This document shows positions 1 to 64,000 of a stretch of 64,000 nucleotides of DNA, one piece after another. The stretch covers positions 6,814 through 70,813 of the forward strand of contig CAJJNQ010000005.1 of assembly GCA_905193155.1 (NCBI GenBank). Direction: 5' to 3'. Source of the stretch: an uncultured Christensenella sp. (lineage in GTDB: Bacteria; Bacillota; Clostridia; Christensenellales; UBA1750). Position numbers and translations under genes: made by a program. Positions within the stretch are counted from its first letter, which is position 1; each line of letters opens with the position of its first letter. The notes under the pieces were generated by a model. That model did not search any database. It had not been told where the DNA came from and saw only the letters and a program-made list of their open reading frames with translations.

Positions 1-690
1 GCGGCCGCAGTTTTCGCACTCGATGATCTCATCGCTGCCCTGAAGCTGCTTGGCTACCGCCGACGGCAGGGACATATTGCAGCCCGAGCACTGGTCGTTA
101 TTGAGCCGCGCCATGGCCGGGAAGCACTGCCCGCGCACCGCCTTATATCGCTCCATATACTTGGGATCAACCTGTTCACCGACCTCCGCACGCTGCTTTT
201 TCAACTCTTCGAGCTGCGCGGTCTGCTTCTCAAATTCCTTATCATAGGTCGCCTTCAGACGGGTGTATTCGTCCCTGGCCTTGCCGGCCTTGAGGCGAAC
301 CTCCTTATAGCGGTTTTCCATCATCTGGGAATGGCTGACCATCTTGGCCAGTTCCTTTTCCGCGTTCTTGAGCGCGGTCTCGGCATCGGTCATCTGCTGG
401 ATGGCCTTGCGCACCTGCGCCGCCGTTTCATAAGCGTTCGCTTCCAGATCCTTGCCGATCTGCTCAAAAGTCTCCGCCGCCCGGTCGCGCTGCGTGCTGA
501 GCTCTTCCAGACGCTCCAAAGCCTTGTTGGCGTCGTTCTCCATGCCGCGCACGACCGTCTGCTGATCCGCAACGATGTTGCGCAGCTTCAAAAGCTGCAC
601 GCGCAGCGGAAACTGACGGATCTCGGTTTCATAATCCGCCACCTTCTTATCGGCCTGCTGATATTCCCACAACTTGTCCAGTTGACGCAT
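1..690 (-). CDS. Coiled-coil / C4 zinc-ribbon protein, COG1579 (DUF164)-like; 3' end lies outside the window
   Basis: Absent from the ORF track because there is no stop in the window. Reverse translation from ATG at 690..688 reads MRQLDKLWEYQQADKKVADYETEIRQFP..., then a long heptad-like region, then ...NDQCSGCNMSLP...IIECENCGR (two CxxC pairs). GGAGG lies 7 nt upstream. Confidence 0.75.
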   Translation of the reverse strand, partial: MRQLDKLWEYQQADKKVADYETEIRQFPLRVQLLKLRNIVADQQTVVRGMENDANKALERLEELSTQRDRAAETFEQIGKDLEANAYETAAQVRKAIQQMTDAETALKNAEKELAKMVSHSQMMENRYKEVRLKAGKARDEYTRLKATYDKEFEKQTAQLEELKKQRAEVGEQVDPKYMERYKAVRGQCFPAMARLNNDQCSGCNMSLPSAVAKQLQGSDEIIECENCGR

Positions 691-773
691 GGACTCGCCT
701 CCGTTCCTGTTTTTACGGGCACACAGCCCGACAGCATATTATACCGCAAATTCTCCCCGCTGTAAAGCCGAAA

Positions 774-1673
774 TCACTTTTTCACGCACAGAGCGCGGAT
801 TTCTTCGGGAAGACCACTGCAAAAGCACATTTTCTTCCCCGTAAAAGGGTGCCGCAGCGCAAGACTCGATGAATGCAGCGCGAAGCGCTCCGCAAGCGCC
901 GGGTGCGCGCTGCCGTAAAGATAATCCCCCGTCACCGGATGCCCGATGTGCGCCATGTGCACACGAATTTGATGGGTTCTGCCGGTTTCCAGCTGCAACG
1001 AAACCAGCGTCCGATTCGTTTGTGGAAAGCGAGCGATTACTTGTCCTCGCGTCACGCTGGGCTTGCCGCTCTCGCAAACGCAGCGGCGCACGCTATCGCC
1101 CTCCATTCGGTCGATGGGCGCATCGATGGTGAAGCGGTTTTGTTCTATTATCCCTTCGCAGAGCGCGGCATACCCCCGCTCGAAATTCGGCGTGTGCAGG
1201 ATATCCATCAGGCGCTTGTGTATCAGCGTGGATTTCGCTACGGCCATTAAGCCGGAAGTCCCCTTGTCCAGCCGGTTGACGGGACGGAAAATGAACTTGT
1301 CTTTTCCCAGATAGAACGCGACGCGGTTGGCCAGCGTATTCAATTCCTGCCCCGGCATGGGAAGCGTTGCCAGCGGCGCAGGCTTGTTCAGAACGAGCAG
1401 CTCCTCGTCCTCGTAAACGATCTCCAGCGGACCTTCCTGCGGCACGATGCCCTGGTCGTATTCATCCTCGCAGAGCATTTCGAGCTTTTGCCCTTTGCAG
1501 ACGCAGGCGTTGGCATAAACGCTTTTGCCGTCCAACAGGATGCCTTTCTGCCGCTTGAGCGCGCGAATCTGCCGGTCCGAAACGCCAAAGACGGCGCGCA
1601 GCACATCATCTGCCCGCCGTCCGTCCATTTCCTCCGTCACGAGGAAAGCATAGCCTTTATTTTGCCCGGTCAC
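774..1673 (-). CDS. RluA-family 23S rRNA/tRNA pseudouridine synthase with N-terminal S4-like domain
   Basis: 299 aa. Motifs VNRLDKGTSGLMAVAK and GRTHQIRVHMAHIGHPVTGDYLYG. 4-nt overlap with the upstream gene. Confidence 0.9.
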   Translation of the reverse strand: MTGQNKGYAFLVTEEMDGRRADDVLRAVFGVSDRQIRALKRQKGILLDGKSVYANACVCKGQKLEMLCEDEYDQGIVPQEGPLEIVYEDEELLVLNKPAPLATLPMPGQELNTLANRVAFYLGKDKFIFRPVNRLDKGTSGLMAVAKSTLIHKRLMDILHTPNFERGYAALCEGIIEQNRFTIDAPIDRMEGDSVRRCVCESGKPSVTRGQVIARFPQTNRTLVSLQLETGRTHQIRVHMAHIGHPVTGDYLYGSAHPALAERFALHSSSLALRHPFTGKKMCFCSGLPEEIRALCVKK

Positions 1674-2203
1674 TTTTCCAATACCTTGGAGTACTGTGCC
1701 ATCATATTCACCATCTCCTGCGAAGGCTCGATCAGCAACAGTGTCTTTTTTCCGTCGCGGATGAAGAACAGGTAGTAAAGGCGGGATTTTCCGTTGAGGA
1801 AATAATCCAGGCGCTTGACGTCCTTCATAGAGAGATAACGGTCGAAGACGTCGGTATCCGCCCAGCCGCCGGCCTCCATCTCGCGCATGCGCACCGTGGT
1901 CAGCTGCTTTCTGCGGGAATTGCCCAGCACCTTGGCCACGTCCATCTCGCCGTTGGTAAAGGTGTACTCGTATTCCGTGCGGAAATTATCCTTGTAGCGG
2001 TAGAGCAGGAAGGCCACGCCGCCGCCCACGATAAAGCTGACGAAATTGGCGACCTGGAAATCCAGCGAAAGAATACCGGATAGGCCGATCATGCCGTAAA
2101 GGCCGAAGGCGACGATCAGTATCCAGCACATCACAAACCCGATGGCGCTCACTGCACGCCCCTGCTTGCGGACGACTACTTCTTCTTTAAAATTATCCAT
2201 CAA
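1670..2203 (-). CDS. Hypothetical membrane protein (2 predicted TM helices), family not recognised
   Basis: 177 aa. Hydrophobic stretches AIGFVMCWILIVAFGLYGMIGL and FVSFIVGGGVAFLLY. Translationally coupled (ATGA-type overlap) to the rluA-like gene. Confidence 0.6.
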   Translation of the reverse strand: MMDNFKEEVVVRKQGRAVSAIGFVMCWILIVAFGLYGMIGLSGILSLDFQVANFVSFIVGGGVAFLLYRYKDNFRTEYEYTFTNGEMDVAKVLGNSRRKQLTTVRMREMEAGGWADTDVFDRYLSMKDVKRLDYFLNGKSRLYYLFFIRDGKKTLLLIEPSQEMVNMMAQYSKVLEK

Positions 2204-2439
2204 ACCAAACCTCCAACAAACGCATCGTTATTTAACAATCATTGTATCATCTTTCCCCGCGTTTGGATAGTTTATTTTTGCTGTTTTTCCGGCAGGATTT
2301 TTTGTGGCTTTGGTCGAATAGTGTGAATTGGCGTATTTGACCCGACTGTGCGCTGCGGAGCTTTTTTCGCCGCACCGACAGAGTCTATGCGCAAAATATA
2401 GAGATGAGAAATCACACCCATAGGAGGCGGACATCCTTT

Positions 2440-5400
2440 ATGAAATGCCCTTCTTGCGGAATTTGGAATAGAGCGCATTTTACCAAGTGCTTTCGCTGCG
2501 GCGCACCGCTGACCGGCGAAAAGAACGCATCCGAAAAGAAACCGGACGCCGAGGAAGAAGAAGTTTCCTCCTCCGTTGACGAATCGACGGCGGCCGAAAC
2601 ACCCATTTTCTCCCCCGAGGACGCGCCGGAGGTTCTGGCTGAAGCGGTGGAAGAATCGCTGGACGATGCGCAGCATCCGGAAGAGCCGCATAGCGGCGAG
2701 GAAGCCGATCCCCTTTCGGACAGCGAAATCTTCTCCCTCTATGATCAGGGCGACTGGTCAGACGACGAGGAAGACGATTCCGAAGAGATTTACGCAGGCG
2801 CATCCGCACCGCCGCAAGCGCCCTTCATCCGCCCGGTGGAAACGCTGGACGGCGACGATGAGCCGCCGACGGTTTACAGGCCTGCTGCGCCGGAAAAAAA
2901 GTCTCCCCCGCTCCCTTCCGTGCCGGAGGACGATGAACCCGTAACGGTCTATCGTGCGCCGGAAAAGCCGGCCGAGGAAGCACCCGCACAGGAAACCCGT
3001 CGTTTTGCACCGGTCTCGCCGGACGCAGTGGATGGCAGCACGCGCAAGTTCGCGCCTATCGGCACTGCCGCTGCGGCCGACGCTCCCGTTCCTCCTTTGA
3101 ATGACACGGAGCCGGAGGTCACGCCTACCGATCCTTCCATCAGTCACGAGATCATCCACGCGATCTTCACCAATCCGCCTGCGCATTTGGAGCCTGGGCA
3201 TGATATCATGGACGACCCGCGCCCGCGCAAGCTGATGAGCCGCAAGCGCCTGCCGCCGCAGCCGGAAATCGAGGAAGAACCCGAAACCGTATACAAGCCG
3301 CGCGAGCAAAAGGCGGAGCCCCGCGTAGACAACGTAGAAGAGTTCAAGCCCACCGCGCGCCTTGCAGCGCAAAAGGCCGATGAAAAGGGCGATGAATTCA
3401 CCGCCTTTGCTACCGCAAAGCGCAACTTGGTCGCCGAAGTGGAGCCGAATGATCCTTTTGAAGAAGCCATCGGCATTCCCCACAGCGAAAAAGCTGCGGA
3501 AGCGACGAAGGAGGAAGCGCCCGAAAAGGCGGAGACTCCTGCGGAAGCTCCCGCACAGCCCGAACCCGTTAAACCTGCGGAGCCGGAACAGCCCGCCTGG
3601 GTCAAGGAGGCTCTGCTCAATCTGGGACAGGAGCAGCAGATGAACAATCTTTCTTCTTCTCGCACGTCAGGCAATCGTTCCCGCCGCCTGCCCCAGCCCA
3701 ATCTGGAATACGAGCCGGAGACCGCGCAGCAGCGCCCTTCCCGCCGCGTGCAAGCGGAGGAAATCCGCCGCGAACCGGAAGAAGGCTTTGCGCCCCGTTC
3801 CGAGCGAAGAGAGCGCCCCTCCCGCCGCCCTGCCGTGCCGATGCAGCAGCCGCAGGAAGAGCCGGAAGCCCCGGCGTACAGCGCACCCCGCAGCGGTTTA
3901 GAGGCCATCGCCCGGTATGAATCCAACCGCAGTAACTCCGTGCTGAGCCGCCGCCGCACAGCGCCTGCGGCTGAGACTGCGCCGCAGGCGGAACCCATTC
4001 CCGCTCAGGAACAGCGTATGGAAGAAACCGTTCGCCCCGCTCGGAGAGAAGCGCGTCCCTTTCGCCCTGTCAGCCGCGCGCCGCAACGCGAAGAAATAGT
4101 GGAAGAAACGGAACGTTTGCCGCGGGAAGAGCGCCCGGAAGCGCCCACGCGGCTGCATTCCTCCCGCACGGCCGAACCCGACTCCTCCGCCCGCTTCAGC
4201 GCGAAGGAACTGCGCATCGGCGGACTGCGCGTGCAGAACCCGATCCGCGCCGCCATTGTCGCGCTCATCGCGCTGGCACTGGTCGGTCTGCTGATCTGGG
4301 GCATCGTGGCGGGTATTTCCGCCATTGCAAAGGGCGTTTCCAAGCCGAATCCGTCTGAATCCCCCGCTCCTTCGGAAACGCAGCCGGCGGAAGCGGATCC
4401 CAACGCGCCCGTGGTCACGACCGGTGAGGTCAACGGCCGGCCCGGACACATCATCACCTTCAAGGGCAATGACAATGACATCATCTATATTTCGGATGAG
4501 AACCTTTCCGGCAGCTACAACATCGCCATTGTAGACGGCATCGGCACGCTGCAAATTGAGGACAGCGCGCTGATCGGCGACCGCTATGTGGACAGTGATG
4601 TGGAAGTGACGCTCAATCCGGTTCTGCATGAATCGGGCAGCGGCAAGGAAACCAAGATGTCTCCCATCACCTTCACCGTCACCCCGCCGGACGCTTATCT
4701 GGAAATCGTCAGCCCGGCAGGCGGAGCGGATGAGACGACCCTGAGCATCTATCAGGTCAAGATCCGTGTGGAAACCGGCTCCTCCGTCACCATCGACGGC
4801 AACGACGTTTCCGACATGCTTACCGAAGAGGATAACGGCATGGGCTCCATCGTCACCAACGTCAACGTGGAAGCCAAGGGTGAAAACCAGATTCCGATCA
4901 CGGTCATGAAGAAGGGCTGCAAATCGGTCACGCAGAACATCGTGCTGACCCGCCCCGAAATGACCATCCCGATTGAGCTGGATGCTGCGACGCCTTCGAC
5001 GGTGCAGAGCGATACCGTCACCATCTCCGGCACGGTGGAAGCGGGCGTCAAGGTTTCCGTGACCTCGCCCATCAGCGGCGAAGTGACAAACAACAGCGAT
5101 GGCAGCTTCTCCTTTGTAGCCAAGCTATCCTTCGGTGAAAACGACATTGTCATTGTCGCCACCAAGGGCGAAGAAACCTCCACGCTGACCCACACCGTTA
5201 CCTATGAGCCGACTTACAGCGAATACGTCAACAAGGCGTACAAGATGGACTACGCCAATCTGGCCACTTATGCGGGCAAATATCAGCCCTTCCTGTGCAG
5301 CGGTCAGGTTGTGGAGGTATTCCAGACCGAGCCGTATACCTGCACCTTCAACGTGGGTACGGCAGAGGATCCCAAGTACATCTACCTCCAGATGGTGCCC

Positions 5401-5517
5401 GGCAAGCCGCTGGAAGAGGGCAAGACCTATAAGGTATACGCCGATGTGGATGCTTCCGGCACGAAGGACGGTTATCCCTACATGATCGGCCGCTTCTTCC
5501 TGGAGGTTGCGCAGTAA
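2440..5517 (+). CDS. Bitopic membrane protein: N-terminal zinc ribbon, ~600-aa acidic/Pro-rich disordered cytoplasmic region, one TM, ~395-aa extracellular beta-rich (Ig-like) region (TcaA/YvbJ-like architecture)
   Basis: ORF 2404..5517. I prefer the ATG at 2440 (MKCPSCGIWNRAHFTKCFRCGAPL) with AGGAGG at 2422..2427. TM is IRAAIVALIALALVGLLIWGIVAGISAIA (about 4246..4320). C-terminal part has repeated beta-strand-like segments (VTISGTVEAGVKVSVTSPISGEVTNNSDGSFSF). Confidence 0.8.
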   Translation: MKCPSCGIWNRAHFTKCFRCGAPLTGEKNASEKKPDAEEEEVSSSVDESTAAETPIFSPEDAPEVLAEAVEESLDDAQHPEEPHSGEEADPLSDSEIFSLYDQGDWSDDEEDDSEEIYAGASAPPQAPFIRPVETLDGDDEPPTVYRPAAPEKKSPPLPSVPEDDEPVTVYRAPEKPAEEAPAQETRRFAPVSPDAVDGSTRKFAPIGTAAAADAPVPPLNDTEPEVTPTDPSISHEIIHAIFTNPPAHLEPGHDIMDDPRPRKLMSRKRLPPQPEIEEEPETVYKPREQKAEPRVDNVEEFKPTARLAAQKADEKGDEFTAFATAKRNLVAEVEPNDPFEEAIGIPHSEKAAEATKEEAPEKAETPAEAPAQPEPVKPAEPEQPAWVKEALLNLGQEQQMNNLSSSRTSGNRSRRLPQPNLEYEPETAQQRPSRRVQAEEIRREPEEGFAPRSERRERPSRRPAVPMQQPQEEPEAPAYSAPRSGLEAIARYESNRSNSVLSRRRTAPAAETAPQAEPIPAQEQRMEETVRPARREARPFRPVSRAPQREEIVEETERLPREERPEAPTRLHSSRTAEPDSSARFSAKELRIGGLRVQNPIRAAIVALIALALVGLLIWGIVAGISAIAKGVSKPNPSESPAPSETQPAEADPNAPVVTTGEVNGRPGHIITFKGNDNDIIYISDENLSGSYNIAIVDGIGTLQIEDSALIGDRYVDSDVEVTLNPVLHESGSGKETKMSPITFTVTPPDAYLEIVSPAGGADETTLSIYQVKIRVETGSSVTIDGNDVSDMLTEEDNGMGSIVTNVNVEAKGENQIPITVMKKGCKSVTQNIVLTRPEMTIPIELDAATPSTVQSDTVTISGTVEAGVKVSVTSPISGEVTNNSDGSFSFVAKLSFGENDIVIVATKGEETSTLTHTVTYEPTYSEYVNKAYKMDYANLATYAGKYQPFLCSGQVVEVFQTEPYTCTFNVGTAEDPKYIYLQMVPGKPLEEGKTYKVYADVDASGTKDGYPYMIGRFFLEVAQ

Positions 5518-5558
5518 AGCAATTCCTCCGGATTGCCTTCATTTCCCAGGAAAAAGCT

Positions 5559-5606
5559 CCCGGCATTCATGCTTTTAACAGCTTGAATGCCGGGTTTTCT
5601 TTTTTC
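5559..5606 (+). terminator. Rho-independent terminator after the giant membrane protein gene
   Basis: cccggcattca (5559..5569) pairs with tgaatgccggg (5584..5594), followed by ttttctttttt. Confidence 0.75.
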
Positions 5607-5732
5607 CAATCATTTCTTTATTCTAAAATGCTACCCAAAGTATTTTTTGCTTCTATGCGTGCGTTTACTTTTCCCCTCGTCTGATATAAATTAATAGTAC
5701 CAATACGATTTTATGTAAAGGAGGGATGGGGC

Positions 5733-6062
5733 TTGCAGCAAGTGGATTATTCTCTGCTGGGCACCCGCATCCGACTCAAACGAAAAGAAATGGGCATCAC
5801 GCAGGCAGAGATGGCTGAGCGCTGCGGCGTATCCGTTCCCTTCATCGGCCACATCGAGCGCGGTTCCCGCGCACCCAGCATGGAGAGCTTCTTGGGGATT
5901 TGCCGCGTGCTCCATGTCACGCCGGATTTCCTTTTGCAGGATTACATTGAATTTGAGGTCATGGAAAACGCCCGCAATTCCAAAATCACCAATACCGATT
6001 TGCTTACGCTGGACAAGATCTCCCGTGTACTGCGCGAAAGCAGTACGGAATGGGAAGATTGA
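5733..6062 (+). CDS. XRE-family helix-turn-helix transcriptional regulator
   Basis: 109 aa. LGTRIRLKRKEMGITQAEMAERCGVSVPFIGHIERGSRAPSMESFLGICRVL is a classic HTH_3 pattern. TTG start with AAAGGAGGG 7 nt upstream. Confidence 0.85.
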   Translation: MQQVDYSLLGTRIRLKRKEMGITQAEMAERCGVSVPFIGHIERGSRAPSMESFLGICRVLHVTPDFLLQDYIEFEVMENARNSKITNTDLLTLDKISRVLRESSTEWED

Positions 6063-6099
6063 TTCATTTTAGATAGATCCATTTGATTGATTTCCGATT

Positions 6100-6153
6100 A
6101 AAAAAGGCTGTCCGTCTGTAAAAGCACAGACGGACAGCCTTTTGTCTTCCTTT
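6100..6153. terminator. Bidirectional terminator between convergent XRE and trxA genes
   Basis: aaggctgtccgtctgt (6104..6119) pairs with acagacggacagcctt (6126..6141). A-run upstream and T-rich tract downstream. Confidence 0.8.
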
Positions 6154-6165
6154 TCTCAGCACGAA

Positions 6166-6483
6166 TTACAGTGCCTGATCCAACATGGCGGCATAGGTTG
6201 TCTTGGGTGCAGCGCCGATCTGCTTGGCAACGGGCTGACCGTTGACGAAAACCATCACCGTGGGGATGGACATCACGCCGTAGCGCATGGCCAGATCGCC
6301 GCACTCGTCCACATCCACCTTGCCGACAATCGCACGGCCCTCATATTCCTCCGCCACCTGCTCGATCACAGGAGCGACCATGCGGCAGGGGCCGCACCAC
6401 GTCGCCCAGAAATCCACCATCACGGGCGTATTCTTTGTCGCCAGGACGGAATCAAAATTGCTGCTATCGAGTTTCATTGCCAT
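6166..6483 (-). CDS. trxA: Thioredoxin
   Basis: 105 aa. Active site WATWCGPCRM. Typical length. Confidence 0.95.
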   Translation of the reverse strand: MAMKLDSSNFDSVLATKNTPVMVDFWATWCGPCRMVAPVIEQVAEEYEGRAIVGKVDVDECGDLAMRYGVMSIPTVMVFVNGQPVAKQIGAAPKTTYAAMLDQAL

Positions 6484-6506
6484 AATTTTCTACTTCCTTT
6501 CTGTAT

Positions 6507-6959
6507 TCAGCCGTTCTGCCGCGCCTTTTCGCACAGGCGTTCCACATGGACGACCTTGGGCGCGTACTTGCCGGAGGTTTTGCGTTTTTTCTCAGTCAAC
6601 CGCAACGCCAGGAACGCGGTCGCCGCCAGCAGCAGACCCAGACCTACGGCGTAAAAATCCGGGTTGCCCGGCAGGCCGAGCATCGTAGGGAGGTAATATC
6701 CGGAGACCAGTCCGATCAACAGCAGCGCCAGCGGAATGCCGTAAGCTAAACCAGCCGCACGCAGCAGCGTCTGCTCCGGCAGCTCCACCTGCACGCGATC
6801 TCCCAGGCCGACGTTACCGATGCGTTCTACCTCCATCAGCATCGCCTTCTGCGCCTGCTCGCACGCACCGCACTTGGCGCACATCGAAGAGCGGTCAAAC
6901 TCCACAACCATCGTCCGATCCTTGATTTCCGTCACGGTTCCATACTCCTGCATCGTCAT
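6507..6959 (-). CDS. RseC/MucC-family (SoxR-reducing-system-like) membrane protein
   Basis: 150 aa. N-terminal GTVTEIKDRTMVVEFDRSSMCAKCGACEQ (Cys cluster), then two TM helices. ATGA overlap with the tcdA stop. Confidence 0.7.
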   Translation of the reverse strand: MTMQEYGTVTEIKDRTMVVEFDRSSMCAKCGACEQAQKAMLMEVERIGNVGLGDRVQVELPEQTLLRAAGLAYGIPLALLLIGLVSGYYLPTMLGLPGNPDFYAVGLGLLLAATAFLALRLTEKKRKTSGKYAPKVVHVERLCEKARQNG

Positions 6960-7657
6960 GCCCCCCTTCCAAGCAGTCTGCGCACAGCCTCGCCCGCCAG
7001 CACGAGTCCGGCGCTGGGCGGCACAAAGGCAATGGAAGCGGGCGTATTTTTGCCCTGTTCATCCTGAGGCACACGGGCAGGCAGTTCATCGGAAATGCAG
7101 ACGGAAAGATGCGTGATGCCGTAATCCTTGAGCTTTCTGCGCAGAATGCGCGCCAGCGGGTCGCCGCTGGTTTTGCTTAAATCTTTGATGCTGAAGGCAT
7201 CCGGCCGCAGCTTGTTGCCCGTGCCCATGCTGGAGAGTATGTCGATCCCATGCTGCGTGCAGTAGACCGCAAGGCCCACTTTAGCTGGAATGTCATCAAT
7301 CGCATCAATGACCAGATCCACGCCGTCGCAAAGCGCGGGGATGGTTTGCTCGTTTGCACGGAGATCGCACTTTTCCAGCATGACCTCGCGGTTATAGCGG
7401 CGGATCATGCGTTCGGCAGCATCGGTCTTGCGCATGCCGATCGTCTCCCAATCGGCCACCATCTGGCGGTTGAGATTGCTCTCGGCAACGTCATCGCAAT
7501 CCACCAGCCGCAAAAAGCCCACGCCGCTGCGGGAAAGTCCCCACACCGCTGCGCCGCCCACACCGCCCAGACCGAACACGGCCACGCGCGCACTGCGAAG
7601 CTTTTCCAAACCATCCTGACCAATCAAACGCGCCGTCCGCGCGTGTACCTGAGACAT
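6956..7657 (-). CDS. tcdA: tRNA threonylcarbamoyladenosine dehydratase (ThiF/HesA-family, TcdA/CsdL-like)
   Basis: 233 aa. VAVFGLGGVGGAAVWGLSRSGVGFLRLVDCDDVAESNLNRQ (Rossmann plus ThiF signature). Confidence 0.8.
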   Translation of the reverse strand: MSQVHARTARLIGQDGLEKLRSARVAVFGLGGVGGAAVWGLSRSGVGFLRLVDCDDVAESNLNRQMVADWETIGMRKTDAAERMIRRYNREVMLEKCDLRANEQTIPALCDGVDLVIDAIDDIPAKVGLAVYCTQHGIDILSSMGTGNKLRPDAFSIKDLSKTSGDPLARILRRKLKDYGITHLSVCISDELPARVPQDEQGKNTPASIAFVPPSAGLVLAGEAVRRLLGRGA

Positions 7658-7708
7658 ACTTCTCTCTCCTTTATTTTACCCACCAGCAAAGCATTGAAAC
7701 AGCCTTTC

Positions 7709-8239
7709 TCAAAAAGGCTCTGCCTGCTGCATCAAATCGTATAAATTGATCACAGTGCGCGCATTTTCCCCCGCCATGCGGACGGTCTGCCCGGTGCCGG
7801 TGCGCGGGTCGTGATTCCAATAGGCAATCAGGATGTCCGCGTTGCGCACAAGATATTCATTGCGCTTGCGGAAGCTGTCTTTCCGCTTTTCCTGCGTCAC
7901 GACGACCTGATCGCAGGCACACTGCAAGACCTCCTGATAGGCCCTCTTCCAGCGCTCGCCGGAAATATCCCAGCTGTGATCCGGGTAGGGCAGCACCGCC
8001 ACGACACCCACGGATTCCGGCAGCACGCCGCTCCTGTGCAGCCGCAGCACCCGCTGGGCAGCGAAGAGGTCAAACCCGCTGGCCATGCCGCAAAGGAAAT
8101 AACGCACGTCCTGCTGCCGCACCAGCAGCTCTACTGCGCGGTCCAAATGTCGCTCCAGCATTTCGGTTCGGGCGGAACGCAGATCAAACGCCATGCCGAC
8201 GCGTGGGCGATGTCCCGTAAAGCTCGCCGCGTGCTCCAT
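7709..8239 (-). CDS. DUF1273 / YpsA-like SLOG-family protein
   Basis: 176 aa. N-terminal FTGHRP motif and CGMASGFDLFAAQ, typical of YpsA-like SLOG proteins. Confidence 0.7.
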   Translation of the reverse strand: MEHAASFTGHRPRVGMAFDLRSARTEMLERHLDRAVELLVRQQDVRYFLCGMASGFDLFAAQRVLRLHRSGVLPESVGVVAVLPYPDHSWDISGERWKRAYQEVLQCACDQVVVTQEKRKDSFRKRNEYLVRNADILIAYWNHDPRTGTGQTVRMAGENARTVINLYDLMQQAEPF

Positions 8240-8290
8240 CTGCTCCGCCTCCCCCTCTCAAGATCATCTTGTCCAGTATAGCATTATTTT

Positions 8291-8350
8291 GACAGAAAAG
8301 AAATACGGCCGCCGTGAGAAAGCAAAAATTGTCTTTCCCCGGCCGCCGTA
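8291..8350 (-). terminator. Probable terminator downstream of mscS
   Basis: tacggccgccg (8304..8314) pairs with cggccgccgta (8340..8350) at 10 of 11 positions, with a 25-nt loop. T-rich tract follows on the minus strand (tttcttttc). The large loop lowers confidence. Confidence 0.5.
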
Positions 8351-8361
8351 TCGTTTTTCAG

Positions 8362-9213
8362 CTATTTGGTGATGATGACCATGGTATTGCGATCGAACGT
8401 GCGCTTGATTTTTTGCAGCAGGTCGTAGTTCAAATCCCACAGGTTTTCCGCCTTGACCCAAACGCGCAGCGTCAGCGTTGCGTTTCCCTCCGCAGAAAAG
8501 CCCGTCAGGCGCAGGAAGGGCTTTTCGGGCTCCTCCAGAATTCTGTCTTTTTCCTCCTCCAACACACTTTGAATCAGATCGATAGCCACCTGCGGATCAC
8601 CCTTGCCAAGAATGGCAAAGTTCAAATCCAAACGCCTCAGCTTTTCCGACGAATAATTGATGATCGTCGATTTGGCAACCGTATTGTTCGGCACCACGAT
8701 GTGCCGGTTGTCCAAGGTCTTGAGCGTTGTGTTCATCAGGCCGATCTGCGTCACCACACCGCTCTGCCCACCGATATCGACAAAATCGCCATCCTTGAAG
8801 GGCGCGTTCGCCAGCAGGAGCACGCCGCTGGCGAAGTTGGAAAGACTGTCCTTGAGCGCCAAACCGATTGCCACGCCTGCTGTGCCTACCGCCGTAATCA
8901 GCGAGGTTGTCGGGATGCCGAGCACCGACATTACAATCAGAATCAGAAAAACATAGTCCACAATCTTGATCGTGGAGAGAATAAAAGCATGGAGCGTTTC
9001 ACTGATATGGGAACGCTTGAGTCCGCGCTTGCTGATCTTGAGCAGCCAACGAATCAGGAAATAGCCCACCGCCAGCACGATGAGCGCCTTTGCCGCCAGC
9101 ACCAGATAATCCAGACCCGTATCCAGCAGCCTGTCCCAGTTGGTCTTGGTCAGCTCCGGTGCGATTTGATTGATCTGCTCAGATACCTGAGCCGCAATTT
9201 CTTCCTGCGTCAT
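8362..9213 (-). CDS. Small-conductance mechanosensitive channel (MscS family)
   Basis: 283 aa. TM region plus GVAIGLALKDSLSNFASGVLLLANAPFKDGDFV and VPNNTVAKSTIINYS, typical of MscS. 4-nt overlap with the LCP gene. Confidence 0.85.
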   Translation of the reverse strand: MTQEEIAAQVSEQINQIAPELTKTNWDRLLDTGLDYLVLAAKALIVLAVGYFLIRWLLKISKRGLKRSHISETLHAFILSTIKIVDYVFLILIVMSVLGIPTTSLITAVGTAGVAIGLALKDSLSNFASGVLLLANAPFKDGDFVDIGGQSGVVTQIGLMNTTLKTLDNRHIVVPNNTVAKSTIINYSSEKLRRLDLNFAILGKGDPQVAIDLIQSVLEEEKDRILEEPEKPFLRLTGFSAEGNATLTLRVWVKAENLWDLNYDLLQKIKRTFDRNTMVIITK

Positions 9214-10511
9214 GCGTCGGGAAGGAGCGCGCGCACGGCGCTCATGGCCTCCTGCATTTTCGACGTGCTGCCGCTGGAAACAGCGCTCTTGAGGTTATTG
9301 TATGCCGCAGAGACGGTAGAATCTTCCAGATCTGCGTAATCTTCCATATAGGAGATCATTTCCTCCGCCTGCATTGTGACCTCGGTGATGTCCGCTTCGT
9401 CGCCCGTTCCATCGCCGGTCTGGTCGCCCAGTACACGCGCTTCAATGGCTTCGAGCGTGATGTCCTGATCAAAGGGACCTTCAATGCCGAAGATTTCCTT
9501 GACCATCTCGTTTTTCTTGTTCTGGTTGATGATGTAATACGAGGTCGAACCGACATACTGCCCCTCGCCGGGAACGGTGTGGCGCTGAATCTGATCCATC
9601 GAAAGATCCTTGGCAAAATAGGCCAGCGTCGCAATCTGCAAGGTGCTCAGGTTGGTGTCGATATTCTCCTGCACAGCGGCATAGATATCGGGAATGTTCT
9701 TGACCTGATTGGTCGCCAGCATGGTTTCAAAAATCTTGAACAGCATCCGCTGCTGACGATCCACGCGATCCACGTCTCCTCTGCCGCCCTTGCGCCAACG
9801 GCAGTAGTCGAGCACCTGCTGACCATCCATGTGCTGCATGCCCGTCTTGGTCTCGCGGCCGCAGAGAGTAAAGGCAATATCCACGTCATAATCCACGCCG
9901 CCCATGGCGTTGACCACGTCCTTGACCACGTTCATGCCGAAGCCGACGTAGTAATCGATCTTGACGCCCAACAAATCGGAGACGGTGTTCATCGCGTAGG
10001 CATAGCCGTCCTTCTGCGCTCCGCCGCCAAAGGTGAAGGCTGCGTTGATCTTGTTGAACTTGCCGCCCTTGTTGATTCGCATATAACTATCGCGCGGGAT
10101 GGAGATCATATCCACATCCTTGTTGTCAAAGTCCACCGTGACCAGCATCATGGTATCGGTACGGAAATTCATGCCCGCCGAGATGCGCTCGGTGGAGCTA
10201 TCCGCGCCCAGAAGCAATATATTGACGCGCTTTTTCTCAAAGTCATAATCGGGCTGCGTCATCTCAGGCTCCGGGGTGGCCGTAGGCTCCGGCGTGAGCG
10301 CTTCATCGGTCTGCTCCGGCGTAGCCGTGGGCTCCGGCGTGGGTTCCGGAGTAGCGACGAGATCCACCTTCCGGGTCTCCTCCAGCTCCGAGAATGCATT
10401 TTTAGGATTCGATACATAGGCAATCAGCCACACGCCGCTGCCGATTGCACCGACCAGGATCACCGTAACCACGATCAGCACGATGCGCAGGGCGTTGTTT
10501 TTTTTCGCCAC
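9210..10511 (-). CDS. LytR-CpsA-Psr (LCP) family cell-wall glycopolymer transferase
   Basis: 433 aa. N-terminal TM, Pro/Thr/Glu linker, NILLLGADS...RTDTMMLVTVD core motif. Confidence 0.85.
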   Translation of the reverse strand: MAKKNNALRIVLIVVTVILVGAIGSGVWLIAYVSNPKNAFSELEETRKVDLVATPEPTPEPTATPEQTDEALTPEPTATPEPEMTQPDYDFEKKRVNILLLGADSSTERISAGMNFRTDTMMLVTVDFDNKDVDMISIPRDSYMRINKGGKFNKINAAFTFGGGAQKDGYAYAMNTVSDLLGVKIDYYVGFGMNVVKDVVNAMGGVDYDVDIAFTLCGRETKTGMQHMDGQQVLDYCRWRKGGRGDVDRVDRQQRMLFKIFETMLATNQVKNIPDIYAAVQENIDTNLSTLQIATLAYFAKDLSMDQIQRHTVPGEGQYVGSTSYYIINQNKKNEMVKEIFGIEGPFDQDITLEAIEARVLGDQTGDGTGDEADITEVTMQAEEMISYMEDYADLEDSTVSAAYNNLKSAVSSGSTSKMQEAMSAVRALLPDA

Positions 10512-10606
10512 TTTTCAACACCTCCGTATAAAATACGACTGGATAGGCAATTCGTTTCCATAAATAGAAAATCCTTTGCCTTTCCGTTTTTCCCTTGTTA
10601 GTTTTT

Positions 10607-10650
10607 CGCAAAGAAAGAGCTTCACCGCCGGAATACCGGAAGCGAAGCTC
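10607..10650 (-). terminator. Terminator after hisF
   Basis: gagcttcaccgccgg (10617..10631) pairs with ccggaagcgaagctc (10636..10650). tttctttgcg follows on the minus strand. Confidence 0.75.
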
Positions 10651-10661
10651 CTCATCTTTTT

Positions 10662-11417
10662 TCAGATGCGGACGGGAATGCTCTGCGCAGCCAGTGTGCG
10701 CTTCAAATCCATGATTTCCAACTGCTTATAGTGAAAGAGCGAAGCGGCCAGCGCCGCGTCTGCGCCGCCCTCGGTGAGCACCCGGGCAAAATCCTGTGCA
10801 CACCCCGCGCCGCCGGAAGCAATCACAGGAACCTCAACCGCAGAGGTGACGGCTTTCGTCAGCCTCATGTCAAAGCCCGCCTTGGTGCCGTCCGCATCCA
10901 TCGACGTCAGCAGCAGTTCGCCTGCCCCCAACTGCACGACCTTTTGCGCCCATTGCACGGCGTCCAGCCCCGTGGGCGTGCGTCCGCCATGGGTATAGAC
11001 CTCGAAAAACGTACCGTTCCACTTTGCATCAATGGCCACGACCACGCACTGGGAGCCGAATTTCTTCGCGGCCTCTGTGAGCAATTCCGGATGCGCCACG
11101 GCGAAGGAATTGACGCTCACCTTCTCCGCACCTGCGTGCAGCAGATCGGAATAATCCTCAATGCTGCGGATGCCTCCGCCGACCGTAAAGGGGATATAGA
11201 CCGCTTTAGCCACGGCACGGACAGTATCGAGCATGATGCGCCGCGCGTCCGACGACGCAGTGATATCCAGAAAGGTCAGCTCGTCCGCGCCCGCTTTGTC
11301 ATAGGCCGCGGCGCATTCCACCGGGTCGCCCGCGTCGGTCAGATTCACGAAGTTGATTCCCTTGACCACGCGGCCGTTTTTCACGTCCAAGCAGGGAATG
11401 ATTCTCTTTGCCAGCAT
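10662..11417 (-). CDS. hisF: Imidazole glycerol phosphate synthase, cyclase subunit
   Basis: 251 aa. [15 protein letters not shown] and VIASGGAG motifs. Full-length HisF pattern. Confidence 0.95.
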
Positions 11418-11436
11418 AAAGACGCTTCCTCCCCTC

Positions 11437-12045
11437 TTATTTCATCGACGCAAAGTTCTTCAGCAGTGCAAGGCCGGTTTCACCACTCTTTTCCGGATGA
11501 AACTGCACGGCCCAAAGGCTGCCTTTACGCACGGCGACATCCATCGGCACGCCGTAATCCACCTGCGCCAGCACCTGATCGCGCTGCAAAGCGTGAACAT
11601 AATAAGAGTGAACGAAATACATCCAAGGCTTTTCGGGAAGACCGGAAAAAAGCGGATCGTCCTTCATGATATTGAGCTGATTCCAGCCCATGTGCGGGAT
11701 TTTACGCCCCTGTCCGGAGGGAATGCGCTTGACCTGCCCTCGCAGCCAGCAAAGCCCCTTCGCGCCGGGCGTTTCCTCACTGGACTCAAAGAGCAGCTGT
11801 TCCCCGATACAGATGCCTAGGAACGGTCTGCCGGAGGCGATAAACTCCTCCATCGCCTGCACGGCACCGCTGGCGCGCAGCTGCTCCATCGCATCGCCGA
11901 ACGCACCCACGCCCGGAAGAATGACCGCGTCAGCGGAAAGGATCTCCCCAGCATCGCGGGTCAGCAGTGATTTTTTCCCGATATATTCCAGCGCGTGCAT
12001 CACGCTGCGCACGTTGCCGGCGCCGTAATCCACCACAGCGATCAT
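11437..12045 (-). CDS. hisH: Imidazole glycerol phosphate synthase, glutamine amidotransferase subunit
   Basis: 202 aa. [25 protein letters not shown] (catalytic Cys), FHPEKSG. 4-nt overlap with the ANTAR gene. Confidence 0.95.
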
Positions 12046-12524
12046 ATGGATTCATCCTCCCCGTATTTTTGCAGAATTTCTTCAGCGGCCCTGCGAAGGG
12101 AGACGCCGCTGTTCATCGCGTGTTTTTGCAGCAGGCGGTGGGCAGCCGCTTCGTCCACGCCGCCGCGGCGGATCATCGCGCGCTTGGCTCGAGCGACCAG
12201 CGCCTCCTGCGCGCCGATATGGTGCAGCACAATTTCACACAGCTGTGCGCGCGTCAGTCCCGCCGGAAGGTTTTCGATTCCGGCAAGCTGCGGTGCGCCG
12301 GGGGCGAGCAGCAGCATGTGGATCTCCGCCGGCAGCATTCTGCGCAGCCGCGGCGCAGTCATGTCCTCCAGCCGTGCGCCGCAGACCACCAGCGTCACCG
12401 CCTGCTTCTGGCGCAGGACGGCGGAACCGCTGGTCGCCGCAATCGCGCGAATGCCGTATCGCGCCAATGAATCCGCTATCTTTCTGGCGTTCTCCGCGTT
12501 GGAAAACACTGCCGCAACCAACAT
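12042..12524 (-). CDS. ANTAR-domain RNA-binding antiterminator with pseudo-receiver N-domain (NitR/AmiR-like)
   Basis: 160 aa. C-terminal ...AKRAMIRRGGVDEAAAHRLLQKHAMNSGVSLRRAAEEILQ fits ANTAR. The N-domain lacks the acidic pocket and phospho-Asp (LVVCGARLEDM). Confidence 0.75.
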   Translation of the reverse strand: MLVAAVFSNAENARKIADSLARYGIRAIAATSGSAVLRQKQAVTLVVCGARLEDMTAPRLRRMLPAEIHMLLLAPGAPQLAGIENLPAGLTRAQLCEIVLHHIGAQEALVARAKRAMIRRGGVDEAAAHRLLQKHAMNSGVSLRRAAEEILQKYGEDESI

Positions 12525-12551
12525 CCCGGCGTCACGCCCCTCTTGCCTCTC

Positions 12552-13880
12552 TTAATACTTGGAAAGATATTCCTCCAGCTCCCACTGGGAAACGCGCATG
12601 CAGTATTCATGCCATTCCGACTTCTTGGCGGCGAGATATTTGTCGCAGATATGGTCGCCGAGCACGTCGGCTACCATCGGATCAGCCTCCATCAGCTCCA
12701 CCGCCTTCATCAGATCAGAAGGCAGATCGGTCACGCCGCAGACCTCGCGCTGCGCCTTGGACATCTGATAGACGTTCTGATTGACGGGATCGCAGGGCAT
12801 GAGCTTTTCCTCAATGCCGCGCAAACCGGCTTCCAGCACCAGCGCGAACACCAGATAGGGGTTGGCCGTCGGGTCGGGGTTGCGCAGCTCGATGCGGGTG
12901 CCCTTACCGCGCGCGTCCGGGATGCGGATCAGCGGCGAGCGGTTCTTGGCGGACCAGCAGATGTAGATGGGCGCTTCGTGGCCGGGCACCAGGCGCTTAT
13001 AGGAGTTGACGAGCGGATTGGTCACGGCGACCATAGAAGGCGCGTGCGCCATCACACCCGCGATAAAGTGATAGGCCGTCTCGCTCAGGCCGTAGCGATC
13101 CTTTTCGTCATAGAACACATTCTCGCCGTCATGGAACAGCGACATGTTGATGTGCATGCCGGAGCCCGCAATGCCGTAGATCGGCTTGGGCATGAAGGTA
13201 GCATGCAGGCCGTGGCGCTGCGCAGTGGTCTTGACGACCTCCTTAAAGGTGATGACGTTATCCGCCGTGACCAGCGCCTGATCGTACTTGAAATCAATCT
13301 CGTGCTGGCCGCGCGCCACCTCGTGGTGGCTGGCTTCGATTTCAAAGCCCATGTCCTCGAGCACCACGCACATCTCGCGGCTGGCGATTTCGCCCTCGTC
13401 GGAAGGACTCAGGTCGAAATAGCCGCCCTCGTCATAGGTGCGGGTGGTCGCCTTGCCGGTATCGTCGGTATGGAACAGGAAGAACTCCAGCTCCGGCCCG
13501 ACGTAGAATTCATAGCCCATCTTGCGGGCGCGCTCCAGCACACGTTCGAGCGCATAGCGGGGGTTGCCCTCAAAGGGCCTGCCATCAGTGGTATAAACGT
13601 CGCAGATCAGGCGGGCAACCTGTCCCTGCTCGCTCCAGGGCAGGATACAGAAGCTGTCCGGATCGGGATAGAGGCACATATCGCTCTCTTCGATGCGGGT
13701 AAAGCCCTCGATGGACGATCCGTCGAAGCGGCAGTCGTTCTTGAGCGCCTTTTCCACCTGGCTGGCGGTGACGGTGACGCTCTTCATCGCGCCGAAAATA
13801 TCGGTAAACTGCAAGCGAAGGAAGCGAATGTCGTTTTCGCGCACCATGCGGATGATGTCCTGCGGCGTGTACTTTGCCAT
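12552..13880 (-). CDS. glnA: Glutamine synthetase, type I
   Basis: 442 aa. HATFMPKPIYGIAGSGMHINMSLF and NRSPLIRIP motifs. Confidence 0.95.
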   Translation of the reverse strand: MAKYTPQDIIRMVRENDIRFLRLQFTDIFGAMKSVTVTASQVEKALKNDCRFDGSSIEGFTRIEESDMCLYPDPDSFCILPWSEQGQVARLICDVYTTDGRPFEGNPRYALERVLERARKMGYEFYVGPELEFFLFHTDDTGKATTRTYDEGGYFDLSPSDEGEIASREMCVVLEDMGFEIEASHHEVARGQHEIDFKYDQALVTADNVITFKEVVKTTAQRHGLHATFMPKPIYGIAGSGMHINMSLFHDGENVFYDEKDRYGLSETAYHFIAGVMAHAPSMVAVTNPLVNSYKRLVPGHEAPIYICWSAKNRSPLIRIPDARGKGTRIELRNPDPTANPYLVFALVLEAGLRGIEEKLMPCDPVNQNVYQMSKAQREVCGVTDLPSDLMKAVELMEADPMVADVLGDHICDKYLAAKKSEWHEYCMRVSQWELEEYLSKY

Positions 13881-13944
13881 GTCAAAATCTCCTCCTCAAT
13901 ATCTAGCGGTTCTGATAAGCGCTTACTTTATTTTCACACAATTT

Positions 13945-13991
13945 CCAAAAGAGACATAAGGGCACCGGAAAAGCGCTCCGTTGCCCTTATG
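13945..13991 (-). terminator. Stem-loop plus U-tract between carB and glnA (carAB terminator and/or glnA leader element)
   Basis: On the minus strand cataagggca...tgcccttatg (10 bp, inner cgga/tccg) is followed by tctcttttgg. Plus-strand coordinates of the arms are 13955..13964 and 13982..13991. Confidence 0.65.
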
Positions 13992-13997
13992 GATTTC

Positions 13998-14027
13998 ATT
14001 TTAGCATCGCGGCGCGCGGCCTGTCAA
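13998..14027 (-). promoter_or_regulatory. Sigma-A-like promoter upstream of glnA
   Basis: Minus strand TTGACA (14027..14022), 18-nt spacer, TAAAAT (14003..13998). Lies 37 nt after the carB stop and directly upstream of the hairpin. Confidence 0.5.
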
Positions 14028-14063
14028 TGCCGGGCAGGTTAAATGCGCGTGCGCTTTTGTCAA

Positions 14064-17000
14064 TCAGATCTTTGCCAGATCCACCACGTCGAAGCCCTTC
14101 TCCATTGCGGAATGGAGCGCGAAGAGCAGCGCGCGGACGGTATCCAGCGAGGTCAGGCACGTCACGCCGTTTTCGACGGACCAGCGGCGGAGCTTAAAGC
14201 CCGCGCGCTCGGGACGGCGGCCATGGGTCGCGGTGTTGATGACCAGTGCGATGCCTGCCTGATGCAGGGCTTCCATGTGTTCGCCGAAGTCCTCGACGAC
14301 CTCGCAGGAGATGCCGTGCTCCTTCAGGTCCTTTGCAGTGCCGGGGGTCGCCATCAGATGATAGCCCAGCTCTTCGTAGCCCGCGGCCAGCTCGCGCAGC
14401 TCCGCCTTGTCGTGGTTATTGACCGAGCAGAGCACCTTGCCGTGGGGATGCAGCTTGAGCCCTGCGCCCAGGAAGGCCTTGTAGAGCGCCTCAGCATAAT
14501 CGGGAGATACACCGAGCACTTCGCCCGTGGACTTCATCTCCGGCCCCAGGCTGGTATCGGCGTCGATGAGTTTCTCAAAGGAGAACACCGGCATCTTGAC
14601 CGCGACGAGCTTGCTCTTCTTGTAAAGGCCGGTGCCGTAGCCCATATCGCTAAGCTTGCCGCCGAGAATCACCTGTGTGGCGAGCTTGACAATCGGCACA
14701 CCTGTGACCTTGGAGATATACGGCACGGTGCGGGACGAGCGCGGGTTGACCTCGATGACGTAAACGCGACCGTCCTTGACAATGAACTGGATGTTGATCA
14801 GACCCTTGACGTGCAGCGCGCGCGCCAGAGCACGGGAGTGCTCCACCAGCTTCATGCAGATCTCATGCGGCAGGGTCTGCGCAGGATAGACCGAAATCGA
14901 GTCGCCGGAGTGCACACCCGCGCGCTCCAAATGCTGCATGATGCCGGGCACGAGGATGTCCTCGCCGTCGCACACAGCGTCCACCTCGCACTCCTGACCT
15001 TCGACGTACTTATCGACGAGGATCGGGTGTTCTTTGATCTCCATGTGGGAGGTGATGATCTTCATGAACTCGATGATGTCGGCGTCGGAACGAGCGATCT
15101 CCATGCCCTGGCCGCCCAGAACATAGGACGGACGCACGAGCACGGGGTATTCCAACTGTTGCGCGGCTTCAAGCGCTTCCTCGGTGGTGAAGATGGTCTG
15201 ACCGGCAGGACGCGGAATGCCGCACTGTTCCAGAATCTCGTCGAACTCTTCGCGGTCCTCCGCGCGGTCGATGTCGCGCTCGGAGGTGCCCAGAATCGGC
15301 ACGCCCATCTCGGTCAGCGCCTTGGTCAGCTTGATGGCGGTCTGCCCGCCGAACTGCACCACTGCGCCGTCCGGCTTTTCCAAGTCGACGATATTACCCA
15401 CATCCTCGCGGGTCAGCGGCTCAAAGTAGAGCTTATCGGCAATATCGAAGTCGGTAGAAACGGTTTCAGGGTTGTTGTTGACGATGATGGTCTCACATCC
15501 CATTTCCTTGAGCGCCCAAACCGAGTGCACCGAGCAATAGTCAAACTCAATGCCCTGGCCGATGCGGATGGGGCCGGAACCAAGCACCATGATCTTTTTC
15601 TTATAGGTTGCGGGGCTGACCTCGTTCTGAGAAGAATAGGTCGAGTAGTAGTAGGGCGTGACGGCCTCAAACTCCGCAGCGCAGGTATCAACCATCTTGA
15701 AATCGGGCACGATGCCCCACTCGCGACGAAGAAGCTTAATCTGCAAAGCGGTTGCGCCGCACAGCTCGCCGATGGTCTTATCGGTATAGCCCATGCGCTT
15801 GGCTTCAAGCAGGGTATCGTAATCGGGCATGCCCTTCTTGAGGTCAGCTTCCATCTGCACAAGGCTCAAAATGCCTTCCAGGAACCAAGGATCGATGCTG
15901 GTGATCGAAGCGATCTCCTCCAGCGTCGTGCCTCTGCGCATGGCCTCCGCGATGACGAACAGGCGGCGATCGTCCACGACGTAGAGCTCCTTGTGCAGCT
16001 GCTCGTCGTCCATCTCGTCGATCACAGGCAGGTGCAGGGATTCCACGTTCTGCTCCAGAGAACGTACCGCCTTCATCAGGCCGCCCTCGAAGGTGGAGGC
16101 GATGGCCATGACCTCGCCGGTGGCCTTCATCTGCGTGCCGAGCGTGCGGCGCGCGGTAACAAACTTATCAAACGGCCACTTCGGGATCTTGACAACGATG
16201 TAGTCCAGCGTCGGCTCGAAGGCGGCGTAGGTCTTGCCGGTGACGGAGTTCTTGATTTCGTCCAGCGTATAGCCCAGTGCAATCTTGGCAGCAACTTTGG
16301 CGATGGGATAACCGGTCGCCTTGGAAGCCAGCGCGGAAGAGCGGGACACGCGGGGGTTGACCTCGATGACGACGTACTGCGCGGAATGCGGGTTGAGCGC
16401 GAACTGCACGTTGCAGCCGCCGACGATCCCCAGCGCGTCGATGATGTTCAGCGCCGCAGTGCGCAGCATCTGATATTCCTTATCGGCCAGCGTCTGCGAG
16501 GGCGCCACGACGATGGAATCGCCCGTGTGCACGCCGACGGGGTCGAGGTTTTCCATATTGCAGACGGTAATGCGGTTTCCGGCGCTGTCGCGCATCACTT
16601 CGTATTCGATTTCCTTCCAGCCCGCGATGCACTTTTCAATCAGGCACTGATTGACACGGGAAAGGCGCAGACCGTTTTCGCAGATGGTTTCCAGCTCTTT
16701 GCGGTTCTTGCAGATACCGCCGCCGGAACCGCCCAGAGTGTAAGCGGGGCGCACAATGACGGGGTAACCGATCTTTTCGGCAAAGGCGCAGGCATCCTCC
16801 ACGGTCTCGATGACCAGACCGTCGATGCACGGCTCGCCGATGGACTGCATGGTCTCCTGGAACGCCAGACGATCCTCCGCCTTCTTGATGGCGGGCGCTT
16901 GCGTGCCGATGATTTTGACGCCCATGCGGTCGAGGTAGCCCTCCTCCGCCAGCTCCATGACCAGGTTCAGGCCGGTCTGGCCGCCCAGCGTCGCCAGCAC

Positions 17001-17255
17001 GGAATCGGGATGCTCTTTCTCAATGACCTTCTTGACGCTTTCGGCAATCAGCGGCTCGATGTAGACGCAGTCCGCGATGTCGCCGTCGGTCATGATGGTG
17101 GCGGGGTTGGAGTTGATGAGCACAACCTCCAAGCCCTCTTCTTTCAGCGAGCGGCAGGCCTGCGTGCCCGCGTAGTCGAATTCGGCCGCCTGGCCGATGA
17201 CGATGGGACCGGAACCGATGACCAGTACCTTATGGATCTCTTGATTCTTAGGCAT
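14064..17255 (-). CDS. carB: Carbamoyl-phosphate synthase large subunit
   Basis: 1063 aa. [26 protein letters not shown] with the duplicated ATP-grasp halves. 8-nt overlap with carA. Confidence 0.97.
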
Positions 17256-18324
17256 CGAGCTGACCTCCCATGACGTTAATGAAGCGGTCGAACAGGAAAT
17301 TGGTATCGACGGGTCCGGGGCTGGCCTCGGGATGGAACTGCACCGTGTAGACGCGGCCGCCGTCGTAGGTCACGCCTTCCACCGAGCCGTCGTTGACGTT
17401 AAGAAAGCTGACCTGTCCCTCAGCGGGAATGGTATCGGCCTTGACCATGAAGTTGTGGTTCTGGCTGGTGATATACACACGGCCGGTGGACAGCTCTTTG
17501 ACCGGATGGTTGACACCGTGGTGGCCGTAATCCATCTTGACGGTCTTCGCGCCCATGGCCAGCGCCGTGATCTGGTGACCCAGGCAGATGCCGAAGATCG
17601 GCAGGCCGCTATCGTAGAGCTTTCGCACGCAGGCGATGGACTCCACGCACTCCTCCGGGTCTCCGGGGCCGTTGGAGAGCATGATGCCGTCGGGCTGAAT
17701 GGCAAGCACCTCTTCCGCAGGGGTATTATAAGGAAATACATAAAGGTCACAGCCTCTGCGGCGCAGGGAGCGCAGGATGGAGTTCTTCGCGCCGTAATCC
17801 ATCAGCGCGACGCGCTTGCCCTCGCCGGGGATATGCTCCATTTCCGTTCGGCTGACCATCTTGACCACGCCGGTAACGCGGTAATCGCGCGCAATCTTGG
17901 AACAGGCCTGAATCGACAGATCCTCGCGGGAGGTAATCATGCCGTTCATGGTGCCGCGGGTGCGCAGATGGCGCGTCAGCGCGCGGGTATCCAGCCCGGC
18001 GATGCCGGGAATATCATAGCGGGAAAGATAGCGATCCAGCTCCTCTTCGCTGCGGTAGTTGGACGCGCGGCGCGCAACCGACTGCACAATGAAAGCCGAG
18101 GCCCAGGGCCGGCGGCTCTCCGCGTCCTCTTCATTGATTCCGTAGTTGCCCATCAGGGGATAAGTCATGGCCACGCCCTGTCCTGCGTAGGAAGGGTCGG
18201 TCAACACTTCGAGATACCCTGCCATTGCGGTATTGAACACCACTTCGCACACAACGTCTCTGTCCGCGCCGATGCGCCGGCCCTCAAAGACCGTGCCGTC
18301 CTCCAGGATGAGATATGCTTTCAT
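17248..18324 (-). CDS. carA: Carbamoyl-phosphate synthase small (glutaminase) subunit
   Basis: 358 aa. [14 protein letters not shown] catalytic Cys motif and FHPEASPGP. Confidence 0.95.
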
Positions 18325-18357
18325 GCAAGCCTCCTGCGTTCGCTTTTCTTGTGTATC

Positions 18358-18386
18358 AATATACCATTTCCGCTCATAAATTGCAA
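18358..18386 (-). promoter_or_regulatory. Sigma-A-like promoter for carAB
   Basis: Minus strand TTGCAA (18386..18381), 17-nt spacer, TATATT (18363..18358). Short leader to the RBS AGGAGG. Confidence 0.55.
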
Positions 18387-18437
18387 AGGTTTTTGGCCGG
18401 ATAACGCACTTTTAACCTTTTGCCGTAAAATCGCCTC

Positions 18438-18466
18438 TTGCTTTTTCAAAAATGCTGCTATATAAT
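18438..18466 (+). promoter_or_regulatory. Near-consensus sigma-A promoter with no downstream ORF
   Basis: TTGCTT (18438..18443), 17-nt spacer, TATAAT (18461..18466). Divergent from the carA promoter. Confidence 0.55.
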
Positions 18467-18472
18467 ACTTGT

Positions 18473-18576
18473 TTAGATTGAGACGTGTTTCCAAAACCGA
18501 GTTTTGAACCACGTTCGGTTTTGATTTTCATTTTTCCCTGTTTTTTGACGGCGCAGTGTTCACTGCGCCTTTTTTC
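18473..18576 (+). ncRNA. Candidate ~100-nt small RNA or orphan leader ending in two terminator-like hairpins
   Basis: Hairpin 1 is caaaaccga (18492..18500) with tcggttttg (18515..18523), then attttcattttt. Hairpin 2 is ggcgcagt (18550..18557) with actgcgcc (18562..18569), then tttttt. No RBS or ATG ORF. Family not recognised. Confidence 0.3.
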
Positions 18577-18779
18577 TTGTCTAAATCGCTGTTATTCTGA
18601 ACTTTCGTACAAATTAACATTTAGAACGTTCGGATTTATCCATCTAAAAATTTTACAAAAAGCTGCTCTATCCAAAGAATGCCGCCGATTATACGTCTCC
18701 GAACAAGTTCAATACAGACTTATGCACAGTTACTGCATATATATTCATATTTATTCTCTTATCTTCCTCCTTCCTGCAC

Positions 18780-18808
18780 TTGACAAACCGCTCAAAATCT
18801 TATAGTGT
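18780..18808 (+). promoter_or_regulatory. Possible guaA promoter
   Basis: TTGACA at 18780..18785. The -10 candidates are TATAGT (18801..18806, 15-nt spacer) or TAGTGT (17-nt spacer). Neither spacing and hexamer pair is ideal. Confidence 0.4.
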
Positions 18809-18867
18809 AATTTATGTGTTTTTTGTCTTCCAACACCCTTATTCCGTCCTTTCAGGGAGGTTTTTTC

Positions 18868-20409
18868 ATGTCCCAGACACAGCATCAGACCGTTCTTGTG
18901 CTCGATTTCGGGGGACAGTACAATCAGCTCATTGCGCGCCGCGTGCGTGACGAGGGCGTGTACTGCGAGATGATCCCCGGCGGATCGTCTATCGAACGCA
19001 TTCGTTCCAAAAACCCGATGGGCATCATTCTCACCGGCGGCCCCAACAGCGTTTACGCCGAAGGCGCGCCCCGCTGCACGCCCGAAATTTTTGAACTGGG
19101 CATCCCCGTGCTCGGCATCTGCTATGGCATGCAGCTGATGACTGTGATGCTGGGCGGCGAGGTTCGCTCCGCCTCCCTCAAAGAATACGGCCAGACGGAT
19201 ATCACGCTTTCGGACTGCGCGCTGTTCGACGGCATTGCGGGCACTTCCCGCTGCTGGATGAGTCATACCGATCAGGCGGCCGTACTGCCCGAAGGCTTCC
19301 GCGCCATCGCCTCCACCTCCACCTGCCCCATCGCGGCCATTGCCAACGAAGAAAAGAAGTTCTACGGCGTGCAGTTCCACCCGGAAGTGCAGCACACCGA
19401 GCACGGCACTGAGATGCTGCGCAACTTTCTCTACAACGTCTGCAAGCTGAATGGCGACTGGTCCATGCCCCAATATGTAGAAGAGACCGTCGCGGCGCTG
19501 CGCAAGAAGATCGGCTCCGGCCGCGTGCTGTGCGCTCTTTCCGGCGGTGTGGACAGCGCAGTTTGCGCCGCGCTGCTCAATCGTGCGGTGGGCAAGCAGC
19601 TCACCTGTGTATTCCTGGATATCGGCTTGATGCGCAAGGACGAGCCGGAACAGGTCGAGGATCTGTTCCGCAATCAGTTTGACATCGATCTGATCTGCAT
19701 CGACGCGAGCGAGCAGTTTCTCACCGCGCTGGCCGGTGTTTCCGAGCCGGAAAAGAAGCGCAAGATCATCGGCGAGCAGTTCATCCGCGTGTTCGAGCAA
19801 GCCTCCAAGAAAATCGGCAAGGTTGATTATCTGGCGCAGGGCACGATCTACCCCGATGTGATCGAATCCGGCACCGGCACGGCGGCAACCATCAAGAGCC
19901 ACCACAATGTGGGCGGCCTGCCCGACGTGATCGACTTCAAGGAGATCATCGAACCGCTGCGCGACCTGTTCAAGGACGAGGTTCGCCGTCTGGGTCTGGA
20001 GCTCGGTCTGCCGGAGGACATGGTTTGGCGTCAGCCCTTCCCCGGCCCCGGCCTTGCGGTGCGCATCATCGGCGACATCACCCGCGAAAAGATCGCCATT
20101 CTCAAAGAGGCTGACGCGATTTTCCGCGAGGAAGTCGCCAAAGCCGGTCTTTCCCGCGACATCAACCAGTATTTCGCCGTGCTGACCAATATGCGCTCCG
20201 TCGGCGTGATGGGCGACGGCCGCACCTACGATTACACCGTCGCGCTGCGCGCCGTCAACACCGTCGATTTCATGACGGTGGATTGGTCCCGCATCCCCTA
20301 CGACGTGCTGGCCCGCACCTCTGCGCGCATCGTCAACGAGGTTCCCTCGGTCAACCGTGTCGTCTACGACATCACGACCAAGCCCCCGGCAACCATCGAG
20401 TGGGAGTAA
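18868..20409 (+). CDS. guaA: GMP synthase (glutamine-hydrolysing)
   Basis: ORF 18814..20409. ATG at 18868 ([27 protein letters not shown]) with GGGAGG at 18855..18860. [11 protein letters not shown]-loop. C-terminus IEWE. Confidence 0.95.
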
Positions 20410-20430
20410 GATTTACGCACGATTAAGCAC

Positions 20431-20477
20431 AAAACCCTGCAGCAGCTGATGTACTGCCGCAGGGTTTTGTGCTTTTT
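20431..20477 (+). terminator. guaA terminator
   Basis: aaaaccctgc (20431..20440) pairs with gcagggtttt (20459..20468), followed by gtgcttttt. Confidence 0.75.
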
Positions 20478-20520
20478 GCTTTCATCCAAATCTGATTGAA
20501 CGCACGTAGTACTTGCAAAT

Positions 20521-20557
20521 GCAAAATAGACGGCGTCGGATAAATCCGACGCCGTCT
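20521..20557 (-). terminator. Terminator after the peptide ABC operon
   Basis: agacggcgtcgga (20528..20540) pairs with tccgacgccgtct (20545..20557), 13 bp with a 4-nt loop. attttgc follows on the minus strand. Confidence 0.75.
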
Positions 20558-20572
20558 TAGTTTTACCCGATC

Positions 20573-22459
20573 TTATTCTTCGATCGTGCAGTACATGAAG
20601 TACTTGTAACCCAGGGGGTTAGAGTAGAAGCCATGCACGTTGCTGTCGAGCATATAAATATCGGTGTAGAAGTACAGGGGCACGATGCAGCCGGTCTGCA
20701 TCAGCATATCCTCAGCGATGTGCATCATGGCGTAACGGTTTGCAGAATCGGTGCAGGACTTGATGGAGGAAATCAGCACATCATAGGTCTGCGCCCAAGT
20801 GCCATTGGTCACGTTGACGTCATAACCGTAGGGAGTCAGATCCAGGTTGTAGATCGCAACATCGGCGTTCGCGCCCTTGCCGAACTGAACATCATTGTTG
20901 CCGGAAGCCGTGGTCCACATATCCAGGAAGCAGATCGGGTCGTTGTAGTCGGCCACCCAGCCGTTACGGGCGATGGAGTAATCGCCGTTCTTACGGGTGT
21001 TGAGGAAGGTCGCCCACTCCTGGTTCTCCAGGTTCATGGTGATGCCGACAGCGGCCAGCGCAGACTGCAGGTACTCACCGGTGGCCTTGTGGCTTTCACC
21101 GGTGTTGTACAGGTAAGTCAACGTGGGGAAATCGGTGAACTGCTGGGTCGCCTCGTCGAAGGTGTAGTACTTCTTCAGGGTCTCCACAGCGGTGTTAAAG
21201 TTGGACTCGAAGGAATCCTTGGACACATCGTAGTAGCCGTCGAAGGCGTCGTTGTGGCCGGCGTTCTGGTAGAACTGAGAACCATCGGCATCCGTCATGC
21301 CCATCGAAACGAAGGAGGAAGCGGGAACCTGACCGGCCTGGCCGATTTCCTCAACGATGTAGTTGCGGTCCAAGAGCAGGCCGATGGCGTTGCGGATCTC
21401 TTCCTTAGCCTTCTCGGCGTCCGCGCCGGTCAGCGTGGAGGAAGCGGGCAGGATTTCTTCATTGATGTTCCAGCAAACATAGTACGTACCAATCTGGCCG
21501 GCGACAACGAACTCATCCGGATATTCTTCCTTCAGGGAAGCGATCTCATTGGTGGGAACATCGTCGATCAGCTGCCAAGAACGGTTCTCGAAGTTGGAGA
21601 GCATGTTGTTGGCGTCATCGGACAGATAGAAGTTGATCGTGTCCATGGTGATGGCATCCGCATTATAGTAGTTGGGGTTCTTCTGCAGGGAGATCACACT
21701 GTTGTGATCCCAAGCAGCCATGGTGTACGGGCCGTTGCAGACATAGGTGGAAGGATCGGTCGCCCAGGCTTCGTTGGCCACAACATCCTCACGAACGGGG
21801 AAGTAGGCCGGGAAGGCGAGCAGCTCATTCCAGTAAGCAACTGTGTTGGACAGAGTCACCTGGAGGGTCTTGTCGTCCAGAGCAACGACATTCAGCTCCG
21901 CATCGGGGTTGACGTAGTTGCCTGCGTCGTCGGTCGCCCAAACATCCGCATAGCCGTCCACGACTTCGAACATGTAGCCGTAGTCCGCAGCCAGCGCGGG
22001 GGAAGCAGCGCGCTTCCAGGCAAAGGCGAAGTCACCGGCAGTAACAGGCTGGCCGTCAGACCAAGTCATGCCATCGCGCAGGGTGTAGGTGTAGGTCACA
22101 GTGCCGTCCTCGTTGGTCACGCCTTCAGGCAGCTCAGTGGCTGCATCTGCAACGATCTCGAGGTTGCCGTTTTCGTCCTGTGCCCACTTGGCCAGGCCGC
22201 TGAACAGGTGCGCCGTCAGGGTCGCGCCGTCCACGGCGGAGTTGAGCGCAGGATCAATGGTATCCGGTTCGGAAGCCAAGCAGACATTGATGACACTGGG
22301 TTCCGCATTATCTGCGGGAGCGTCAGCAGATTCGGCAGGCGCTTCCGCGCTTTCAGCGGGAGCATCCGTGGGCGCTGCGCTTTCGGCAGGCGTGCTGCTG
22401 CACGCTGCCAGCGAGAGCACCATAGCAAGAGCCAACACAAGAGCAAGGATCTTCTTCAT
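20573..22459 (-). CDS. Peptide/nickel ABC transporter substrate-binding lipoprotein (SBP family 5)
   Basis: 628 aa. Lipobox LSLAACSS, Ala/Glu/Pro linker, then an OppA/DppA-like body. Confidence 0.85.
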   Translation of the reverse strand: MKKILALVLALAMVLSLAACSSTPAESAAPTDAPAESAEAPAESADAPADNAEPSVINVCLASEPDTIDPALNSAVDGATLTAHLFSGLAKWAQDENGNLEIVADAATELPEGVTNEDGTVTYTYTLRDGMTWSDGQPVTAGDFAFAWKRAASPALAADYGYMFEVVDGYADVWATDDAGNYVNPDAELNVVALDDKTLQVTLSNTVAYWNELLAFPAYFPVREDVVANEAWATDPSTYVCNGPYTMAAWDHNSVISLQKNPNYYNADAITMDTINFYLSDDANNMLSNFENRSWQLIDDVPTNEIASLKEEYPDEFVVAGQIGTYYVCWNINEEILPASSTLTGADAEKAKEEIRNAIGLLLDRNYIVEEIGQAGQVPASSFVSMGMTDADGSQFYQNAGHNDAFDGYYDVSKDSFESNFNTAVETLKKYYTFDEATQQFTDFPTLTYLYNTGESHKATGEYLQSALAAVGITMNLENQEWATFLNTRKNGDYSIARNGWVADYNDPICFLDMWTTASGNNDVQFGKGANADVAIYNLDLTPYGYDVNVTNGTWAQTYDVLISSIKSCTDSANRYAMMHIAEDMLMQTGCIVPLYFYTDIYMLDSNVHGFYSNPLGYKYFMYCTIEE

Positions 22460-22512
22460 GGAAAACTCATCCTTTCGTTTTTTATCTTAAATATGCTCAT
22501 CGCATATTCAGA

Positions 22513-23502
22513 TCAGTTGATTTCGTTCACCTTGTGGCAGGCAACGAAGTGGCCGGAGGAAACCTCCTTGAATTCCGGCATACTTTCCGCGCACTGCTCA
22601 CCGGCATAGGGGCAGCGCGTGCGGAACGGGCAGCCGCTGGGCGCGTTGAGCGGGCTGGGAATATCGCCCGAGAGCACGATGCGCTGGTTGGCGCGCGCGA
22701 TCTTGGGATCCGGAACCGGCACGGCAGACAGCAGGGACTTGGAATACGGGTGCAGCGGATGATCGTAGATCTCCGAAGCACTTGCAAGCTCCACCATCTT
22801 GCCCAGATACATCACAGCGATGCGGTCGCTGATGTGACGCACCACGAGCAGATCGTGCGCGATGAAAAGATAGGTCAGCCCCAGCTGCTGCTGAAGCTCC
22901 GCAAACATATTGATGACCTGCGCCTGAATCGAAACGTCCAGAGCGGATACCGGCTCGTCGCAGACGACAAAGTCGGGGTTGACAGCAAGCGCTCGTGCGA
23001 TGCCGATGCGCTGACGCTGACCGCCGGAGAACTCGTGCGCATAGCGCGCCGCGTGTTCACTGTTCAGGCCGACATAGCTCATCAGCTCCAGAATGCGTTC
23101 CTGACGCTCCTTCTTGGAAGAATAGAGCTTATGGACATCCAGCGGCTCGCCGATGATATCCGCAACCGTCATGCGGGGATTCAGCGAAGAATACGGATCC
23201 TGAAACACCATCGAAGCCTTCTGGCGGAAGGCCTTGATATCGTCCTTCGTCACGATCTTCCTGCCGTGGTAGTAAATCTCGCCCGCCGTGGGCTTGTAAA
23301 GGTGCAGGATTGTGCGGCCGACGGTGGTCTTGCCGCAGCCGGATTCGCCGACCAGACCCAGCGTCTCGCCCGCTTTGATGGAGAAGCTCACATCGTCCAC
23401 GGCCTTGAGGGGCTTGGTGCGGAACAAACCCATATTGATATTGAAGTATTCTTTCAGGTTTCTTACATCGATGATCGGCTGTGCGTTTTCATTCTTGTTC
23501 AT
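22513..23502 (-). CDS. Oligopeptide/dipeptide ABC transporter ATP-binding protein (OppF-like)
   Basis: 329 aa. Walker [12 protein letters not shown], signature [16 protein letters not shown]-terminal oligopeptide-type extension with Cys pairs. Confidence 0.9.
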
Positions 23503-24539
23503 TTTTCAGCACCGCCTTTCTCTTCAGGGTTCTCCTCTGCTGCATCATCCAGCGAGATTGTGCCGTCCTCCACGCCCTTTTTGACGTTCATCCAACAGGC
23601 AGCCATATGATCCTGATTGATGACCATGCGCTCGGCGCAATGGTTCAGGCAGATCTTCATGGCGTTTTCGCAGCGCGGGGCGAAGGGGCAACCGACCGGC
23701 ATATTCAGCAGATCGATGGGTGTGCCCTTGATGGGTTCCAGCTTCATGCCGACGTTTTCGTTGGAGGGAATGGAACGCAGCAAGCCCTTGGTATACTCAT
23801 GAGCAGGGTTATAAAAGATCTCATCTGCCGTGCCCTGCTCGCAAATGGAACCGGCATACATGACAATGACTTCGTCGCACATCTGCGCCACAACGCCAAG
23901 GTCGTGGGTAATCAAGATGATCGCCATGCCGAGTTCCTTTTGCAGGGACTTCATCAGGTCGAGGATCTGCGCCTGGATTGTGACATCCAGCGCGGTGGTC
24001 GGCTCGTCGGCAATCAGGATATCCGGCTCGCACGCCAGCGCCATGGCGATCATGACGCGCTGGCGCATGCCGCCGGAAAACTCGAAGGGATACTGCTTCA
24101 TGCGTTTTTCCGGCTCGTTGACATTGACCAAGCGGAGCATTTCCACCGCGCGGTCATACGCCTGCTTGCGGTTGCGCTTGGTGTGCAGCATGATGGCCTC
24201 CATCAGCTGACGGCCGATGGTATAGGTCGGATTGAGCGAGGTCATGGGATCCTGAAAGATGATGGAAATGCGGTTGCCGCGGATGGTTTTCATCACCTTT
24301 TCGCCGGAACCGACCAGCTCCTGCCCGTCGAACTTGATCGAGCCGGAGGTGATTTTACCCGTTCCGGCAAGAATCTGCATGACGGAATAGGCCGTGACCG
24401 ATTTGCCCGATCCGGATTCGCCCACGATGCCGAGCACCTTGCCCCGCTCGAGGAAGAAGGACACGCCGTTAACCGCCTTTACCTCGCCCGCATCGGTGAA
24501 AAAGGAGGTGTGCAGGTCGTTGACTTCAAGCAAAGACAT
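23499..24539 (-). CDS. Oligopeptide/dipeptide ABC transporter ATP-binding protein (OppD-like)
   Basis: 346 aa. Walker [27 protein letters not shown]. 4-nt overlap with the OppF-like gene. Confidence 0.9.
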
Positions 24540-24557
24540 GATCTTTTCCTCCCTTCA

Positions 24558-25619
24558 TCAGCCGTTGAGCTTGGGGTCGAATGCATCGCGCAATCCGTCG
24601 CCGAAGAGGTTCAGAGAAAGCACGATCAGGGAAATCACAACAGCGGGAATCACCATTCGGTACGGATAAGAAGAAATGCCGTTCAGCGCATCCGACGCCA
24701 GAGAGCCAAGAGATGGCATCGGCGCATTGACACCCAGACCCAGGAAGGAGAGGAAGCTCTCCGTAAAGATCGCATTGGGAATCTGCAGGGCCGTCGAAAT
24801 GATGATGACGCTGATGCAATTGGGAATCAGATGCCGCGTGATGATCCATCTGCCGGAAGCGCCGGTCGCCTGTGCGGCAAGGACATATTCCTGCTCTTTG
24901 AGGGAAAGAATCTGTCCGCGGATTAGTCGGGACATCGAAACCCAGTACAGCACACCAAAGACAATAAACAAACTGATGATGTTGCTGCCGATCTGCTCCA
25001 GCACAGTGCCTTCCAGAGAATTGCCGATGGCGACCTTCAGCACCGAAGCCAGCAGAATGACCATCAGCATGTCGGGCAAAGAATAAATAATATCCACGAT
25101 GCGCATGATGAACAGATCAACCTTGCCGCCGCAGTAACCGGCGATGGAGCCGATCGTCATGCCGACGATGAGCACGATGATGCTGGCAAAGAAGCCTACC
25201 GCAAGGGAAATTCGCGTGCCGTAAACCACGCGGATGAAATAATCGCGTCCTGCCGAGTCCGTGCCGAAGATATGCGGGAATACTTTCTCCCCGGCATCAA
25301 TACGCACCTGTTCGCTCTTGCCGTATTCAAACGGCGCAAGGTTTTTAAACGAGGCATCCACGGGCTTGCCGGGCGTCACGCCCAACTGCTGCTCGTAGGA
25401 ATAGGGCCAGAACATCGGGAGAATGATCGCAGCCAGCGTAATAATCAGCACGATAATCAAGCTGACCATTGCGACTCTGTTTTTCATCAAGCGTCTGCAC
25501 CCATCCTTGAAAAAAGTACTGGATGGCCGCATTTGCACCATATAGGCTTTTTCTTCATCCGTTGCCGGAGTAAACGCATCCAGATCAACATGAAAGCTGA
25601 ACGGCTTTTTCTTCATCAT
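24558..25619 (-). CDS. Oligopeptide ABC transporter permease (OppC-like)
   Basis: 353 aa. N-terminal OppC-type extension, six TM-like segments, EAA-region AAQATGASGRWIITRHLIPN. Confidence 0.85.
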   Translation of the reverse strand: MMKKKPFSFHVDLDAFTPATDEEKAYMVQMRPSSTFFKDGCRRLMKNRVAMVSLIIVLIITLAAIILPMFWPYSYEQQLGVTPGKPVDASFKNLAPFEYGKSEQVRIDAGEKVFPHIFGTDSAGRDYFIRVVYGTRISLAVGFFASIIVLIVGMTIGSIAGYCGGKVDLFIMRIVDIIYSLPDMLMVILLASVLKVAIGNSLEGTVLEQIGSNIISLFIVFGVLYWVSMSRLIRGQILSLKEQEYVLAAQATGASGRWIITRHLIPNCISVIIISTALQIPNAIFTESFLSFLGLGVNAPMPSLGSLASDALNGISSYPYRMVIPAVVISLIVLSLNLFGDGLRDAFDPKLNG

Positions 25620-25631
25620 CTTTCTGCCTCC

Positions 25632-26495
25632 TTACTCCAGCTCGATCCGAGGATCGACGATTTTATAAAGAATATCGCTGACCAGATTCATGACGATAAC
25701 CAGAATTGCCAGCACAATGGTCGTGCCCATAATCAGCGTGTAGTCGCGGCCGGTAATGCTATTGACAAACGCACGGCCGATGCCGGGAACCGCAAAAATC
25801 TGCTCCACGACCAGCGAACCCGTGACGATATAGGCAATCATCGGGCCGGCATAGGTGATGACGGGGATGAGAGAATTCTTCAAAGCATGACCGAAAATGA
25901 TCCGGAAGCCCGGAACGCCCTTGGCTCTAGCCGTGCGGATATAATCCTGCCCCAGCACGTCCAGCATGGACGAGCGGGTCAAACGGGTGATATAGGCCAT
26001 CGGGTACAGGCCGAGGGTCACGATCGGGAGTATCAAGCCCGTCGTTGTGGAACCGTTTGCCGGCAACCAGCCGAGCTTGACGGAGAACACAATCAGCAGC
26101 AGCGAACCCATAATGAACGATGGCATCGAAACAAATGCAGTCGTAATCACCATGATGACTTTATCAATGATCCTGTTGCGGCGAAGCGCGGCAACCGCGC
26201 CGAATACGATGCCGAGAATCATCGCGCCGAAAGCTGCAATCAAGCCGAGCTTGGCAGAGGTCTTCATGCCGTCGCTGATGATATCGACGACCTGACGGCC
26301 GCGTTGCTTCAGGGACGGGCCGAAATCGAAGCGGGTTACAATATCCTTAAGATAGGTTCCATACTGCTCCAAAAGCGGCTTATCCAAACCATATTTGGCC
26401 TCCATGGCCGCCTGAACGGCAGGCGTCGTCGCCTTTTCTCCGACGAAAGGACCGCCGGGAACAGCACGCCAATTTCCAACAGAAAAACGCAGCCC
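25632..26495 (-). pseudogene. OppB-like permease gene, 5'-truncated: missing about 28-30 N-terminal codons (TM1). First usable start is ATG at 26405
   Basis: Track ORF 25632..26405 starts MEAKYGLDKP. In-frame upstream codons still read ...RAVPGGPFVGEKATTPAVQAA (the OppB PGGPF region). They run into an in-frame TGA at 26498..26496 inside the upstream terminator hairpin. No ATG, GTG or TTG lies in between. Confidence 0.55.
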
Positions 26496-26527
26496 TCAGT
26501 CATCATACCGAAGGCTGCGTTTTTTTG
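26481..26527 (-). terminator. Terminator closing the pilus operon
   Basis: acgcagcc (26487..26494) pairs with ggctgcgt (26513..26520). T-runs on both strands (tttttct on the minus strand). Confidence 0.75.
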
Positions 26528-26564
26528 CTTTATTTGCATTCTGACAAACCAGCGTTTTCTTCGC

Positions 26565-27209
26565 TCACGCGTACGCGCGCTCTTCGAGCACGCAGCGCAC
26601 CGTCACGCGGGATTGGCCACCGACTGTGCAGGTAAACAGCGTCATATCCCAATCCCCGCTCGTCATCTTTTCAACCGCAAAAGGTGAAAGAATCTCCATC
26701 TCAGCGGTTCTATATCGAAATACATTTCCGTCCATGTCTGTGAAGATTACTTCTTCACCCTGCGGCAGGTCTTTCAGCCGTCCAAAATGACTGCGGTAGT
26801 TATGAGCAGCGATCACCATGTTGTTCAGATAGACAGAACCCGCATAACGGCAAGGAGCAGTTCTCAAATTGGAATAACTCCATTCACCGATCACAGGCAG
26901 ATCCAGCGACAAAGCCGGTATGGTCAACACACCGCTATATTCCTGACCGTCTACTTCCTCCTGCGGCATATCCATTTCCGGGTTCAGCACATAATCTGGA
27001 ATATAGGCCTCCTCCAATGACTCGCCGGATGGGAGATCAGGCAGGCTCATATTGATGTGCTCCTGAATATCGGAGTTCAGCTGCTCGAGAACCCGTTCGG
27101 ATGAATCCCCCGCCGCCTTATCGCACCAAAGATTATAAGCCGCAAGAAGGAGCGCCGCCGTCAGCAGCAGCAGCCCCATCCCCATGCAGATCTTGCTTTG
27201 TTTACTCAT
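26565..27209 (-). CDS. Sortase (transpeptidase), class not assigned
   Basis: 214 aa. N-terminal TM, VIAAHNYRSHFGRL (catalytic His region), MTLFTCT (TLxTC-type Cys), SRVTVRC (Arg). 8-nt overlap with the upstream pilin gene. Confidence 0.8.
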   Translation of the reverse strand: MSKQSKICMGMGLLLLTAALLLAAYNLWCDKAAGDSSERVLEQLNSDIQEHINMSLPDLPSGESLEEAYIPDYVLNPEMDMPQEEVDGQEYSGVLTIPALSLDLPVIGEWSYSNLRTAPCRYAGSVYLNNMVIAAHNYRSHFGRLKDLPQGEEVIFTDMDGNVFRYRTAEMEILSPFAVEKMTSGDWDMTLFTCTVGGQSRVTVRCVLEERAYA

Positions 27210-28458
27210 GATCCCTATTCTTTCTCGAAGCAGTTCCCACGATCAAAAAAGCCAGCCCCGTCACAGCGAGGATTGGTACCGGCCACCAGAGCACACCTGT
27301 CTGAGGCAGCTTCTGCTTGCTCAGCATATTGGTGAGCACAAATGTATCGCCATTCAGCCGAACAGCGGATCGATAGCCGGAAACCGCAGCCTCGCGAATC
27401 GTCCAGCTGATTTCCTTACCGCTTTGATCTACCTTGGGAAGCTTATCCCATGTGTACTGCCACCCGTTTGCTTCACTCAAGGTTCGGGTTTCAAAAGCAA
27501 CGTCGTTTTGCAGCAGCGTCACCTGCACCGATTCCGGACGGCGATTCTCATACCCCTGATCATCCCATACTTTCAGCACCGTCCGCGTGACGGTATCTCC
27601 CGACGGCGGATCGGGCGCATAGGTATTTGTGACGGTAAAGGTGATCCCCTCGGCACTGATGAGCACCGTGTAATGGGGAAGCTCCTTTTCCACCACACTC
27701 CAGATGATCTTGGAACCGTCCCGGTTATATTCGGGAAGCTTTCCCCAGAAATGCCGCCAGCTGTTCGCCTCGCTGAGGATCACTGTGTCGTATACAATGT
27801 TGTCCTTGAGAAGCTGAACTGTGACTTGCTGCGGACGGAGCTGAGGAATATCCTTCTTCCATACCTTCAGAACCTTGCGGTCGACCGTCTGTTCGGACGG
27901 TACAGGCGGATTTTCCGTCTGCGTATGCTTGGGAACTGCGGTCACATCGTATGACCAAACGTCGCTTTCCTTCTGGGGATTGGGCAAAGAAACCAGAAAC
28001 GGCTCGGTGATGTAGGTAAAACCGTCCTTCACCAGCTTCCGGCCGATAACCAGATACAGGCCCGGCTTCAAGCCCGCCTGCTGATTCGGGAAACGGAGGA
28101 TCCCCTGCCCGCCCGTCTTTCCGCTATCCAAGGGCTTGAGTTGATCCCGATCCGCGTACACAGCGAGTGTTTCCGCAAGGCTTTTCCACGCATCGGCAGA
28201 TAGACCGTTGACCGAGACAGGATACTTCCGGAAATCCCCCGCAAGGGAAAACTCCGCATAGGCATCCACATCGGCCACAAAATACAGGTCAAAAGGCACA
28301 TCTGATACCGGTTTTTTGCTGTGCCTGAATTCAATCGTGAGGCGCACGTCCCTGTTCAGGTCGATCACAGCGGCTGCAAACGTCTGAGCAGGGAACAGGG
28401 CGAGCACGCACAGCAAACACAGCAAGCCTGTGATCACTCGGCTACTCAGTTTTCGCAT
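27202..28458 (-). CDS. LPXTG-anchored minor pilin / CnaB-repeat surface protein (LPQTG)
   Basis: ORF 27202..28521. I prefer the ATG at 28458 (MRKLSSRVITGLLCLLCVLALFPAQTFA signal peptide). Two CnaB-like repeats (VLKVWKKDIPQLRPQQVTVQLLKDN..., VLKVWDDQGYENRRPESVQVTLLQND...). C-terminal KLPQTG, then TM, then RKNRDHE. Confidence 0.85.
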   Translation of the reverse strand: MRKLSSRVITGLLCLLCVLALFPAQTFAAAVIDLNRDVRLTIEFRHSKKPVSDVPFDLYFVADVDAYAEFSLAGDFRKYPVSVNGLSADAWKSLAETLAVYADRDQLKPLDSGKTGGQGILRFPNQQAGLKPGLYLVIGRKLVKDGFTYITEPFLVSLPNPQKESDVWSYDVTAVPKHTQTENPPVPSEQTVDRKVLKVWKKDIPQLRPQQVTVQLLKDNIVYDTVILSEANSWRHFWGKLPEYNRDGSKIIWSVVEKELPHYTVLISAEGITFTVTNTYAPDPPSGDTVTRTVLKVWDDQGYENRRPESVQVTLLQNDVAFETRTLSEANGWQYTWDKLPKVDQSGKEISWTIREAAVSGYRSAVRLNGDTFVLTNMLSKQKLPQTGVLWWPVPILAVTGLAFLIVGTASRKNRDHE

Positions 28459-29287
28459 TTTTCTTTCCTCCGTCCGATTTCTTTTTCTTCCCCGATACCA
28501 GCAGGATGAACAGCAGTGCAAGAAGCATCGGCAGGGCTACGGCGGGCGCAACGATCAGGGGATCAATCTCCATGGCGTCCGAAGTGACTCGGATCTCCTC
28601 TGATTCATTTTCCACGCGGTGGCCGCGCACCAGAAGCCGGTGGGAGTTGACGCCGTAAGGCGTGCACGTGACGAGGGTGCACAGATCCTTCCCTTTTTCG
28701 ATTGCCAGTGCGGACAGGTCGTTCGGCTCGACAATCAGGATCTGATCCACTTCATAGGTCATCACTTCGTCCAACACGCGGATCACAAACTTATCCCCTG
28801 CCACCAGCTTATCCAGATTGGTAAAGAGCTTCGCGCTGGGAAGACCGCGATGCCCAGACAGAACGCAGTGGGTGCCTTCCCCCCCTACCGGCAAGCTGGA
28901 CCAGTCCAGATGCCCAACGGCGATCTGAAGCACCTCGTCCTCCGTGCCATGATAGATGGGTAGAGAAATTTGGATGGTCGGGATCTCAATATATCCCATG
29001 ACGCCCGTCCCATTGACGTCAAGGAGTGCATTGTATGTGCTGCGATCGCTTTCGGAAAGGAAGAAGGCCTTGTATCTGCCGGGGAGCGCCGCGTTATACT
29101 CCCTTGCTTCCCCGATCAAGCGGTCGTATTTATCGGCATTGAGGTTTCTCACCTCTTCGGAATAGGTTGCCACCGCCTGGGACGCATGGAAGGAATTCCA
29201 ATAGTCGCTCAAGGAGGGATACAGAAGCAAGGACAGTCCTGCAAAAAACACCAGAATCAGCAGCATCGTTGAGAGTTTTCTTTTCAT
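28442..29287 (-). CDS. Class C (pilus-polymerising) sortase
   Basis: 281 aa. N- and C-terminal TM helices, VLSGHRGLPSAKLF, TLVTCTPYGVNSHRLLVRG. Confidence 0.9.
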   Translation of the reverse strand: MKRKLSTMLLILVFFAGLSLLLYPSLSDYWNSFHASQAVATYSEEVRNLNADKYDRLIGEAREYNAALPGRYKAFFLSESDRSTYNALLDVNGTGVMGYIEIPTIQISLPIYHGTEDEVLQIAVGHLDWSSLPVGGEGTHCVLSGHRGLPSAKLFTNLDKLVAGDKFVIRVLDEVMTYEVDQILIVEPNDLSALAIEKGKDLCTLVTCTPYGVNSHRLLVRGHRVENESEEIRVTSDAMEIDPLIVAPAVALPMLLALLFILLVSGKKKKSDGGKKNAKTE

Positions 29288-29409
29288 TCGCAGGATTCTC
29301 CTTGCTGCTGTAGGGACGGCGCGCGGAAAAACGCTCCGCCCCCTTTGCAGCCATTTTTTGAGGGTTTGCCGGCGCGTCCGCTTTGATCGCGTCAGCGCCC
29401 GCTCATTTT

Positions 29410-30942
29410 TCAGTCGTCGGTCTTATTCATACGCTTTTTCGTGACGAGAACAACACCCGCCCCCACAGCCAGCAGGCCGCCGAGGAGATAGAACACGGTG
29501 GTGCCGACGCCGCCGGTTTCAGGAAGGGTCGAACCGGTTTTGTTTACAATATTTGTACTCAGCGCATCGGAGGCCACAGCCGTGCCGACCATAACCGTCA
29601 CGCTCGTGTAATCGGAGCCATCCTCCACATAGGAAGCGGAGATCTTGAACTGTACAGGCTCGGACAGCAGATTATAGCCACCGGGCGCTTTTGTCTCATA
29701 CAAATAGTAATCAATGGTATCGTCCAGTCCCTTGATAACGGGATCGCCTGCCTCGATCACATAAACAACGTTCGCATCGCCGTCCATTGCAACGCGGTAT
29801 ACGCCATTGGCGGCCTTCACCATGCCGATAAGCCCCGTGGTAACAGCAGGAATGCCTTCATCATTGCAGTTCATATCCGCAACCTTGAGTGCGCCGTTTT
29901 TAGACAGGGCAAGCTTTGCGCCGGTCAACGCTTTGCCGGTTTCGTCCACCTTGTTGACGCCCATCTTGAACGTCCAGTCATAGACCTTCTTTTCAGGGGT
30001 CTTTCCTTTCTCGGTGTCAACATTGGGATTGTTGCTGTATTCAAGATAAGCCGCGTTTTCCTGCTTTCCCTCGTCATACGCCTTGGCGTCAGCATTCAGC
30101 ACACCGGTATAGTAAGTAAAAAGCTCATTGTCATGGGCCATCTTTCCATCCTGAATCGCCTTGAGAATATCGACCCGGACGGAAAAGCTATTGCCGTTTG
30201 CGGTTACGGTGTAATACTCGGCAGGGAGCACAGTTGCATCGTTGACCTTGATCGTGACATCTGCGCTGGTCTTGACATTGGAAGTCAGTCCGGCAGACAT
30301 GGTATCGTGGATGATATAGTCGTATTTTGTGTAACCCGATGTATTGGGAACCTTGGTGATAGTGCGGAACTCAACGGTGTCTCCGATCTGGTTGTCGCCC
30401 ACAACACCCCATTCGCCGTTTTCATTATGCTTGATCTGCTTATTCAGTGTCGGCTTATCGCCCTTCGGAGCTGCGATCACGTTTCCGACAACCTTCATCA
30501 AATAGGCTGTATAGAAATCGTCTGCACCGGTGAGGGTATTGTCACTATCCTTGACCAGATAGTAACCGGGATTCAGATTGGTAATCGTATAGATACCGGC
30601 TCCGGCAGTGCTCACAGAGGGATTGGTCAGATATGACGCAACCGCCTTAGCAAAGGCACGCGCATCTTCCTCCGTGGTCAGGCTTTTTGCCTTTTCAGCT
30701 GCATTACCGAGCGCTGTCTGTCCTTCCGCCGTGATCCCGCTGCCCCACACAATGTCGGTAAGCACGGTCTTTCCCTCAACGGTCTGAAGGTCGCCCGCAA
30801 AGATCTGGTATGCCTGATAGGTATGGCCGGTCGATGAATTGGTGATGGTGATGGTGTACGATTCTCCCGCCGCAAGCGCGGATACGCCCAGTGCAAGCAC
30901 CAGCGCAAGCGTCAGCAGGAAAGCCAAAGCTCGTTTTATCAT
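29410..30942 (-). CDS. Major (backbone) pilin, SpaA/isopeptide-type, LPETG sorting signal
   Basis: 510 aa. Signal peptide, N-terminal TGHTYQAYQIFAGDL, E-box-like YYLYETKAPGGYNLL, C-terminal LPETGGVGTT, then TM, then KKRMNK. Confidence 0.85.
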   Translation of the reverse strand: MIKRALAFLLTLALVLALGVSALAAGESYTITITNSSTGHTYQAYQIFAGDLQTVEGKTVLTDIVWGSGITAEGQTALGNAAEKAKSLTTEEDARAFAKAVASYLTNPSVSTAGAGIYTITNLNPGYYLVKDSDNTLTGADDFYTAYLMKVVGNVIAAPKGDKPTLNKQIKHNENGEWGVVGDNQIGDTVEFRTITKVPNTSGYTKYDYIIHDTMSAGLTSNVKTSADVTIKVNDATVLPAEYYTVTANGNSFSVRVDILKAIQDGKMAHDNELFTYYTGVLNADAKAYDEGKQENAAYLEYSNNPNVDTEKGKTPEKKVYDWTFKMGVNKVDETGKALTGAKLALSKNGALKVADMNCNDEGIPAVTTGLIGMVKAANGVYRVAMDGDANVVYVIEAGDPVIKGLDDTIDYYLYETKAPGGYNLLSEPVQFKISASYVEDGSDYTSVTVMVGTAVASDALSTNIVNKTGSTLPETGGVGTTVFYLLGGLLAVGAGVVLVTKKRMNKTDD

Positions 30943-31008
30943 GGAACCTCTCCTTTTATCCTGTTTTTTGTAAATGAGTTGTCGGCATGCGCAAACCGAT
31001 TCAGGAGG

Positions 31009-34000
31009 CTACATCGTCCTCCTTTCCCCTTTGCGCCTCCGGCTGCATCCCAGTAGGAAGCCTGCCGCCAGCATGAGCGCACCGCTCAACGTGAACAAAG
31101 CGCTTCCCGGTCCGCCCGTTTCAGGGAGAACGTAATCCGACTGGATGCGGGTGTTCGTGATGATAAAAATATTTCCTTCGCGCTCGATATTCACCTCAAA
31201 GTCTTGAATCGGGATCTCTTCAACGGAGTAGTCATATGTCACCGTCTGACCCTCCGTATTCTCGCCGGTCAGCGGCAAATCCGTAAGCGTTTGCTCCCAT
31301 CCGTTTTCCGCCGAGAGCATCAGCTTGCCATAGACCGTCTTGGCGTTTTCGTTCCCATCCGGGATCTGATAGATACTGATCTCGATGCTGGGCACCGTTA
31401 TCTCCATCAGGTCTGAGCCGTCCTTCGCTTTCCAGAGCTTTTTAACGATCACAGAGATGCCGTCTCCCTCGGATTTGTCATTGGAGATCTGGATATGTCC
31501 CCCATTTTCTATGCTTCGTCCGTTAAAGTCATCCGGATGAGCGTACGGAGGCTTCTGGTCCTTATCCTCCATCCAGAAGAAGACCGGATCGCTCTTCAGA
31601 ACATAGTGTGTCGGCGCTTTTGTTTCAACCAACTTATACGCCACGTTCGGCTCCAGCGAAGTCAGCTTGATGGTTCCATCGGAATCCGTCGTCCACGGAT
31701 CCGCTGTATGCACCTTTTCCCAGTCCGTCCCCTCCCACTTGAAGAGATCAAACTCTGCTCCCGGCAGCACGACTCCCACGTTGCCCGTTTCGACCTTCTG
31801 TACGAAGATATGGCGCTCATCGGGTTCCGGCTCGTCGCCCGGGTCTTGAGGTTCGGTGATTTTTCCGAGGAAATCCGTTCGGTGGGACTCGGCGTTTACA
31901 TTTACACGGTCCGCTACGACGGTTCCGTTCAGATTTTGCCCGATATTGACGGTTGCTCCGGGCGCAATCACCGCGCCCGTCATCAGGTGGGTATGGATCG
32001 TGACGCCGCCGGCGTTCACAAAATTCCAAATCACCTTGCCCGCATAGAATTCCGTCACCTCGCCGACCCCTTGCTCCTGACCGTCAATGACGACCCTTGC
32101 CTGCGGAAGGTAGACCTGCGAAACGCCTGCGCAGTCCACATTGATGATGACCGTCCCGTTGTGGCCGGACCGAAAGCCGTCGATTTGCAATTTTCCGCCA
32201 AATTTTGACGCAAGCTCAGATGCACGGATCGACTCAACCCCTACGTCAGACGGCCTGCGCAGGATCAGCTTGCTGTGATCCGCCTGCAATTCCGATGCGG
32301 ATTTGAAGTCCAGATTTGCTTCGCGGAAGCCGCTCAATCTGGCCGAGATCCGCTCGATCTCTCTCCTTACGCGGTTCAGATCGATGAACGGGTCTTGCTC
32401 AGTATTCCTATCCTGAACCAAATGGCGCGGTCTGCTGATTTTTGTGCCGTTGATTGAAAACGCATTTCCATTGTCTGTAAAATCAACCGTATTCCCGCTG
32501 CCGATGGCCAGCACATGATCATTCCCGGAGGCGCTGTCGGGATGAACCTGAGCATATTCCTGAATATAGCTCAACTCATGAGGATACTGATTCGTACCGA
32601 AGTTGCTTCGGGCAAACAGTTTTTTAGCCAGCACATTGCCGTTCGTATGGGTAGACAGCGTCGCCGTGTCGAACGCAACAATATGGAAGCTGCCTGCCGT
32701 CCCGAGAGGGCTGTTGGAATTGTAGTATCTGGAATACTCCGGGTCGCGCAGAAAGCGATCCTTGACGTCGTTATACTGAAGATCGTAATTTCCGGCAATC
32801 AGTTTGTCCGGAGTCCCTAAGCGCACAAACAGAAACTCCGTGCTGTGGGGGAAGGAATCGTCGGACACCGTCAGGGAAGTCACATTTCCATCTCCATCAA
32901 GGACAGGACGATATTCCTTCGGCTCCGTAGGCTCGCTTTGGGGATTTCTGCAATAGTAGAACTTCAGCTCATCCTCAGGCTCCACATGGGCAAACAGCCC
33001 GCTTTGCCAGTTCATGACCAACTCATACTTTCCATACGGGGAAACACTCTGATCGTTGTTATCCTTCCTGACCAGATCGATCTTGTAGATCGCCGTTTTC
33101 TCAATGGTGTGTCCATGAGCCGCAAAGGAGTTCAAAATGTTCTGATAATCCGCCGCATCTTGAATTCTGATCCGGAGGCTGTATTCTTCAGGCGCATATC
33201 CGATATTTTCATCAAGAAGCGTAAGGGACGCCGTCAAACCTGACGACTCATCCGTATAGGTAAAGGTTTTTCCGTTTTTCGTCTCCGGCGGCGCGCTCCT
33301 CATTGCGATGCAGGATTGGTCATGCTTATGTTCCTGAAACTGGCAAAGGAGTGTCCCCTGCGCGTCCCTGCACGCCTCTGTGTGCGTATGTTCCGGCAAT
33401 CCGCATCCAAAGATGACGTTTTTATCTACACAGTCCTCCGTGTGGACGTGCTCCGGGATACTGCAAATCAGGGCATGGCTTTCATCATAGCATTCTTCCT
33501 TGTGGGTGTGTTCGCCCATGCCGCAGTGATACATGATCTCGGGCACTTCTGTAACGTCGTAACACGAGGCGTCATGCCGGTGCTCCTCCTTCCCGCAGAT
33601 CAGAACCTTCTTTTCTTCGGCAGAGTCAAAGCAGGCCTGGCTGTGTTGATGGCAAAGAGTCTGCACCTTTCCGCAGGCAAGGACGCCATTTGTATAGCAA
33701 GCCTCGGTGTGTTCATGCGGAATGGCTTCTCTCTGCGTGCAGATCAGGCTTTGCCGCGTCTTTTTACATTCTTCCGCATGGGTATGAGGCTCCTGCTCTT
33801 CTTTACCGCAGACGAGGGAAATTTCTTCGGTATAACAGTCCGCGCCATGCGTGTGCTCCTCGCTTTCCTCCAAGCCGCAGCTCAGCACCTGTTTTTGCTC
33901 ATAGCACTGTTCCGAATGCCGGTGTCCTTCGCTTTCCTCAAGACCGCAAACAAACTCCGTTTCCTCTGCATAACAAGAATCCGTATGCGCATGCTCCGGG

Positions 34001-34374
34001 ATCTCCGGCAAGGTGCAGATCAGATCCCCGTCTGAGGAAAAGCAGTTGGCGTCATGCTTGTGGATCACAAAGTCCGAATATCCGCAAATCAGGCTTCCAT
34101 CTGCACCATAGCACGCATCGCTATGGCTGTGCACCGGCTGCTCGCAGTGCAGACCCGAAGCCCCCATCTGCGTCTCATAACAGGATTCATCATGAGCATG
34201 AACTTCTTTCCCGCAGCCAGGCGTTTGAGTCAGCGTGAGTGCAGGCAAAATCAAGGCATATGTCGTACAGAATACCACGATGCAGCTCAGAACCGTTACG
34301 ACCTTGCGCCAGCGGTTTCTGCGGGCGCGGACGCGGCGGTAGCCGGTAATCTGCTCCGACAGGCGTTGTCTCAC
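31009..34374 (-). CDS. Pilus tip adhesin candidate: signal/TM, 14 Cys/His repeats, Ig-like region, choice-of-anchor-A-like domain, SpaA-like and CnaB-like domains, LPETG
   Basis: 1121 aa. PLGTAGSFHIVAFDTATLSTHTNGNVLAKKL resembles choice-of-anchor A. LPGAEFDLFKWEG...YKLVETKAPTHYVL is SpaA-like. ISVIVKKLWKAKDG... is CnaB-like. C-terminal VLPETGGPGS, then TM, then RRRKGERR. Confidence 0.85.
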   Translation of the reverse strand: MRQRLSEQITGYRRVRARRNRWRKVVTVLSCIVVFCTTYALILPALTLTQTPGCGKEVHAHDESCYETQMGASGLHCEQPVHSHSDACYGADGSLICGYSDFVIHKHDANCFSSDGDLICTLPEIPEHAHTDSCYAEETEFVCGLEESEGHRHSEQCYEQKQVLSCGLEESEEHTHGADCYTEEISLVCGKEEQEPHTHAEECKKTRQSLICTQREAIPHEHTEACYTNGVLACGKVQTLCHQHSQACFDSAEEKKVLICGKEEHRHDASCYDVTEVPEIMYHCGMGEHTHKEECYDESHALICSIPEHVHTEDCVDKNVIFGCGLPEHTHTEACRDAQGTLLCQFQEHKHDQSCIAMRSAPPETKNGKTFTYTDESSGLTASLTLLDENIGYAPEEYSLRIRIQDAADYQNILNSFAAHGHTIEKTAIYKIDLVRKDNNDQSVSPYGKYELVMNWQSGLFAHVEPEDELKFYYCRNPQSEPTEPKEYRPVLDGDGNVTSLTVSDDSFPHSTEFLFVRLGTPDKLIAGNYDLQYNDVKDRFLRDPEYSRYYNSNSPLGTAGSFHIVAFDTATLSTHTNGNVLAKKLFARSNFGTNQYPHELSYIQEYAQVHPDSASGNDHVLAIGSGNTVDFTDNGNAFSINGTKISRPRHLVQDRNTEQDPFIDLNRVRREIERISARLSGFREANLDFKSASELQADHSKLILRRPSDVGVESIRASELASKFGGKLQIDGFRSGHNGTVIINVDCAGVSQVYLPQARVVIDGQEQGVGEVTEFYAGKVIWNFVNAGGVTIHTHLMTGAVIAPGATVNIGQNLNGTVVADRVNVNAESHRTDFLGKITEPQDPGDEPEPDERHIFVQKVETGNVGVVLPGAEFDLFKWEGTDWEKVHTADPWTTDSDGTIKLTSLEPNVAYKLVETKAPTHYVLKSDPVFFWMEDKDQKPPYAHPDDFNGRSIENGGHIQISNDKSEGDGISVIVKKLWKAKDGSDLMEITVPSIEISIYQIPDGNENAKTVYGKLMLSAENGWEQTLTDLPLTGENTEGQTVTYDYSVEEIPIQDFEVNIEREGNIFIITNTRIQSDYVLPETGGPGSALFTLSGALMLAAGFLLGCSRRRKGERRTM
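33310..34215 (-). repeat. Coding tandem repeat: 14 units of C-x(4-7)-H-x-H-x(3)-C, period about 20-23 aa (residues 54-355 of the tip adhesin)
   Basis: HAHDESC, HSHSDAC, HKHDANC, HAHTDSC, HRHSEQC, HTHGADC, HTHAEEC, HEHTEAC, HQHSQAC, HRHDASC, HTHKEEC, HVHTEDC, HTHTEAC, HKHDQSC. Each is preceded by a Cys 4-7 residues before the first His. 29 Cys in about 300 aa. Confidence 0.9.
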
Positions 34375-34392
34375 TTTGATTTCCCTCCTTTG

Positions 34393-34983
34393 CTATCGAA
34401 TCGGGCCGAAGCTGTGCAATGGCCAGATACAAAAAAGTACTTTGCCGACGATTTGATCTTGCGCGATACAACCTACCGCCGAATTTCTGGAATCAACGGA
34501 GACCGAGCGATTATCCCCCATCAGGAAATAACGGTTATCCGGCACCTGATACGGCAGGTCGATATTGGTCTGTCCCAGCGATTTTTCCGCGAGATAGGGC
34601 TCGTCCAGTTCCTCATTGTTGACAAAAACGTTCCCGTCTTCGTCGATAAAAACCCAATCCGACGCGCCGGCGATGAATCTCTTGATCAGGAGCTTGTTTC
34701 CATGATAAAACGCGGCAATATCTCCCGCCTTAAAGTCATTTGTCTTCAAAGAGATCACAAGCTGGCCATCCTTCAGCGTTGGCGACATCGAGCTGCCATA
34801 AATGCGCAGCACCGGCATCCAGAGCGTCGCAACCAGCACCGCAACCGCTGCAACGACCAGCAGCACCGCAACCGTGCTCTTCAGCGTTTTTCCATAACGC
34901 GCCTTATAGCGCAGGCGATCCCTTTCCCGTTCGATTTGCTCCGCCGTGGGTAGGCTGACAGGTCTTTTATTCCTTCCGCTCAT
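34393..34983 (-). CDS. Signal peptidase I (S26 family), pilus-locus associated
   Basis: 196 aa. TM anchor, GSSMSPTL (Ser box), LIKRFIAG (Lys box), GDNRSVSVDSR. Confidence 0.9.
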   Translation of the reverse strand: MSGRNKRPVSLPTAEQIERERDRLRYKARYGKTLKSTVAVLLVVAAVAVLVATLWMPVLRIYGSSMSPTLKDGQLVISLKTNDFKAGDIAAFYHGNKLLIKRFIAGASDWVFIDEDGNVFVNNEELDEPYLAEKSLGQTNIDLPYQVPDNRYFLMGDNRSVSVDSRNSAVGCIAQDQIVGKVLFCIWPLHSFGPIR

Positions 34984-34986
34984 CTC

Positions 34987-35460
34987 TTATCCGCCTCTTT
35001 TTACAAGCGCTTGCACTTCCGGATGCGCTGCGACAAGCTCATGGACGCGCCTTTCAAAGCGATCCCACTTTTGCTCCATCTGGCGATCCGCCTCGGCGAG
35101 CGTAATCTTCGCCTTTTGTTCCGCATCCCGGACGATCCAGGCTGCCTGGCGCTCCGCCCCTTGCAAGATCGACTGCCGCTGCTTTTCCGCCTGATCCACT
35201 CCGGCTTTCAGTTCCGACGCTGCCGCCTGAAGGGACAGCAGATATTGATCCGCCGCTGCCTGCGCTGCCTCAAAGACGCCGTTTAAGCCCATGGCCGCCT
35301 CCGCGATGGAACCCGCGTTGGAGATATGGATCTCTCTGTCCGCAAGCGCTTTTTCAAGCCGCTTCACCTGAGCAGCAGCCGCCTCGTTTTGCTTTTGCAG
35401 CTCATAGATAATTTCGATCAATTCCACGCGGCTCAGGTGTTGTAGTTCCTTATCCGTCAT
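34987..35460 (-). CDS. Conserved coiled-coil protein of unknown function
   Basis: ORF 34987..35505. I prefer the ATG at 35460 (MTDKELQHLSRVELIEIIYELQKQNE...) with GGAGGA 6 nt upstream. Ala/Gln/Glu-rich heptads. AGSIAEAAMGLNGVFEAAQAAADQYL segment. 3-nt gap to the signal peptidase gene. Confidence 0.65.
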   Translation of the reverse strand: MTDKELQHLSRVELIEIIYELQKQNEAAAAQVKRLEKALADREIHISNAGSIAEAAMGLNGVFEAAQAAADQYLLSLQAAASELKAGVDQAEKQRQSILQGAERQAAWIVRDAEQKAKITLAEADRQMEQKWDRFERRVHELVAAHPEVQALVKRGG

Positions 35461-35661
35461 CAGCTCTCCTCCGGTCATCCTACAGGGGTCTGGAAAAAAT
35501 CCCACGGAAGTCCTTCATCCGGTGCTAAACCGCGCATCTGTTGCAGCAGCAAACAGATAAATGCCATTCCTCCGTAAAGGAAGCATCGCGCGGCTATCCT
35601 CTCTCCTGTTTTACCCCTTCCCCATCGAAGAGGCTTAACTAACAATTAAAGTTGTTTTAAT

Positions 35662-35690
35662 ATTGTATCACATTGATCCATATAAATCAA
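35662..35690 (-). promoter_or_regulatory. Strong sigma-A promoter (extended -10) for the pilus operon
   Basis: Minus strand TTGATT (35690..35685), 17-nt spacer, TGaTACAAT (-10 at 35667..35662). Sits in a tract of about 20% GC. Confidence 0.6.
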
Positions 35691-35835
35691 TAGATTTACG
35701 TTTTTTTGAGATATTTATTTATTTGCATTGCAATAAAACTTAATAAAAGTGAAGTAAAGCTTTTAAAAACATATCTATCATGTCGGATTGAACGCCGAGC
35801 AGAAAGGCTTCCAAATTCCATAAAACGCTTTTTTT

Positions 35836-35882
35836 CGAAAAAAAATCCGCTGCGCCCCGATGATTTCGGGAAGCGCGGCGGA
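35836..35882 (-). terminator. Terminator after the 2-hydroxyacid dehydrogenase gene
   Basis: tccgctgcgc/cccga (35846..35860) pairs with tcggg/gcgcggcgga (35866..35882). tttttttt follows on the minus strand. Confidence 0.8.
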
Positions 35883-35926
35883 ATACTAGTCTGAATCATT
35901 CAAAAAATCATGATCTTTTCATTGTT

Positions 35927-36907
35927 TTACACTTCAAACGGATTTTCCATATTATGTGCGGCATAATAGCAGCCCAGAAGCGAATGATGCACCATATCGT
36001 CCACCGACTGATCGGTATAATACGCCTTATGCGAGGTCAGCACCACATTGTTGAAGCCGCGCAGCAGCGGGATATAGCGGTTGTGGATGACGGTGTTCTT
36101 CCAATCCTTATGGTACAGGCCGACCTCATTTTCCACAACGTCCAGCCCTGCCGCACCGACCTTGCCGCTTTCCAGCGCGTCCAGCAGCGCTTCAGTATCG
36201 ATCAGCGGCCCTCTTGCGGTATTAATGATCACCACGCCATCCTTCATCTGCGCAAAGGCCTCGCGGTTGAGCAAATGGAAATTGTCGTCCGTCAGCGGCA
36301 TATGCAGCGTAATCATATCGCAGTTGCGGTAGATTTCCTCCAAGGAGACATACTGCGCGTACTGCTTGACCTCGTCGTTCTGATAGAGGTCATAGGCGTA
36401 GAGCTTACAGCCGAAGCCGCTCAGGTCGCGAATCACCGTGCGGCCGATCTTGCCGGTGCCCAGCACGCCCACGGTCATGTTGCGCATCTCTTTGCCCTGA
36501 ATGCCGGGAAGCGTGAAATCGTTCATCTCGTTGCGGCGGATGATCTGGCGCATCCTGCGAATGCTCATCAGCATCAGCATCACGGCGTAGTCCGCCACGC
36601 AGGCGGAGCTATACGGCGCATAGGTCACGGTCATGCCCAGCTCCTTGGCGCGCTTAACGTCTACATGGTCGGTACCAATCAGCCGGTTGGATATCACCTT
36701 CACGCCCATGGACGCAAACTTTTCGACCAGCTGCGCGTCCACACGGGTGAGCAGGATGGAGATGTATTCGTATCCCCTTGCCAACTCCGCCGTCTCCAAG
36801 GTGGGATCCTTTTCGGTATATCCCAACTCGATGCCCAGCTCTTTGCAATACTTTTCAAAAAAAGGCTCCTCGTCAAAATGCCTGTAAGAATAGGCAAAAA
36901 CCTTCAT
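35927..36907 (-). CDS. D-isomer-specific 2-hydroxyacid dehydrogenase (D-lactate dehydrogenase-like)
   Basis: ORF 35927..36949. ATG at 36907 (MKVFAYSYRHFDE) with GGGGGAGG upstream. NAD fold VGVLGTGKIGRTV. Catalytic-region RGPLID and HKAYYT. Confidence 0.85.
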   Translation of the reverse strand: MKVFAYSYRHFDEEPFFEKYCKELGIELGYTEKDPTLETAELARGYEYISILLTRVDAQLVEKFASMGVKVISNRLIGTDHVDVKRAKELGMTVTYAPYSSACVADYAVMLMLMSIRRMRQIIRRNEMNDFTLPGIQGKEMRNMTVGVLGTGKIGRTVIRDLSGFGCKLYAYDLYQNDEVKQYAQYVSLEEIYRNCDMITLHMPLTDDNFHLLNREAFAQMKDGVVIINTARGPLIDTEALLDALESGKVGAAGLDVVENEVGLYHKDWKNTVIHNRYIPLLRGFNNVVLTSHKAYYTDQSVDDMVHHSLLGCYYAAHNMENPFEV

Positions 36908-36956
36908 ATCAGTCGGTCCTCCCCCGGTAAGATGGTTATAGTATAACACCCAATTG

Positions 36957-36996
36957 TTAAAAAGAAACAGCGCGGCGAAAAACTCGCTGCGCTGTT
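36957..36996 (-). terminator. Terminator after the GH27 / small zinc-ribbon gene pair
   Basis: aacagcgc (36966..36973) pairs with gcgctgtt (36989..36996). tctttttaac follows on the minus strand. Confidence 0.65.
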
Positions 36997-37014
36997 GCGC
37001 CAGATGGAATGCTT

Positions 37015-37206
37015 TTACGAAAAGAGCGTGCAGCCCATTTCCTTGAACTCTATGATTTTCTTTTCGAGATCCTCGCGCGTCACCTCAAACTTGTGCGCCA
37101 GGCAGTCGATGCAGAGAAACTGTGTCGCCCCGCGGTTGATGAGCTTCTTGGTCAGCCCCACTTCGTTATGGGTCAGCTCCCGGCCGCAGGATATGCACTT
37201 CAGCAT
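37015..37206 (-). CDS. Small CxxC...CxxC zinc-ribbon-like protein, function unknown
   Basis: 63 aa. MLKCISCGRELTHNEVGLTKKLINRGATQFLCIDCLAHKF... The start overlaps the GH27 stop by 7 nt. Confidence 0.55.
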   Translation of the reverse strand: MLKCISCGRELTHNEVGLTKKLINRGATQFLCIDCLAHKFEVTREDLEKKIIEFKEMGCTLFS

Positions 37207-38390
37207 TTGACGAGCTTGCAGCGGAACACGCGGCAGTCGTGGCCAGGAATGACCGGGCAGTAGTAATCGCGCACCACGCCGAGCTTTTCGCCGGTAAAGA
37301 CGTCCGTCATTTCAAAGCCGTAGCCGGAGGTGTAGGGCAGGCCGCAGTCCGCGAAAATGCAGGAGATCTGCGCATCGGACTTGGAAAGGTTGAACAGACC
37401 GATGGCGAACTCCCCGCCGGAGAGGTGCTTGATCATGGTCAGCGCGGTCTGCTCCTGCACGACCCACGGGAATTCGCCGTCCTTGGGGTTGGGGTTTTCA
37501 ACGTTCAGGTCGCCCAGCTGCACGACATACGGCGGACGGGCTTCTTCGTCTTGATTGATGGCGAGGAGCTCTTTGTTGAGCATCAGCTTTTCGCAGAATT
37601 CGTTCATGCTGCGCAGATCGCCGCCCATCATCAGCGGAGCGGAAAGCATGCACCACAGCGCGAACTGCACCTTGTATTCGTTGTCGGTGCACTTGCTGCC
37701 GATGCCGACGTTGCCCTTGCCGTACATGCCGACGGTGAGCATATCGATGTCATTGAAGCAGAAATTGCCGCTGTCGCAGAAGTTGGGCAGCTGCGATTTG
37801 ACGATATCGGTGAAGGACACGAAGTTATCCATGATATCGCCGGTGGAACGGTACATGTGCGCGCCGATGGAGCGCATCCAGTGCCAGGGATCCTCACGAC
37901 CCCAGTTGCAGGCGGAGAACAGGATCTCCCGGCCGGTGGCCTTGAGCGCCATGGACATGGTCTGGTAGCGCATCTTGCAGTCGCCGTTGGCAGGGAAATT
38001 GCAGAAGTCGTACTTCAGGAAATCCACGCCCCAGTCCGCAAAGGTCTGTGCATCCACAAACTCGTGGTCAAAACTGGAGGGATAGCCCGCGCAGGTGCGC
38101 ACGCCCGCACAGGAGTACATGCCGAATTTTAGCCCCTTGCTGTGAACATAGTCCGCAACGGCCTTCATGCCGTGAGGGAATTTTTCGGGATCGGCCACGA
38201 GCAGCCCGTTTTCGTCGCGCTGCTTCAGCGACCAGCAGTCGTCAATGACGAGGTATTCATATCCGGCGTCGCGGTAGCCCTTTTCCACCATGACGTCCGC
38301 CATCTGGCGAATGAGTTCTTCATTGATATTGGGTCCGAAGGTATTCCAGGAATTCCAGCCCATCGGCGCGGTTCTTGCAATCATATTCAA
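37200..38390 (-). CDS. Alpha-galactosidase, glycoside hydrolase family 27
   Basis: 396 aa. MGWNSWNTFGPNINEELIRQMADVMVEKGYRDAGYEYLVIDDCW and LKYDFCN are GH27 hallmarks. No signal peptide. Confidence 0.9.
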   Translation of the reverse strand: MNMIARTAPMGWNSWNTFGPNINEELIRQMADVMVEKGYRDAGYEYLVIDDCWSLKQRDENGLLVADPEKFPHGMKAVADYVHSKGLKFGMYSCAGVRTCAGYPSSFDHEFVDAQTFADWGVDFLKYDFCNFPANGDCKMRYQTMSMALKATGREILFSACNWGREDPWHWMRSIGAHMYRSTGDIMDNFVSFTDIVKSQLPNFCDSGNFCFNDIDMLTVGMYGKGNVGIGSKCTDNEYKVQFALWCMLSAPLMMGGDLRSMNEFCEKLMLNKELLAINQDEEARPPYVVQLGDLNVENPNPKDGEFPWVVQEQTALTMIKHLSGGEFAIGLFNLSKSDAQISCIFADCGLPYTSGYGFEMTDVFTGEKLGVVRDYYCPVIPGHDCRVFRCKLVKC

Positions 38391-38548
38391 ACCATCCTTC
38401 CTTGAAGAGGCTGCTCTTGGCGTCCTCTCTTCTTTACCATTTCAAGCATAGCAGAATCCGATACGCGATTCCATGCAAAAATGACGGAATTCAAATGTAA
38501 AAATGATGGAAAATGTGTTTCGAAAAGATGCGGGATCGCTTCTTTTTC

Positions 38549-38577
38549 TTGCAAAAACCGCAGCAAAACGGTATGAT
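38549..38577 (+). promoter_or_regulatory. Sigma-A-like promoter for asnA-dapF
   Basis: TTGCAA (38549..38554), 17-nt spacer, TATGAT (38572..38577). Confidence 0.55.
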
Positions 38578-38661
38578 TATGTACATACCGCGCATCGCCG
38601 CTTCAACGCAGCAATGCAATATCTTTTCAAACAGCAATCAACGGCCAAAGGAGCGTTTTTT

Positions 38662-39675
38662 ATGGAGCATCTTCATGTTCTGCCCGAGGGATACAAGCCC
38701 TCGTTGGATCTTTATCACACCCAGCTGGCCATCAAGCAGGCCAAGGATGATTTTGAGGAGGCGCTGGCTGCGCAGCTGAACCTCCAGCGCGTTTCCGCGC
38801 CGCTTTTTGTGGACAAGAGCACGGGTCTGAACGACGATCTCAACGGCGTGGAGCGTCCCGTGGAGTTTGATCTGCTCGAGCAGCCCGGCATCGCGGTGCA
38901 GGTGGTGCAGTCGCTTGCAAAATGGAAGCGCTATGCGCTGGGCCGTTACGGTTACCCCGTCGGCCGCGGTCTTTACACCGACATGAACGCCATCCGCCGC
39001 GACGAGACGACCGATAACTTCCACTCGCTCTATGTCGACCAGTGGGACTGGGAAAAGGTCATCGCCCGCGAGGACCGCAACCCTGAATACCTCAAGGATA
39101 CCGTGCGCCGCATCCACCGCGCGCTCTACTCCACCTCCCTGCGCCTGCGCGCGTCTTTTTACGAAGTGGATGTGCAGCTGCCCGAAGAAGTGACCTTCAT
39201 CACCACGGCGGAATTGGAAGACCGCTGGCCTGATCTCTCCCCCGAACAGCGGGAGCTGAAGTTTGTGCGCGAACACGGCGCAGCCTTCTTTATGGGCATC
39301 GGCTGGCCGCTGAGGAACGGTCTGCCGCATGACGGCCGCGCGCCGGACTACGATGACTGGTCCCTCAACGGCGACCTGGTTTACTATCACAAGGCACTGG
39401 ACACCCGTTTGGAAATTTCCTCCATGGGCATTCGCGTGGATTCCGCCTCGATGATGGCGCAGCTCTCTGCGGCAAACAAGCTGGAGCGCGCTGCGCTGCC
39501 CTTCCACAGCGCGCTGATCGACGGAAGGCTTCCGCTGACCATTGGCGGCGGCATCGGGCAGTCCCGCCTGTGCATGCTGTTGCTGGGCAAAGCGCACATC
39601 GGCGAGGTTCAGTGCTCCATCTGGCCGGCAGAGGTGGTCGAGCAGTTCCGCGTGGCGGGCGTACCGCTGCTGTAA
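38662..39675 (+). CDS. asnA: Aspartate--ammonia ligase (asparagine synthetase A)
   Basis: ORF 38503..39675. ATG at 38662 (MEHLHVLPEGYKPSLDLYHTQLAIKQAKD) with AAAGGAG upstream. DQWDWEKVI and GGGIGQSRLCMLLL motifs. Confidence 0.9.
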   Translation: MEHLHVLPEGYKPSLDLYHTQLAIKQAKDDFEEALAAQLNLQRVSAPLFVDKSTGLNDDLNGVERPVEFDLLEQPGIAVQVVQSLAKWKRYALGRYGYPVGRGLYTDMNAIRRDETTDNFHSLYVDQWDWEKVIAREDRNPEYLKDTVRRIHRALYSTSLRLRASFYEVDVQLPEEVTFITTAELEDRWPDLSPEQRELKFVREHGAAFFMGIGWPLRNGLPHDGRAPDYDDWSLNGDLVYYHKALDTRLEISSMGIRVDSASMMAQLSAANKLERAALPFHSALIDGRLPLTIGGGIGQSRLCMLLLGKAHIGEVQCSIWPAEVVEQFRVAGVPLL

Positions 39676-39687
39676 AAAGGAGTCATC

Positions 39688-40539
39688 GTGATGCACTTTA
39701 TCAAAATGCACGGCATCGGCAATGATTATATCTACGTCGATGAATTTCTCTATAAGGCCCCGGCGGACATCGGGGACGCGGCACGCCTCGCCAGCGACCG
39801 CCACACCGGCATCGGCGGCGACGGACTGATTCTGATCCAGCCCTCGCAGATCGCGGATTGCAAAATGCGGATGTTCAATGCAGACGGCAGCGAAGGGCGG
39901 ATGTGCGGCAACGCGATCCGCTGCATCGCGCGGTATATGCTGGAACGCCATCCGGAAATCTGCCCCGGCGATACGGTGCGGATTGAAACGCTCTCCGGCA
40001 TCAAAATCGTCACGGCACAGCGCGATGTGGAAGGCAAGCCTTCGATGCTGCGCGCAGATATGGGCGTGCCAGGGCTTTCCCCTGAAAGCATCCCCGTGCT
40101 GACTGCCACGCCGCAGGATCTATTGATCGAAGTTCCCGGCTTTTCAGGGTGCGGCGTGTGCGTATCGATGGGCAGTCCTCACATCGTGTTCTTCATCGAC
40201 AGCGACCCATCAGAGTTGGATATCACCCACATCGGTCCGGCAATTGAGAGTCATTCTCTCTTTCCTGAGCGTGTGAACGTGGAATTCGTACAGATGCAGC
40301 CTGACGGCAGCCTGAAGATGCGCGTCTGGGAGCGCGGCAGCGGCGAGACAATGGCCTGCGGCACCGGCGCATGCGCCACGGCGGTTGCCGCCATGCTGAA
40401 AGGCCGTACCCCGCAGCGCACCACGACGGTTCATCTGCGCGGCGGCGACCTGATCATCGAGTGGAATCCCGATAACAACCGCGTCTACATGACCGGCCCC
40501 GCAGCGCTCGTCTTTGAGGGCGAGTGGCTGGAAGCCTAA
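39688..40539 (+). CDS. dapF: Diaminopimelate epimerase
   Basis: 283 aa. FIKMHGIGNDYIYVD, catalytic Cys motifs MCGNAIRC and MACGTGACA. The start may be GTG 39688 or ATG 39691. Confidence 0.92.
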   Translation: MMHFIKMHGIGNDYIYVDEFLYKAPADIGDAARLASDRHTGIGGDGLILIQPSQIADCKMRMFNADGSEGRMCGNAIRCIARYMLERHPEICPGDTVRIETLSGIKIVTAQRDVEGKPSMLRADMGVPGLSPESIPVLTATPQDLLIEVPGFSGCGVCVSMGSPHIVFFIDSDPSELDITHIGPAIESHSLFPERVNVEFVQMQPDGSLKMRVWERGSGETMACGTGACATAVAAMLKGRTPQRTTTVHLRGGDLIIEWNPDNNRVYMTGPAALVFEGEWLEA

Positions 40540-40587
40540 AAAACAAAAACAGCGCCCTCCGTCCCATGTGCGGAGGGCGCTGTTTCG
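40540..40587. terminator. Bidirectional terminator between convergent dapF and the hypothetical gene
   Basis: aacagcgccctccg (40548..40561) pairs with cggagggcgctgtt (40571..40584), 14 bp. A/T runs on both sides. Confidence 0.8.
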
Positions 40588-41481
40588 TTAGAACAGATCA
40601 AGCATATTGTCCAGATAGATTTCCTCTCGGACATTGATCTGAAAATCCGGCTTGGTCAGATAATAGAGCAGAAATTCTAAAATCAACGCGCTGCCCAATC
40701 CTCTGCCTTCAATTTTGAAATTCGTAAAGCCCATCGCCAGATAAGTGCTCCGAATCTCTTCTGTACGGATAAAGCTGGGATTCTTCATCGCTTCCGAGAA
40801 CCGATAGCCGTTTTGCGCGCCGGGCGCGGTGCAGTGGTGTTCCATTCCATCCAGCCCGAGGTTTTTCCGGCTGACGGCCTCATAGCACTTTTTCCGATCC
40901 TTGCAGCCGAACCAGCAGCATTCGTTGCAGAGGAATTCTGTTTTGTCCTTTTGTGCATCGGTCAGCGTATTCAGCTGCGCGAATGCTTTGTTCAGGCGGA
41001 AATCAGGGACGACATAGCGAAACTCCGCCCGCGCCGTCTCTGCGCGAAGCTGCTCAAAATCCGTCAGCACTTTGGTCGTGGACGAGACAAGATACAGCCC
41101 CGGATAATTCTTCCGCAGATAGGCGGTAAGCAATTCAGAATGGACGATCACGCCGTTGGGCACGCCGCTTTTTTCGAACAGCGTGCAAAGTGCGTTGCAG
41201 CGCGCATCTGCAAGGTGCTTTTCTTCCAGCAGCGAGTTGCTGAACGTCAGCCGCGCGGAAATGCCGTATTCCTCCAGCAGCGCCAGCACTTCCCGCGGGT
41301 TGCACTCCCCATCCTCCACCCTGCCGCCGCCCCAGAGGCAGTCTGACGGCGCACCGTAGATCGAGCCGATCTCGCTTTCCTCATAAAACCAGTCCCGATG
41401 TTTCCTGAACAGGGGCAGAAACACGCGATATAATTCATAAAACTCAAACAACCCCGGCAGATGATAAACGGCTTTCCGCAT
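40588..41481 (-). CDS. Hypothetical protein with a central Cys cluster; family not recognised
   Basis: 297 aa. MRKAVYHLPGLFEFYELYRVFLPLFRKHRDWFY... Alternating beta/alpha-like segments (ISARLTFSN, GVIVHSE, LYLVSSTT, RYVVPDF). FLCNECCWFGCKDRKKCYE cluster plus HHC. Confidence 0.5.
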   Translation of the reverse strand: MRKAVYHLPGLFEFYELYRVFLPLFRKHRDWFYEESEIGSIYGAPSDCLWGGGRVEDGECNPREVLALLEEYGISARLTFSNSLLEEKHLADARCNALCTLFEKSGVPNGVIVHSELLTAYLRKNYPGLYLVSSTTKVLTDFEQLRAETARAEFRYVVPDFRLNKAFAQLNTLTDAQKDKTEFLCNECCWFGCKDRKKCYEAVSRKNLGLDGMEHHCTAPGAQNGYRFSEAMKNPSFIRTEEIRSTYLAMGFTNFKIEGRGLGSALILEFLLYYLTKPDFQINVREEIYLDNMLDLF

Positions 41482-41515
41482 GCACTCTTCCCCCTTCGGC
41501 CCGATTCATTATAGC

Positions 41516-41550
41516 AGAAAAGGCCGCCTGTGAAAACAGGCCGCCTTTTC
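41516..41550 (-). terminator. gdhA terminator
   Basis: aggccgcctgt (41521..41531) pairs with acaggccgcct (41536..41546) at 10 of 11 positions, GAAA loop. Flanking A- and T-runs. Confidence 0.7.
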
Positions 41551-41579
41551 TGCGTTCATTTCAATCCACGCGGGGTAAA

Positions 41580-43019
<1,440 letters not shown>

Positions 43020-43040
43020 TCATTAAATGTTTTTTACATA

Positions 43041-43078
43041 GCAAAACCGGCATGATTTTGCAGGAAATCATGCCGGTT
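43041..43078 (-). terminator. Terminator after the ior/paaK/ACT operon
   Basis: aaccggcatgattt (43045..43058) pairs with aaatcatgccggtt (43065..43078), 14 bp. ttttgc follows on the minus strand. Confidence 0.8.
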
Positions 43079-43116
43079 GCTTTCCACTTCACGGAATCGC
43101 TGCATAAATAAACACT

Positions 43117-43542
43117 TTATGCAATCTCGTTCTGCTCCAGAATGCGGATGCCGTTGTCCTTGAGCAGCTGCGCACACCGCTCGGGCTGATCGACGCGGAA
43201 GATGATGATGGCGTCGTTGCCCACACGGCGGACAAAGGAATAAAGGTACTCGATAAAGATGTCGTTATCGCTGAGCAGCTGGAGCACGCCGTCCAGCCCG
43301 CCGGGAACATCGGGCACGGCCACGGCCAGCACCTCGGTCAGGTTGGCGGTAAAACCCGCATCGCGGGAGATCTTCAGCGCCTTGTCGTTGTCGGAGACGA
43401 TAGCGCGCAGGATGCCGAAATTCGTGGTATCGGCAATGGAGAGCGCGATCAGGTCAATGTCGTTTTTGCCCAGGAGCTTGGTAAACTCCGTCAGGCGTCC
43501 GTGGCGGTTCTCGATGAACACGGAGATCTGCTTGATAAACAT
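43117..43542 (-). CDS. ACT-domain (amino-acid-binding) protein
   Basis: 141 aa. Two ACT-like halves (ISVFIENRHGRLTEFTKLLGKNDIDLIALSIAD... and LAVAVPDVPGGLDGVLQLLSDNDIFIEYLYSF). Confidence 0.75.
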   Translation of the reverse strand: MFIKQISVFIENRHGRLTEFTKLLGKNDIDLIALSIADTTNFGILRAIVSDNDKALKISRDAGFTANLTEVLAVAVPDVPGGLDGVLQLLSDNDIFIEYLYSFVRRVGNDAIIIFRVDQPERCAQLLKDNGIRILEQNEIA

Positions 43543-43578
43543 AACTGCGGCCTCCTTGTATATTGCTGCGGCGGATTC

Positions 43579-44886
43579 TCAGTCCGCCAGCTTGCGCTTG
43601 TCGATGATGTGCTTGCTCTTGCCTTCGCTGCGCTCGATGGAATTGGGTGTCATCAGGCGCACGGTCACGCCCAAGCCCAGAATCTGTTCGATCGCCTTCT
43701 GCACCCGCGCGCGGAGTTCCTCGATCTTGCGGACCTCGTCGGAAACCAGTTCGGGCAGCAGCTCGACCTGCACCTCCAGCGTATCGAGGTTGCGCACGCG
43801 ATCCACCACCAGCATATAGCGCGGGGCAATGCCCTCGATGCCGGTGATCGCGGTTTCGACCTGTGAGGGAAACACATTCACACCGCGAATGACGAGCATA
43901 TCGTCCGTACGGCCATGCAGACGGCAAATACGGCGATGTGTGCGCCCGCAGGAGCAGGGTTCAGGCATGATGGCGGTCAGGTCATGCGTGCGGAAGCGCA
44001 CGGTGGGCATGCCCTCCTTGCCGATGGTGGTGATGACCAGCTCTCCCCTTTCGCCATCGGGCAACGGTTCACCCGTCACAGGATCGACGATCTCCGGGAT
44101 GAAATAATCCTCCCAGATGTGCAGTCCCTCGCCCTCGAGGCACTGCATCGCCACGCCGGGGCCGACGCTCTCGGTCAGACCGTAAATGTCCAGCGCGCGG
44201 ATGTTCAGCAGTCTCTCGATCTCGCTGCGCATGCCCTCTGTCCAGGGTTCGGCGCCAAAGATGCCGACGCGGAGCTTGAAGTTGGTCATATCGATCTTCT
44301 GATCGCGGATGGTTTCGCCCATCATCAGAGCATAGGACGGCGTGCAGGCGATGGCGGTCGTTCCAAGATCCTGCATCAGCATCAACTGGCGCTTGGTGTT
44401 GCCCGCGGAGATCGGCACAACGGTCGCCCCGATACGCTCCACACCGTAATGAAGGCCCAACCCCCCGGTGAACAGACCGTAGCCATAGGCCACCTGCACG
44501 GTATCTTTTTTCGTCACACCCGCGCAGCCCAGACCTCTTGCCACGCATTCCGCCCACATCTGCAAATCGTTGGCGGTATATCCCGCCACAATCGGCTTGC
44601 CGGTGGTGCCGGAAGAAGCATGGATGCGGACGATTTCCTGCCTGGGCGCAGCGAAGGTGCCAAAGGGGTAATTGTCGCGCAGATCACGCTTATCCATAAA
44701 GGGAAGCAGTCTTAGATCCGCAAGGCTCTGAACATCCTCGGGCTTTACACCCTGCTGCTGCATTCTCTCCCGATAAAAAGGGACGTTGGTATACATCCGC
44801 AGGACAGTCCTTTGCAGCCGCTCCAGCTGAATGCGTTCCAAATCCTCCCTTCCGATGGTTTCCATCGGTTTGTTCCAGTAATACAT
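43579..44886 (-). CDS. Phenylacetate--CoA ligase family (PaaK-like aryl-acetate CoA ligase), copy 2
   Basis: 435 aa. RIHASSGTTGKPIV AMP-binding motif, GLFTGGLGLHYG, C-terminal PaaK-type domain. Confidence 0.85.
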   Translation of the reverse strand: MYYWNKPMETIGREDLERIQLERLQRTVLRMYTNVPFYRERMQQQGVKPEDVQSLADLRLLPFMDKRDLRDNYPFGTFAAPRQEIVRIHASSGTTGKPIVAGYTANDLQMWAECVARGLGCAGVTKKDTVQVAYGYGLFTGGLGLHYGVERIGATVVPISAGNTKRQLMLMQDLGTTAIACTPSYALMMGETIRDQKIDMTNFKLRVGIFGAEPWTEGMRSEIERLLNIRALDIYGLTESVGPGVAMQCLEGEGLHIWEDYFIPEIVDPVTGEPLPDGERGELVITTIGKEGMPTVRFRTHDLTAIMPEPCSCGRTHRRICRLHGRTDDMLVIRGVNVFPSQVETAITGIEGIAPRYMLVVDRVRNLDTLEVQVELLPELVSDEVRKIEELRARVQKAIEQILGLGVTVRLMTPNSIERSEGKSKHIIDKRKLAD

Positions 44887-44926
44887 GGGTCTCTCCTCCT
44901 AATCTTTCTGCCGTACTCCGGGATCG

Positions 44927-45496
44927 TCAGGCATTATAGCCCGACTCGAACGCGGCAAGATTGGCCTCGAGGAATTTTTCCGGAACGCAGGCTCTGAGCG
45001 CATCCAGCCAGAGTTGCTTGTCAAAATCCAGGCGCTTGGCCAGCGCGCCGAGCAGCACCGTGTTGACCGCTTTTGCATTGCCCGCCTGCGCTGCCATGGG
45101 CAGTGCGGGCAGCGCCACGACATTGGCCTTTTCCTTGAGTGTCTGCAATATATTTTCGGGATATTTTGCTGCGCCGATGATGACGGGCAGCGGCAGGATC
45201 TGCTGGGTGTTGACGATCAGCGTTCCGCCGTCCTTTAGATAGGTCAGATCGCGCAGCGCTTCCAGCTCTTCAAAGGCGAGCACAAAATCCGCGCCCTTCT
45301 GCTCGATCATGGGAGAATAAACTTTCTCACCCATACGGACATAGGTGATGACCGATCCGCCGCGCTGGCTCATGCCATGCACTTCGGAAACCTTAACATC
45401 GTGGCCCAGTTCCATGGCGATGTGGCCGAGGATGCGGGACGCCAGCAGCGTTCCCTGTCCGCCGACGCCGCAGATGACGATATTGAGATCCTTCAT
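44927..45496 (-). CDS. iorB: Indolepyruvate:ferredoxin oxidoreductase, beta subunit
   Basis: 189 aa. ICGVGGQGTLLASRILG and SEVHGMSQRGGSV. Confidence 0.85.
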   Translation of the reverse strand: MKDLNIVICGVGGQGTLLASRILGHIAMELGHDVKVSEVHGMSQRGGSVITYVRMGEKVYSPMIEQKGADFVLAFEELEALRDLTYLKDGGTLIVNTQQILPLPVIIGAAKYPENILQTLKEKANVVALPALPMAAQAGNAKAVNTVLLGALAKRLDFDKQLWLDALRACVPEKFLEANLAAFESGYNA

Positions 45497-45498
45497 GG

Positions 45499-47238
45499 TT
45501 AACGCTCGCCTCCTTCAATCGCGCCGAAATGGCACATCTCCTTGCAAAGGCCGCAGCCGTTGCAAAGCGATGCATCGATCGACACCTGACCGTTTTCCGC
45601 CTTGAGGATGGCCGGGCAGCCGATCTTCATGCACATGCCGCATTTTCTGCACTTATCCGTGTTGATTGCGCAGGGCGCGGTCTTTTTCTTGACGAGCAGC
45701 GCGCAGGGACGGCGGGCGATGATGACGGAGGGCACGTCCTTTTCGGACTCCTCCATGATGGTCTGCTCCAACTCCCTCATATTAAAGGGATCAACCACGC
45801 GCACCGACGGCACGCCGATGGCCTCACAGAGCTTGACGACGTCAAGCTGCGGCGCAATTTCGCCGCGGACGTTGAAGCCCGTGGTTGGATTGGGCTGATG
45901 ACCCGTCATGCCGGTAGTGGAGTTATCCACGATGATGACAGTGGAGTGTCCCTGATTATACACCATGTCCACAAGGCCTGTGATGCCGGAATGGACGAAG
46001 GTGGAATCGCCGATCACGGCGACGGTCTTTTTCGCAAAGTCACGACCGCGCGCCTTTTCCAGACCCAACGCCATGCCGATGGACGCGCCCATGCATACCA
46101 CAGAATCCACCGCGGCCAGCGGAGGCATTGCGCCCAGCGTGTAACAGCCGATATCCGCCGCGACGGTCAGTCCGAGCTTTTTGAGCACATAGAACACCGC
46201 TCTGTGCGGGCAGCCGGGGCAGAGCACCGGCGGGCGCATCGGGACGCCCTGGGTTTCGGCCGGACCGCAATCGGCCTCGCCGCCGAAGAGACGACCCACC
46301 TTGCGCACGAACAGTTCGCCCTGCAAGCCGGTTTTGTCCTTGCCGGAACAGGGGATGCCCATGGCCTTGATCGCGTCCTCAAAGAAGGGCTCCAGCTCCT
46401 CCACCACGAGCAGCTGATCGACCTTCGAAGCAAAATCGCGAATCAGCTTTTCAGGCAGCGGATAGACCATGCCGAGCTTGAGCACGGAGGCATTCGGCAG
46501 TGCTTCCTTAACATACTGATAGGCGGAACCCGAACAGACCACGCCGACTTTGGTATCCGCCATCTCCACGCGATTGAAGCCGAGGGCATCAATCTCCTCT
46601 TCCAGCTTCTTTTCGCGCGCTTCGACCACAACGTGACGGCCCTTGGCGTTGCCGGGCATCATGACGTATTTCTTGATGTCCTTCTCGTAATCCTTGAGCG
46701 GGATCTCCTGACGCACGCCTTCTTCCACAAGAGATCTGGCGTGCGCAATGCGGGTCACGAGGCGCAGCATCACGGGCGTGTCGTATTTTTCGGAGATTTC
46801 GAAAGCGCGCATCACATACTCGCGGCACTCGGCGCTGTCGGCAGGTTCGAGCATCGGGACGTGTGCGCTGCGGGCGTAAAAGCGGCTGTCCTGCTCGTTC
46901 TGAGAGGAGTGCATGCCGGGATCGTCCGCCGCGACGAGCACAAGGCCGCCGCGCACGCCGGTATAGGCCGCGGTAAACAGCGGGTCGGCCGCCACATTGA
47001 CGCCGACGTGCTTCATGCAGCAGATGGCTCTGGCGCCGCCCATCGACGCGCCGATGGCCACTTCGAGGGCGACCTTTTCGTTGGGCGCCCATTCGCAGTA
47101 GACCTCATCCTTGGAATACTTCGCCATGTTTTCGGTAATTTCGGTAGAGGGCGTTCCGGGATAGGCGACGGCGACGCGCACGCCCGCTTCGTAAGCGCCT
47201 CTGGCAACAGCTTCGTTGCCCAGCATCAGTTCTTTCAT
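45499..47238 (-). CDS. iorA: Indolepyruvate:ferredoxin oxidoreductase, alpha subunit (TPP, 2x[4Fe-4S])
   Basis: 579 aa. GNEAVARGAYEAGVRVAVAYPGTPSTEI. C-terminal CRKCGMCMKIGCP and CNGCGLCKEMC ferredoxin motifs. Confidence 0.9.
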   Translation of the reverse strand: MKELMLGNEAVARGAYEAGVRVAVAYPGTPSTEITENMAKYSKDEVYCEWAPNEKVALEVAIGASMGGARAICCMKHVGVNVAADPLFTAAYTGVRGGLVLVAADDPGMHSSQNEQDSRFYARSAHVPMLEPADSAECREYVMRAFEISEKYDTPVMLRLVTRIAHARSLVEEGVRQEIPLKDYEKDIKKYVMMPGNAKGRHVVVEAREKKLEEEIDALGFNRVEMADTKVGVVCSGSAYQYVKEALPNASVLKLGMVYPLPEKLIRDFASKVDQLLVVEELEPFFEDAIKAMGIPCSGKDKTGLQGELFVRKVGRLFGGEADCGPAETQGVPMRPPVLCPGCPHRAVFYVLKKLGLTVAADIGCYTLGAMPPLAAVDSVVCMGASIGMALGLEKARGRDFAKKTVAVIGDSTFVHSGITGLVDMVYNQGHSTVIIVDNSTTGMTGHQPNPTTGFNVRGEIAPQLDVVKLCEAIGVPSVRVVDPFNMRELEQTIMEESEKDVPSVIIARRPCALLVKKKTAPCAINTDKCRKCGMCMKIGCPAILKAENGQVSIDASLCNGCGLCKEMCHFGAIEGGER

Positions 47239-47249
47239 AATTTATCTCC

Positions 47250-48539
47250 TTATCGCAGGTCGGTCACGCGCTTGGCCTTGCCCTCAAAGCGCTTGAGGGT
47301 GTTGGGCGAAACAAGAGTGACTTTCGCGTCAATCTGCAAAACAACCTTGAGCTTATCGTGAATCTTCTTGGTGAGCGCTTCCAGTTCGCCGTAGGCTTCC
47401 AACAGGCTTGCGTCGGTCAGCTCCACCTTGACCTCGATCTGATCCATGAAGCCCTTCTTGGTGACGACGATCTCGTAGTGCGGGCCAATGCCCTCCATGC
47501 CGATGAGCGCGCTCTCGATCTGAGAGGGGAACACGTTGACGCCGCGGATGATGAGCATATCGTCGCTGCGGCCGGCAATCTTCTGCATGCGCATGGTGGT
47601 GCGGCCGCATTTGCACGGTTCTTTGATCAGGCGGGTGATGTCGTGCGTGCGGTAGCGCAGCAGCGGCAGCGCCTGCTTTTTGAGCGGCGTGACGACCAGC
47701 TCGCCCCACTCGCCTTCCGGCACGGGTTCGCCGGTTTCGGGATCGACCACTTCGCAATAGAAGTAGTCCTCATTGATGTGCATGCCGCATTTTTCGGTGC
47801 ACTCCCCCGAAACGCCGGGGCCGACCAGTTCGCTCATGCCGTAGTTTTCCGTCGCAGTGATGTGCCAGCGGCGCTCCAATTCCCGACGCATTTCTTCCGT
47901 AGAGCCCTCCGCGCCGAACAGACCGGTGCGCAGTTTAATCTTATCCATCATGCCCATGCGCTCAGCGACTTCCGCCATGTAGAGCGCGTAAGAGGGCGTA
48001 GCCACCAACAGCGTCGTGCCAAAGTCTGCCATCAGATTGATCTGGCGCTCGGTATTGCCAGACGAAATCGGAATAACCGCCGCGCCGATCTTGCTCAGAC
48101 CCTGATGCAGCCCCAGCGCGCCGGTGAACAGACCGTAGCCAAAAGAAATCTGCGCGATGTCCTCATCGGTCGCTCCGCCCGCGGCCGCCAAGCGCGCCAC
48201 GCAGGTGGACCACATCTCGATATCGTCGCGCGTATAGCCCACCACAGTCGGTCGGCCCGTGGTGCCGGAGGAGGCATGGATGCGGACGATTTCCTTCATC
48301 GGCACGGCAAACAGGTCGTAAGGGTAATGATCGCGCAGGTCGTCCTTGACCGTAAAGGGCAGGCGGCGGATGTCATCCAGAGATTGGATATCCTCCGGCT
48401 TGATGCGGAGCGCGTCCAATCGTTCTTTATACATGGGCACACGCTCGTAAACATAGGCCACCGTCTCCTGCAAACGCTTCAGTTGCAGCGCCTCCATTTC
48501 GGCACGACCCATCGTTTCGATTTCCGGCTGGTAAATCAT
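47250..48539 (-). CDS. Phenylacetate--CoA ligase family (PaaK-like), copy 1
   Basis: 429 aa. RIHASSGTTGRPTV. Roughly half the residues are identical to copy 2 by eye. Confidence 0.85.
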   Translation of the reverse strand: MIYQPEIETMGRAEMEALQLKRLQETVAYVYERVPMYKERLDALRIKPEDIQSLDDIRRLPFTVKDDLRDHYPYDLFAVPMKEIVRIHASSGTTGRPTVVGYTRDDIEMWSTCVARLAAAGGATDEDIAQISFGYGLFTGALGLHQGLSKIGAAVIPISSGNTERQINLMADFGTTLLVATPSYALYMAEVAERMGMMDKIKLRTGLFGAEGSTEEMRRELERRWHITATENYGMSELVGPGVSGECTEKCGMHINEDYFYCEVVDPETGEPVPEGEWGELVVTPLKKQALPLLRYRTHDITRLIKEPCKCGRTTMRMQKIAGRSDDMLIIRGVNVFPSQIESALIGMEGIGPHYEIVVTKKGFMDQIEVKVELTDASLLEAYGELEALTKKIHDKLKVVLQIDAKVTLVSPNTLKRFEGKAKRVTDLR

Positions 48540-48580
48540 GGTTTCTTCCTCTTTTCTACCGTTCTTCCGTCATGATGCGA

Positions 48581-48609
48581 TGCGCGGCGGCCTGCGGCCG
48601 CCGCGCATT
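48581..48609 (-). promoter_or_regulatory. 13-bp perfect GC-rich stem-loop near the predicted 5' end of the ior operon mRNA
   Basis: atgcgcggcggcc (48581..48593), loop tgc, ggccgccgcgcat (48597..48609). No U-tract on either strand. 42 nt upstream of the paaK ATG. Confidence 0.5.
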
Positions 48610-48621
48610 GGATAGATTTTA

Positions 48622-48649
48622 TTATACTCATTTTATGCATCTTTGCAAA
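48622..48649 (-). promoter_or_regulatory. Sigma-A-like promoter for the paaK-iorAB-paaK-ACT operon
   Basis: Minus strand TTGCAA (48649..48644), 16-nt spacer, TATAAT (48627..48622). Confidence 0.55.
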
Positions 48650-48791
48650 GACCTAAATCGCGCTTTTGCTTTTTCTGCTCTATTTCATGTATCAAGACTG
48701 TGAATAAAAAGCGCGGCCTTTGCCAAGGCTAATCCAGACCGGAGATTTCTATTCAAGTTTCATGACAAGTTTGATAAATTATAATTTAATA

Positions 48792-48820
48792 TTGACAACT
48801 AATTATCAATATGATATTCT
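48792..48820 (+). promoter_or_regulatory. Possible promoter for the alcohol dehydrogenase gene
   Basis: TTGACA (48792..48797), 17-nt spacer, TATTCT (48815..48820). AT-rich surroundings. Confidence 0.4.
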
Positions 48821-48876
48821 TTGCACAGATATAAATTTTCTGCCGCTGCGCAGAAACGAGAAAGGATGGTTTCATT

Positions 48877-50049
48877 ATGGCACGTTTTACGCTTCCCTGT
48901 GATCTCTATTTCGGCAAGGGTGCAATGGAAGAGCTGCGCACCGCGCTTGCCGGATACAAAAAGGGCTTCATCGTCGTGGGCGGTCACTCGATGCAGAAGA
49001 ACGGCTTTCTGGCTAAGCTGGAAAATATCCTGCACGAGGCCGGTCTGGAGACGCAGGTCTTTGAAGGCGTCGAGCCCGATCCTTCTGTCGAAACCGTGAT
49101 GCGCGGCGCGCAGGCGATGCGCGATTTCCAGCCCGACGTGATTCTCTCCATCGGCGGCGGTTCCCCCATGGACGCAGCCAAGGCGATGTGGGTGTTCTAC
49201 GAGCATCCCGAAAAGACCTTTGACGACATCAAGGATCCCTTCACCATCCCGAAGCTGCGCAACAAGGCCATCTTCGCAGCCATCCCCTCCACCTCCGGCA
49301 CCGCGTCGGAAGTGACGGCCTTCTCGGTCATCACCGACTACAAGACGTTGGTCAAGTACCCTCTGGCGGACTTCAACATCACGCCCGATATCGCCATTCT
49401 GGATGAGGACATCCCGTTGACGATGCCCAGGACGCTGACCGCGCACACCGGCATGGACGCGCTGACCCACGCCATCGAGGCCTATGTGGCGGGTCTGCAT
49501 TCCGATTTCTCCGATCCGCTGGCGCTCAAGGCGATCCAGATGATTTTCGATTACCTGCCCGCTTCCTACAACGGCGATGAAACCGCGCGCGGCAAGATGC
49601 ACGTCGCACAGTGCCTGGCAGGCATGGCTTTCTCCAACGCGCTGCTCGGCATTGCCCATTCGCTGGCCCACAAGGTCGGCGCACAGTATGAAATCCCGCA
49701 CGGCTGCTGCAACGCAATCCTGCTGCCCAACGTCATCCGCTACAACTCCAAGGCCTGCTTAAGCCGCTATGCGGACATCGCCCGCTACATCGGCCTGACC
49801 GGCAAGGATGATCAGGAGCTGACGGATAAGCTGGTGGAAAAGGTCGAGCAGCTGAACAAGACCGTCGATATTGCACCCAGCTTCCGCGAGCACGGCGTGA
49901 CGGACGAAAAGTTCAACAGCACCATCGACTTTGTCGCACAGCAGGCTTTCGGCGATCCCTGCACCGGCTCCAACCCGCGCCAGACCTCGCCCGAAGATCT
50001 CAAAAAGATCCTGATCTGCTGCCTGGACGGCAAAAAGGTCGATTTCTGA
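48877..50049 (+). CDS. Iron-containing (group III) alcohol dehydrogenase
   Basis: 390 aa. GGGSPMDAAKAM, metal-ligand region HTGMDALTHAIEAY and IAHSLAHKVGAQYEIPHG. Confidence 0.9.
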   Translation: MARFTLPCDLYFGKGAMEELRTALAGYKKGFIVVGGHSMQKNGFLAKLENILHEAGLETQVFEGVEPDPSVETVMRGAQAMRDFQPDVILSIGGGSPMDAAKAMWVFYEHPEKTFDDIKDPFTIPKLRNKAIFAAIPSTSGTASEVTAFSVITDYKTLVKYPLADFNITPDIAILDEDIPLTMPRTLTAHTGMDALTHAIEAYVAGLHSDFSDPLALKAIQMIFDYLPASYNGDETARGKMHVAQCLAGMAFSNALLGIAHSLAHKVGAQYEIPHGCCNAILLPNVIRYNSKACLSRYADIARYIGLTGKDDQELTDKLVEKVEQLNKTVDIAPSFREHGVTDEKFNSTIDFVAQQAFGDPCTGSNPRQTSPEDLKKILICCLDGKKVDF

Positions 50050-50073
50050 TTTTGTTTTCACAAATCCCTTTCG

Positions 50074-50104
50074 GAGGACGCGCCGCAGCGCGTCCTCTTT
50101 TTTT
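50074..50104 (+). terminator. Terminator after the alcohol dehydrogenase gene
   Basis: gaggacgcg (50074..50082) pairs with cgcgtcctc (50089..50097), followed by ttttttt. Confidence 0.8.
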
Positions 50105-50184
50105 ACACGTTTTCACTTTCGCCCCGGAGCGGCAGGCTGTATAATACCCGCATAAAAAATGCTTCCAAACGGGAGGATTCATCC

Positions 50185-50697
50185 ATGACGGGCAATAAGA
50201 ATCTCGTACTGATCGGCATGCCGGGCAGCGGCAAGAGCACCGTGGGCGTGCTCTGCGCCAAGGCGCTGGGGATGCCTTTTCTCGATACCGACCTTGCCAT
50301 CCAGCAAAAGACCGGCAAGCTCCTGCAAAAATCCGTAGACGAATTGGGCGCGGAGGGCTTTCTGGCGATGGAAGAGCAGGTTATTATCTCTTTGGACTGT
50401 GAAAACACCGTGCTGGCCACCGGCGGCTCCGTCGCCCTGGAGGACAACTCCATGGCGCATCTGAGGGAACGCGGCGTGGTGTTTTATCTTTCCCTTCCAT
50501 ATAAAGAAATCGAGCGGCGGCTGCGCAACATCGCCACGCGCGGCATCGCTATGGGTCCCGGAGAAAGCCTGAAAACCCTCTATGATTACCGCGTGCCGCA
50601 CTACGAAAAATGGGCGGATGTGGTCATCGAAGGGTGCGGACAGACGTTGGAAGAAACCGTGCAGGCCGTCGTCTCCGCCTGGCGCGCTATGAACTAA
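50185..50697 (+). CDS. aroK: Shikimate kinase
   Basis: 170 aa. LIGMPGSGKSTVG P-loop and DTD motif (FLDTDLAIQQ). Confidence 0.85.
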   Translation: MTGNKNLVLIGMPGSGKSTVGVLCAKALGMPFLDTDLAIQQKTGKLLQKSVDELGAEGFLAMEEQVIISLDCENTVLATGGSVALEDNSMAHLRERGVVFYLSLPYKEIERRLRNIATRGIAMGPGESLKTLYDYRVPHYEKWADVVIEGCGQTLEETVQAVVSAWRAMN

Positions 50698-50711
50698 TCG
50701 TTCATTTTATC

Positions 50712-50740
50712 TTTACAAAGGCCGCAAAATGCCGTATACT
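50712..50740 (+). promoter_or_regulatory. Sigma-A-like promoter for the symporter gene
   Basis: TTTACA (50712..50717), 17-nt spacer, TATACT (50735..50740). Confidence 0.5.
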
Positions 50741-50840
50741 CTTCTGCGTAGCATGGATGGCTCGATGAGTGAGCCGTTTTGCCGCCCGCGGGCGGCGCAA
50801 TTCCCCAAGGCAGAATGGAAGAACGGAAGGTGGGTCTTTG

Positions 50841-52289
50841 ATGAAGTGGGTCTTTTTGTCTCTTTACCTCGTAGCGATTGTTGTGATCGCCGTGCTTTCC
50901 TCGCGGAAAGTGAAAAGCCTTAACGATTTTCATCTGGGCGGCAGAAATGTAGGTCCCTGGCTGTCTGCGTTCGCATACGGCACGACCTATTTTTCTGCCG
51001 TCATTTTTGTCGGCTATGCAGGCAAGCTGGGCTGGAACTTCGGCACGGCGGCCAGCTGGATCGGCATCGGCAACGCGCTGATCGGCTCGGCACTTGCCTG
51101 GGCCGTGCTGGGCAACCGCACGCGCACCATGACGCAGAATCTCGGCGCAACCACCATGCCGGAGTTCTTCGAGATGCGCTACGACTCGAAGTTTCTCAAA
51201 ATTGCGGTCGCGCTGGTGATCTTCGTGTTCCTTGTGCCCTACTCCGCGTCGGTCTATCAGGGCCTTGGCTATCTGTTTGAATCGACGTTCGGGCTTCCGG
51301 TGGAGGTCTGTATGATCGCCATGGCGGTCTTTACGCTGATTGCGGTGTTTCTGGGCGGATATCTCGGTTCGGTGCTGATCGACTTTGTGCAGGGCATCGT
51401 GATGATCGCAGGTGTATGCCTGATGATGATTTTCTTATTTAATAAAATGGGCGGCGTGCAGACGGCGTTTTCCAGCCTGAAGGCGATCGATCCCGAGTTG
51501 GTCTCCGCCGTCGGTCCTTCGCCGCTGAACCTTTTGTGGATGGTCTGCCTGACCTCGTTCGGCGTATGGGGGCTGCCGCAGATGGTGCACAAGTTCTATG
51601 CCATCCGCGACAGACGCTCGGTCAGAATCGGTGCAATCGTCTCTACCCTGTTCGCCACGCTCATCGGCGGGTGTGCCTATCTTGCCGGATCGTTCTCGCG
51701 CGTGGTGCTGAACATCAGCGACCCCGCGGCGGTGGGCGGCGTGGACAAGCTCGTGCCGGAGATGCTCTTTGCCTCGATGCCGGAATGGATGCTGGGGCTG
51801 ATCGTGGTGCTGGTATTGTCCGCATCGATGTCTACGCTGCAATCGCTGGTCATGGTGTCCTCCTCCGCCATTGCCATCGACCTGGTCAAGGGCGTATTCA
51901 AGCCGAACATGAGCGATAAGGCGGTTAAAGGCCTGATGCGCGGGCTGTGCGCAGCATTCGTCGTGGTATCGCTGATCATTGCACTGGGGCAGGTCGCGGA
52001 GATCGTGACGCTGATGAGCATGAGCTGGGGCACGGTGGCCGGCTGCATTTTGGGGCCGTATCTGTTCGGCGTAGTGAGCAAGCGCGCCAACAAGCGGGGC
52101 GCGATCTGCGGTTTTTCTGCCGGACTGCTGCTCTCCATCGCCCTGACGATTGCGCTGGGCACGGGTCAGGCGCCGATGATCGGCTGCCTTTCGATGCTGG
52201 CCTCCGTCGTGGTCACGCCGCTGGTTTCGCTTCTCGCACCCGCGCCCGATCAGGCGCTGATCGCCTGTGCGTTTGCAAAGGGCAAATAA
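50841..52289 (+). CDS. Sodium:solute symporter (SSS) family transporter, substrate unknown
   Basis: ORF 50769..52289. ATG at 50841 (MKWVFLSLYLVAIVVIAVLSSRKV). About 13 hydrophobic segments. GGRNVGPWLSAFAYGTTYFSAV is typical of the SSS family. Confidence 0.8.
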   Translation: MKWVFLSLYLVAIVVIAVLSSRKVKSLNDFHLGGRNVGPWLSAFAYGTTYFSAVIFVGYAGKLGWNFGTAASWIGIGNALIGSALAWAVLGNRTRTMTQNLGATTMPEFFEMRYDSKFLKIAVALVIFVFLVPYSASVYQGLGYLFESTFGLPVEVCMIAMAVFTLIAVFLGGYLGSVLIDFVQGIVMIAGVCLMMIFLFNKMGGVQTAFSSLKAIDPELVSAVGPSPLNLLWMVCLTSFGVWGLPQMVHKFYAIRDRRSVRIGAIVSTLFATLIGGCAYLAGSFSRVVLNISDPAAVGGVDKLVPEMLFASMPEWMLGLIVVLVLSASMSTLQSLVMVSSSAIAIDLVKGVFKPNMSDKAVKGLMRGLCAAFVVVSLIIALGQVAEIVTLMSMSWGTVAGCILGPYLFGVVSKRANKRGAICGFSAGLLLSIALTIALGTGQAPMIGCLSMLASVVVTPLVSLLAPAPDQALIACAFAKGK

Positions 52290-52322
52290 TTTCTTTACAA
52301 AATTTTTATTCCCATCCTGCGG

Positions 52323-52354
52323 AAAAGGCGGATTTATATCCGCCTTTTCTTTTT
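52323..52354 (+). terminator. Terminator after the symporter gene
   Basis: aaaaggcggat (52323..52333) pairs with atccgcctttt (52338..52348), followed by cttttt. Confidence 0.8.
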
Positions 52355-52380
52355 ACATTTGCCCGTGAGTATGATATAAT
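52352..52380 (+). promoter_or_regulatory. Sigma-A-like promoter for the CNNM/CorC gene
   Basis: TTTACA (52352..52357), 17-nt spacer, TATAAT (52375..52380). Confidence 0.55.
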
Positions 52381-52414
52381 AAAAATAATTCGAATTTCAA
52401 AAGGGGGAATTCCT

Positions 52415-53767
52415 GTGCCTGCGGACCCTATATGGGGGCAACTGATTCTACAAGTCATTTTGATCGCGGTCAACGCATTCTTCGCCGCTGCGGAGATCGC
52501 CGTGATCAGCCTGGACGAAAACAAACTTCGTGTCCGAGCGGAAAACGGCGATAAAGACGCCGTCCGGATGCTCAAGCTGGTTTCGTCGCCGTCCGGCTTC
52601 CTCTCCACCATCCAGATCGCCATAACGCTTGCCGGCTTTCTGGGATCGGCTTTCGCGGCGGATAATTTCGCCGGCCCGATGGTCGAAGCATTGATGAAGA
52701 CGAACGCCTTCGGCAACATGAATCAGAACGTCCTCAATACCGTCTGTGTGATCCTGATTACCATCATCCTCTCCTATTTCACGCTGGTTTTCGGCGAACT
52801 CGTTCCCAAGCGCGTCGCCATGCAGAAGACCGACGCGGTGGCCAAGGTGGTCAGCGGCGTGATTCTGGGCTTTTCCACCGTGATGAAACCGCCGGTCTGG
52901 CTGCTGACGGTTTCCACCAACGGCGTGCTTCGTCTCTGCCGCATTGATCCCAATGCGCAGGAAGACAGCGTCACCGAGCAGGACATCCGCATGATGGCCG
53001 ATATCGGTGAAGAAAAGGGTTCCATCACCGAGACCGAAGGCGAGATGATCGACAACATCTTCGAGTTCAACAACCACACCGCCTTCGACGTCATGACCCA
53101 CCGCACCGACGTGATCGCCATCAGCGCGGACGCAACGGACGAGGAGATTTTGCGCACCATCCGCGAATCCGGTCTGTCGCGCATCCCGGTGTACGAAAAG
53201 ACCATCGACGATGTGATCGGCATCCTGCGCGTGAGAGAATACCTGCTCTACCGCGCGGTGGATGACAACCGCACCCTGCGCGAGATGCTGCATACGCCCA
53301 ATTTCGTGCCTGAGAGTGTGCGCACCGACGTGCTCTTCCGCTCCATGCAGCAGAAGAAAAACCACATCGCCATCGTCGTAGACGAATACGGCGGGGTGAG
53401 CGGTCTGGTGACGATGGAAGACCTGCTGGAAGAGATCGTGGGCAATATCTACGACGAATACGACCCGCAGGTGGAGCAGGCGGTCGCCAAGATCGGCGAC
53501 AACCTCTGGCGCGTTTCCGGCATCTGCGAGCTTTCCGTGCTGTCCGAGGCGCTGGATACGCCGCTGCCGCTGGATGAGGATTACGATACGCTGAGCGGTC
53601 TGGTGTTCTCTCAGCTCTCCTCCATCCCGCAGGACGGTTCGCATCCCGAGCTGGATGTAGCCGGTCTGCACATCTATGTGGAAGAAATCTCCGACCACCG
53701 CGTCGAATGGGCGCAGGTGAGCAAGCTCTATCCCGAAAGCGACGCTCCCGAAGCGGAAGCTGATTAA
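52415..53767 (+). CDS. CNNM/CorC (hemolysin TlyC-like) family protein: DUF21 TM domain, CBS pair, CorC_HlyC
   Basis: ORF 51947..53767. GTG at 52415 (VPADPIWGQLILQVILIAVNAFFAAAEIAVISL) with AAGGGGGA upstream. GELVPKRVA. C-terminal transporter-associated domain. Confidence 0.85.
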   Translation: MPADPIWGQLILQVILIAVNAFFAAAEIAVISLDENKLRVRAENGDKDAVRMLKLVSSPSGFLSTIQIAITLAGFLGSAFAADNFAGPMVEALMKTNAFGNMNQNVLNTVCVILITIILSYFTLVFGELVPKRVAMQKTDAVAKVVSGVILGFSTVMKPPVWLLTVSTNGVLRLCRIDPNAQEDSVTEQDIRMMADIGEEKGSITETEGEMIDNIFEFNNHTAFDVMTHRTDVIAISADATDEEILRTIRESGLSRIPVYEKTIDDVIGILRVREYLLYRAVDDNRTLREMLHTPNFVPESVRTDVLFRSMQQKKNHIAIVVDEYGGVSGLVTMEDLLEEIVGNIYDEYDPQVEQAVAKIGDNLWRVSGICELSVLSEALDTPLPLDEDYDTLSGLVFSQLSSIPQDGSHPELDVAGLHIYVEEISDHRVEWAQVSKLYPESDAPEAEAD

Positions 53768-53768
53768 T

Positions 53769-53818
53769 AAAAAAAAGAAGGCTTCGCCGCAAAAATCTGC
53801 GGTAAAGCCTTCTTTTTT
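53769..53818. terminator. Bidirectional terminator between convergent CNNM and membrane-protein genes
   Basis: aaaaaagaaggctt (53771..53784) pairs with aagccttctttttt (53805..53818). Confidence 0.8.
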
Positions 53819-53822
53819 ATAC

Positions 53823-54536
53823 TCACGCTTTTTTGCGTCTCTCGGAAGCGAGAATAAAGGGCAGATGGAACAGCGAGATCAACACGACTCCCAGCGAAAC
53901 CATCCGCAGCAGATAGACATACCAACCCTTGTCGAGGTTGAGCACCGGCAGGTTTTCCATCGGCGGGCGGGTGAGATAAAAGAAGTTCGTGTCATAGGCG
54001 GAGAGCGCGCCGTTGACATACAGCATCAAAAACGCCGCCAGCATCAATAGCCCCATGTTTTCCCCCAGCACGCGGAAACTGCCCAGCTTCGCCCTCCCCG
54101 ACAGGATCAGATAGATGGAAAACCACATCAATCCTGCGTGATAGACAAAGCACTGATAGACCGGAAGCGACGCAAAATCCGTGCCGTTGGTCGGGATCAA
54201 GATGGCGCAGAAGCTGCCCAGCGTCCCCGCGGCCGCCAGAAAATTCATCAGCACACGCTTGAGACTTCCTTCTTTTCCGAAGGTGATATAGAGCACAACA
54301 AAAATCATCAGGCTGCACAGATGCAGCGGCAGGCTGTGCGGGTCCAGGTGCATCCCGCCCTCCGGACTTTCCACCATGTTGCTCAGAACTTTACTGACCT
54401 CGCTCAGCGCACAGATGGCCGTTATGATCCCGCCCGCCGTTTTAAGGCTTAATTTCTTTTGAACACTGAGCGCGCAAAGCCCGGCAACCGCTCCTGCACA
54501 CAACCCGATCCAGATAAAATGCTCCGCAGTAAACAT
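53823..54536 (-). CDS. Integral membrane protein, YwaF/TIGR02206-like
   Basis: 237 aa, about 7 TM segments. N-terminal FTAEHFIWIG and HLCSLMIFV resemble the YwaF family. Assignment is from memory only. Confidence 0.5.
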   Translation of the reverse strand: MFTAEHFIWIGLCAGAVAGLCALSVQKKLSLKTAGGIITAICALSEVSKVLSNMVESPEGGMHLDPHSLPLHLCSLMIFVVLYITFGKEGSLKRVLMNFLAAAGTLGSFCAILIPTNGTDFASLPVYQCFVYHAGLMWFSIYLILSGRAKLGSFRVLGENMGLLMLAAFLMLYVNGALSAYDTNFFYLTRPPMENLPVLNLDKGWYVYLLRMVSLGVVLISLFHLPFILASERRKKA

Positions 54537-54695
54537 CTTTTTCTCCTTTGCCTTTGGGTAAATATTTCAGATGCCTGCGATATTCTATCACGGAAAGCAC
54601 AGAAAATCCACAGTATGTTTCAGCCAGAAAGCGCCTTTCCCGCGCCGCGCGGATGTGCTATACTGAAAAAGGAACCATAAGGAGGTTTTGCTCCG

Positions 54696-55160
54696 ATGAA
54701 GGACGAATATGAGCAGGCCATGAACCAGGCGATGTACTACCTGGGCGTGCGTGCGCGAACCGTCAAACAGATGGAAGATTATCTCATCAAAAAACAGCAC
54801 GACGAGCACACCATCGCCTGCGTGATGGAAAAGCTGATCGAATACGGCTTGCTGGACGATGAACAATATGCCCAGCGCTATGTGCAAACGCGCAAGGACA
54901 CCAGCGGCAAATACCTGCTGCGCCAGAAGATGAAGATGCAGGGGTTGTCCTCCAACGTGATCGACGAAGCGGTGGGCGCCATCCCCTTTGAAGACCAGGT
55001 GGCCGCCGCCCGCGCCCTAATCGACCGCAAAATGGCGGGCGACGAGCGGGAGGACGCGCTGCGCCGCGCCGTGCAGTCGGTGATGCGGCGCGGGTTTGCC
55101 TATGATGTGGTGCGCGCTGCGGCAGACCAATATAAGGAGGAACTGGAATGGGAAGAATAG
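54696..55160 (+). CDS. recX: RecX-family regulatory protein
   Basis: 154 aa. AMNQAMYYLGVRARTVKQMEDYLIKK...VMEKLIEYGLLDDEQYAQRYVQTR three-repeat RecX pattern. Confidence 0.8.
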   Translation: MKDEYEQAMNQAMYYLGVRARTVKQMEDYLIKKQHDEHTIACVMEKLIEYGLLDDEQYAQRYVQTRKDTSGKYLLRQKMKMQGLSSNVIDEAVGAIPFEDQVAAARALIDRKMAGDEREDALRRAVQSVMRRGFAYDVVRAAADQYKEELEWEE

Positions 55161-56155
55161 CCTCCCCCTATGTGCCGGACGACGCCGACCGGCAGCTGCT
55201 CCGTCTGCTGCTGGCGGGCGGACCGGTTTCCGGCGAGGAAATGAGCCGGAAATTGAACATGACCCGCGCGGCGGTTTGGAAGCGCATCGCGCACCTGCGG
55301 GAAATGGGATATGACATCGAATCCGCGCCGCGCAAGGGCTATTGGCTGGCGGGCGACGTGCTCAAGGCGGACGCGGTGCTGGCGCAGCTGCACACCCGCT
55401 GGCTGGGACATACGCTGATCTGCGAACCGGTGGTGGATTCCACCTTCAAGCTGATGCGTGATCTGGAAAGCACCGGCTGTCCGGACGGCACGGTCGCCGT
55501 CGCAGGACAGCAGACCGAGGGCCGTGGGCGCATGAACCGCCGCTGGGCTTCCCCGCCGGACACCGGGCTTTATTTCAACGTCCTGCTGCGGCCGAATCTG
55601 CCCACCGTGCAGGCGGTACGCCTCACCCCCGCCATTGCCGTGGGCGTGTGCCATGCGCTGCGGAACCTTGGCTTTGATGCAAAAATCAAATGGCCAAACG
55701 ATATCGTGATCAGCGGGCGCAAGGTCTGCGGGATGCTGCTGGAGATGGGGGGCGATCTGGAGCGGCTGAAATTCATCTCCGCCGGCATCGGCATCAACGT
55801 TTTGCAGAAGCTGGAGGATTTCCCCGAGGATCTGCGCGAAAAGGCCGGTTCTCTGGCGCTGGCGGGCGGCAAGGGTTTTTCGCTCACGCGCACGGATGTG
55901 CTCTGCGCCTGTCTCTCCGCCATTGAACAGGCGGTGGAGCTTTGCTATGCCGATTACCCCGCGCTGCTGGAAGAATACCGCGCGCTTTCCATCACCATCG
56001 GGTCGGAAATCGTGGCCTCCGGCGGATCGGATGTGCGGGGCACGGCGATCGATATCAACGAAAACGGCGAGCTGCTGGTGCGCGACGCGGCAGGAGAAGT
56101 CCATGTGCTGCGCACGGGCGATGTCTCGGTCAGAGGAGTGATGGGTTATGTATAA
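55148..56155 (+). CDS. birA: Bifunctional biotin--[acetyl-CoA-carboxylase] ligase / biotin operon repressor
   Basis: 335 aa. N-terminal wHTH (VSGEEMSRKLNMTRAAVWKRIAHLREMGYDIES), GRGRMNRRWASPP, KWPNDIVISGRKVCGML. 13-nt overlap with recX. Confidence 0.9.
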   Translation: MGRIASPYVPDDADRQLLRLLLAGGPVSGEEMSRKLNMTRAAVWKRIAHLREMGYDIESAPRKGYWLAGDVLKADAVLAQLHTRWLGHTLICEPVVDSTFKLMRDLESTGCPDGTVAVAGQQTEGRGRMNRRWASPPDTGLYFNVLLRPNLPTVQAVRLTPAIAVGVCHALRNLGFDAKIKWPNDIVISGRKVCGMLLEMGGDLERLKFISAGIGINVLQKLEDFPEDLREKAGSLALAGGKGFSLTRTDVLCACLSAIEQAVELCYADYPALLEEYRALSITIGSEIVASGGSDVRGTAIDINENGELLVRDAAGEVHVLRTGDVSVRGVMGYV

Positions 56156-57083
56156 AGGAAGCATTTGCGATATTCAGGGACTGATGGTGGGACACGCGCA
56201 GAATGAAGAGGCACGCACCGGCTGCACGGTGCTTTGGGCGCAGGACGGATTCGTCGCAGGCGTGGACGTGCGCGGCGCGGCTCCCGGCACGCGGGAGACC
56301 GATCTTTTGAAGAGCGAAAACATGATGCCCCGCATCAACGCCATCGTGCTCTGCGGCGGCTCTGCCTTCGGACTGGACGCCTGCTCCGGCGTGATGCACG
56401 CGCTGGAAAAGCGCGGCGTGGGCTTTGACGTGGGGCTGACCAAGGTGCCGATCGTCTGCGGCGCGGTGCTGTTCGATCTGGGCGTGGGCGACGCTTTCAC
56501 CCGTCCGGATGCGCAGATGGGCCGTCAGGCACTGGACAATACAACCTGCTCCCCCGCCTGGGGACATGTCGGCGCGGGCACGGGCGCAACGGTGGGAAAG
56601 CTCCTGCTGCAAAGCGTCCCCGGCGCGCAGCCCAAACGCAGCGGCATCGGCACGGCCTCTATCCGTCTGCCCGGCGGCGGTACGGTTGCGGCGATGATCG
56701 CGGTCAACGCAGCGGGCGACGTTTACAATCCCGCAACGGGCGAATGTGTCGCCTGTGCGGAGCTGAACGGCAAAAAGCTGCCCGCCATGTCGCTGCTCGG
56801 CAGCACGGAATCCCTCGGCGCGATGTTCGGGCAGAACACCACCATCGGCGTGGTGGCGACAGACGTCAAGCTCAGCAAGGTGGAATGCAACCGCCTGGCC
56901 ACCGTGGCGCACGACGGCTATGCGCTGGCGATCCGCCCGGTACACACCTCCGCCGACGGAGACACACTCTTTGCCATCTCCCACGGCGAATATGAATGCG
57001 ACCCCATCGTGCTGCAAGCCGCCGCAACGGAGGTCGTCGCCCGCGCCATCCAGAACGCGGTCACGGAACCGAAGGAGGAATAA
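56148..57083 (+). CDS. P1 (S58/DmpA) family peptidase / aminopeptidase-like
   Basis: 311 aa. ICDIQGLMVGHAQNEEARTGCTVL..., NAIVLCGGSAFGL, NTTIGVVATD (self-processing nucleophile region). 8-nt overlap with birA. Confidence 0.8.
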   Translation: MYKGSICDIQGLMVGHAQNEEARTGCTVLWAQDGFVAGVDVRGAAPGTRETDLLKSENMMPRINAIVLCGGSAFGLDACSGVMHALEKRGVGFDVGLTKVPIVCGAVLFDLGVGDAFTRPDAQMGRQALDNTTCSPAWGHVGAGTGATVGKLLLQSVPGAQPKRSGIGTASIRLPGGGTVAAMIAVNAAGDVYNPATGECVACAELNGKKLPAMSLLGSTESLGAMFGQNTTIGVVATDVKLSKVECNRLATVAHDGYALAIRPVHTSADGDTLFAISHGEYECDPIVLQAAATEVVARAIQNAVTEPKEE

Positions 57084-57086
57084 ACC

Positions 57087-57446
57087 ATGCTCAAGGGACT
57101 GGGCTGCGATATGATCGAAGTGGAGCGCATCCGGCAGGCGCTTTCCAGGCCGAGCTTTCTGCGCCGGGTCTACACGCTGGAAGAGCGCGCTGCCATTGCC
57201 CGCAAGGGCGCACAGACCGCAGCGGGCTTCTGGGCGGCCAAAGAGGCAGTGAGCAAGGCGCTGGGCACGGGCTTTGACGGCTTTGCGCTGGCAGATATCG
57301 AGATTTTTTCCGATGAAGCGGGCTCGCCGCACGTTCGGCTGTATCGCGGCGCACAAGCTCGGCTGGCGGAAATCGGCGCGCTGAACGTGATGGTGAGCAT
57401 TTCGCACACCAAAGACGCCGCCATGGCGGTAGCCGCCGCAGAGTAA
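57087..57446 (+). CDS. acpS: Holo-[acyl-carrier-protein] synthase
   Basis: 119 aa. GLGCDMIEVERI and WAAKEAVSKALGTG. Confidence 0.92.
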   Translation: MLKGLGCDMIEVERIRQALSRPSFLRRVYTLEERAAIARKGAQTAAGFWAAKEAVSKALGTGFDGFALADIEIFSDEAGSPHVRLYRGAQARLAEIGALNVMVSISHTKDAAMAVAAAE

Positions 57447-57464
57447 AAAGAGAGGTAAGCCTTT

Positions 57465-58952
57465 ATGCATATTGTCACGCCCGCGCGGATGCGCGAAATC
57501 GAAGGATATGCCATCGGGCAGCTGGGCATCGACGGCCTGATCCTGATGGAGCGCGCCGCGCTGAGCCTTGCGCAGGAAATCCGCGCCGCTTCCCCGCGCG
57601 CCGTGCTGGCCATCTGCGGCAGCGGCAACAACGGCGGCGATGCTTACGCCTGCGCGCGCATCCTCCATCTTTGGGGAATCCGCGTGGACATTCTCCCCCT
57701 GCGTCCGGTTGAAAAGCTGTCCGGTGACGCGCTGAAAAATGCCTGGATCTGTCAGCGGCTGCGCATTCCCTTTCTGGAAAATCTGCCGGACGGGGCAAAC
57801 TATGACGTCGTGATCGACGGCATTTTCGGCACGGGACTTTCCCGCGCGCCGGAGGGCGAATTTGCTGCGGCCATCGACTGGATCAACCGAAGCGGCGCAA
57901 AAGTTTACAGCGTAGACATTCCTTCCGGTGTGGACGGCGCGACGGGACGGGTGCTGGGCTGCGCAGTGCGTGCGGATGTGACCGTGACCTTTCAATGGGC
58001 AAAATACGGGCATTTCCTCTACCCCGGCGCGGAACTGTGCGGCAGACTCGTGACGGCGGAGATCGGCATCCCCGATCCCGAAAATTGGGAGGATGCGGAA
58101 ATACTGGATGAGGCACTGCTTGCCTCACTTTTGCCCGAGCGCCCACGCGACGCGCACAAAAACACCTTCGGCCACGCGCTGCTCATTGCGGGCAACCGCG
58201 GCATGGCGGGCGCTGCAATGCTCTGCACCAACGCCTGCCAGCGCGCGGGCGTTGGGCTGACGACGGTGTGCGCGCTGGAAAACAGCGTGGCGCCGCACCT
58301 GCAAACCCGCCTCCCCGCCGCGATGTGCGTCGGGTTGGAAGAGGACGCCAAGCACACCTTCCCGCCCGAAACGGGGCGCGTGATCCGCTCTGCGCTGAGC
58401 GGCAAGACCGCCTTAGGCTGCGGCTGCGGACTGGGTCGGACGCTGGACTGCGCGCGGCCGCTGGAAGCCGCACTGGCCGCACCGCTGCCCGCCGTGATCG
58501 ACGCGGACGGGCTGTATCATCTGGCCACGCGGCTGAATTTACTCGACGCAAGGGAATGCGAAACCGTGCTCACGCCGCACCCCGGCGAGATGGCGCGCCT
58601 GCTCGGCCGCCCGGTCGAAGATCCTGTGAAGGATGCGCAAACCTTTGCCGCCGCGCATCGCTGCGTGGTGCTGCTCAAGGGCGCGTGCACGGTTATCGCC
58701 GCGCCGGGCGGACGGCTGACCTTCAACGTCATCGGCACCAGCGGCATGGCGACCGCAGGCAGCGGCGATGCACTGACGGGCATCATCACCGCGCTGCTGG
58801 CGCAGGGGCTTTCCGCCTATGACGCAGCGCGCGCGGGAGCCTATCTTCATGCGCAGGCGGGACTTCGCGCGGAGAAAAAGTTCGGCGCAGCTTCCATGAC
58901 CGCATGGGATATTTCCGAATGTGTCCGCCTGGAGGGCTGCGGCATAGACTGA
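57465..58952 (+). CDS. nnr: Bifunctional NAD(P)H-hydrate repair enzyme (epimerase + ADP-dependent dehydratase)
   Basis: 495 aa. CGSGNNGGDAY (YjeF-N) and GSGDALTGIITALLAQG (carbohydrate-kinase-like C-domain). Confidence 0.9.
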   Translation: MHIVTPARMREIEGYAIGQLGIDGLILMERAALSLAQEIRAASPRAVLAICGSGNNGGDAYACARILHLWGIRVDILPLRPVEKLSGDALKNAWICQRLRIPFLENLPDGANYDVVIDGIFGTGLSRAPEGEFAAAIDWINRSGAKVYSVDIPSGVDGATGRVLGCAVRADVTVTFQWAKYGHFLYPGAELCGRLVTAEIGIPDPENWEDAEILDEALLASLLPERPRDAHKNTFGHALLIAGNRGMAGAAMLCTNACQRAGVGLTTVCALENSVAPHLQTRLPAAMCVGLEEDAKHTFPPETGRVIRSALSGKTALGCGCGLGRTLDCARPLEAALAAPLPAVIDADGLYHLATRLNLLDARECETVLTPHPGEMARLLGRPVEDPVKDAQTFAAAHRCVVLLKGACTVIAAPGGRLTFNVIGTSGMATAGSGDALTGIITALLAQGLSAYDAARAGAYLHAQAGLRAEKKFGAASMTAWDISECVRLEGCGID

Positions 58953-58995
58953 TAGCGGGAAGGCGCGCAAAGCAAACTGCGCTTTCCTGAGGCGG

Positions 58996-59355
58996 ATGAG
59001 GAATTTGATCCTGCGGGGCGAAATCTATCAGGCGGCGCTGGACCCCGTGCTCGGCTCGGAACAGGGCGGCACGCGGCCGGTGCTGATCGTGCAGAATAAT
59101 CTCGGAAACCGCTATTCCCCCACGGTCATTGCGCTGGCAATGACCTCGCGCACCGGCAAGGCGCGCCTGCCCACGCACATCGAGATTGCGCAGGGCACGG
59201 CAGGTCTGCCGCGTGATTCGGTCGTGCTGGCCGAACAGGTGCGCACATTGGATAAGCAGCGGCTGGGTGCGCGCATCGGCATGCTGCCCGCGCCGATCAT
59301 GGCACAGGTAAACCGGGCACTGTTCATGAGCCTCGGCATGAATCCGGATGGATAA
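58996..59355 (+). CDS. mazF: MazF/PemK-family endoribonuclease toxin
   Basis: 119 aa. RGEIYQAALDPVLGSEQGGTRPVLIVQNNLGNRYSPTVIALAMTS...LPTHIEI closely follows the MazF/NdoA pattern. Confidence 0.88.
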   Translation: MRNLILRGEIYQAALDPVLGSEQGGTRPVLIVQNNLGNRYSPTVIALAMTSRTGKARLPTHIEIAQGTAGLPRDSVVLAEQVRTLDKQRLGARIGMLPAPIMAQVNRALFMSLGMNPDG

Positions 59356-59385
59356 TCAGCAAAACAAGCAAGGAGGATACAGAGA

Positions 59386-60258
59386 TTGGGAAAACTTCTG
59401 AATTTGCAGCCGATTGACTGGAAAAAAGAGCTGAAGCAGGATGCGCAAGCGGTGCTGGGGCTGCTGCTGATGATGGTGTCCTACAACTATTTCTTCGTGC
59501 CAAACCAGATCGCGCCCGGCGGGGTGACGGGTTTGGCCACCATCATCTATTACCTTTGGGGCATACCGGTGGGACTTATGTCCGCGGTCATCAATATCCC
59601 GCTGTTTCTGCTGAGCTGGAAGCGCATGGGCACATCCTTTGCGGCGCGTTCACTGGTGTCAATGCTGCTGCTTTCGCTGTTTCTTGATCTTTTCCCCTCC
59701 TTTGCCCTGACGGAAGACAACCTGCTGGCAACGATCACCGGCGGCGCCATTCTCGGCGTTGGGCTTGCCCTGGTGCTGATGGGCAACGCGACCACGGGCG
59801 GCACCGATCTGGCTGCGGCGATGATCCAGCGCGCGCTGCCGCACCTGAGCTTCGGCGTGATCCTGCTGGTGATCGAGATGTGCATCGTAACCTTCTCCGG
59901 CTTCGTGTTCGGCGCACAGAAGGCGCTCTATGCGGCAGTATCGCTGTTTCTGACCTCCCGCCTCGTGGATATGCTTCAGGAAGGCGTTGCATCGTCCCGT
60001 CTTTTCTTCATCATCAGTCCCAAATCCGATGAAATTGCCCACCGGATTCTCATTGAGCTGGATCGCGGCGTCACAACGCTCGACGGCCACGGTGTTTATT
60101 CTGGTGAGGATAAACAGGTCATCTTCTCAGTCGTTTCCAGCAAAGAAGTTCACTCCATCAAAAAAATCGTCCATGAGGTCGATCCCAACGCCTTCGTCGT
60201 GCTGACCGTCGCCAATGAAACCATGGGCGAGGGCTTCTCCCGCCTGATGCCCAAATAA
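59386..60258 (+). CDS. YitT-family membrane protein (DUF2179 C-domain)
   Basis: 290 aa. NQIAPGGVTGLATIIYYLWGIPVGLMSAVINIPLFLLSW. C-terminal GVTTLDGHGVYSGEDKQVIFSVV. Confidence 0.85.
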   Translation: MGKLLNLQPIDWKKELKQDAQAVLGLLLMMVSYNYFFVPNQIAPGGVTGLATIIYYLWGIPVGLMSAVINIPLFLLSWKRMGTSFAARSLVSMLLLSLFLDLFPSFALTEDNLLATITGGAILGVGLALVLMGNATTGGTDLAAAMIQRALPHLSFGVILLVIEMCIVTFSGFVFGAQKALYAAVSLFLTSRLVDMLQEGVASSRLFFIISPKSDEIAHRILIELDRGVTTLDGHGVYSGEDKQVIFSVVSSKEVHSIKKIVHEVDPNAFVVLTVANETMGEGFSRLMPK

Positions 60259-60272
60259 CAGCCTCCTTACTT

Positions 60273-60316
60273 AAAAAAGCGTCTGCTTCTCTTTTTCGAG
60301 ATACAGACGCTTTTTC
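60273..60316. terminator. Bidirectional terminator between convergent yitT-like and GH172-like genes
   Basis: aaaaagcgtctg (60274..60285) pairs with cagacgcttttt (60304..60315). Confidence 0.75.
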
Positions 60317-60324
60317 ATCGCAAA

Positions 60325-61389
60325 TCAGATGATTTCCAGCTCGTCGGGAGAACCGATGGGCGGAAGCGCGCAGGCAGGCCGATCAAGGTAGAAATAGACG
60401 ACCGACGCGATATCGTCCTGTAACGGCAGATAACGCCCGCCGCTGCGCCAGCCCAGTGCCTGAATTGTGACGCGGAGTTCCTCCGCAAAGTAGACCGGAT
60501 CTGCAATATGCCAGCGATACAAGCCGAAGCGTGTCTGCGAAGCATATACGCCATCCGGACGGATCACCTGGCACAGACCGGAATAGGGTGTCGTAAAGGT
60601 CTGATACTGATGGGTCTGCGGATTTTCAAAATTATAAGAGCCGCAGAAATAATCCTCCGTGCCCGTGCCGCAGATGGTGGGATATTCCCTGTCGCCATCC
60701 ATGTAGAACTTGATCTCTCCCTCGCCCCACCAGCCGGTGTTGTTCACGCCCCAGGCCATGTAGGTGCCGACATACTGCCCTCGCCCGCAAATTCCATCCA
60801 GAATCGTATAATTCTGCTTATAGGGCAGCGGATTGACCCGGCGGAACTGCGCATGAAAATAGCCCGCGTCCTCCTCCACCGGCTGCACGGTATAGGTGAT
60901 TTGATCATAGATGGTGAGGCGCTGCGCGCTGCGGTTTTCCAGTGTGAAGCGCGCACCTTTGCGGAAGGGCATCTCCCAATAGCTGTTAAAGGCCGAACCG
61001 GGATTGACGCACACCGCCAGCGAGGAGACCTGCGCATACTGCCCCCAGCCGCAGGCAAAGAAATCACCCAGCGGGCACTCCACAGCAGGCACATCGCTGC
61101 CGTCCCAATAGATGCGAAGGATCTGGCTGCGCCAATCGACGGTGGGCGTGAGCCAGATATGGCGGATCACGCCGCTGCCTTCGATCTCGCCCAGCGTCAG
61201 CACTTCGCCGGGTTCGACATAAAGATAAGGATTGACCTTCCAGCCGTCGCCCAGATCCCGCGCAGCTGCCTTAGCCGTGCCTTCCGTAAGCGGTGTGCGC
61301 GCCCCCATGCCCTTGCCGCCGGCGCGGTTTTCCGGGCAGATGGAGCGGGTCTGATAGGGAAGAAGATGTGATAGATTCATGCTGTTCAT
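60325..61389 (-). CDS. DUF2961 / glycoside hydrolase family 172-like protein
   Basis: ORF 60325..61461. ATG at 61389 (MNSMNLSHLLPYQTRSICPENRAGGKG). WEMPFRKGARFTLEN, GEGEIKFYMDGD, GTEDYFCGSYNF are DUF2961-type beta-jelly-roll motifs as I recall them. Confidence 0.75.
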   Translation of the reverse strand: MNSMNLSHLLPYQTRSICPENRAGGKGMGARTPLTEGTAKAAARDLGDGWKVNPYLYVEPGEVLTLGEIEGSGVIRHIWLTPTVDWRSQILRIYWDGSDVPAVECPLGDFFACGWGQYAQVSSLAVCVNPGSAFNSYWEMPFRKGARFTLENRSAQRLTIYDQITYTVQPVEEDAGYFHAQFRRVNPLPYKQNYTILDGICGRGQYVGTYMAWGVNNTGWWGEGEIKFYMDGDREYPTICGTGTEDYFCGSYNFENPQTHQYQTFTTPYSGLCQVIRPDGVYASQTRFGLYRWHIADPVYFAEELRVTIQALGWRSGGRYLPLQDDIASVVYFYLDRPACALPPIGSPDELEII

Positions 61390-61553
61390 CTGTGAAACCC
61401 CCTTTTGCTTTATTTGTGGGCTCAGCACCAACGTACCCTTTCCATCGTCTGGTGTCAACACGGAAAGGCCTTGACTTTTTCAATGAATTAACATACCATA
61501 AAATTAGGTGAATTCTCCCCTGCTGGGGTATTTTTTCACAGGAGGAAACACAG

Positions 61554-63365
61554 ATGACTGCTTTCAAACAGAACGCGCCGGAAAACAAACTGTGCGGCGC
61601 GCTGCCAAAGGTCGGCATCCGCCCCGCCATTGACGGCCGCCGCAAGGGCGTCCGCGAAGGTCTGGAGGATCAAACCATGGGCATGGCCAGGGCGGTGGCA
61701 AAGTTGATCGAAACCGAATTGCGCCATCCCTGCGGATTGCCCGTGGAATGCGTGATTGCGGATCACACCATCGGCGGCGTGGCGGAAGCGGCGGAGTGCG
61801 AAGCCAAGTTCGCCCGTGAGGACGTCGGGCTGACCATCACCGTCACCCCCTGCTGGTGCTACGGCTCCGAAACGCTGGATATGGATCCCCTGCGCCCGAA
61901 GGCAATCTGGGGCTTCAACGGCACCGAACGCCCCGGCGCGGTGTATCTGGCTTGTGCGCTGGCTGCGCACAGCCAGAAGGGCATCCCCGCCTTCTCGATC
62001 TACGGGCATGACGTTCAGGATGCCGCCGACGGCAGTATTCCGGCGGATGTCCGCGAAAAGCTGCTGCGCTTTGCGCGCGCGGGGCTTGCTGTGGCGACCA
62101 TGCGCGGCAAGAGCTACTTGGGCATGGGCGGCATGGCGATGGGTATCGCCGGCTCTATCATGGATGCGCCGTTTATTGAAAAGTACCTCGGCATGCGCAT
62201 GGAGCAGGTGGATATGTGCGAATTCGTGCGCCGCTGGGAAGAGGGCATTTACGATCACGAGGAATTTGAGCTGGCCAAGAAATGGGTGGACGAATATGTG
62301 ACCCTGGGCTGGGACAAGAACCCGGAGGAGATGCAGCATTCCCCCGAGCGCAAGCGCGACGTGCTGGAAAAGTGCATCCTGATGACCATGATCGCCCGCG
62401 ACCTGATGCAGGGCAATAAGAAACTGGCCGAGATGGGCTTTGTGGAAGAGAGCTGCGGCCACAACGCGATTGCGGCGGGCTTCCAGGGACAGCGTCAATG
62501 GACCGACCACTATCCCAACGGCGACATGATGGAAGCGCTACTGAATTCATCCTTTGACTGGAACGGCATCCGCGAACCGCTGATTGTTGCAACAGAAAAC
62601 GATCATCTCAACGGCTTGGCAATGCTGTTGGGCAAGCTGGTGACGGGCCGCTCGCAGGGCTTTGCCGACGTGCGCACCTATTGGAGCCCGGAAGCCATCG
62701 AGCGTGTTTCCGGTTGGAAGCCAGACGGCATGGCCTCCGACGGCCTGATCCATCTGATCAACTCCGGCTCGGTGACGTTAGAGGCGGCAGGCGTCTGCAC
62801 GGAGGACGGCCATCCTGCCATCAAGCACTGGTGGGAGCTGACGGCGGAAGAAGCCAAGGCCACGCTGGACGCGACGCAGTTCTGCTATGCCGATCTGTTC
62901 TACTTCCGCGGCGGCGGATATTCCTCGCATTTGGTCAGCCGCGGCGGCATGCCCGTGACCATGAGCCGCCTGAATCTGATCGACGGGCTCGGCCCGGTGC
63001 TCCAGATTGCGGAAGGCTACACCGTGGAGCTTCCCGGAAACGTACATGAAATTCTCGACAAGCGCACCGATCCCACCTGGCCGACCACTTGGTTTGCACC
63101 GCGCCTGACGGGCAAGGGCGCCTTCACCGACGTCTATTCCGTCATGGCGAACTGGGGAGCCAACCACGGAGCGTTCAGCTACGGCCATATCGGCGCGGAT
63201 CTGATCACGCTGGCCTCAATGCTGCGCATCCCGGTCTGCATGCACAACGTACCCGAAAAAGAAATTTACCGTCCGAGCATGTGGAATGCATTCGGCACCA
63301 GCGATCTCGAAGGAGCGGACTACCGTGCCTGCGCATCGCTTGGCCCGATCTACGGACGCAAATAA
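61554..63365 (+). CDS. fucI: L-fucose isomerase
   Basis: 603 aa. Near-colinear with E. coli FucI as recalled: [63 protein letters not shown]. Confidence 0.95.
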
Positions 63366-63378
63366 GGAGGACTATCCC

Positions 63379-64000
63379 ATGCGAATTTCTACACAAAGCG
63401 ACGTCACCGCCGAGATTTTCGGCGGCATAGAGTGCATCTCCCGCCTGAAAGAGGCGGGTTACGACGCCATCGATTGGTCTTTTTTCGAGATGAGCAGCGG
63501 GCGTGGAAAATTTCTCCAGCCCGACTGGTCGGATTATGCAAAAGCGCTGCGCGCCGAGGGAGATCGTCTGGGCATCGCGTTCAATCAGGCGCACGCGCCC
63601 TTCCCCTCCTCCGCGGGACAGCCTTCTGAGGATGAAGTCATATTGAGCGCGATCCGCCGGTCGATGGAGGTTGCCTCGATCCTTGGCGTGCGCAACATCA
63701 TCGTCCACCCCAAGCAGCATCTGGTCTACGCCAAGAACAAGCAGGCCACGTTTGACATGAACGTGGAATTCTACCGTGCGCTGATCCCCGACTGTGAACG
63801 GCTGAACATCCGCGTCTGCGCGGAGAACATGTGGCAGTGGGACGATAAGCGCGAGATCATCGTGGACAGCATCTGCGCGCAGCCGGAAGAGTTCTGCGCT
63901 CTGCTTGATGCGATTGACAGCCCGTGGATCGTCGGTTGTCTGGACATCGGCCACAGCGCGCTGGTGGGCGTGGAGCCTGCGGACTTTATCCGCGCGCTGG
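63379..64000 (+). CDS. Sugar phosphate isomerase/epimerase (xylose-isomerase-like TIM barrel); 3' end outside the window
   Basis: Absent from the ORF track because there is no stop in the window. ATG at 63379 with AAGGAGG upstream. MRISTQSDV...EAGYDAIDWSFF...NIIVHP...VCAENM...CLDIGHSALVG pattern. Confidence 0.7.
   Translation, partial: MRISTQSDVTAEIFGGIECISRLKEAGYDAIDWSFFEMSSGRGKFLQPDWSDYAKALRAEGDRLGIAFNQAHAPFPSSAGQPSEDEVILSAIRRSMEVASILGVRNIIVHPKQHLVYAKNKQATFDMNVEFYRALIPDCERLNIRVCAENMWQWDDKREIIVDSICAQPEEFCALLDAIDSPWIVGCLDIGHSALVGVEPADFIRAL

Follow-up and report, generated by a model that had tools for sequence, protein, structure and literature searches.

Within the window, by which we mean the whole stretch of 64,000 nucleotides of DNA from an uncultured Christensenella sp. 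that was analysed, a complete open reading frame encodes a protein that begins with a zinc ribbon and is predicted to cross the membrane once. The genes and features of this locus, with their coordinates and strand, are the following:

1670..2200, reverse strand: divergent upstream gene for a DUF6106-like protein of 176-177 aa
2201..2439, no strand: divergent intergenic region, containing blocks that are still conserved at the most distant loci
2241-2254, no strand: intergenic block ATTGTATCATCTTT, conserved to the most distant loci
2261-2269, no strand: intergenic block GTTTGGATA, conserved to the same extent
2292-2306, no strand: intergenic block GCAGGATTTTTTGTG, conserved to the same extent
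2314-2336, no strand: intergenic block TCGAAT..AATTGGCGTAT, conserved to the same extent
2422..2427, forward strand: Shine-Dalgarno box AGGAGG, 12 nt 5′ of ATG 2440
2440..5517, forward strand: ORF of the zinc-ribbon protein, complete, 1025 aa plus stop; bitopic (N-in) product
2440..2511, forward strand: N-terminal four-cysteine zinc ribbon MKCPSCGIWNRAHFTKCFRCGAPL, aa 1-24 (C3/C6/C17/C20)
2512..4245, forward strand: predicted cytoplasmic intrinsically disordered tail, aa 25-602, ~575 aa
4246..4329, forward strand: single TM helix, aa 603-630, the sole strongly hydrophobic stretch
4330..4410, forward strand: Pro/Ser/Glu-rich extracellular spacer, aa 631-657, with low model confidence
4411..5205, forward strand: three tandem Ig-like beta-sandwich domains, ~aa 658-747, 751-838 and 845-922
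5215..5514, forward strand: C-terminal domain with two helices and five strands, aa 926-1025
5733..6062, forward strand: gene for an XRE-family HTH regulator (HTH_3) of 109 aa, downstream of the ORF
6102..6143, no strand: hairpin (18-bp stem), flanked by the convergent XRE and thioredoxin genes

The longest version of the ORF would start at an upstream in-frame ATG (2404); the start at ATG 2440 was preferred because of the AGGAGG box, which is located within a conserved block (CACCCATAGGAGGCGGAC, 2415-2432), and because all homologues begin with MKCPSCG. An interrupted reading frame had been raised as a possible objection to the earlier sequence-only reading of this DNA, but ORF 2440-5517 runs uninterrupted through its 1025 codons, is preceded by a ribosome binding site and has an identical 1025-aa product recorded in NCBI/ENA/Logan public assemblies. 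The full-length query retrieved 17 protein clusters, 15 of which were 45-99% identical, and the column conservation amounted to 0.79 in the ectodomain, 0.8-0.9 in a set of islands within the tail and 0.38 in the tail between these islands. The intact ORF, the ribosome binding site, the recorded product, the 15 clusters and the column conservation together demonstrate that the gene is under constraint, and we conclude that 2440..5517 is a genuine gene, intact and coding for a predicted single-pass envelope protein of gut Clostridia. The neighbours of the locus are housekeeping genes, and neither a phage nor a defence signature was found around it.

The zinc ribbon is almost invariant in the clade, and all four cysteines are invariant in the 81 aligned family sequences. 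It gave sub-threshold matches to Zn_ribbon_RanBP, Zn_Ribbon_1 and DZR; the spacing of C3, C6, N10, C17 and C20 fits the RanBP2/NZF pattern C-x2-C-x3-N-x6-C-x2-C, which is also typical for generic bacterial zinc-ribbon families, and the RanBP2/NZF-type Pfam model scored 22 bits, below its cut-off of 27. The TM helix, expected at about 4246..4320, was recovered as a hydrophobic segment at nt 4246-4329, and the Arg/Lys residues N-terminal to it predict an N-in topology. The proposed succession of zinc ribbon, long disordered tail, single TM helix and Ig-like ectodomain was borne out by the predictions together with the sequence.

C-terminal to the TM helix, the structural model contains a folded beta-rich part of 370 aa (pLDDT 87), made up of three Ig-like beta-sandwiches and a compact C-terminal domain, in agreement with the Ig-like, beta-rich character previously proposed for the ectodomain. 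The third Ig-like domain gave weak matches to Glucodextran_B and Big_6, while the C-terminal domain is rich in conserved aromatic residues and is without family assignment. The Ig-like stalk gives no hint of a ligand. A surface adhesin, whose task would lie in the attachment of its ectodomain to host mucus, other cells or phage and in which the cytoplasmic part would play no essential role, might be suggested by the nearest structural neighbours of the ectodomain, which are adhesins and Ig-repeat surface or phage proteins (SiiE, FdeC, cadherins, phage Ig proteins), and by the fact that close relatives come from human gut assemblies. We regard this explanation as highly improbable, since these structural matches are generic tandem-Ig ones with TM-scores <0.3, the ectodomain is the most conserved and slowest-evolving portion of the protein, unlike fast-evolving adhesins, and no LPXTG or S-layer anchoring motif was found in the protein. 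Moreover, four small domains, with an estimated length of ~12-16 nm, would barely clear the Gram-positive wall, and the strong conservation of the cytoplasmic ribbon and islands argues for the importance of the inside part.

An exhaustive profile search returned 452 representatives of the family at E<=1e-3 and 233 at E<=1e-10, counted at 50% identity. Most matches were 450-700 aa long and covered the TM helix and the ectodomain, with a typical alignment spanning profile positions about 520-1045; members in L015-L020 were confirmed by hmmsearch, and the N-terminal CxxC..CxxC was present in 108 out of 142 representatives, the remainder being mostly fragments. The linker between ribbon and TM helix ranged in the family from 14 to 848 aa, with a median of 146 aa, and the 575 aa of the 1025-aa protein fall at the upper extreme of this range, in keeping with the earlier impression of an unusually long linker. 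Judged from these alignments, the protein stands at the long-linker end of a large, as yet unnamed family of Clostridia; the predicted plan of the family is a zinc ribbon, a variable disordered linker and a TM helix, then three Ig-like domains and one C-terminal domain. The possibility of a singleton oddity was ruled out by the 452 Clostridial representatives. Except for the zinc ribbon and generic Ig folds, no relatives were found in Pfam, NCBIfam or PDB, and none of the sources consulted has a name for the protein. Membership of the ectodomain in a well-characterised family, which had been named as an outcome speaking against the sequence-only reading, did not emerge: no curated ectodomain model matched the protein or 80 further family members, the only matches being to generic Ig folds.

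As regards the cytoplasmic side, AlphaFold2 modelling of aa 1-640 gave a mean pLDDT of 46 and, besides the TM helix, just four short helices, a prediction of disorder that rests on a 14-sequence alignment and is compatible with folding on binding or with structure missed by the model. The tail (16% E, 14% P, 12.5% A, 9% R) has a net charge of -52, and the charge is distributed as a gradient, with an acidic distal end and a basic near-membrane part, which was kept in 20 of 20 long-linker members examined. Nine conserved islands, for a total of ~120 residues, occupy about a fifth of the tail and coincide with its predicted short helices; outside the islands both sequence and length drift, yet the acidic-to-basic gradient is kept. 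The conserved elements of the tail include the following, all on the forward strand:

2734..2769, forward strand: acidic-aromatic island SLYDQGDWSDDE, aa 99-110
2854..2883, forward strand: motif copy 1, DDEPPTVYRP, aa 139-148
2929..2961, forward strand: motif copy 2, DDEPVTVYRAP, aa 164-174
2992..3060, forward strand: duplicated pair ETRRFAPV ... STRKFAPI, aa 185-207
3112..3180, forward strand: island PEVTPTDPSISHEIIHAIFTNPP, aa 225-247, with a predicted short helix at aa 238-244
3217..3300, forward strand: conserved basic island PRPRKLMSRKR (aa 260-270) and, C-terminal to it, motif copy 3
3271..3300, forward strand: motif copy 3, EEEPETVYKP, aa 278-287
3316..3477, forward strand: longest conserved island EPRVDNVEEFKPTARLAAQKADEKGDEFTAFATAKRNLVAEVEPNDPFEEAIGI, aa 293-346, with a predicted helix at aa 306-315
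3592..3651, forward strand: island PAWVKEALLNLG with a predicted helix, aa 385-404, pLDDT about 75
3889..3921, forward strand: island RSGLEAIARYE, aa 484-494, within a predicted helix at aa 486-498

The pattern [DE][DE]EPxTVY[RK], observed three times in the tail, had 0 matches in 20,000 composition-preserving shuffles of it, and (D/E)(D/E)EPxTVY(R/K) was found in 1-5 copies in all homologues at least 45% identical. In the relative L004, the motif sits in a 93-nt tandem repeat of three copies (four motif cores) with 89-93% DNA identity. The copy number varies through tandem duplication, and the acidic-Pro-x-Thr-Val-Tyr-basic motif is, among the sequences compared, specific to the clade. Because nine islands are conserved at 0.8-0.9 versus 0.38 between them, and because the motif is absent from 20,000 shuffles, the tail sequence, as read from the alignment, is not mere compositional drift. 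The sequence-only reading had taken the recurring motifs for docking-type elements and had named their conservation among homologues beforehand as the point on which this idea could fail; that conservation was found and favours docking-type motifs over drift. As to the individual repeats it had listed, DDEPPTVYR, DDEPVTVYR, EEEPETVYK and the R(R/K)FAP(V/I) pair (RRFAPV starting at aa 187, RKFAPI at aa 202) are present, whereas the RPSRR-type patches, with RPSRR occurring at aa 432 and again at aa 459, lie in poorly conserved tail.

The island set is specific to the clade. LYDxG[WYF]-like motifs, as in island SLYDQGDWSDDE, were found again in other subfamilies; in the most distant member, P0022, just PAWVKEALLNLG, in two copies, and LYDxG-W are still recognisable, and the long-linker lineages P0144-P0148 share the zinc ribbon and the ectodomain only, so that the binding target of the motifs would not be required family-wide. 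This absence of the islands from other long-linker lineages, along with the hypervariable length of the linker in the family (14-848 aa), the drift of most of the tail (conservation 0.38) and the recent tandem duplication in one relative, could be explained by a passive spacer, i.e., an entropic bristle or length-setting linker in which the motifs are non-binding relics of common ancestry and tandem duplication. We consider this very unlikely, given that the islands are conserved at 0.8-0.9 at 45-60% overall identity while their flanks are unalignable, that motif copies have been kept at ancient as well as recent duplication ages, and that the predicted helices coincide with the islands.

The invariant Thr of the motifs (EPxT-V-Y, ET-R-K-F, EEPxT-R-Y) could be phosphorylated by a Hanks-type Ser/Thr kinase, with consequent recruitment or release of FHA-type or other readers; by analogy with the cytoplasmic domain of streptococcal MapZ, such a phospho-switch hub would represent a special case of docking. 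Thr is the best kept motif residue across the variants DDEPLTAY, EDEPETQF and EEEPATRY, the motifs fall within predicted disorder, the usual setting of kinase sites, and their context, acidic at -3 to -5, hydrophobic or aromatic at +1 and +2 and basic at +3, loosely recalls the PknA-dependent pThr sites of M. tuberculosis, which are acidic at -3 to -6, hydrophobic at +3 and basic at +4 (PMC7164672). However, the register is off by one residue from this mycobacterial logo, which moreover belongs to another phylum; no kinase, phosphatase or FHA gene was found in the window or in any conserved neighbourhood, and Thr-Val-Tyr has a high beta-strand propensity, so that docking by strand addition could take place without phosphorylation. 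Altogether, we judge phosphorylation of these motifs to be unlikely.

Upstream, the divergent gene at 1670..2200 encodes a protein that has two TM helices and, in the cytoplasm, a domain of about 105 aa; its product scored 15.9 bits against DUF6106 (PF19601), below the cut-off of 25, while homologues 39-49% identical to it carry PF19601 and NCBI lists one of them, P0081 (44% identical), under the name 'DUF6106 family protein'. The core EYEYTFTNG does not vary among the DUF6106-like proteins. The gene was adjacent and divergent in 10 of 10 clade loci, including distant ones in which the other neighbours had changed; among seven loci from other Clostridia it was adjacent in three and at a distance of <=2 kb in two more, and 51 of the 63 informative metagenome loci had it as an adjacent gene. 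When the loci were dereplicated at 70% identity, adjacency was observed in 9 of 15 lineages and was absent in the other 6. The DUF6106-like gene, which the sequence-only reading had left unmentioned, is a recurrent genomic partner, frequent and not universal, and the linkage could reflect inherited gene order instead of function. The conserved blocks in the divergent intergenic region are presumed from their sequence to be promoter or operator elements.

Downstream, the XRE gene lies directly after the ORF, as previously noted, and no strong terminator was found between the two; the pairing, however, is confined to the close clade, the XRE gene being absent beside the distant member L006 and the short-linker members. 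The hairpin beyond it is a probable bidirectional terminator. This arrangement, the possible operators among the intergenic blocks, and the bitopic layout with an N-terminal metal-binding module, common to membrane anti-sigma factors, would be consistent with transmembrane signalling by sequestration, in which the ectodomain would sense an envelope cue and the ribbon and tail would hold a regulator, e.g., the XRE protein or a sigma factor, until regulated proteolysis freed it in the style of an anti-sigma factor. To this mechanism we assign a very small probability: besides the absence of the XRE gene at L006 and short-linker loci, there is no anti-sigma domain (Sigma_reg_N was marginal in 1 of 81 members, and RsgI_N or ZAS-type domains occurred in none), no adjacent sigma factor gene and no linked site-1 or site-2 protease gene, and a ribbon of 24 aa is small for a regulator-binding domain.

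Known systems offer partial parallels. TcaA of S. aureus, YvbJ of B. subtilis and Llmg_0526 of L. lactis share the outline of a CxxC..CxxC zinc module at the cytoplasmic N-terminus, a single TM helix and most of the polypeptide on the outside; a role of this type of protein lies in glycopeptide susceptibility or wall teichoic acid retention, and TcaA and Llmg_0526 have both been implicated in cell-envelope properties. In detail, an AlphaFold model of TcaA shows an N-terminal zinc module, one TM helix and the bulk outside (PMC10328498), and Llmg_0526, which is similar to TcaA, combines a CX2CX10CX2C motif with one TM helix (PMC4628341). In these three proteins the ribbon is near the membrane, whereas in the 1025-aa protein it is ~575 disordered residues away, with conserved motifs in between. 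Pfam includes TcaA domain models; no TcaA-named model of Pfam or NCBIfam matched the 1025-aa protein at E<=1 or the 81 aligned family sequences at E<=0.01. The likeness to TcaA/YvbJ that had been pointed out before stands for the four-cysteine ribbon, the single TM helix and the bulk outside, but does not extend to a TcaA-type ectodomain; the resemblance is architectural only, as judged by curated models.

In MapZ (LocZ) of Streptococcus pneumoniae, a bitopic protein, a single TM helix joins a disordered N-terminal domain in the cytoplasm to an extracellular domain that binds the cell wall; through Thr phosphosites and FtsZ binding, MapZ links a fixed envelope position to the cytoplasmic machinery. 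The 1025-aa protein is alike in its disordered cytoplasmic N-terminal part, single TM helix and extracellular domain; however, the cytoplasmic part of MapZ is about 160 aa versus 600 aa and is without a zinc ribbon. The ectodomains of the two are unrelated, as no Pfam model of MapZ matched the 1025-aa protein or 80 other family members, and neither a kinase gene nor ftsZ was found in the sequences examined. The C-terminal scaffold of RNase E, about 500 aa of disordered sequence held at the membrane by an amphipathic helix and fused to a catalytic domain, contains short conserved microdomains that recruit defined partners; Arg-rich segments occur among them, and the rest of the region drifts. 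The tail has the same organisation of conserved microdomains in drifting disorder, but the two differ in that the RNase E scaffold is unrelated in sequence, has no ectodomain, uses an amphipathic helix and not a TM helix, and is accompanied by a catalytic domain. In CdpC of Haloferax volcanii, zinc-ribbon modules are joined via a 243-aa disordered linker to a membrane-associating element, FtsZ1 is bound by one ribbon and thereby held at the membrane, and evolution in the family is fast everywhere but in the ribbons (bioRxiv 10.64898/2026.07.16.738847). CdpC is archaeal, has two ribbons and an amphipathic-helix anchor, and is without TM helix or ectodomain; the likeness is one of layout.

With moderate confidence, we infer that the best explanation is an envelope-anchored tether whose tail acts as a multivalent docking platform. 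The ectodomain would attach the protein to some invariant part of the envelope of its own cell, or read that part out, with the flexible extracellular spacer carrying, in the model, the beta-sandwich stalk capped by the aromatic-rich C-terminal domain; the flexible disordered tail would then offer its short linear motifs and the terminal zinc ribbon for the recruitment of cytoplasmic partners to the site set by the ectodomain. Such a protein would resemble MapZ and the TcaA type in its layout and the RNase E scaffold in the organisation of its tail. The best candidate partner would be the divergent DUF6106-like membrane protein with its conserved cytoplasmic domain, and our leading guess for the process served is cell-envelope organisation or division. 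A bolder version, to which we give a slim chance, would make the protein a bacterial counterpart of those single-pass scaffolds of eukaryotes whose signalling tails are disordered, a hub anchored in the envelope with motifs that are phospho-switches or mimics of the FtsZ C-terminal peptide. In this version, motif valency would be tuned via tandem duplication, and proteins of division or envelope synthesis would be brought together, perhaps into condensates, by the motifs, the zinc ribbon and the acidic-to-basic charge blocks at places specified from the outer side of the membrane; the DUF6106 protein would serve as membrane co-receptor.

In bacteria, long disordered regions that contain conserved short linear motifs are rare and little studied. 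The family, common in gut Clostridia, including human-gut Christensenellales, and so far devoid of a name, a Pfam model or a solved relative, provides a natural experiment, in which the cytoplasmic linkers of one ectodomain family range from 14 to about 850 aa in length and the linker of a single clade is loaded with conserved, duplicating motifs. The pairing with DUF6106 brings two uncharacterised families under one shared testable hypothesis. If the tail is indeed a docking or phospho-regulated hub, it would show a coupling between wall and cytoplasm in Gram-positive anaerobes.

The zinc-ribbon gene is an uninterrupted plus-strand open reading frame (ORF) that ends at 5517 and whose longest form begins at ATG 2404; an AGGAGG at 2422-2427 lies upstream of the ATG at 2440, and MKCPSCG forms the first residues of every homologue. 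The identical 1025-aa product is recorded in NCBI, ENA and Logan assemblies. The features of the protein are the following:

aa 3, 6, 17 and 20, plus strand: cysteines of the zinc ribbon
aa 139, 164 and 278 (starts), plus strand: three acidic-EPxTVY(R/K) motifs
aa 187 and 202 (starts), plus strand: R(R/K)FAP(V/I) pair
aa 603-630, plus strand: sole strongly hydrophobic stretch
aa 601-634: transmembrane (TM) helix of the AlphaFold2 model
aa 238-244, 306-315, 386-404 and 486-498: short helices, the only others in that model

The sequence-only reading had placed the cysteines, the hydrophobic stretch and the motifs to within a few bases, and what it described is real and was described accurately. 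The protein is modeled as bitopic with the N-terminus inside. The strongest constraint lies on the extracellular stalk and on the tiny N-terminal ribbon, which are joined across the membrane by a disordered tail.

The antisense strand of the gene is nearly stop-free. The window itself has antisense ORFs of 241-284 aa overlapping the part that encodes the tail (2758-4629, minus strand). At L001, the locus of a relative (7838-11566, both strands), an antisense ORF of 1209 aa lies opposite an intact sense ORF of 1242 aa; there the public annotation shortens the real gene to 521 aa (P0003) and has two antisense ORFs in its place.

Firmicutes have many zinc-ribbon/TM proteins of unknown role. Word-indexed searches of 5.8 billion proteins returned only about 20 clusters; their source assemblies are Christensenellaceae, Christensenella sp. 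and Candidatus Spyradocola, and none has a name beyond "hypothetical protein". An exhaustive HMMER search with the family profile, run over 1.84 billion cluster representatives, gave 452 matches with E ≤ 1e-3, of which 233 had E ≤ 1e-10; most are 450-700 aa long and align from the TM helix through the C-terminus. Among 142 retrieved representatives, 108 carry the N-terminal CxxC..CxxC (the remainder are mostly fragments), nearly all have a single TM helix, and the linker from ribbon to TM helix ranges from 14 to 848 aa with a median of 146; these lengths form a continuum, and the window protein, with about 575 aa, therefore stands at its long end. Further lineages with long linkers, P0144-P0148, retain the ectodomain and a very similar ribbon, CG(I/V)WNR..CFRCGA, but have none of the conserved tail islands described below, so the islands as a set arose within the window's clade. 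The window feature is an expansion of the intrinsically disordered region in one clade of a large unnamed family, and no source names the window protein or its relatives. Pfam, NCBIfam, PADLOC and PHROGs gave only sub-threshold zinc-ribbon and Big-like matches for the window protein, and zinc ribbons were the only relatives of the family in a profile search of PDB sequences. Two database proteins, P0005 and P0006, have family sequence in their last 165-240 residues and unrelated N-termini (in P0005, whose family part is 98% identical, an HlyD-like adaptor; in P0006, a different unrelated sequence). They were rejected as homologues with other domains, since both sit on short contigs and are most likely chimeras of assembly or gene calling.

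The resemblance to TcaA/YvbJ-type proteins proposed from the sequence extends to the layout and stops at the ectodomain. TcaA combines a zinc finger inside the cell with a single TM helix and lies mostly outside (PMC10328498), and the window protein is similar in layout both to it and to Llmg_0526 (PMC4628341). However, as judged from searches with curated models, the window protein appears to lack the ectodomain homology that defines TcaA, so it would not be a member of that family. In the YvbJ literature we found the locus used as an integration site and no functional data.

The ectodomain (aa 631-1025) was modeled with a mean pLDDT of 87, as a spacer of about 25 residues followed by three beta-sandwich domains and then a final domain of two short helices and five strands. 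Foldseek comparison of this model with PDB and BFVD (viral models) returned nothing but generic tandem-Ig proteins at TM-scores under 0.3, among them SiiE, cadherins, titin and phage Ig proteins. No curated model covered the ectodomain in any of 81 aligned family sequences, where nothing matched except zinc-ribbon models and, weakly, Big_6 or Glucodextran_B; an OB-fold (tRNA_anti-like) for the C-terminal domain was rejected, the match being marginal and confined to one of the 81 members. That the protein is an adhesin is the least probable of the explanations considered, since the ectodomain is its slowest-evolving part and the stalk is short.

For the cytoplasmic side (aa 1-640) the mean pLDDT is 46 (AlphaFold2, 14-sequence alignment). 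The tail is rich in Glu (16%), Pro (14%), Ala (12.5%) and Arg (9%), and its net charge of -52 is graded, from about -34 in the fifth nearest the ribbon to about +3 in the fifth adjacent to the membrane. This gradient is retained in 20 of 20 long-linker relatives examined, even where the sequence is unalignable; for the tail at 2512-4245 and its homologues the distal fifth has about -30 and the membrane-proximal fifth +3 to +16. In an alignment of 14 full-length sequences the variability of the tail is uneven: nine islands, about 120 residues in total, have a column conservation of 0.8-0.9, against 0.38 for the 455 residues between them and 0.79 for the ectodomain, and the predicted tail helices fall at these islands:

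island 1: zinc ribbon
island 2: SLYDxGDW and acidic run
island 3: EPxTVY motifs
island 4: TR(R/K)F pair
island 5: PGISHEIIHAIFTNPP
island 6: RPRKLMSRKR
island 7: 54-residue block, aa 293-346
island 8: PAWVKEALxNLG
island 9: SGLxAIAR

This contrast between islands and drift contradicts the notion of the tail as a passive spacer, which we consider very improbable.

The short motifs had been read as docking sites, a reading open to the objection of compositional drift. They are conserved among homologues: all homologues that are 45% or more identical carry 1-5 copies of EPxTVY, with Thr as its most constant residue, and [DE][DE]EPxTVY[RK] is found three times in the real tail and not once in 20,000 composition-preserving shuffles. 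In one Spyradocola relative (L004) a 93-nt tandem repeat of three copies (four of the motif core) contains the motif, its copies being 89-93% identical in DNA, and recent duplication therefore alters the number of motifs. An 18-nt unit, repeated four times in the part of the same tail closer to the membrane (its membrane-proximal half), codes for a (D)SRS(T)LD-type peptide, a further sign of rapid repeat turnover; the two repeats lie in L004 9809-10122 and 10998-11087. A LYDxG[WYF]-like motif is present in 22 of 120 family linkers, against 0.3 expected by chance. Another subfamily (P0159, P0166, P0179, P0224, P0243 and others), with linkers of about 190-260 aa, has a sharply conserved (AP)VLYDGY 10-50 residues ahead of the TM helix, which resembles the SLYDxGDW island.

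Gene order is conserved in the clade and reads RluA-type pseudouridine synthase, a 176-aa two-TM protein, the divergent zinc-ribbon gene, XRE, thioredoxin, RseC, ThiF, YpsA, MscS and LCP. At the locus of the most distant member (L006) both flanks have changed and the XRE gene is lost, while the 176-aa gene keeps its adjacent, divergent position. The XRE gene, which the sequence-only reading had noted downstream, was rejected as a family-wide partner, being missing there and beside short-linker members. Sequestration of an anti-sigma kind involving XRE is likewise very unlikely, because XRE is not conserved and an anti-sigma domain is absent. There is no strong terminator between the zinc-ribbon gene and XRE. 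After XRE, where it converges with the thioredoxin gene, comes a strong hairpin, a perfect 18-bp stem with T/A-rich flanks at 6102-6143 that probably terminates transcription in both directions. PADLOC and PHROGs searches gave no phage or defence signature at the locus.

The family of the 176-aa neighbour comprises 241 clusters, some annotated DUF6106, with an invariant core KDxxRTEYEYTFTNGxLD; the window's neighbour itself gave nothing beyond sub-threshold matches in Pfam, NCBIfam, PADLOC and PHROGs, and a profile search of PDB sequences gave no match for DUF6106. In other Clostridia, iscS, thiI and the spoIIIA operon come after the DUF6106-like gene. At loci outside the window's close clade (L006 and L014-L020) it has iscS-like and thiI genes behind it, with the spoIIIA operon next in several spore-forming Clostridia; the window's clade has an RluA-type pseudouridine synthase in place of iscS-like/thiI. 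A short-linker member stands divergently beside the DUF6106-like gene in 3 of 7 loci fetched from other Clostridia and within 2 kb in 2 more. In 80 metagenome loci found by a scan with the DUF6106 alignment, a family member was adjacent and divergent in 51 and absent in 12 (16 were too short); dereplicated at 70% identity, these were nine lineages with the neighbour versus six without. The divergent intergenic region holds blocks conserved down to the most distant loci:

2241-2336, in all ten clade loci: ATTGTAyCAT.TTT, GTTTGGATA, GCAGGATTTTTTGTG, TCGAAT..AATTGGCGT
2415-2432: extended conserved box around the Shine-Dalgarno sequence

Read on the minus strand, the first block is TGnTACAAT and looks like a putative extended -10 for the DUF6106 gene. 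An RNA element in the 5′ region was rejected, as the intergenic/5′ region had no Rfam match and no covarying structure.

We give about an even chance to a docking platform, in which the ectodomain would be fixed to, or read, something constant in the envelope of the cell itself and the tail, as a flexible multivalent platform, would bring cytoplasmic partners to the ectodomain's place. A version in which the motifs may act as a phospho-switch is unlikely, if less so than the other alternatives: their context, acidic upstream and hydrophobic then basic downstream, loosely recalls PknA-dependent mycobacterial sites (PMC7164672), but there is no linked kinase or FHA gene. Kinase, FHA and ftsZ genes, which bear on this version and on a speculative mimicry of FtsZ by the motifs, were absent from the window and from every other locus examined. 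For the docking platform itself, the first candidate partner would be the cytoplasmic domain of the DUF6106 protein. This account stands on firm ground in its descriptive part, and is tentative as to partners and process. MapZ is the nearest concept for how the protein would work, and the RNase E scaffold is similar in the organisation of its disordered region. Haloarchaeal CdpC shows that FtsZ can be tethered to the membrane by a zinc ribbon that ends a long disordered linker (bioRxiv 10.64898/2026.07.16.738847), an analogy to the window protein and not a homology. A motif-bearing bacterial tail of about 575 aa and its pairing with DUF6106 are good experimental leads.

Follow-up and report, generated by a model that had tools for sequence, protein, structure and literature searches.

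A chromosomal SpaA-type sortase pilus operon of an uncultured Christensenella sp., probably an old horizontal gain that is now fixed

Is the pilus locus that lies among metabolic genes in the 64,000-nucleotide stretch analysed here (the window; uncultured Christensenella sp., CAJJNQ010000005.1:6814-70813) an acquired island, as a preliminary description proposed from its lower GC content and a damaged neighbouring gene, and if so, how far does it extend? ORF calling confirmed seven co-directional genes on the minus strand between 26565 and 35460. In the order of transcription, they encode a coiled-coil protein (157 aa; 34987..35460), a type I signal peptidase (34393..34983), a tip adhesin (1121 aa; 31009..34374), a backbone (major) pilin (510 aa; 29410..30942), a class C sortase (281 aa; 28442..29287), a minor, putatively basal pilin (418 aa; 27202..28458) and a second sortase (214 aa; 26565..27209). 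The lengths of 157 and 418 aa are also those called in conspecific contigs. The functions first assigned to these genes were upheld by the ORFs and by Pfam and NCBIfam matches, and the junctions are as tight as described, with a 3-nt gap at 34983/34987 and overlaps of 17 nt at 28442/28458 and 8 nt at 27202/27209.

The pilus components are well supported. The class C sortase scores 276.3 bits against NCBIfam model NF033745 (cutoff 160); its active site reads TLVTC, and a transmembrane anchor follows at the C terminus. The backbone pilin matches the SpaH/EbpB major pilin model NF033902 (106.9 bits, cutoff 95; NCBIfam), contains GramPos_pilinBB, SpaA, LPXTG anchor and isopeptide (TIGR04226) domains, and carries a canonical signal peptide, an E-box (YETKAPGGY) and the sorting signal LPETG. 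A lysine within AAPKGD (aa 158-163) resembles that of a pilin motif, but the context is non-canonical (APKG versus YPKN). The minor pilin has two CnaB domains (Cna_B, 144 bits over two stretches, Pfam) and the sorting signal LPQTG, distinct from the LPETG of the tip and backbone proteins. The sequence features of a pilus cluster are all found, namely a class C sortase, a major pilin with LPXTG, E-box and lysine, and sorting signals on the tip and basal proteins. It is very improbable that the proteins are LPXTG adhesins anchored individually to the wall by the sortases, with no polymerised fibre. The unusual lysine context would suit such monomers, as would the family to which the tip adhesin belongs, which has many different cargo domains and includes some very large proteins that might be monomeric adhesins; however, the class C sortase lies well above its cutoff, the major pilin is also above cutoff and has both E-box and TIGR04226, and the order tip, backbone, sortase C, basal is the canonical pilus layout.

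The three remaining genes have roles that are proposed from their context. The signal peptidase matches Peptidase_S26 (105 bits) and sigpep_I_bact (TIGR02227, 113.7 bits, cutoff 47), and its motifs GSSMSPTL, IKRFIAG and GDNRSVSVDSR retain boxes B, D and E. Alignment to Staphylococcus aureus SpsB places a Ser/Lys dyad at the catalytic positions and, since the dyad and the three boxes are kept, proteolytic processing is the likelier role for this protein in the pilus locus. The second sortase has the His, TLFTC and Arg of the active site and a generic Sortase domain (61 bits, Pfam), but fits none of the curated NCBIfam classes C, D, E or GN (best scores 24-30 bits against cutoffs of 140-165); its best PDB match is Bacillus anthracis SrtA (2kw8, E=3e-4), and from its context it is a putative anchoring sortase. 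The coiled-coil protein has neither a signal peptide nor a transmembrane segment, its matches to DivIVA and ATP-synt_B are weak and below cutoff, and no PDB match was found. It is nevertheless a conserved first gene of the cassette, with homologues of 60% and 51% identity at the equivalent position in two related loci (L101 and L103, respectively).

The operon is real but fairly ordinary; what is most unusual about it is an undescribed Cys/His array on the tip adhesin. By Pfam and NCBIfam, this protein combines pAdhesive_15, SpaA, CnaB and LPXTG families. A conserved 53-aa leader is followed by the Cys/His array (aa 54-355; 33310..34215, minus strand), a beta-rich region (aa 367-555), a choice-of-anchor A/ice-binding-like beta-helix (aa 556-836), and then SpaA and CnaB domains and the LPETG signal with its anchor. 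The leader is long and basic, ends in A45-x-T47, and is almost invariant across 40 homologues. The AF2 model is confident for aa 367-1078 (pLDDT 80-97) and low for the repeats; in Foldseek it matches pilins, tip adhesins and one ice-binding protein, including the folds of SpaC, PitA, RrgB and BcpA. By motif counts, the array consists of 14 acidic units of about 23 aa with the pattern C..HxH...C and the consensus C-G-L-E-E-x-E-G-H-T-H-x-E-x-C-Y-x5-L-[IV]. The module is matched by 4,582 representative proteins (clusters) at E<=1e-3. The repeats have no Pfam match even at E<=10, none in NCBIfam or among PDB sequences, and no Foldseek match at E<=0.001, where AF2 confidence is low or inconsistent. 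Assignment to a known zinc-finger or zinc-ribbon family was rejected, as no curated model or solved fold matched. Judging from the spacing of the potential ligands, the repeats may bind metal.

Transcription of the cassette probably ends at an intrinsic terminator (26481..26527, minus strand), which was confirmed as an 18-bp hairpin (inverted repeat I3) between A- and U-runs, with a fold of -39.4 kcal/mol (z=-5.9). The strong promoter proposed at the other end (35662..35690, minus strand) fared less well. The site, TTGATT-17-TG-n-TACAAT, with a TG-extended -10 element, is kept in 12 conspecific contigs, but matches the consensus at only 9 of 12 positions, and such matches occur in the region at chance frequency (8 found, 8.5 expected from shuffles). 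An analogous cassette (L103) has TTGACA/TATAAT in the equivalent place. We infer that the site acts as the operon promoter; it lies in an AT-rich tract of about 23% GC and is followed by a 5' UTR of about 200 nt, the fold of which shows no significant structure (z=-1.64). A hairpin that may stabilise or attenuate the transcript (29288..29409, minus strand; RNA fold z=-2.66) separates the genes for the backbone pilin and sortase C.

With regard to composition, the locus had been described as lower in GC than flanking genes of about 62%. The direction is right and the difference significant, but it is modest and its size was overstated: the locus stands at 53.3% GC, the remainder of the window at 57.8%, and the immediate flanks, ldhA, oppB and oppC, at 53-54%. 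Codon usage also sets all seven genes apart from their neighbours. Their GC3 values are 0.59-0.67 compared with a median of 0.76 for 41 neighbouring genes (Mann-Whitney p=2.7e-8; 0.632 for the locus and 0.753 for the neighbours), and their codon-usage distance also differs (p=1.4e-4). Codon usage can be atypical in surface-protein genes without a foreign origin, but the deviation here extends to the enzymes and to the coiled-coil protein of the cytoplasm.

Downstream of the terminator is a promoterless oppB remnant (25632..26462, minus strand), followed by oppCDFA (20573-25619). It is indeed 5'-truncated, its profile match beginning at position 49 of Opp3B/OppB, while the full-length product in other strains has 309-325 aa. 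The damage was taken as support for an insertion, and this reading was ruled out by BLASTn comparison with 14 conspecific loci, which revealed a microhomology deletion of 384 bp, limited to this strain, between two GCGTGCT heptamers, one of which is retained at the junction (26463..26469). One conspecific locus (L010) is 100% identical on either side of the junction and retains the missing 384 bp, and in most conspecific contigs the oppB beside this pilus locus is intact. The deletion took the opp promoter and approximately the first 34 codons of oppB. On these alignments, the truncation is a recent deletion, unrelated to the arrival of the cassette.

Comparison with related genomes gave a divided answer, in that conspecifics keep the order opp-pilus-ldhA, the nearest sister lineage has a replacement, and other relatives are rearranged. 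All conspecific contigs sampled via OppC, the coiled-coil protein or ldhA have the cassette at this site, 96-100% identical in sequence; being fixed in every one of them, it is not a strain-variable island, and that possibility was ruled out. In the sister lineage (L132-L134), guaA and the block ldhA-melibiase-AsnA-DapF-Gdh are both kept, but no pilus genes lie between them. The shared proteins are 84% (AsnA), 87% (guaA), 78.5% (ldhA) and 93% (Gdh) identical; the nearest named relative by AsnA is Candidatus Spyradocola, of the order Christensenellales. Homology to the sister lineage ends at the stop codons of guaA (20409) and ldhA (35922-35925), and the space between is occupied there by 6.3 kb of unrelated genes, the opp genes being replaced as well. 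The boundary given by comparison is thus the whole 15.5-kb guaA-ldhA interval (20410..35921), which holds the opp operon and the pilus cassette, and the extent of 26481-35690 first given for the island does not stand.

The same seven-gene cassette, in the same order and with 50-78% aa identity, occupies different genomic positions in L101, L137 and L103. Next in similarity are tip adhesins of 62-63% identity, which belong to such a cassette in an organism of about 49% GC, at a different site, downstream of a resolvase (L101) and a two-component system (L101 and L137). A search of 5.8 billion proteins gave no tip homologue of 63-96% identity among the best 120 matches listed. These data bear on the possibility that the operon is ancestral at its site and vertically inherited, that the sister lost or replaced the interval, and that constraints on the individual genes, for instance low or conditional expression or the make-up of surface proteins, account for the lower GC3. 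We regard this as unlikely, though not negligible. The syntenic comparison involves one sister lineage and no outgroup, so the sister may instead have lost or replaced the cassette, and since the whole interval differs, including an opp operon of native-looking composition, the sister arrangement could be the derived one. Vertical descent would also agree with generally poor synteny in the clade, the near-identity of the locus at one site in every conspecific contig sampled, and the lack of mobility genes or tRNA. Against it stand the deviant GC3 of all seven genes, the nearest non-conspecific cassette being at a different locus of a ~49% GC organism, and the gap in tip adhesin identity among the best-listed matches, even though the sister MAG is present in NCBI.

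The statement that no integrase or transposase is present was borne out, and no tRNA gene was found either; the guaA-ldhA interval and the genes around it contain no recombinase. Nor are there clear terminal repeats, but a search of the junctions did detect an imperfect, AT-rich direct repeat on either side of the cassette (CGTTTTTTTG..TTTATTTGCATT), with a 23-nt downstream copy (26518..26540) and a 31-nt upstream copy (35699..35729). Shuffling gave p ~0.003 in what is a post hoc test. The repeat is kept in conspecifics and absent from L101 and L103, and it is uncertain that it is meaningful. Together with the resolvase near the L101 cassette and the tyrosine integrase that adjoins a 53% relative (L103), it might suggest that the locus is cargo of a currently mobile ICE, IME or prophage with its mobility genes outside 26481-35690. 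We find this hardly credible, given the lack of a recombinase in the interval and its surroundings, the identical position in all conspecific contigs, the absence of the tip family from IMG/VR viral contigs, and the nature and distribution of the repeat.

Measured as a genomic island, the locus has the deviant composition, but not variability among conspecifics or mobility genes, tRNA or clear repeats. Horizontal acquisition without mobility genes therefore keeps its support from composition, absence in the sister and occurrence of the cassette elsewhere, and loses that from the oppB scar, the proposed boundaries and strain variability. We consider it likely that this is a chromosomal, SpaA-type, heterotrimeric sortase pilus operon of a human-gut Clostridia bacterium, gained horizontally long ago and now fixed. 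Acquisition into a plastic interval is probably correct and is the best reading of the sequences, although not proven. The cassette would be a conserved module of several gut Clostridia, probably gained before the species diversified, which entered the guaA-ldhA interval and is now immobile. It would be transcribed as one message that starts at the AT-rich promoter and stops at the strong terminator, and the three pilins would be exported by Sec and processed by the co-encoded, predicted active signal peptidase, the main substrate of which is likely to be the tip adhesin. The class C sortase would then link the LPETG of the tip, and subsequently of successive backbone pilins, to a backbone lysine, until the LPQTG basal pilin brings elongation to a stop and the fibre is fixed to peptidoglycan by the small second sortase. 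Exposed on the tip would be the beta-helix, with the acidic 14-unit array, which may bind metal, at the extreme distal end.

The general mechanism of sortase-dependent pili is well established (PMC8088525). The present system shares with the SpaA-type pili of Corynebacterium diphtheriae and with SpaCBA of Lacticaseibacillus rhamnosus GG its three kinds of pilin (tip, backbone and basal), each bearing an LPXTG signal, as well as the E-box, the CnaB/SpaA isopeptide domains and a dedicated class C sortase. It differs from them in three further proteins, namely a signal peptidase I of its own (predicted active), a coiled-coil protein of the cytoplasm and a second sortase outside the curated classes; its tip employs a choice-of-anchor A beta-helix and, at the N terminus, a Cys/His array, instead of a vWA or thioester domain. 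The pilus locus VR-10B of Clostridium perfringens NE (PMC8088525) is similar in being chromosomal, about 9 kb long and transcribed as one message, in its seven ORFs, among them those for three pilins, a sortase and a signal peptidase, in lacking mobility genes, and in occupying a variable region for which an alternative allele exists. A further parallel is the two-component system that adjoins the related cassettes L101 and L137. VR-10B differs among strains, its sortase is of class B and its CnaA tip binds collagen, whereas the present locus has a class C and a second sortase, another tip, and is fixed in the species. A signal-peptidase-family gene (SipA/LepA) is also embedded in the pilus operon of the Streptococcus pyogenes FCT region, where it is required for pilus formation (PMC4049620). 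The present signal peptidase has detectable homology to SipA (4n31) and LepA (4k8w), and differs from the S. pyogenes case in keeping both Ser and Lys and boxes B, D and E. In Bacillus subtilis SipW-TasA, an additional active signal peptidase I is tied to a surface-fibre substrate. The same applies to LepB2 of Actinomyces oris, which serves a specific surface-fibre substrate (PMC9282373). The present enzyme may likewise be dedicated to a fibre protein, with the difference that the substrate suggested here is a tip adhesin whose leader is near-invariant and unusually long.

Seven co-directional ORFs on the minus strand, spanning 35460 to 26565, make up the pilus operon in a window of 57.1% GC. 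The junctions given in the preliminary description were recovered exactly, with a 3-nt gap at 34987/34983, a 17-nt overlap at 28458/28442 and an 8-nt overlap at 27209/27202, and its pilin, sortase and peptidase assignments are each backed by curated profiles. The first gene codes for a coiled-coil protein of 157 aa that lacks a signal peptide, and family and PDB searches with it gave no significant match. It is followed by genes for signal peptidase I (Peptidase_S26; TIGR02227, 113.7 bits, cutoff 47), a tip protein of 1121 aa (pAdhesive_15/choice-of-anchor A, SpaA, CnaB and LPXTG anchor domains), the major (backbone) pilin of 510 aa (SpaH/EbpB family, 106.9 bits, cutoff 95), a class C sortase (276 bits, cutoff 160), a minor pilin of 418 aa with two CnaB domains, and a second sortase of 214 aa, for which the generic Sortase model was the only one passed. 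The sorting signals are LPETG in the tip and backbone proteins and LPQTG in the minor pilin. The backbone pilin has a canonical E-box, and its lysine motif, AAPKGD, is non-canonical.

The proposed terminator (26481–26527) is very strong (z = -5.9). The promoter described as strong (35690–35662) matches the consensus at 9/12 positions, and such matches occur locally at the frequency seen in shuffled sequence, but the site is conserved in 12/12 conspecific contigs compared. At the equivalent position, the cassette of L103, a contig that is not conspecific, has a perfect TTGACA/TATAAT. A GC-rich hairpin (29288–29409, minus strand; z = -2.66) occupies the gap between the genes for the backbone pilin and sortase C, and may stabilise or attenuate the transcript and thereby set the ratio of pilin to sortase. 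An Rfam scan of the window found no family and the fold of the 5' UTR was not significant, so the idea of a riboswitch or leader was dropped. The Rfam result includes the 37% GC intergenic tract (18485–18805) that separates the divergently oriented carA and guaA. Phase switching, by promoter inversion or through a homopolymer tract, was also rejected, as all conspecific contigs are collinear and tract variation is trivial.

The preliminary description, which proposed a low-GC island gained horizontally, was largely correct, but it exaggerated the contrast in composition and misread the state of oppB. It set 43–53% GC within the locus against about 62% in the flanking genes; the direction is right but the magnitude too extreme, the locus being 53.3% GC against 57.8% for the rest of the window, with the immediate flanking genes at 53–54%. 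Codon usage does set the cassette apart from the 41 other genes of the window. GC3 is 0.59–0.67 in all seven genes and 0.66–0.82 (median 0.76) in the others (Mann-Whitney p = 2.7e-8), and the seven lie farther from the pooled codon usage (p = 1.4e-4).

Contigs encoding exactly the OppC protein of the window were looked up, a query that is independent of the pilus genes, and in all of the places returned (at least 10) the seven genes lie immediately upstream of opp. The same ldhA–cassette–opp layout was retrieved by look-ups with the coiled-coil protein and by a metagenome scan with ldhA, which found few conspecific contigs, with the cassette present in all that were long enough to tell. Across all conspecific contigs sampled, the cassette is fixed in this position. 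A short, low-coverage metagenome contig (L116, 815–1232) matches the ldhA of the window to residue 268 and then diverges; it could be variant, chimeric or the product of an insertion.

The oppB ORF next to the cassette begins at profile position 49, and this damage had been read as a clue to acquisition. When the window was aligned to 14 conspecific metagenome contigs, a clean deletion of 384 bp was evident between two GCGTGCT copies, of which one is left at 26463–26469. Conspecific contig L010 is 100% identical on either side and retains the missing segment (L010 8774–9157), which consists of the AT-rich opp promoter and approximately the first 34 codons of oppB. In most conspecific contigs oppB is full length (309–325 aa) and lies downstream of the second sortase gene at a distance of about 390 bp, and the deletion is common only to the window and one other contig. 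The damage thus arose later, by a microhomology-mediated deletion specific to this strain, and is not an insertion scar. With its promoter and the 5' part of oppB gone, the Opp permease is probably inactive in this strain.

Among more distant relatives, a scan of GTDB genomes with the ldhA-like protein gave no match above 52% identity, the 8-mer patterns having missed a sister orthologue of 78% identity, and relatives of OppC (84–88% identity) all had unrelated neighbourhoods, so that no empty site was found from the opp side. AsnA served better as an anchor. It led to a sister lineage (e.g., NCBI GCA_002492415.1; AsnA 84%, guaA 87%, ldhA 78.5%, melibiase 84% and Gdh 93% identity), and a homologue of 82% identity is annotated as Candidatus Spyradocola (Christensenellales). 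The sister lineage retains guaA on one side and ldhA-melibiase-AsnA-DapF...Gdh on the other, and nucleotide homology ends exactly at the stop codons of guaA (20409) and ldhA (35922–35925). Between them (961–7297 of sister contig L132), 6.3 kb of unrelated genes replace the opp operon and the cassette; these specify SRAP, an ABC ATPase with a 531-aa partner, MerR, EamA and a CsoR-like repressor. The cassette is thus absent from the sister interval, but so is the opp operon, and by this comparison the lineage-specific block is the whole 15.5-kb interval (20410–35921). Relatives with AsnA proteins of 88% and 76% identity have undergone rearrangement, and none served as an outgroup to fix the direction of change. 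Some conspecifics carry one or more GmrSD_N/HNH (type IV restriction-like) genes between oppA and guaA (15214–16517 in L004; 15215–16519 in L007), which again points to a hotspot on the guaA side of the interval; the window has none at the equivalent site (about 20410–20572).

Among the tip adhesin matches listed, the best after a conspecific cluster of 96% identity are 62–63% and 53% identical, and on their contigs all seven genes recur in unchanged order. In the cassettes of L101 and L137 (contigs of about 49% GC), the identities to the window proteins are 60% (coiled-coil), 78% (signal peptidase), 66% (backbone), 74% (sortase C), 71% (minor pilin) and 70% (second sortase). In both, the coiled-coil gene is directly preceded by genes for a dCache/PAS histidine kinase, a response regulator and an Rrf2 regulator (1531–5438 in L101; 194–4103 in L137), whereas the window has only a non-coding, AT-rich region of 420 bp there. 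L101 also has genes for an HTH protein and a resolvase upstream, and the L103 cassette (50–64% identity) adjoins a tyrosine integrase. As judged by these sequences, the cassette is a conserved module that occurs at different sites in organisms of different composition. This, together with its deviating composition and its absence from the sister interval, suggests that it was probably an old horizontal gain into a plastic interval and has since become fixed. The proposal of acquisition thus stands on composition, cassettes at other sites and the sister comparison, but not on oppB. As originally reported, no mobility genes are present at the locus; there is also no tRNA gene, and the tip family is absent from IMG/VR viral contigs, so horizontal gain is no more than probable. 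A search of the junctions did reveal an imperfect direct repeat, CGTTTTTTTG...TTTATTTGCATT, that brackets the cassette (26518–26540 and 35699–35729), scores better than shuffled sequences (p ~0.003, found post hoc) and persists in conspecifics, but it is AT-rich and absent from the other cassettes compared (L101 and L103). We regard it as a curiosity, either a relic of insertion or chance.

The feature most deserving of attention is the N-terminal part of the tip adhesin (aa 1–355; 33310–34374, minus strand), considered with its putative dedicated signal peptidase and coiled-coil partner. A conserved leader of 53 aa precedes 14 tandem units (aa 54–355) of about 23 aa each, with the pattern C-x(2-9)-H-x-H-x3-C and the consensus C-G-L-E-E-x-E-G-H-T-H-x-E-x-C-Y-x5-L-[IV]; the region contains 29 Cys, 31 His and 60 Asp/Glu in 307 residues. 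Between 2 and 33 units are found in 119/119 tip homologues listed, starting near residue 54 in almost all, and their C-terminal fusion partners in this set include CHAP, vWA, ricin lectin, DUF7601 and choice-of-anchor A domains. A full HMMER search with aa 1–365 against 1.84 billion representatives returned 4,582 proteins at E ≤ 1e-3 (3,214 at E ≤ 1e-10), some of them up to 3,899 aa long; counted as clusters at 50% identity, the module occurs in at least 4,582. The Cys/His regions of this protein and of four homologues had no sequence match in Pfam, NCBIfam or PDB, Tandem Repeats Finder detected no DNA-level repeats in the array, and literature searches retrieved no description of the module and nothing relevant on pili of this lineage. 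AF2 gave low confidence over the array in the full tip protein; when three units were modelled from a 65-row alignment, pLDDT was 78.7 in one model but only 40–46 in the other four, and Foldseek found no PDB analogue of the three-unit model.

The C/H/H/C spacing prompts the guess that the units are metal-binding beads. We tentatively propose, as one joint reading that may well prove wrong, that the leader and units represent an undescribed N-terminal module, very widespread among the tip adhesins and giant surface proteins of Gram-positive bacteria; that each unit could be an extracellular, Cys2His2-like metal-binding bead and the array a stalk or sensor that depends on metal and sits at the extreme tip of the pilus; and that signal peptidase I and the coiled-coil protein could form a dedicated export and processing system for leader-bearing proteins. 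If the units do bind metal outside the cell, they would add a new structural element to those of Gram-positive surface fibres, and would also serve as a useful marker in the annotation of thousands of metagenomic giant surface proteins. Elsewhere in the window, a 1037-aa ORF (2404–5517, plus strand) has an N-terminal zinc-ribbon-like CPSCG motif and no Pfam match at E ≤ 1e-5.

Family memberships, motifs and gene order were determined here, and established knowledge of SpaA-type assembly (summarised in PMC8088525) supplies the likely steps. The class C sortase would polymerise the tip and backbone pilins via LPETG-lysine isopeptide bonds, the LPQTG basal pilin would terminate the fibre, and the second sortase would anchor it to the cell wall. 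The signal peptides of the backbone and minor pilins are short and ordinary. The tip leader has a very basic N-region and a hydrophobic core that is almost invariant (VVFCTTYALILPA-x-T, 40 homologues), and A45 and T47 are plausible -3 and -1 cleavage positions. From its context, signal peptidase I, predicted to be active, may be dedicated to the pilus system, and the coiled-coil protein, given that its gene is conserved in first place, may act in the cytoplasm as a regulator or chaperone.

As an island the locus is unremarkable; VR-10B of C. perfringens (PMC8088525) is one of the pilus operons already described from variable chromosomal regions that lack mobility genes. Its significance is that it defines a conserved seven-gene pilus cassette common to poorly studied gut Clostridia, through which they could adhere to mucus, food particles or other microbes, and that it brings to light a Cys/His repeat module, very large and unannotated, on the distal end of tip adhesins. 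There are also precedents for a signal peptidase linked to a fibre in the VR-10B peptidase (PMC8088525), LepB2 of A. oris (PMC9282373) and SipA of S. pyogenes, which is inactive and chaperone-like. SipA has lost both residues of the catalytic dyad (PMC4049620), whereas alignment to S. aureus SpsB shows the Ser/Lys dyad to be retained in the peptidase described here. The locus adds a new and uncharacterised member or variant to the well-known sortase-dependent pilus clusters.

Follow-up and report, generated by a model that had tools for sequence, protein, structure and literature searches.

The window (the whole stretch of 64,000 nucleotides analysed here) very probably carries a strain-specific 384-bp deletion allele of an oppBCDFA-like operon, whose transporter is most probably silent and non-functional. 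The deletion lies between the terminator of an upstream pilus operon and the permease gene oppB and extends into the latter. Judging by the comparison with intact loci of the same species, it is an internal loss of native DNA, and there is no edge of a pilus island at this place. The allele is most probably a nascent pseudogene, that is, an inactivated operon. For an uncultured gut commensal, the locus offers a clean, datable example of a loss-of-function deletion at the clone level, a matter of ordinary biology.

The opp operon and its permease

The operon contains the following genes:

25632..26405, minus strand: oppB-like ORF, 257 aa, ATG start; corresponds to residues 53-309 of the intact permease
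24558..25619, minus strand: oppC-like permease gene, 353 aa, intact, with a strong Shine-Dalgarno sequence
23499..24539, minus strand: oppD-like ATPase gene, 346 aa, intact
22513..23502, minus strand: oppF-like ATPase gene, 329 aa, intact
20573..22459, minus strand: gene of a family-5 substrate-binding protein (OppA-like), 628 aa, intact, at the end of the operon

The rest of the window encodes core metabolism (glnA, hisFH, carAB, guaA, gdh, asnA, dapF).

The product of the oppB-like ORF contains the BPD_transp_1 domain (PF00528) with the coupling helix (E = 2e-43, profile positions 1-183 of 184). Its operon partners are an OppC-type permease, two oligo_HPY ATPases and an SBP_bac_5 binding protein. 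The gene is classified as a member of the Opp/Dpp/Nik-type permease family, closest to OppB. An intact orthologue, P0006, scores below the cut-offs of the NCBIfam equivalogs for OppB (305 vs 388 bits for NF007008, 309 vs 480 bits for NF045471), and thus the peptide specificity can only be presumed. On the other hand, this orthologue aligns end to end with E. coli OppB (PDB 8z21 chain A; residues 5-307 to 1-305, E = 1.4e-79), and the set of subunits, two permeases, two oligo_HPY ATPases and a family-5 binding protein, is shared with E. coli OppBCDF. The gene order BCDF-A, with the binding-protein gene last, sets the operon apart from the E. coli system.

The truncated reading frame

The N-terminal domain PF19300, which covers the first transmembrane helix (TM1) and the scoop region, was not found in the window ORF, even when the latter was extended by 30 codons. 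In the 257-aa protein (P0068), PF00528 is the sole domain, while every 309-aa orthologue contains PF19300. The window ORF does not encode six transmembrane helices, as it starts at residue 53, beyond TM1; it was aligned to positions 49-304 of the 306-position OppB model. Over the retained residues, the protein is identical to that of the intact strains. Compared with intact orthologues, as the first-pass annotation of this DNA had suggested, and likewise with E. coli OppB, the ORF lacks the first 52 residues, 31 of them at the DNA level.

The statements of that annotation on the sequence hold, with one correction. The ATG at 26405 (MEAKYGLDKP), which opens the 257-aa ORF, is the first ATG, GTG or TTG past the upstream stop. 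The codons in frame 5' of it still read RAVPGGPFVGEK…, and the complete in-frame extension, *GLRFSVGNWRAVPGGPFVGEKATTPAVQAA-MEAKYGLDKP, is free of ATG, GTG and TTG. The PGGP segment noticed near the OppB N-terminus corresponds to residues 35-38 of the intact 309-aa orthologue. The TGA at 26498..26496 is indeed in frame and lies within the terminator hairpin of the pilus operon. However, the homology does not reach this TGA, as had been stated there. It ends at codon R32 (26469..26467), and the nine codons between the TGA and R32 (GLRFSVGNW) are ordinary intergenic DNA found in the intact strains too. The oppB codons left upstream of the ATG form a separate feature:

26406..26469, minus strand: oppB remnant codons 32-52 (RAVPGGPFVGEKATTPAVQAA), the first part of the extracellular scoop region after TM1

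These codons cannot be translated, since they are not preceded by a start codon.

Intact loci of the same species

Intact oppB genes of 309 codons, preceded by an intergenic region of ~390 nt, were found in at least 20 contigs of the same species. A protein search returned ~440 contigs with a full-length OppB of 309 aa at 95% identity or more, and the 257-aa form in four contigs. Two contigs, L010 and L011, were rejected as carriers of the 257-aa form: each begins exactly at the ATG (98.1% identity to the window), and they are contig-edge artefacts. The search of genome contigs produced only relatives at 87% identity or less, the same species not being among them.

Intact OppB begins MNSKMLVYLLKRIGLAILTVWAVITITFFVM-RAVPGGPF. 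The intact state is ancestral: a start of the MNSK type, followed by TM1, is kept in 33 out of 33 related loci, and E. coli OppB agrees with this state. Thus orthologues that naturally start at the Met of the window were not encountered, and the loss of the promoter, start codon and TM1 suspected in the first-pass annotation is borne out by the 309-aa orthologues with their MNSK start.

In the eight long contigs with intact oppB (L001-L008; 98-99% nucleotide identity to the window), the genes follow in the order 2-hydroxyacid dehydrogenase, pilus operon, oppBCDFA, guaA, carAB, and the distance from the stop codon of the sortase gene to the start of oppB is 389 nt. The gene order was examined in L001-L008, L098-L101, L110-L118 and L120-L122. 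All these loci have the pilus operon, the terminator, 13 nt, the intergenic region of ~390 nt and oppB, in this order.

The deletion junction

The following features lie at the junction:

26483..26524, minus strand: core of the hairpin of the Rho-independent terminator that ends the pilus operon (stem of 18 bp, loop of 6 nt, T-run)
26470..26482, minus strand: CTGTTGGAAATTG, a 13-nt stretch of native intergenic sequence that separates the terminator from the junction and is the same in every intact strain
26463..26469, minus strand: deletion junction with the sole kept copy of GCGTGCT, located by alignment and BLAST

The junction sequence in the window is GGAAATTGGCGTGCTGTTCCCGG; its two sides meet as GGAAATTGGCGTGCT|GTTCCCGGCGG.

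Relative to the intact strains, the window has cleanly lost 384 bp between two direct repeats of 7 bp, GCGTGCT. Both copies are present in the intact strains, 384 bp apart (9709-9715 and 10093-10099 in L001; 10741 and 11125 in L121), one of them 13 nt past the terminator and the other at oppB codons 31-33. The window follows the intact strains collinearly across the sortase gene, the terminator and CTGTTGGAAATTG as far as GCGTGCT, past which it goes straight to GTTCCCGGCGG…, that is, to oppB codon 34 and onwards. In BLAST alignments, the blocks of the window overlap by exactly 7 nt, while the subject coordinate in L001 jumps from 9715 to 10093. The same 7-nt overlap and 384-nt jump were seen in every intact locus compared, including L121 and L122.

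Thus exactly one of the two parental repeat copies is kept, the flanks are collinear with the intact allele, and the junction contains no foreign DNA. By our estimate, a 7-nt match would occur by chance at a random junction with probability ~6e-5. Deletions between short direct repeats arise by slipped mispairing or illegitimate recombination and are classical in the lacI deletion spectra of E. coli. Slipped-mispairing deletions likewise have short direct repeats with one copy kept, contain no foreign DNA and span a few hundred bp. The process itself is deduced from the junction, and no mechanistic difference separates this class from the event in the window, which can be assigned to it.

The terminator is a GC-rich hairpin with a T-run at the end of the pilus operon, and it is present in all intact strains as well, following the gene of the 214-aa sortase, the last gene of that operon. 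The hairpin has dG of -32.3 kcal/mol (z = -6.38), and none of 200 shuffled sequences was equally stable. It was detected by the folding analysis and was not listed by a simple motif scan over 25500..26800. An miRNA family matching the terminator, the sole match in Rfam, was rejected as a chance hit.

The pilus operon

Upstream of the terminator lies a complete sortase-dependent pilus operon:

34393..34983, minus strand: signal peptidase S26
31009..34374, minus strand: tip adhesin, 1121 aa
29410..30942, minus strand: LPXTG backbone pilin, 510 aa
28442..29287, minus strand: class C sortase (276 bits vs the cut-off of 160)
27202..28458, minus strand: Cna_B minor subunit
26565..27209, minus strand: sortase, 214 aa, at the end of the operon; the conserved upstream neighbour of oppB in the species
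27202..34983, minus strand: the operon apart from this last sortase gene, unaltered by the deletion

The class C sortase, LPXTG backbone pilin, tip adhesin and Cna_B subunit are shared with SpaA-type sortase-dependent pilus operons. In the window the pilus operon is only a neighbour, unchanged by the deletion, and it does not form an island edge.

The first-pass annotation had placed a recombination breakpoint to within about 30 nt and interpreted it as the edge of a pilus island. The place was right, as the 7-bp repeat at 26463..26469 is inside this range, but not the interpretation: the gene order is identical in every intact locus examined, and the pilus side is collinear with these loci up to the repeat. 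If the operon were an inserted island, whose integration or edge recombination had cut off the 5' end of oppB, then one could explain why the truncation adjoins the terminator of the pilus operon, and also why the GC content over the pilus genes is slightly lower (0.51-0.56). Sister species with 86% OppB identity indeed have no pilus operon beside opp. However, the sister species differ at both flanks and thus have no bearing on the island. In more than 20 intact loci of the species, this pilus operon is in the same place and an intact oppB lies 389 nt downstream, also in strains with a 100% identical pilus operon, and the flank on the pilus side is native as far as the 7-bp repeat. No intact locus of the species among those examined lacks the pilus operon. 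Markers of mobility at the edge (integrase, tRNA gene, att repeats) are missing as well: there are no tRNA genes and no Rfam match in the window, and among the genes scanned around the pilus operon none has a recombinase or integrase domain. The neighbours at the edge are the signal peptidase, 2-hydroxyacid dehydrogenase and alpha-galactosidase genes. An origin of the truncation in an island insertion is therefore extremely improbable, and it would be wrong to call the pilus locus an island that ends here.

The pilus structural proteins (29410..34374) are the variable part of the locus when the window is compared with L001-L008. The tip adhesins differ by 31-46 aa and the backbone pilins by 16-38 aa, whereas OppB, OppC, OppD and OppF differ by 0-3 aa. 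About half of the nucleotide changes in the pilus structural genes are non-synonymous. This variability is consistent with diversifying selection on surface pili.

The deleted segment

The deleted DNA contains the sole good promoter-like site, the 5' leader, the ribosome-binding region, the ATG and codons 1-31 with TM1. The part lost upstream of the oppB start is 285 nt long and bears the only strong promoter-like site, TTGCCA-16-TATAAT (11 of 12 matches; L001 9913-9940). A scan for sigma-70-like sites on the minus strand over 25500..26800 of the window found none, and so the permease is left without a promoter 3' of the terminator, as had been noted at first pass. In the hydropathy profile of the intact protein, TM1 is at ~12-31 and the next transmembrane segment at 101-128. 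A search of the deleted segment with its flanks, and of the whole window, against Rfam revealed no riboswitch, leader or T-box.

In some strains, an in-frame ATG further upstream (L001 9955-10000) leads to gene calls of 325 aa. As the upstream extension is interrupted by TAA in L002 and L007, MNSK is the real start of oppB. The upstream ATG defines a uORF of at most six codons.

Seven copies of the motif TGCARR (TGCA[AG][AG]) lie on one strand at L001 9738-9895, within the segment deleted from the window, whereas 0.28 copies are expected from shuffling. All seven are upstream of the -35 hexamer. They were considered as an operator array, which was rejected as the motif is not conserved 5' of oppB in the sister species; they may form a species-specific regulator-binding array.

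Probable consequences for the transporter

The ancestral arrangement consists of the pilus operon ending in a strong terminator, ~390 nt with the opp promoter, and oppB starting from MNSK…. Nearly all strains sampled from the species still have it. In the window lineage, the two GCGTGCT copies would have misaligned, with the loss of one copy and all DNA between them. The anatomy of the junction points to replication slippage or RecA-independent illegitimate recombination as the route. Transcription of the opp genes would then be left only to read-through of the terminator of -32 kcal/mol. The sole possible OppB product would start from Met53 and have neither TM1 nor the scoop loop that contacts the binding protein, and it would probably be unable to adopt the native topology or to engage the binding protein normally. 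Thus it is the combined loss of the promoter, TM1 and the scoop loop that most probably makes the transporter silent and non-functional.

The scoop motif is the segment after TM1 that docks into the binding protein (PMC12136057). Its deletion from E. coli DppB impairs import and lowers the ATPase activity to about one quarter (PMC12136057). In this scoop mutant of E. coli DppABCDF the periplasmic segment directly after TM1 was engineered out (PMC12136057), and like it, the only possible product of the window lacks the scoop loop (…PGGPFVGEK…). Unlike the mutant, the window allele is natural, and TM1, the promoter and the native start are missing from it as well.

It is unlikely that the transporter still works despite a real deletion. 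It would have to be expressed by read-through of the terminator, and OppB would be a five-helix protein made from Met53 and acting together with OppC, OppD and OppF. Five-helix type I permeases do exist as a minimal core, e.g. MetI, which counts for residual function. The remaining opp genes are intact, and their private changes are synonymous rather than non-synonymous by 10:1, but recency fully explains this lack of decay, as intact strains have identical flanking DNA. The oppC, oppD and oppF genes each have a strong Shine-Dalgarno sequence of their own. Met53 is preceded by a Shine-Dalgarno-like AGGCGG (-5.8 kcal/mol), which is badly spaced, yet about as strong as that of the native start (-5.7 kcal/mol). 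The argument that there is no Shine-Dalgarno sequence before Met53 was therefore discarded, the native start being equally weak. However, the terminator is very stable, and hydropathy suggests that a charged N-terminal tail of ~48 residues would have to cross the membrane without TM1. Moreover, no natural orthologue starts at Met53, and the product would lack the scoop loop, whose removal cripples DppB (PMC12136057). An inactive transporter thus remains the preferred reading, and the annotation of the 257-aa protein as 'ABC transporter permease' should be flagged as that of a 5'-truncated pseudogene.

Age and frequency of the allele

Near-identical contigs from other samples were found via the exact sortase protein of the window. 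These contigs (ERZ28532333 NODE_61, DRR171955, SRR23268462 and others) match the window at 100% over the 10,747 nt that lie upstream of the junction and at 99.9-100% over more than 2 kb downstream of it (100% over 2.3 kb in some). All of them keep the 384-bp segment and the 309-aa OppB. L121 and L122, both intact, show this 100% identity over the 10,747 nt upstream, L122 with only two mismatches in 2,431 nt downstream. In L111, L112, L114, L117 and L118, again intact, the identity is 100% on both sides of the junction. The substitutions private to the window in the remaining opp codons are ten synonymous and one non-synonymous, and there are no frameshifts. As the flanks match those of intact strains and the remaining opp genes are undecayed, the deletion is very recent and at the level of a clone.

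Apart from the deletion, the window is identical to ERZ28532333 NODE_61 from ~37200 down to 24132. Mismatches between the window and L121 start only at 24131, within oppD, and continue at ~10-18 SNPs per kb down to ~18500. This onset of SNPs indicates a boundary of a homologous-recombination mosaic inside oppD.

The only other carrier found is ENA contig ERZ27263814:k141_183283, which matches the window at every position over 20.6 kb. It may derive from the window's own sample, and thus the independent confirmation of the allele is weak. One could therefore suppose that the deletion is an artefact of assembly or consensus and that the real genome is intact, the more so as this carrier is possibly built from the same reads, all other near-identical strains are intact, and chimeras occur in metagenome assemblies of this gene family, e.g. 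P0001, P0067 and P0093. However, the window is at least 64 kb long and k141_183283 is 55 kb, which places the deletion in at least two assemblies. Collapse of the assembly graph could hardly make such a join, because a 7-bp repeat is far below any assembler k-mer (k = 141 according to the contig names). Finally, the junction is built in the way that is classic for biological deletions between short repeats. We consider an artefact very unlikely.

The junction pattern had no matches in the JGI metagenomes; the control with the intact allele gave only four, so this search has little statistical power.

With 13 kb identical to intact strains except for the 384 bp, the locus could serve studies of within-host evolution or of strain-level peptide uptake.

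Lesions in sister species and other loci

There is a slight chance that the loss of the transporter is adaptive, and that within-host selection repeatedly knocks out the 5' end of oppB in gut Oscillospiraceae-like species. Examples of such selection would be escape from a toxic peptide or bacteriocin that enters via Opp, or from a phage that exploits the transporter. Indeed, several sister-species contigs have other lesions in the TM1-coding region: the end of a recombinase-in-trio (RIT) element in L106 and L107, a 46-nt deletion in L108 and a 7-aa deletion in P0076. However, these came from a search that favoured N-terminal variants, in a species represented by thousands of contigs. They may be no more than background noise or errors of assembly, and ascertainment bias explains them equally well.

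The RIT end sequence (L106 1-27, L107 1-58) adjoins oppB codon V30/M31 in two sister-species contigs from different samples. This points to a separate insertion event in the part of oppB that encodes TM1. An element of the RIT type, ~3.6 kb long, was found in an IMG/VR contig (L124 3961-7547). It contains tandem tyrosine recombinases of 415, 323 and 344 aa, all with PF00589, and has inverted-repeat ends TAATCCCGAGGATTGAGTTATCC, the end sequence seen in L106 and L107.

The 46-nt deletion in L108 (~370-385; JGI 3300030040) shifts the reading frame and corresponds to the chimeric N-terminus of P0103. The 7-aa deletion in P0076 is in frame and within TM1. In L102 (1-600), everything upstream of ~codon 15 is replaced by unrelated DNA. 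The lesions in L108, P0076 and L102 could be real variants or assembly errors. P0001, encoded on an ENA contig of 10.6 kb, is an OppB-like protein of 467 aa with an internal tandem duplication of ~residues 80-237, which is either real or an assembly artefact.

In the sister-species loci L015-L017, a gene of the SASA family (sialate O-acetylesterase-like) lies between oppB and oppC, and a gene of an M29 aminopeptidase follows the binding-protein gene. The operon has glycoside hydrolase genes around it. Transporters of this clade may have a substrate other than simple peptides.

For a 1037-aa ORF at 2404..5517 on the plus strand of the window, Pfam gave nothing at E<=1e-5. The GC content where it lies (0.61-0.64) is the highest in its half of the window.

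In L004, a gene with a GmrSD_N domain and an HNH nuclease gene are situated between the binding-protein gene and guaA (16156-17459). The pair, which is missing at the equivalent place of the window (~20410..20572), looks like a candidate defence system.

Follow-up and report, generated by a model that had tools for sequence, protein, structure and literature searches.

In a 64,000-nucleotide stretch of DNA from an uncultured Christensenella sp. (hereafter the window), we found that the putative tip pilin of a sortase-assembled pilus carries, behind its leader, an array of 14 small units that each hold two cysteines and two histidines. The array is an undescribed module, named in no database, and characterises the N-terminus of a very large family of surface proteins. 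In the reading we propose, to which we give an even chance, the units are predicted metal-binding (probably Zn) Cys2His2 mini-knuckles that would line up as a slender acidic rod and make up the distal end of the tip pilin.

Fourteen regularly spaced Cys/His units

The array spans residues 54-355 of an 1121-aa LPETG protein (33310..34215, minus strand), and a motif scan resolved it into 14 units of the form C-x(4 or 7)-H-x-H-x3-C with a period of 20-24 aa, the H-x-H-x3-C motifs starting at residues 59, 82, 105, 128, 151, 174, 197, 220, 242, 265, 289, 309, 329 and 349. Spacing within H-x-H-x3-C was constant and the loop behind the first Cys had two lengths, 4 residues in units 1, 2 and 10-14 and 7 residues in units 3-9. 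Units 1-4 are positionally conserved 'head' units, among them CGYSDFVIHKHDANC and CTLPEIPEHAHTDSC, with units 3-4 (CGYADFVxHxH and CxLPEIxxHxH) conserved by position; units 5-9 are of a generic acidic 23-aa type and units 10-14 are shorter (20-24 aa). The 302 aa of the array contain 29 Cys, 31 His and 43 Glu, compared with 3 Cys and 20 His in the other 767 aa of the protein, and the Cys count is even (two per unit) but for one additional Cys in unit 9. Net charge is about -4 per unit and -40 overall. When residues 54-355 were shuffled 20,000 times at matched composition, the mean number of motifs was 0.29 and the maximum 4, against the 14 observed. The unit sequences, their number and their location had been given by an earlier, sequence-only reading and were all reproduced here, as were its 29 Cys; its count of at least 28 His became 31 on measurement. 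Its definition of the unit as C...H-x-H...C is supported, and 281 of 298 arrays open on a Cys, as expected of such a unit. Tandem Repeats Finder (TRF) detected no DNA tandem repeat within 33310-34215, and the lack of repetition at the DNA level indicates that the units are old and diverged.

The putative tip protein and its pilus locus

The gene of the array protein (31009..34374; this and all features of this section lie on the minus strand) starts with GTG, 8 nt downstream of a strong Shine-Dalgarno sequence, AAGGAGG, and ends in an LPETG sorting signal. Its leader (residues 1-47; 34234..34374) consists of an Arg/Lys-rich N-terminus followed, at about residues 25-47, by a hydrophobic segment (IVVFCTTYALILPA) that is conserved family-wide; we presume it to be a signal peptide or signal anchor, and cleavage after LPA is possible. 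The array is followed by a middle domain to which no family could be assigned (residues 356-555; 32710..33309), which is 48-49% identical to its counterparts in the orthologues of loci L034 and L055. HMM matches then identified a pAdhesive_15/choice-of-anchor A domain (residues 556 to 831-836; 31882..32709 for 556-831), presumably the adhesive domain of the tip protein, a SpaA prealbumin-like stalk domain (residues 858-938; 31561..31803), a Cna_B stalk domain (residues 977-1075; 31150..31446) and the LPETG motif at residue 1083 with its hydrophobic segment and basic tail (residues 1083-1121; 31012..31128). Pfam gave no CHAP match in this protein. Because the array is N-terminal and the LPXTG motif lies at the other end, the topology of the tip protein is fixed.

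Upstream of the tip gene, at a distance of 19 nt, lies a gene for a signal peptidase I (S26; 34393..34983) with SMSPT, KR and GDNR boxes, preceded by one for a 172-aa coiled-coil protein without family assignment (34987..35505). Downstream follow a major pilin of the SpaH/EbpB family (29410..30942) with GramPos_pilinBB and SpaA domains, LPETG and an APKG pilin-motif candidate; a class C, pilus-polymerising sortase (28442..29287) with a TLVTC active site, scoring 276 bits against a cut-off of 160; a minor or basal pilin (27202..28521) with two Cna_B domains and LPQTG, whose true start is probably Met22 at 28458; and a second, divergent sortase with TLFTC (26565..27209). The array protein itself combines the features of a tip pilin, namely an N-terminal export signal, a C-terminal LPXTG, a SpaA/CnaB stalk and a distal adhesive domain. 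The sequence-only reading had placed the array after a signal/TM segment and ahead of adhesin, SpaA, CnaB and LPETG modules, with which the HMM matches agree, and its assignment of the protein to a pilus tip fits the major pilin, class C sortase, LPQTG pilin and second sortase next door; the location at the fibre tip is putative. The ABC system adjacent to the locus is Opp-type. An origin of the locus in a mobile element was rejected, since it is flanked by genes of housekeeping type (2-hydroxyacid dehydrogenase, alpha-galactosidase, AsnA, GDH, GMP synthase, Opp).

A family of array proteins in gut anaerobes

A profile search with the array recovered 7,264 representatives of 50%-identity clusters, mostly giant LPXTG proteins with 7-45 units, and all named carriers were gut anaerobes. 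The array usually follows a conserved leader (VVFCTTYALILPA). Unit number ranged from 3 to 45 among relatives and was 7, 8 or 14 in orthologues sharing the same C-terminal domains. In gut Clostridia and Erysipelotrichaceae the gene for the array protein usually comes first among the pilin genes of a conserved operon, ordered coiled-coil ORF, signal peptidase I, tip protein, major pilin and class C sortase. Among 80 related loci, gathered by a leader-based alignment and hence biased towards proteins with a VVFCTTYA leader, a signal peptidase homologue lay directly upstream of the tip gene in 66 and a coiled-coil homologue upstream of the peptidase in 52; the order tip gene, backbone pilin and class C sortase was kept in 33-45 of the 80, many of which are cut by contig ends. 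A CHAP peptidoglycan-hydrolase domain adjoins or separates the arrays in 15 of 28 relatives sampled. It is found beside the array in the closest orthologues (L034 and L055), and there are small proteins, such as P0106, that consist solely of leader, array, CHAP and array.

Conservation of the Cys and His positions

In unanchored MAFFT alignments the columns of the four candidate ligand positions were invariant or almost so, and a census anchored on Cys only found His at both positions in 1851 of 1937 sites (95.6%); we relied on these two measures since a logo anchored on HxHxxxC returns a circular 100% His. Across 14 close variants, 41 array positions vary and none of them is a Cys or His ligand (P = 9e-5). 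The dN/dS ratio was 0.29-0.42 in the array and 0.54-0.69 in the rest of the protein. Beyond the ligands and one Tyr plus two or three hydrophobic residues, the units have variable, uniformly acidic surfaces, 97.9% of 2,023 units being net negative. The 90%-identity cluster of the window protein comprises 306 members, and the 14 full-length ones examined all measure 1121 aa; this constant length, together with the absence of a TRF repeat, led us to reject an explanation by periscope-like DNA repeats.

Searches for a known fold or family

The claim that the array lies outside any named domain family held for Pfam-A, NCBIfam and the PDB. Residues 54-355 alone matched no family of Pfam-A or NCBIfam by hmmscan at E<=1, Strep_his_triad, CW_binding_1/2 and other binding-repeat families of Pfam included, and neither the array nor a 54-row profile of three units matched a PDB sequence at E<=10. 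Fold comparison with the PDB gave no match, beta-beta-alpha, knuckle and ribbon zinc folds included. The literature searched on pili, zinc fingers and fibrillar adhesins holds no description of the repeat. In a plasmid collection the sole match was of the pAdhesive_15 domain to lactobacillus and enterococcus adhesins; a collection of 50,697 phage records contained the array in no real phage, its sole match, an 'UNVERIFIED Bacteriophage sp.' scaffold, being the same bacterial pilus operon, and a scan of viral contigs found no relative.

A predicted metal-knuckle rod

AlphaFold2 modelled three units (residues 112-182) with a pLDDT of 89 and gave each a like turn-and-strand pattern, with bridges at His0 and His0-3; two of the five models of this fragment were confident (89, 83, 66, 43 and 43). 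In the model of the full array the central units reached pLDDT 80-93, and the geometry between units is uncertain because pTM was 0.31. We propose that each unit of about 23 aa is a minimal knuckle in which one metal ion would be clamped by four invariant side chains: the Cys in a C-G turn, both His of the extended H-x-H and, four residues further, the Cys closing a one-turn helix. A peptide of this size is too small to fold without some such clamp. Support for one ion per unit comes from conservation and predicted secondary structure. The candidate ion is most likely Zn2+; sequence does not separate Zn from Ni, Co, Fe or Cu. The 8-residue linker (Y-x5-L-I/V) is predicted to be a beta-strand that apparently bridges the His-bearing segments of its own and the next unit. 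If so, the array would form one continuous thin rod and not beads on a string. Such a rod would be the free distal end of the tip pilin since it lies directly behind a cleavable or anchoring leader, and it may serve as a structural 'lead' or 'reach' module, variable in length and part of this pilus type: exported first, it would fold on metal outside the reducing cell and present the head of the tip protein. In most relatives this head would include the CHAP wall hydrolase; in the window protein only the pAdhesive_15 adhesin stands behind the rod.

That the units are uniformly acidic and vary in number speaks more for a structural rod than for a specific receptor site, and in the gut anaerobes that carry the array extracellular thiols can stay reduced, which we count for the metal-knuckle reading. 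Against a rod, a purely structural spacer normally sits between adhesin and shaft and not at the free end, and the positionally conserved units 1-4 and the frequent fusion to CHAP hint at a more specific job.

Alternatively, the array may itself be a multivalent, repeat-built ligand-binding surface, akin to the choline-binding or other wall-binding repeats of autolysins; it would bind a polymer of other bacteria, food particles or the host, and in relatives would direct the neighbouring CHAP hydrolase to its substrate. The array occupies the distal, most exposed end, CHAP lies next to or between arrays in 15 of the 28 relatives, the layout of P0106 is that of a catalytic domain with repeats as in autolysins, and units 3-4 are conserved by position. 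We nevertheless consider this rather unlikely: the variable acidic surfaces of the units differ from those of wall-binding repeats and are unfavourable for anionic walls or mucins, no CW_binding or other binding-repeat family was matched, none of the 50,697 phage records is a real phage with the array, and unit number differs between orthologues.

A surface store or scavenger of Zn, Ni, Co or Cu that feeds uptake or buffers toxic metal, in the manner of pneumococcal histidine-triad proteins with zinc, appears improbable to us. Up to 14 potential sites per molecule in the window protein, or 45 in relatives, would be exposed at the surface in acidic, cation-attracting surroundings. However, a single tip protein per fibre makes an ineffective sink; Cys2His2 sites with four ligands are as a rule tight and structural, not exchangeable; and in 66 of 80 loci the genes next door serve pilus assembly, not metal transport or regulation, the ABC system adjoining the window locus being of Opp type. 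Equally doubtful is a covalently laddered spacer held by disulfides within or between units, with His secondary. The protein is extracellular and, save for the extra Cys of unit 9, its units have even Cys counts, but the conservation of His-x-His (95.6% of Cys-defined sites, unchanged in close variants) would be left unexplained, and a ladder by disulfides only is weakened because His is conserved almost as well as Cys. Judging from physiology, oxidative folding is also not expected in strict gut anaerobes. That the array is compositional low complexity or the gene a decaying remnant, for which the biased composition alone speaks, can practically be dismissed, and a pseudogene was rejected, given at most four motifs in any shuffle, an intact ORF with a strong ribosome-binding site in an intact operon, a cluster of 306 members with 14/14 full-length ones at a constant 1121 aa, and an array dN/dS below 0.5.

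Returning to the metal-knuckle rod, a wider and speculative reading, unlikely in our estimate, is that leader and rod, with CHAP in most members, together make up a 'lead head' dedicated to one Clostridial pilus type. This metal-stapled acidic needle would be exported first, freed by the signal peptidase of the operon and threaded through the thick wall ahead of the fibre, cutting the wall in most members, by analogy with the hydrolase FlgJ that caps the flagellar rod; or it would engage and cut the walls of neighbours. If true, bacteria would have their first extracellular polymer of zinc knuckles, and pili their first tip with an enzymatic head that cleaves walls. To our knowledge, hardly any work exists on the sortase-assembled pili of gut Clostridia (Oscillospiraceae, Lachnospiraceae, Ruminococcaceae, Erysipelotrichaceae). 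The array module is a marker of the tip protein in one widespread pilus type and of thousands of giant surface proteins, and the family merits a domain model, which would end its annotation as 'hypothetical'. Should the units bind metal, they would represent a rare case of a thiol-based metal domain outside the cell, one that only anaerobic habitats allow, as well as a novel element from which rigid or extensible protein rods can be built. A leader with its own signal peptidase and a CHAP domain at the pilus tip of most relatives raise the questions of how Gram-positive pili cross the wall and whether gut commensals use their pili against or upon each other.

Relation to known repeat proteins and pilus operons

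C2H2 fingers and CCHC knuckles share with the array two Cys and two His within about 15 residues, in tandem units too small to fold without a clamp, and the H-x3-H that C2H2 fingers carry on a helical turn has its counterpart in the H-x3-C of the array, the last two ligands in each case. The ligand order differs, C-x4/7-H-x-H-x3-C in the array compared with C-x2-4-C-x12-H-x3-5-H or C-x2-C-x4-H-x4-C, and this noncanonical spacing was found in 14/14 window units and about 1,000 units of relatives. Furthermore, the array is extracellular, sortase-anchored, strongly acidic and bacterial, whereas zinc fingers and knuckles are intracellular nucleic-acid binders. Pneumococcal histidine-triad (Pht) surface proteins carry several short His-rich HxxHxH motifs that bind one Zn each; like the array protein they sit on a Gram-positive surface and repeat a short His-rich motif. 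Unlike the array, they lack Cys, hold their 5-6 copies inside larger domains without a 23-aa tandem and are not part of pili, and the array motif is HxH followed by Cys, not HxxHxH.

The function of SasG/Aap is Zn-dependent, its G5-E repeats showing Zn-dependent association. SasG/Aap, Rib and 'periscope' stalks (for the periscope protein concept see PMC9210967) resemble the array in that a variable number of small tandem domains builds an elongated rod on an LPXTG protein. The repeats of fibrillar adhesins are beta-domains of 70-130 aa between wall anchor and adhesive domain and are often near-identical in DNA, whereas the 23-aa array units lie N-terminal to the adhesin and are diverged, with constant length within a species-level cluster. 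Choline- or cell-wall-binding repeats and clostridial toxin CROPs share with the array a period of about 20-23 aa and hairpin-like tandem units, and autolysin repeats and array relatives are alike in their association with a peptidoglycan hydrolase domain. These known repeats are, however, aromatic-rich, metal-free and not acidic, while the array has one conserved aromatic residue per unit and a charge of about -4.

The FCT pilus operon of S. pyogenes includes a signal-peptidase gene, sipA/lepA. A signal-peptidase gene is also part of the VR-10B pilus locus of C. perfringens (PMC8088525). Both operons, like the window locus, combine tip, backbone and minor pilins, sortase(s) and a signal peptidase I homologue. 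As differences, their known tip pilins have no Cys/His array, and the peptidase of the window locus keeps the catalytic Ser and Lys boxes. This peptidase is paired with a tip-pilin leader that is itself conserved across Clostridia families.

Fourteen Cys/His units in the N-terminal part of the tip protein

The tip protein (31009..34374, minus strand; 1121 aa) starts at a GTG codon with an AAGGAGG Shine-Dalgarno sequence 8 nt 5' of it. Scanning the protein with a regular expression, we found exactly 14 H-x-H-x3-C motifs, all within residues 59-355, and recovered every one of the 14 unit sequences that a sequence-only reading of this DNA had listed. The position it gave for the array, 33310-34215, equals residues 54-355 exactly, and its tally of 29 Cys and at least 28 His came to 29 Cys and 31 His, together with 43 Glu and a net charge of about -40; the other 767 residues hold just 3 Cys and 20 His. 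Its period of about 20-23 residues and its C-x(4-7) spacing held in outline and could be sharpened: successive motifs lie 23, 23, 23, 23, 23, 23, 23, 22, 23, 24, 20, 20 and 20 residues apart, and the first Cys precedes the motif by either 4 residues (units 1, 2 and 10-14) or 7 residues (units 3-9) and by no other length. Unit 9 carries one additional Cys. Shuffling residues 54-355 20,000 times yielded a mean of 0.29 motifs and a maximum of 4. Tandem Repeats Finder detected no tandem repeat in the array at the DNA level, arguing that the units are ancient and diverged rather than recently expanded; a periscope-type DNA repeat was rejected on the same result and on the uniform protein length given next.

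The public collection contains the protein exactly, in a 90%-identity cluster of 306 sequences; each of the 14 full-length members listed for that cluster has 1121 aa. Among these 14, 41 positions of the array vary, and none of the variation falls on the 57 Cys/His ligand positions (0/57; hypergeometric P = 9e-5). Measured against two variants of the gene from other samples, the window gene had a dN/dS (Nei-Gojobori) of 0.29-0.42 for the array versus 0.54-0.69 for the remaining protein, on small counts with a consistent direction. Together, the shuffles, the uniform length, the dN/dS ratios and the Shine-Dalgarno sequence exclude a chance pattern or a pseudogene. The gene is intact, its ribosome-binding site is good and purifying selection acts on it; it is not the remnant that had been considered before.

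The array protein is the probable tip pilin of a chromosomal sortase locus

Pfam and NCBIfam placed all the downstream modules named by the sequence-only reading: pAdhesive_15/choice-of-anchor A (residues 556-836), SpaA (858-938), Cna_B (977-1075) and an LPXTG anchor with LPETG at residue 1083. Neither database matched residues 54-355 or residues 356-555, and the earlier statement that the array fits no named domain family thus stands. The segment of residues 356-555 (32710-33309, minus strand), which adjoins the pAdhesive_15 domain on its upstream side, is family-less and is conserved, at 48-49% identity, only in two orthologues from other genomes (L034 and L055). The N-terminus is rich in Arg and Lys and continues into a hydrophobic stretch at about residues 25-47. 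Given the positive-inside rule and the sortase signal, the whole protein past this stretch would be extracellular, with the array at the end farthest from the wall anchor.

All genes of the locus lie on the minus strand. Upstream of the tip gene are a signal peptidase I with intact SMSPT, KR and GDNR boxes (34393-34983; 19 nt away) and a 172-aa coiled-coil protein (34987-35505), which belongs to no Pfam family and shows only sub-threshold similarity to DivIVA and V-ATPase-E. Downstream are a SpaH/EbpB-type major pilin with APKG and LPETG (29410-30942), a class C sortase with TLVTC (28442-29287), a two-CnaB LPQTG pilin (27202-28521) and a second sortase with TLFTC (26565-27209). The mechanical ORF of the LPQTG pilin has a TTG start codon and runs into the sortase gene; its signal peptide starts at Met22 (28458), the gene is called at 418 aa in another assembly, and translation probably begins further downstream than this TTG. 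Gene order and architecture make the 1121-aa protein a well-supported candidate for the tip pilin. The flanks are housekeeping genes (Opp transporter, 2-hydroxyacid dehydrogenase, alpha-galactosidase, AsnA, GDH and GMP synthase), which rules out a mobile-element origin and places the locus on the chromosome.

A large array family with a conserved leader and variable partners

A word-indexed search with residues 46-360 returned 342 matches, every one a 'hypothetical' Clostridia MAG protein, with Faecousia, Lachnospiraceae and Muricoprocola among the sources. A profile search of the kind that the sequence-only reading had proposed, run exhaustively with HMMER over 1.84 billion cluster representatives, detected 7,264 proteins at E<=1e-3 (3,215 at E<=1e-30). 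The best 150 of the 7,264 are 600-3,900 aa long with 7-45 units; 130 of them have an LPXTG-type end, and nearly all have a leader consisting of a basic stretch followed by VVVFCTTYALILPA-IT(M/L)E. In the tip protein this leader (basic stretch plus VVVFCTTYALILPA-ITME; 34234-34374, minus strand) is conserved across Clostridial families (L004-L083, loci from other genomes), and its residues are invariant or nearly so in an unselected alignment of 28 sequences.

The consensus derived from 1,040 units reads L-[IV]-C-G-L-E-E-x-E-[EG]-H-[TV]-H-T-[ED]-x-C-Y-x5, with a modal period of 23, a fixed H-x-H-x3-C spacing and the first Cys 7 residues upstream in 564 units and 4 in 249; 8 residues separate one unit from the Cys of the next. 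The logo was anchored on the His motif, hence we recounted separately with an anchor on Cys only, and found His at both positions in 1,851 of 1,937 C...C[YFW] sites (95.6%). That 281 of 298 arrays open with a Cys fits C...HxH...C as a self-contained unit. Net-negative units make up 97.9% of 2,023, with a mean charge of -3.8. One unit type, CGYADFVxHxH (CGYSDFVIHKH in the window), has a hydrophobic segment ahead of the His; 81 of 150 proteins contain a single copy of it, near residue 100, and in three-unit homologous fragments a CxLPEIxxHxH unit typically follows it. This order indicates that the first four units are positionally conserved, and generic acidic units account for the variable number.

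A Pfam census of the 28 aligned relatives recorded CHAP in 15, an LPXTG anchor in 14, SpaA in 13, Cna_B in 9, DUF7601 in 7, DUF5979 and FctA in 4 each, and VWA, LRR_5, CBM26, RicinB and pAdhesive_15 in a few each. By this census, the array forms a fixed head on tip or surface proteins, and it is their adhesive domains that differ. The closest orthologues, L034 (1173 aa; 6941-10462) and L055 (1204 aa; 1622-5236), have residues ~371-1117 in common with the window protein at 52-56% identity, and carry 8 and 7 units, respectively, versus its 14. Both have a CHAP domain of ~200 aa between array and adhesin, which marks the window protein as a CHAP-less, array-expanded variant; it has lost the CHAP domain or never had it, retaining the array and the pAdhesive_15 adhesin. 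Pilus tip proteins with a wall-cleaving enzyme seem to have gone undescribed. The placement of CHAP next to the array in 15 of 28 sampled relatives suggests peptidoglycan as the target of the head in this pilus type, be it the cell's own wall at emergence or that of neighbours. Chromosomal proteins of ~470 aa, exemplified by P0106 (L001, 10001-11422), consist of an ordinary signal peptide, an array, CHAP and a second array terminating in a CKCKCH tail; both a sortase signal and pilus-gene neighbours are absent, so the array is used by non-pilus wall hydrolases too.

The units as candidate metal-clamped knuckles

AlphaFold2 modelled the full 315-aa array (76-row alignment) with a mean pLDDT of 71 and a pTM of 0.31; central generic units reached pLDDT 80-93, with weak scores for the units at either end. 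For three units (residues 112-182; 54 gapless homologous fragments) the best model had pLDDT 89.2 and pTM 0.49, with wide scatter over the five models (pLDDT 89, 83, 66, 43 and 43). In every unit of the three-unit model, DSSP assigned a one-turn helix over three residues ending at the second Cys, a 7-residue strand from the conserved Tyr onward, and isolated bridges both at the first His and at the position three residues N-terminal to it. The linker strand may pair with the His-bearing segments of its own and the next unit, forming a continuous ribbon.

Two thiolates and two imidazoles are a classic tetrahedral Zn(II) ligand set, and i/i+4 ligands on a helical turn recur as H-x3-H of C2H2 fingers and H-x3-C of anti-sigma and CsoR-type sites. 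Each unit offers four invariant candidate ligands; the distances between three of them are fixed, and the final two lie i/i+4 on a helical turn. With three or four hydrophobic side chains, a unit of 23 residues would have no stable fold unless clamped, and in strict gut anaerobes, as all named carriers are, exposed thiols could stay reduced. Taken together, these points favor one metal per unit, probably Zn. The free end of the tip pilin would then be a slender, rigid and highly acidic rod whose length varies, and this rod would be exported first. We consider it rather probable that the units are metal-clamped structural knuckles, hold a passive role as a lead or reach rod with less confidence, and give the two combined an even chance. 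The conserved leader and the catalytically intact signal peptidase of the operon further suggest a cognate processing step.

Could the array itself be a multivalent binding module, akin to autolysin repeats that bind the wall? In favor of this are the CHAP fusions (15/28 relatives), the array-CHAP-array mini-proteins and the conservation of units 3-4, but no real phage among 50,697 phage records carries the array, unit number varies freely among orthologues, and the uniform acidity and variable unit surfaces suggest a non-sticky structural element, not a specific receptor site; we regard such binding as unlikely. Scavenging or buffering of metal, as by Pht proteins, fits the number of candidate sites, yet a fibre has a single tip, four-ligand sites are tight and the gene neighbourhoods are pilus-only, leaving it improbable. 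A disulfide ladder, equally improbable, leaves the conserved His unexplained and is unlikely in anaerobes.

The metal-clamped rod is likened in its proposed mode of action to a chain of zinc knuckles or fingers; membership in a known family of these fails the HMM, spacing and fold tests. As a proposed rod with a variable number of units it is comparable to adhesin stalk repeats, but is distal to the adhesin and has far smaller units. Sortase pilus loci with a signal peptidase gene form a known class, of which the streptococcal FCT loci are examples. This operon belongs to that class, as does the C. perfringens VR-10B locus (PMC8088525). The organelle and the chemical idea are already known; here they combine in an undescribed domain family, an unusual compartment and an unusual position.

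Distribution of the pilus locus

A search for the leader peptide in a single genome of each GTDB species gave 386 loci, assigned from record titles to Oscillospiraceae, Lachnospiraceae, Ruminococcaceae, Acutalibacteraceae, Butyricicoccaceae and Erysipelotrichaceae, and including the cultured strains Dubosiella muris NM09_H32, Erysipelotrichaceae bacterium OPF54 and Sarcina sp. DSM 11001. We fetched 80 of these, a sample skewed to the conserved leader since this was the search pattern. Using the window neighbours as tblastn queries, we found signal peptidase I directly upstream of the array protein in at least 66 of 80 loci, the coiled-coil ORF upstream of the peptidase in at least 52, the major pilin downstream in at least 45 and the class C sortase in at least 33, all lower bounds because contig ends cut many loci. 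The leader and the upstream peptidase look like a cognate signal-peptide/peptidase pair unnamed in database models.

A GenBank record from human faeces titled 'UNVERIFIED: Bacteriophage sp.' (L087, MT835974.1) carries a bacterial pilus operon of coiled-coil ORF, signal peptidase, 1724-aa array and CHAP tip protein, major pilin and class C sortase, and is probably not a phage. The operon also occurs in bins named Prevotella sp., Bacteroides uniformis, Bacteroidaceae and Parolsenella (Actinomycetota) (L025, L031, L076 and L033); for the first three, a Gram-positive sortase-pilus operon most likely reflects mis-binning. In several genomes (L020/L035, L019/L054, L038/L040 and L042) the locus is present twice on the same contig, with 8-15 kb between the copies, so the pilus cassette is tandemly duplicated in some Lachnospiraceae and Acutalibacteraceae.
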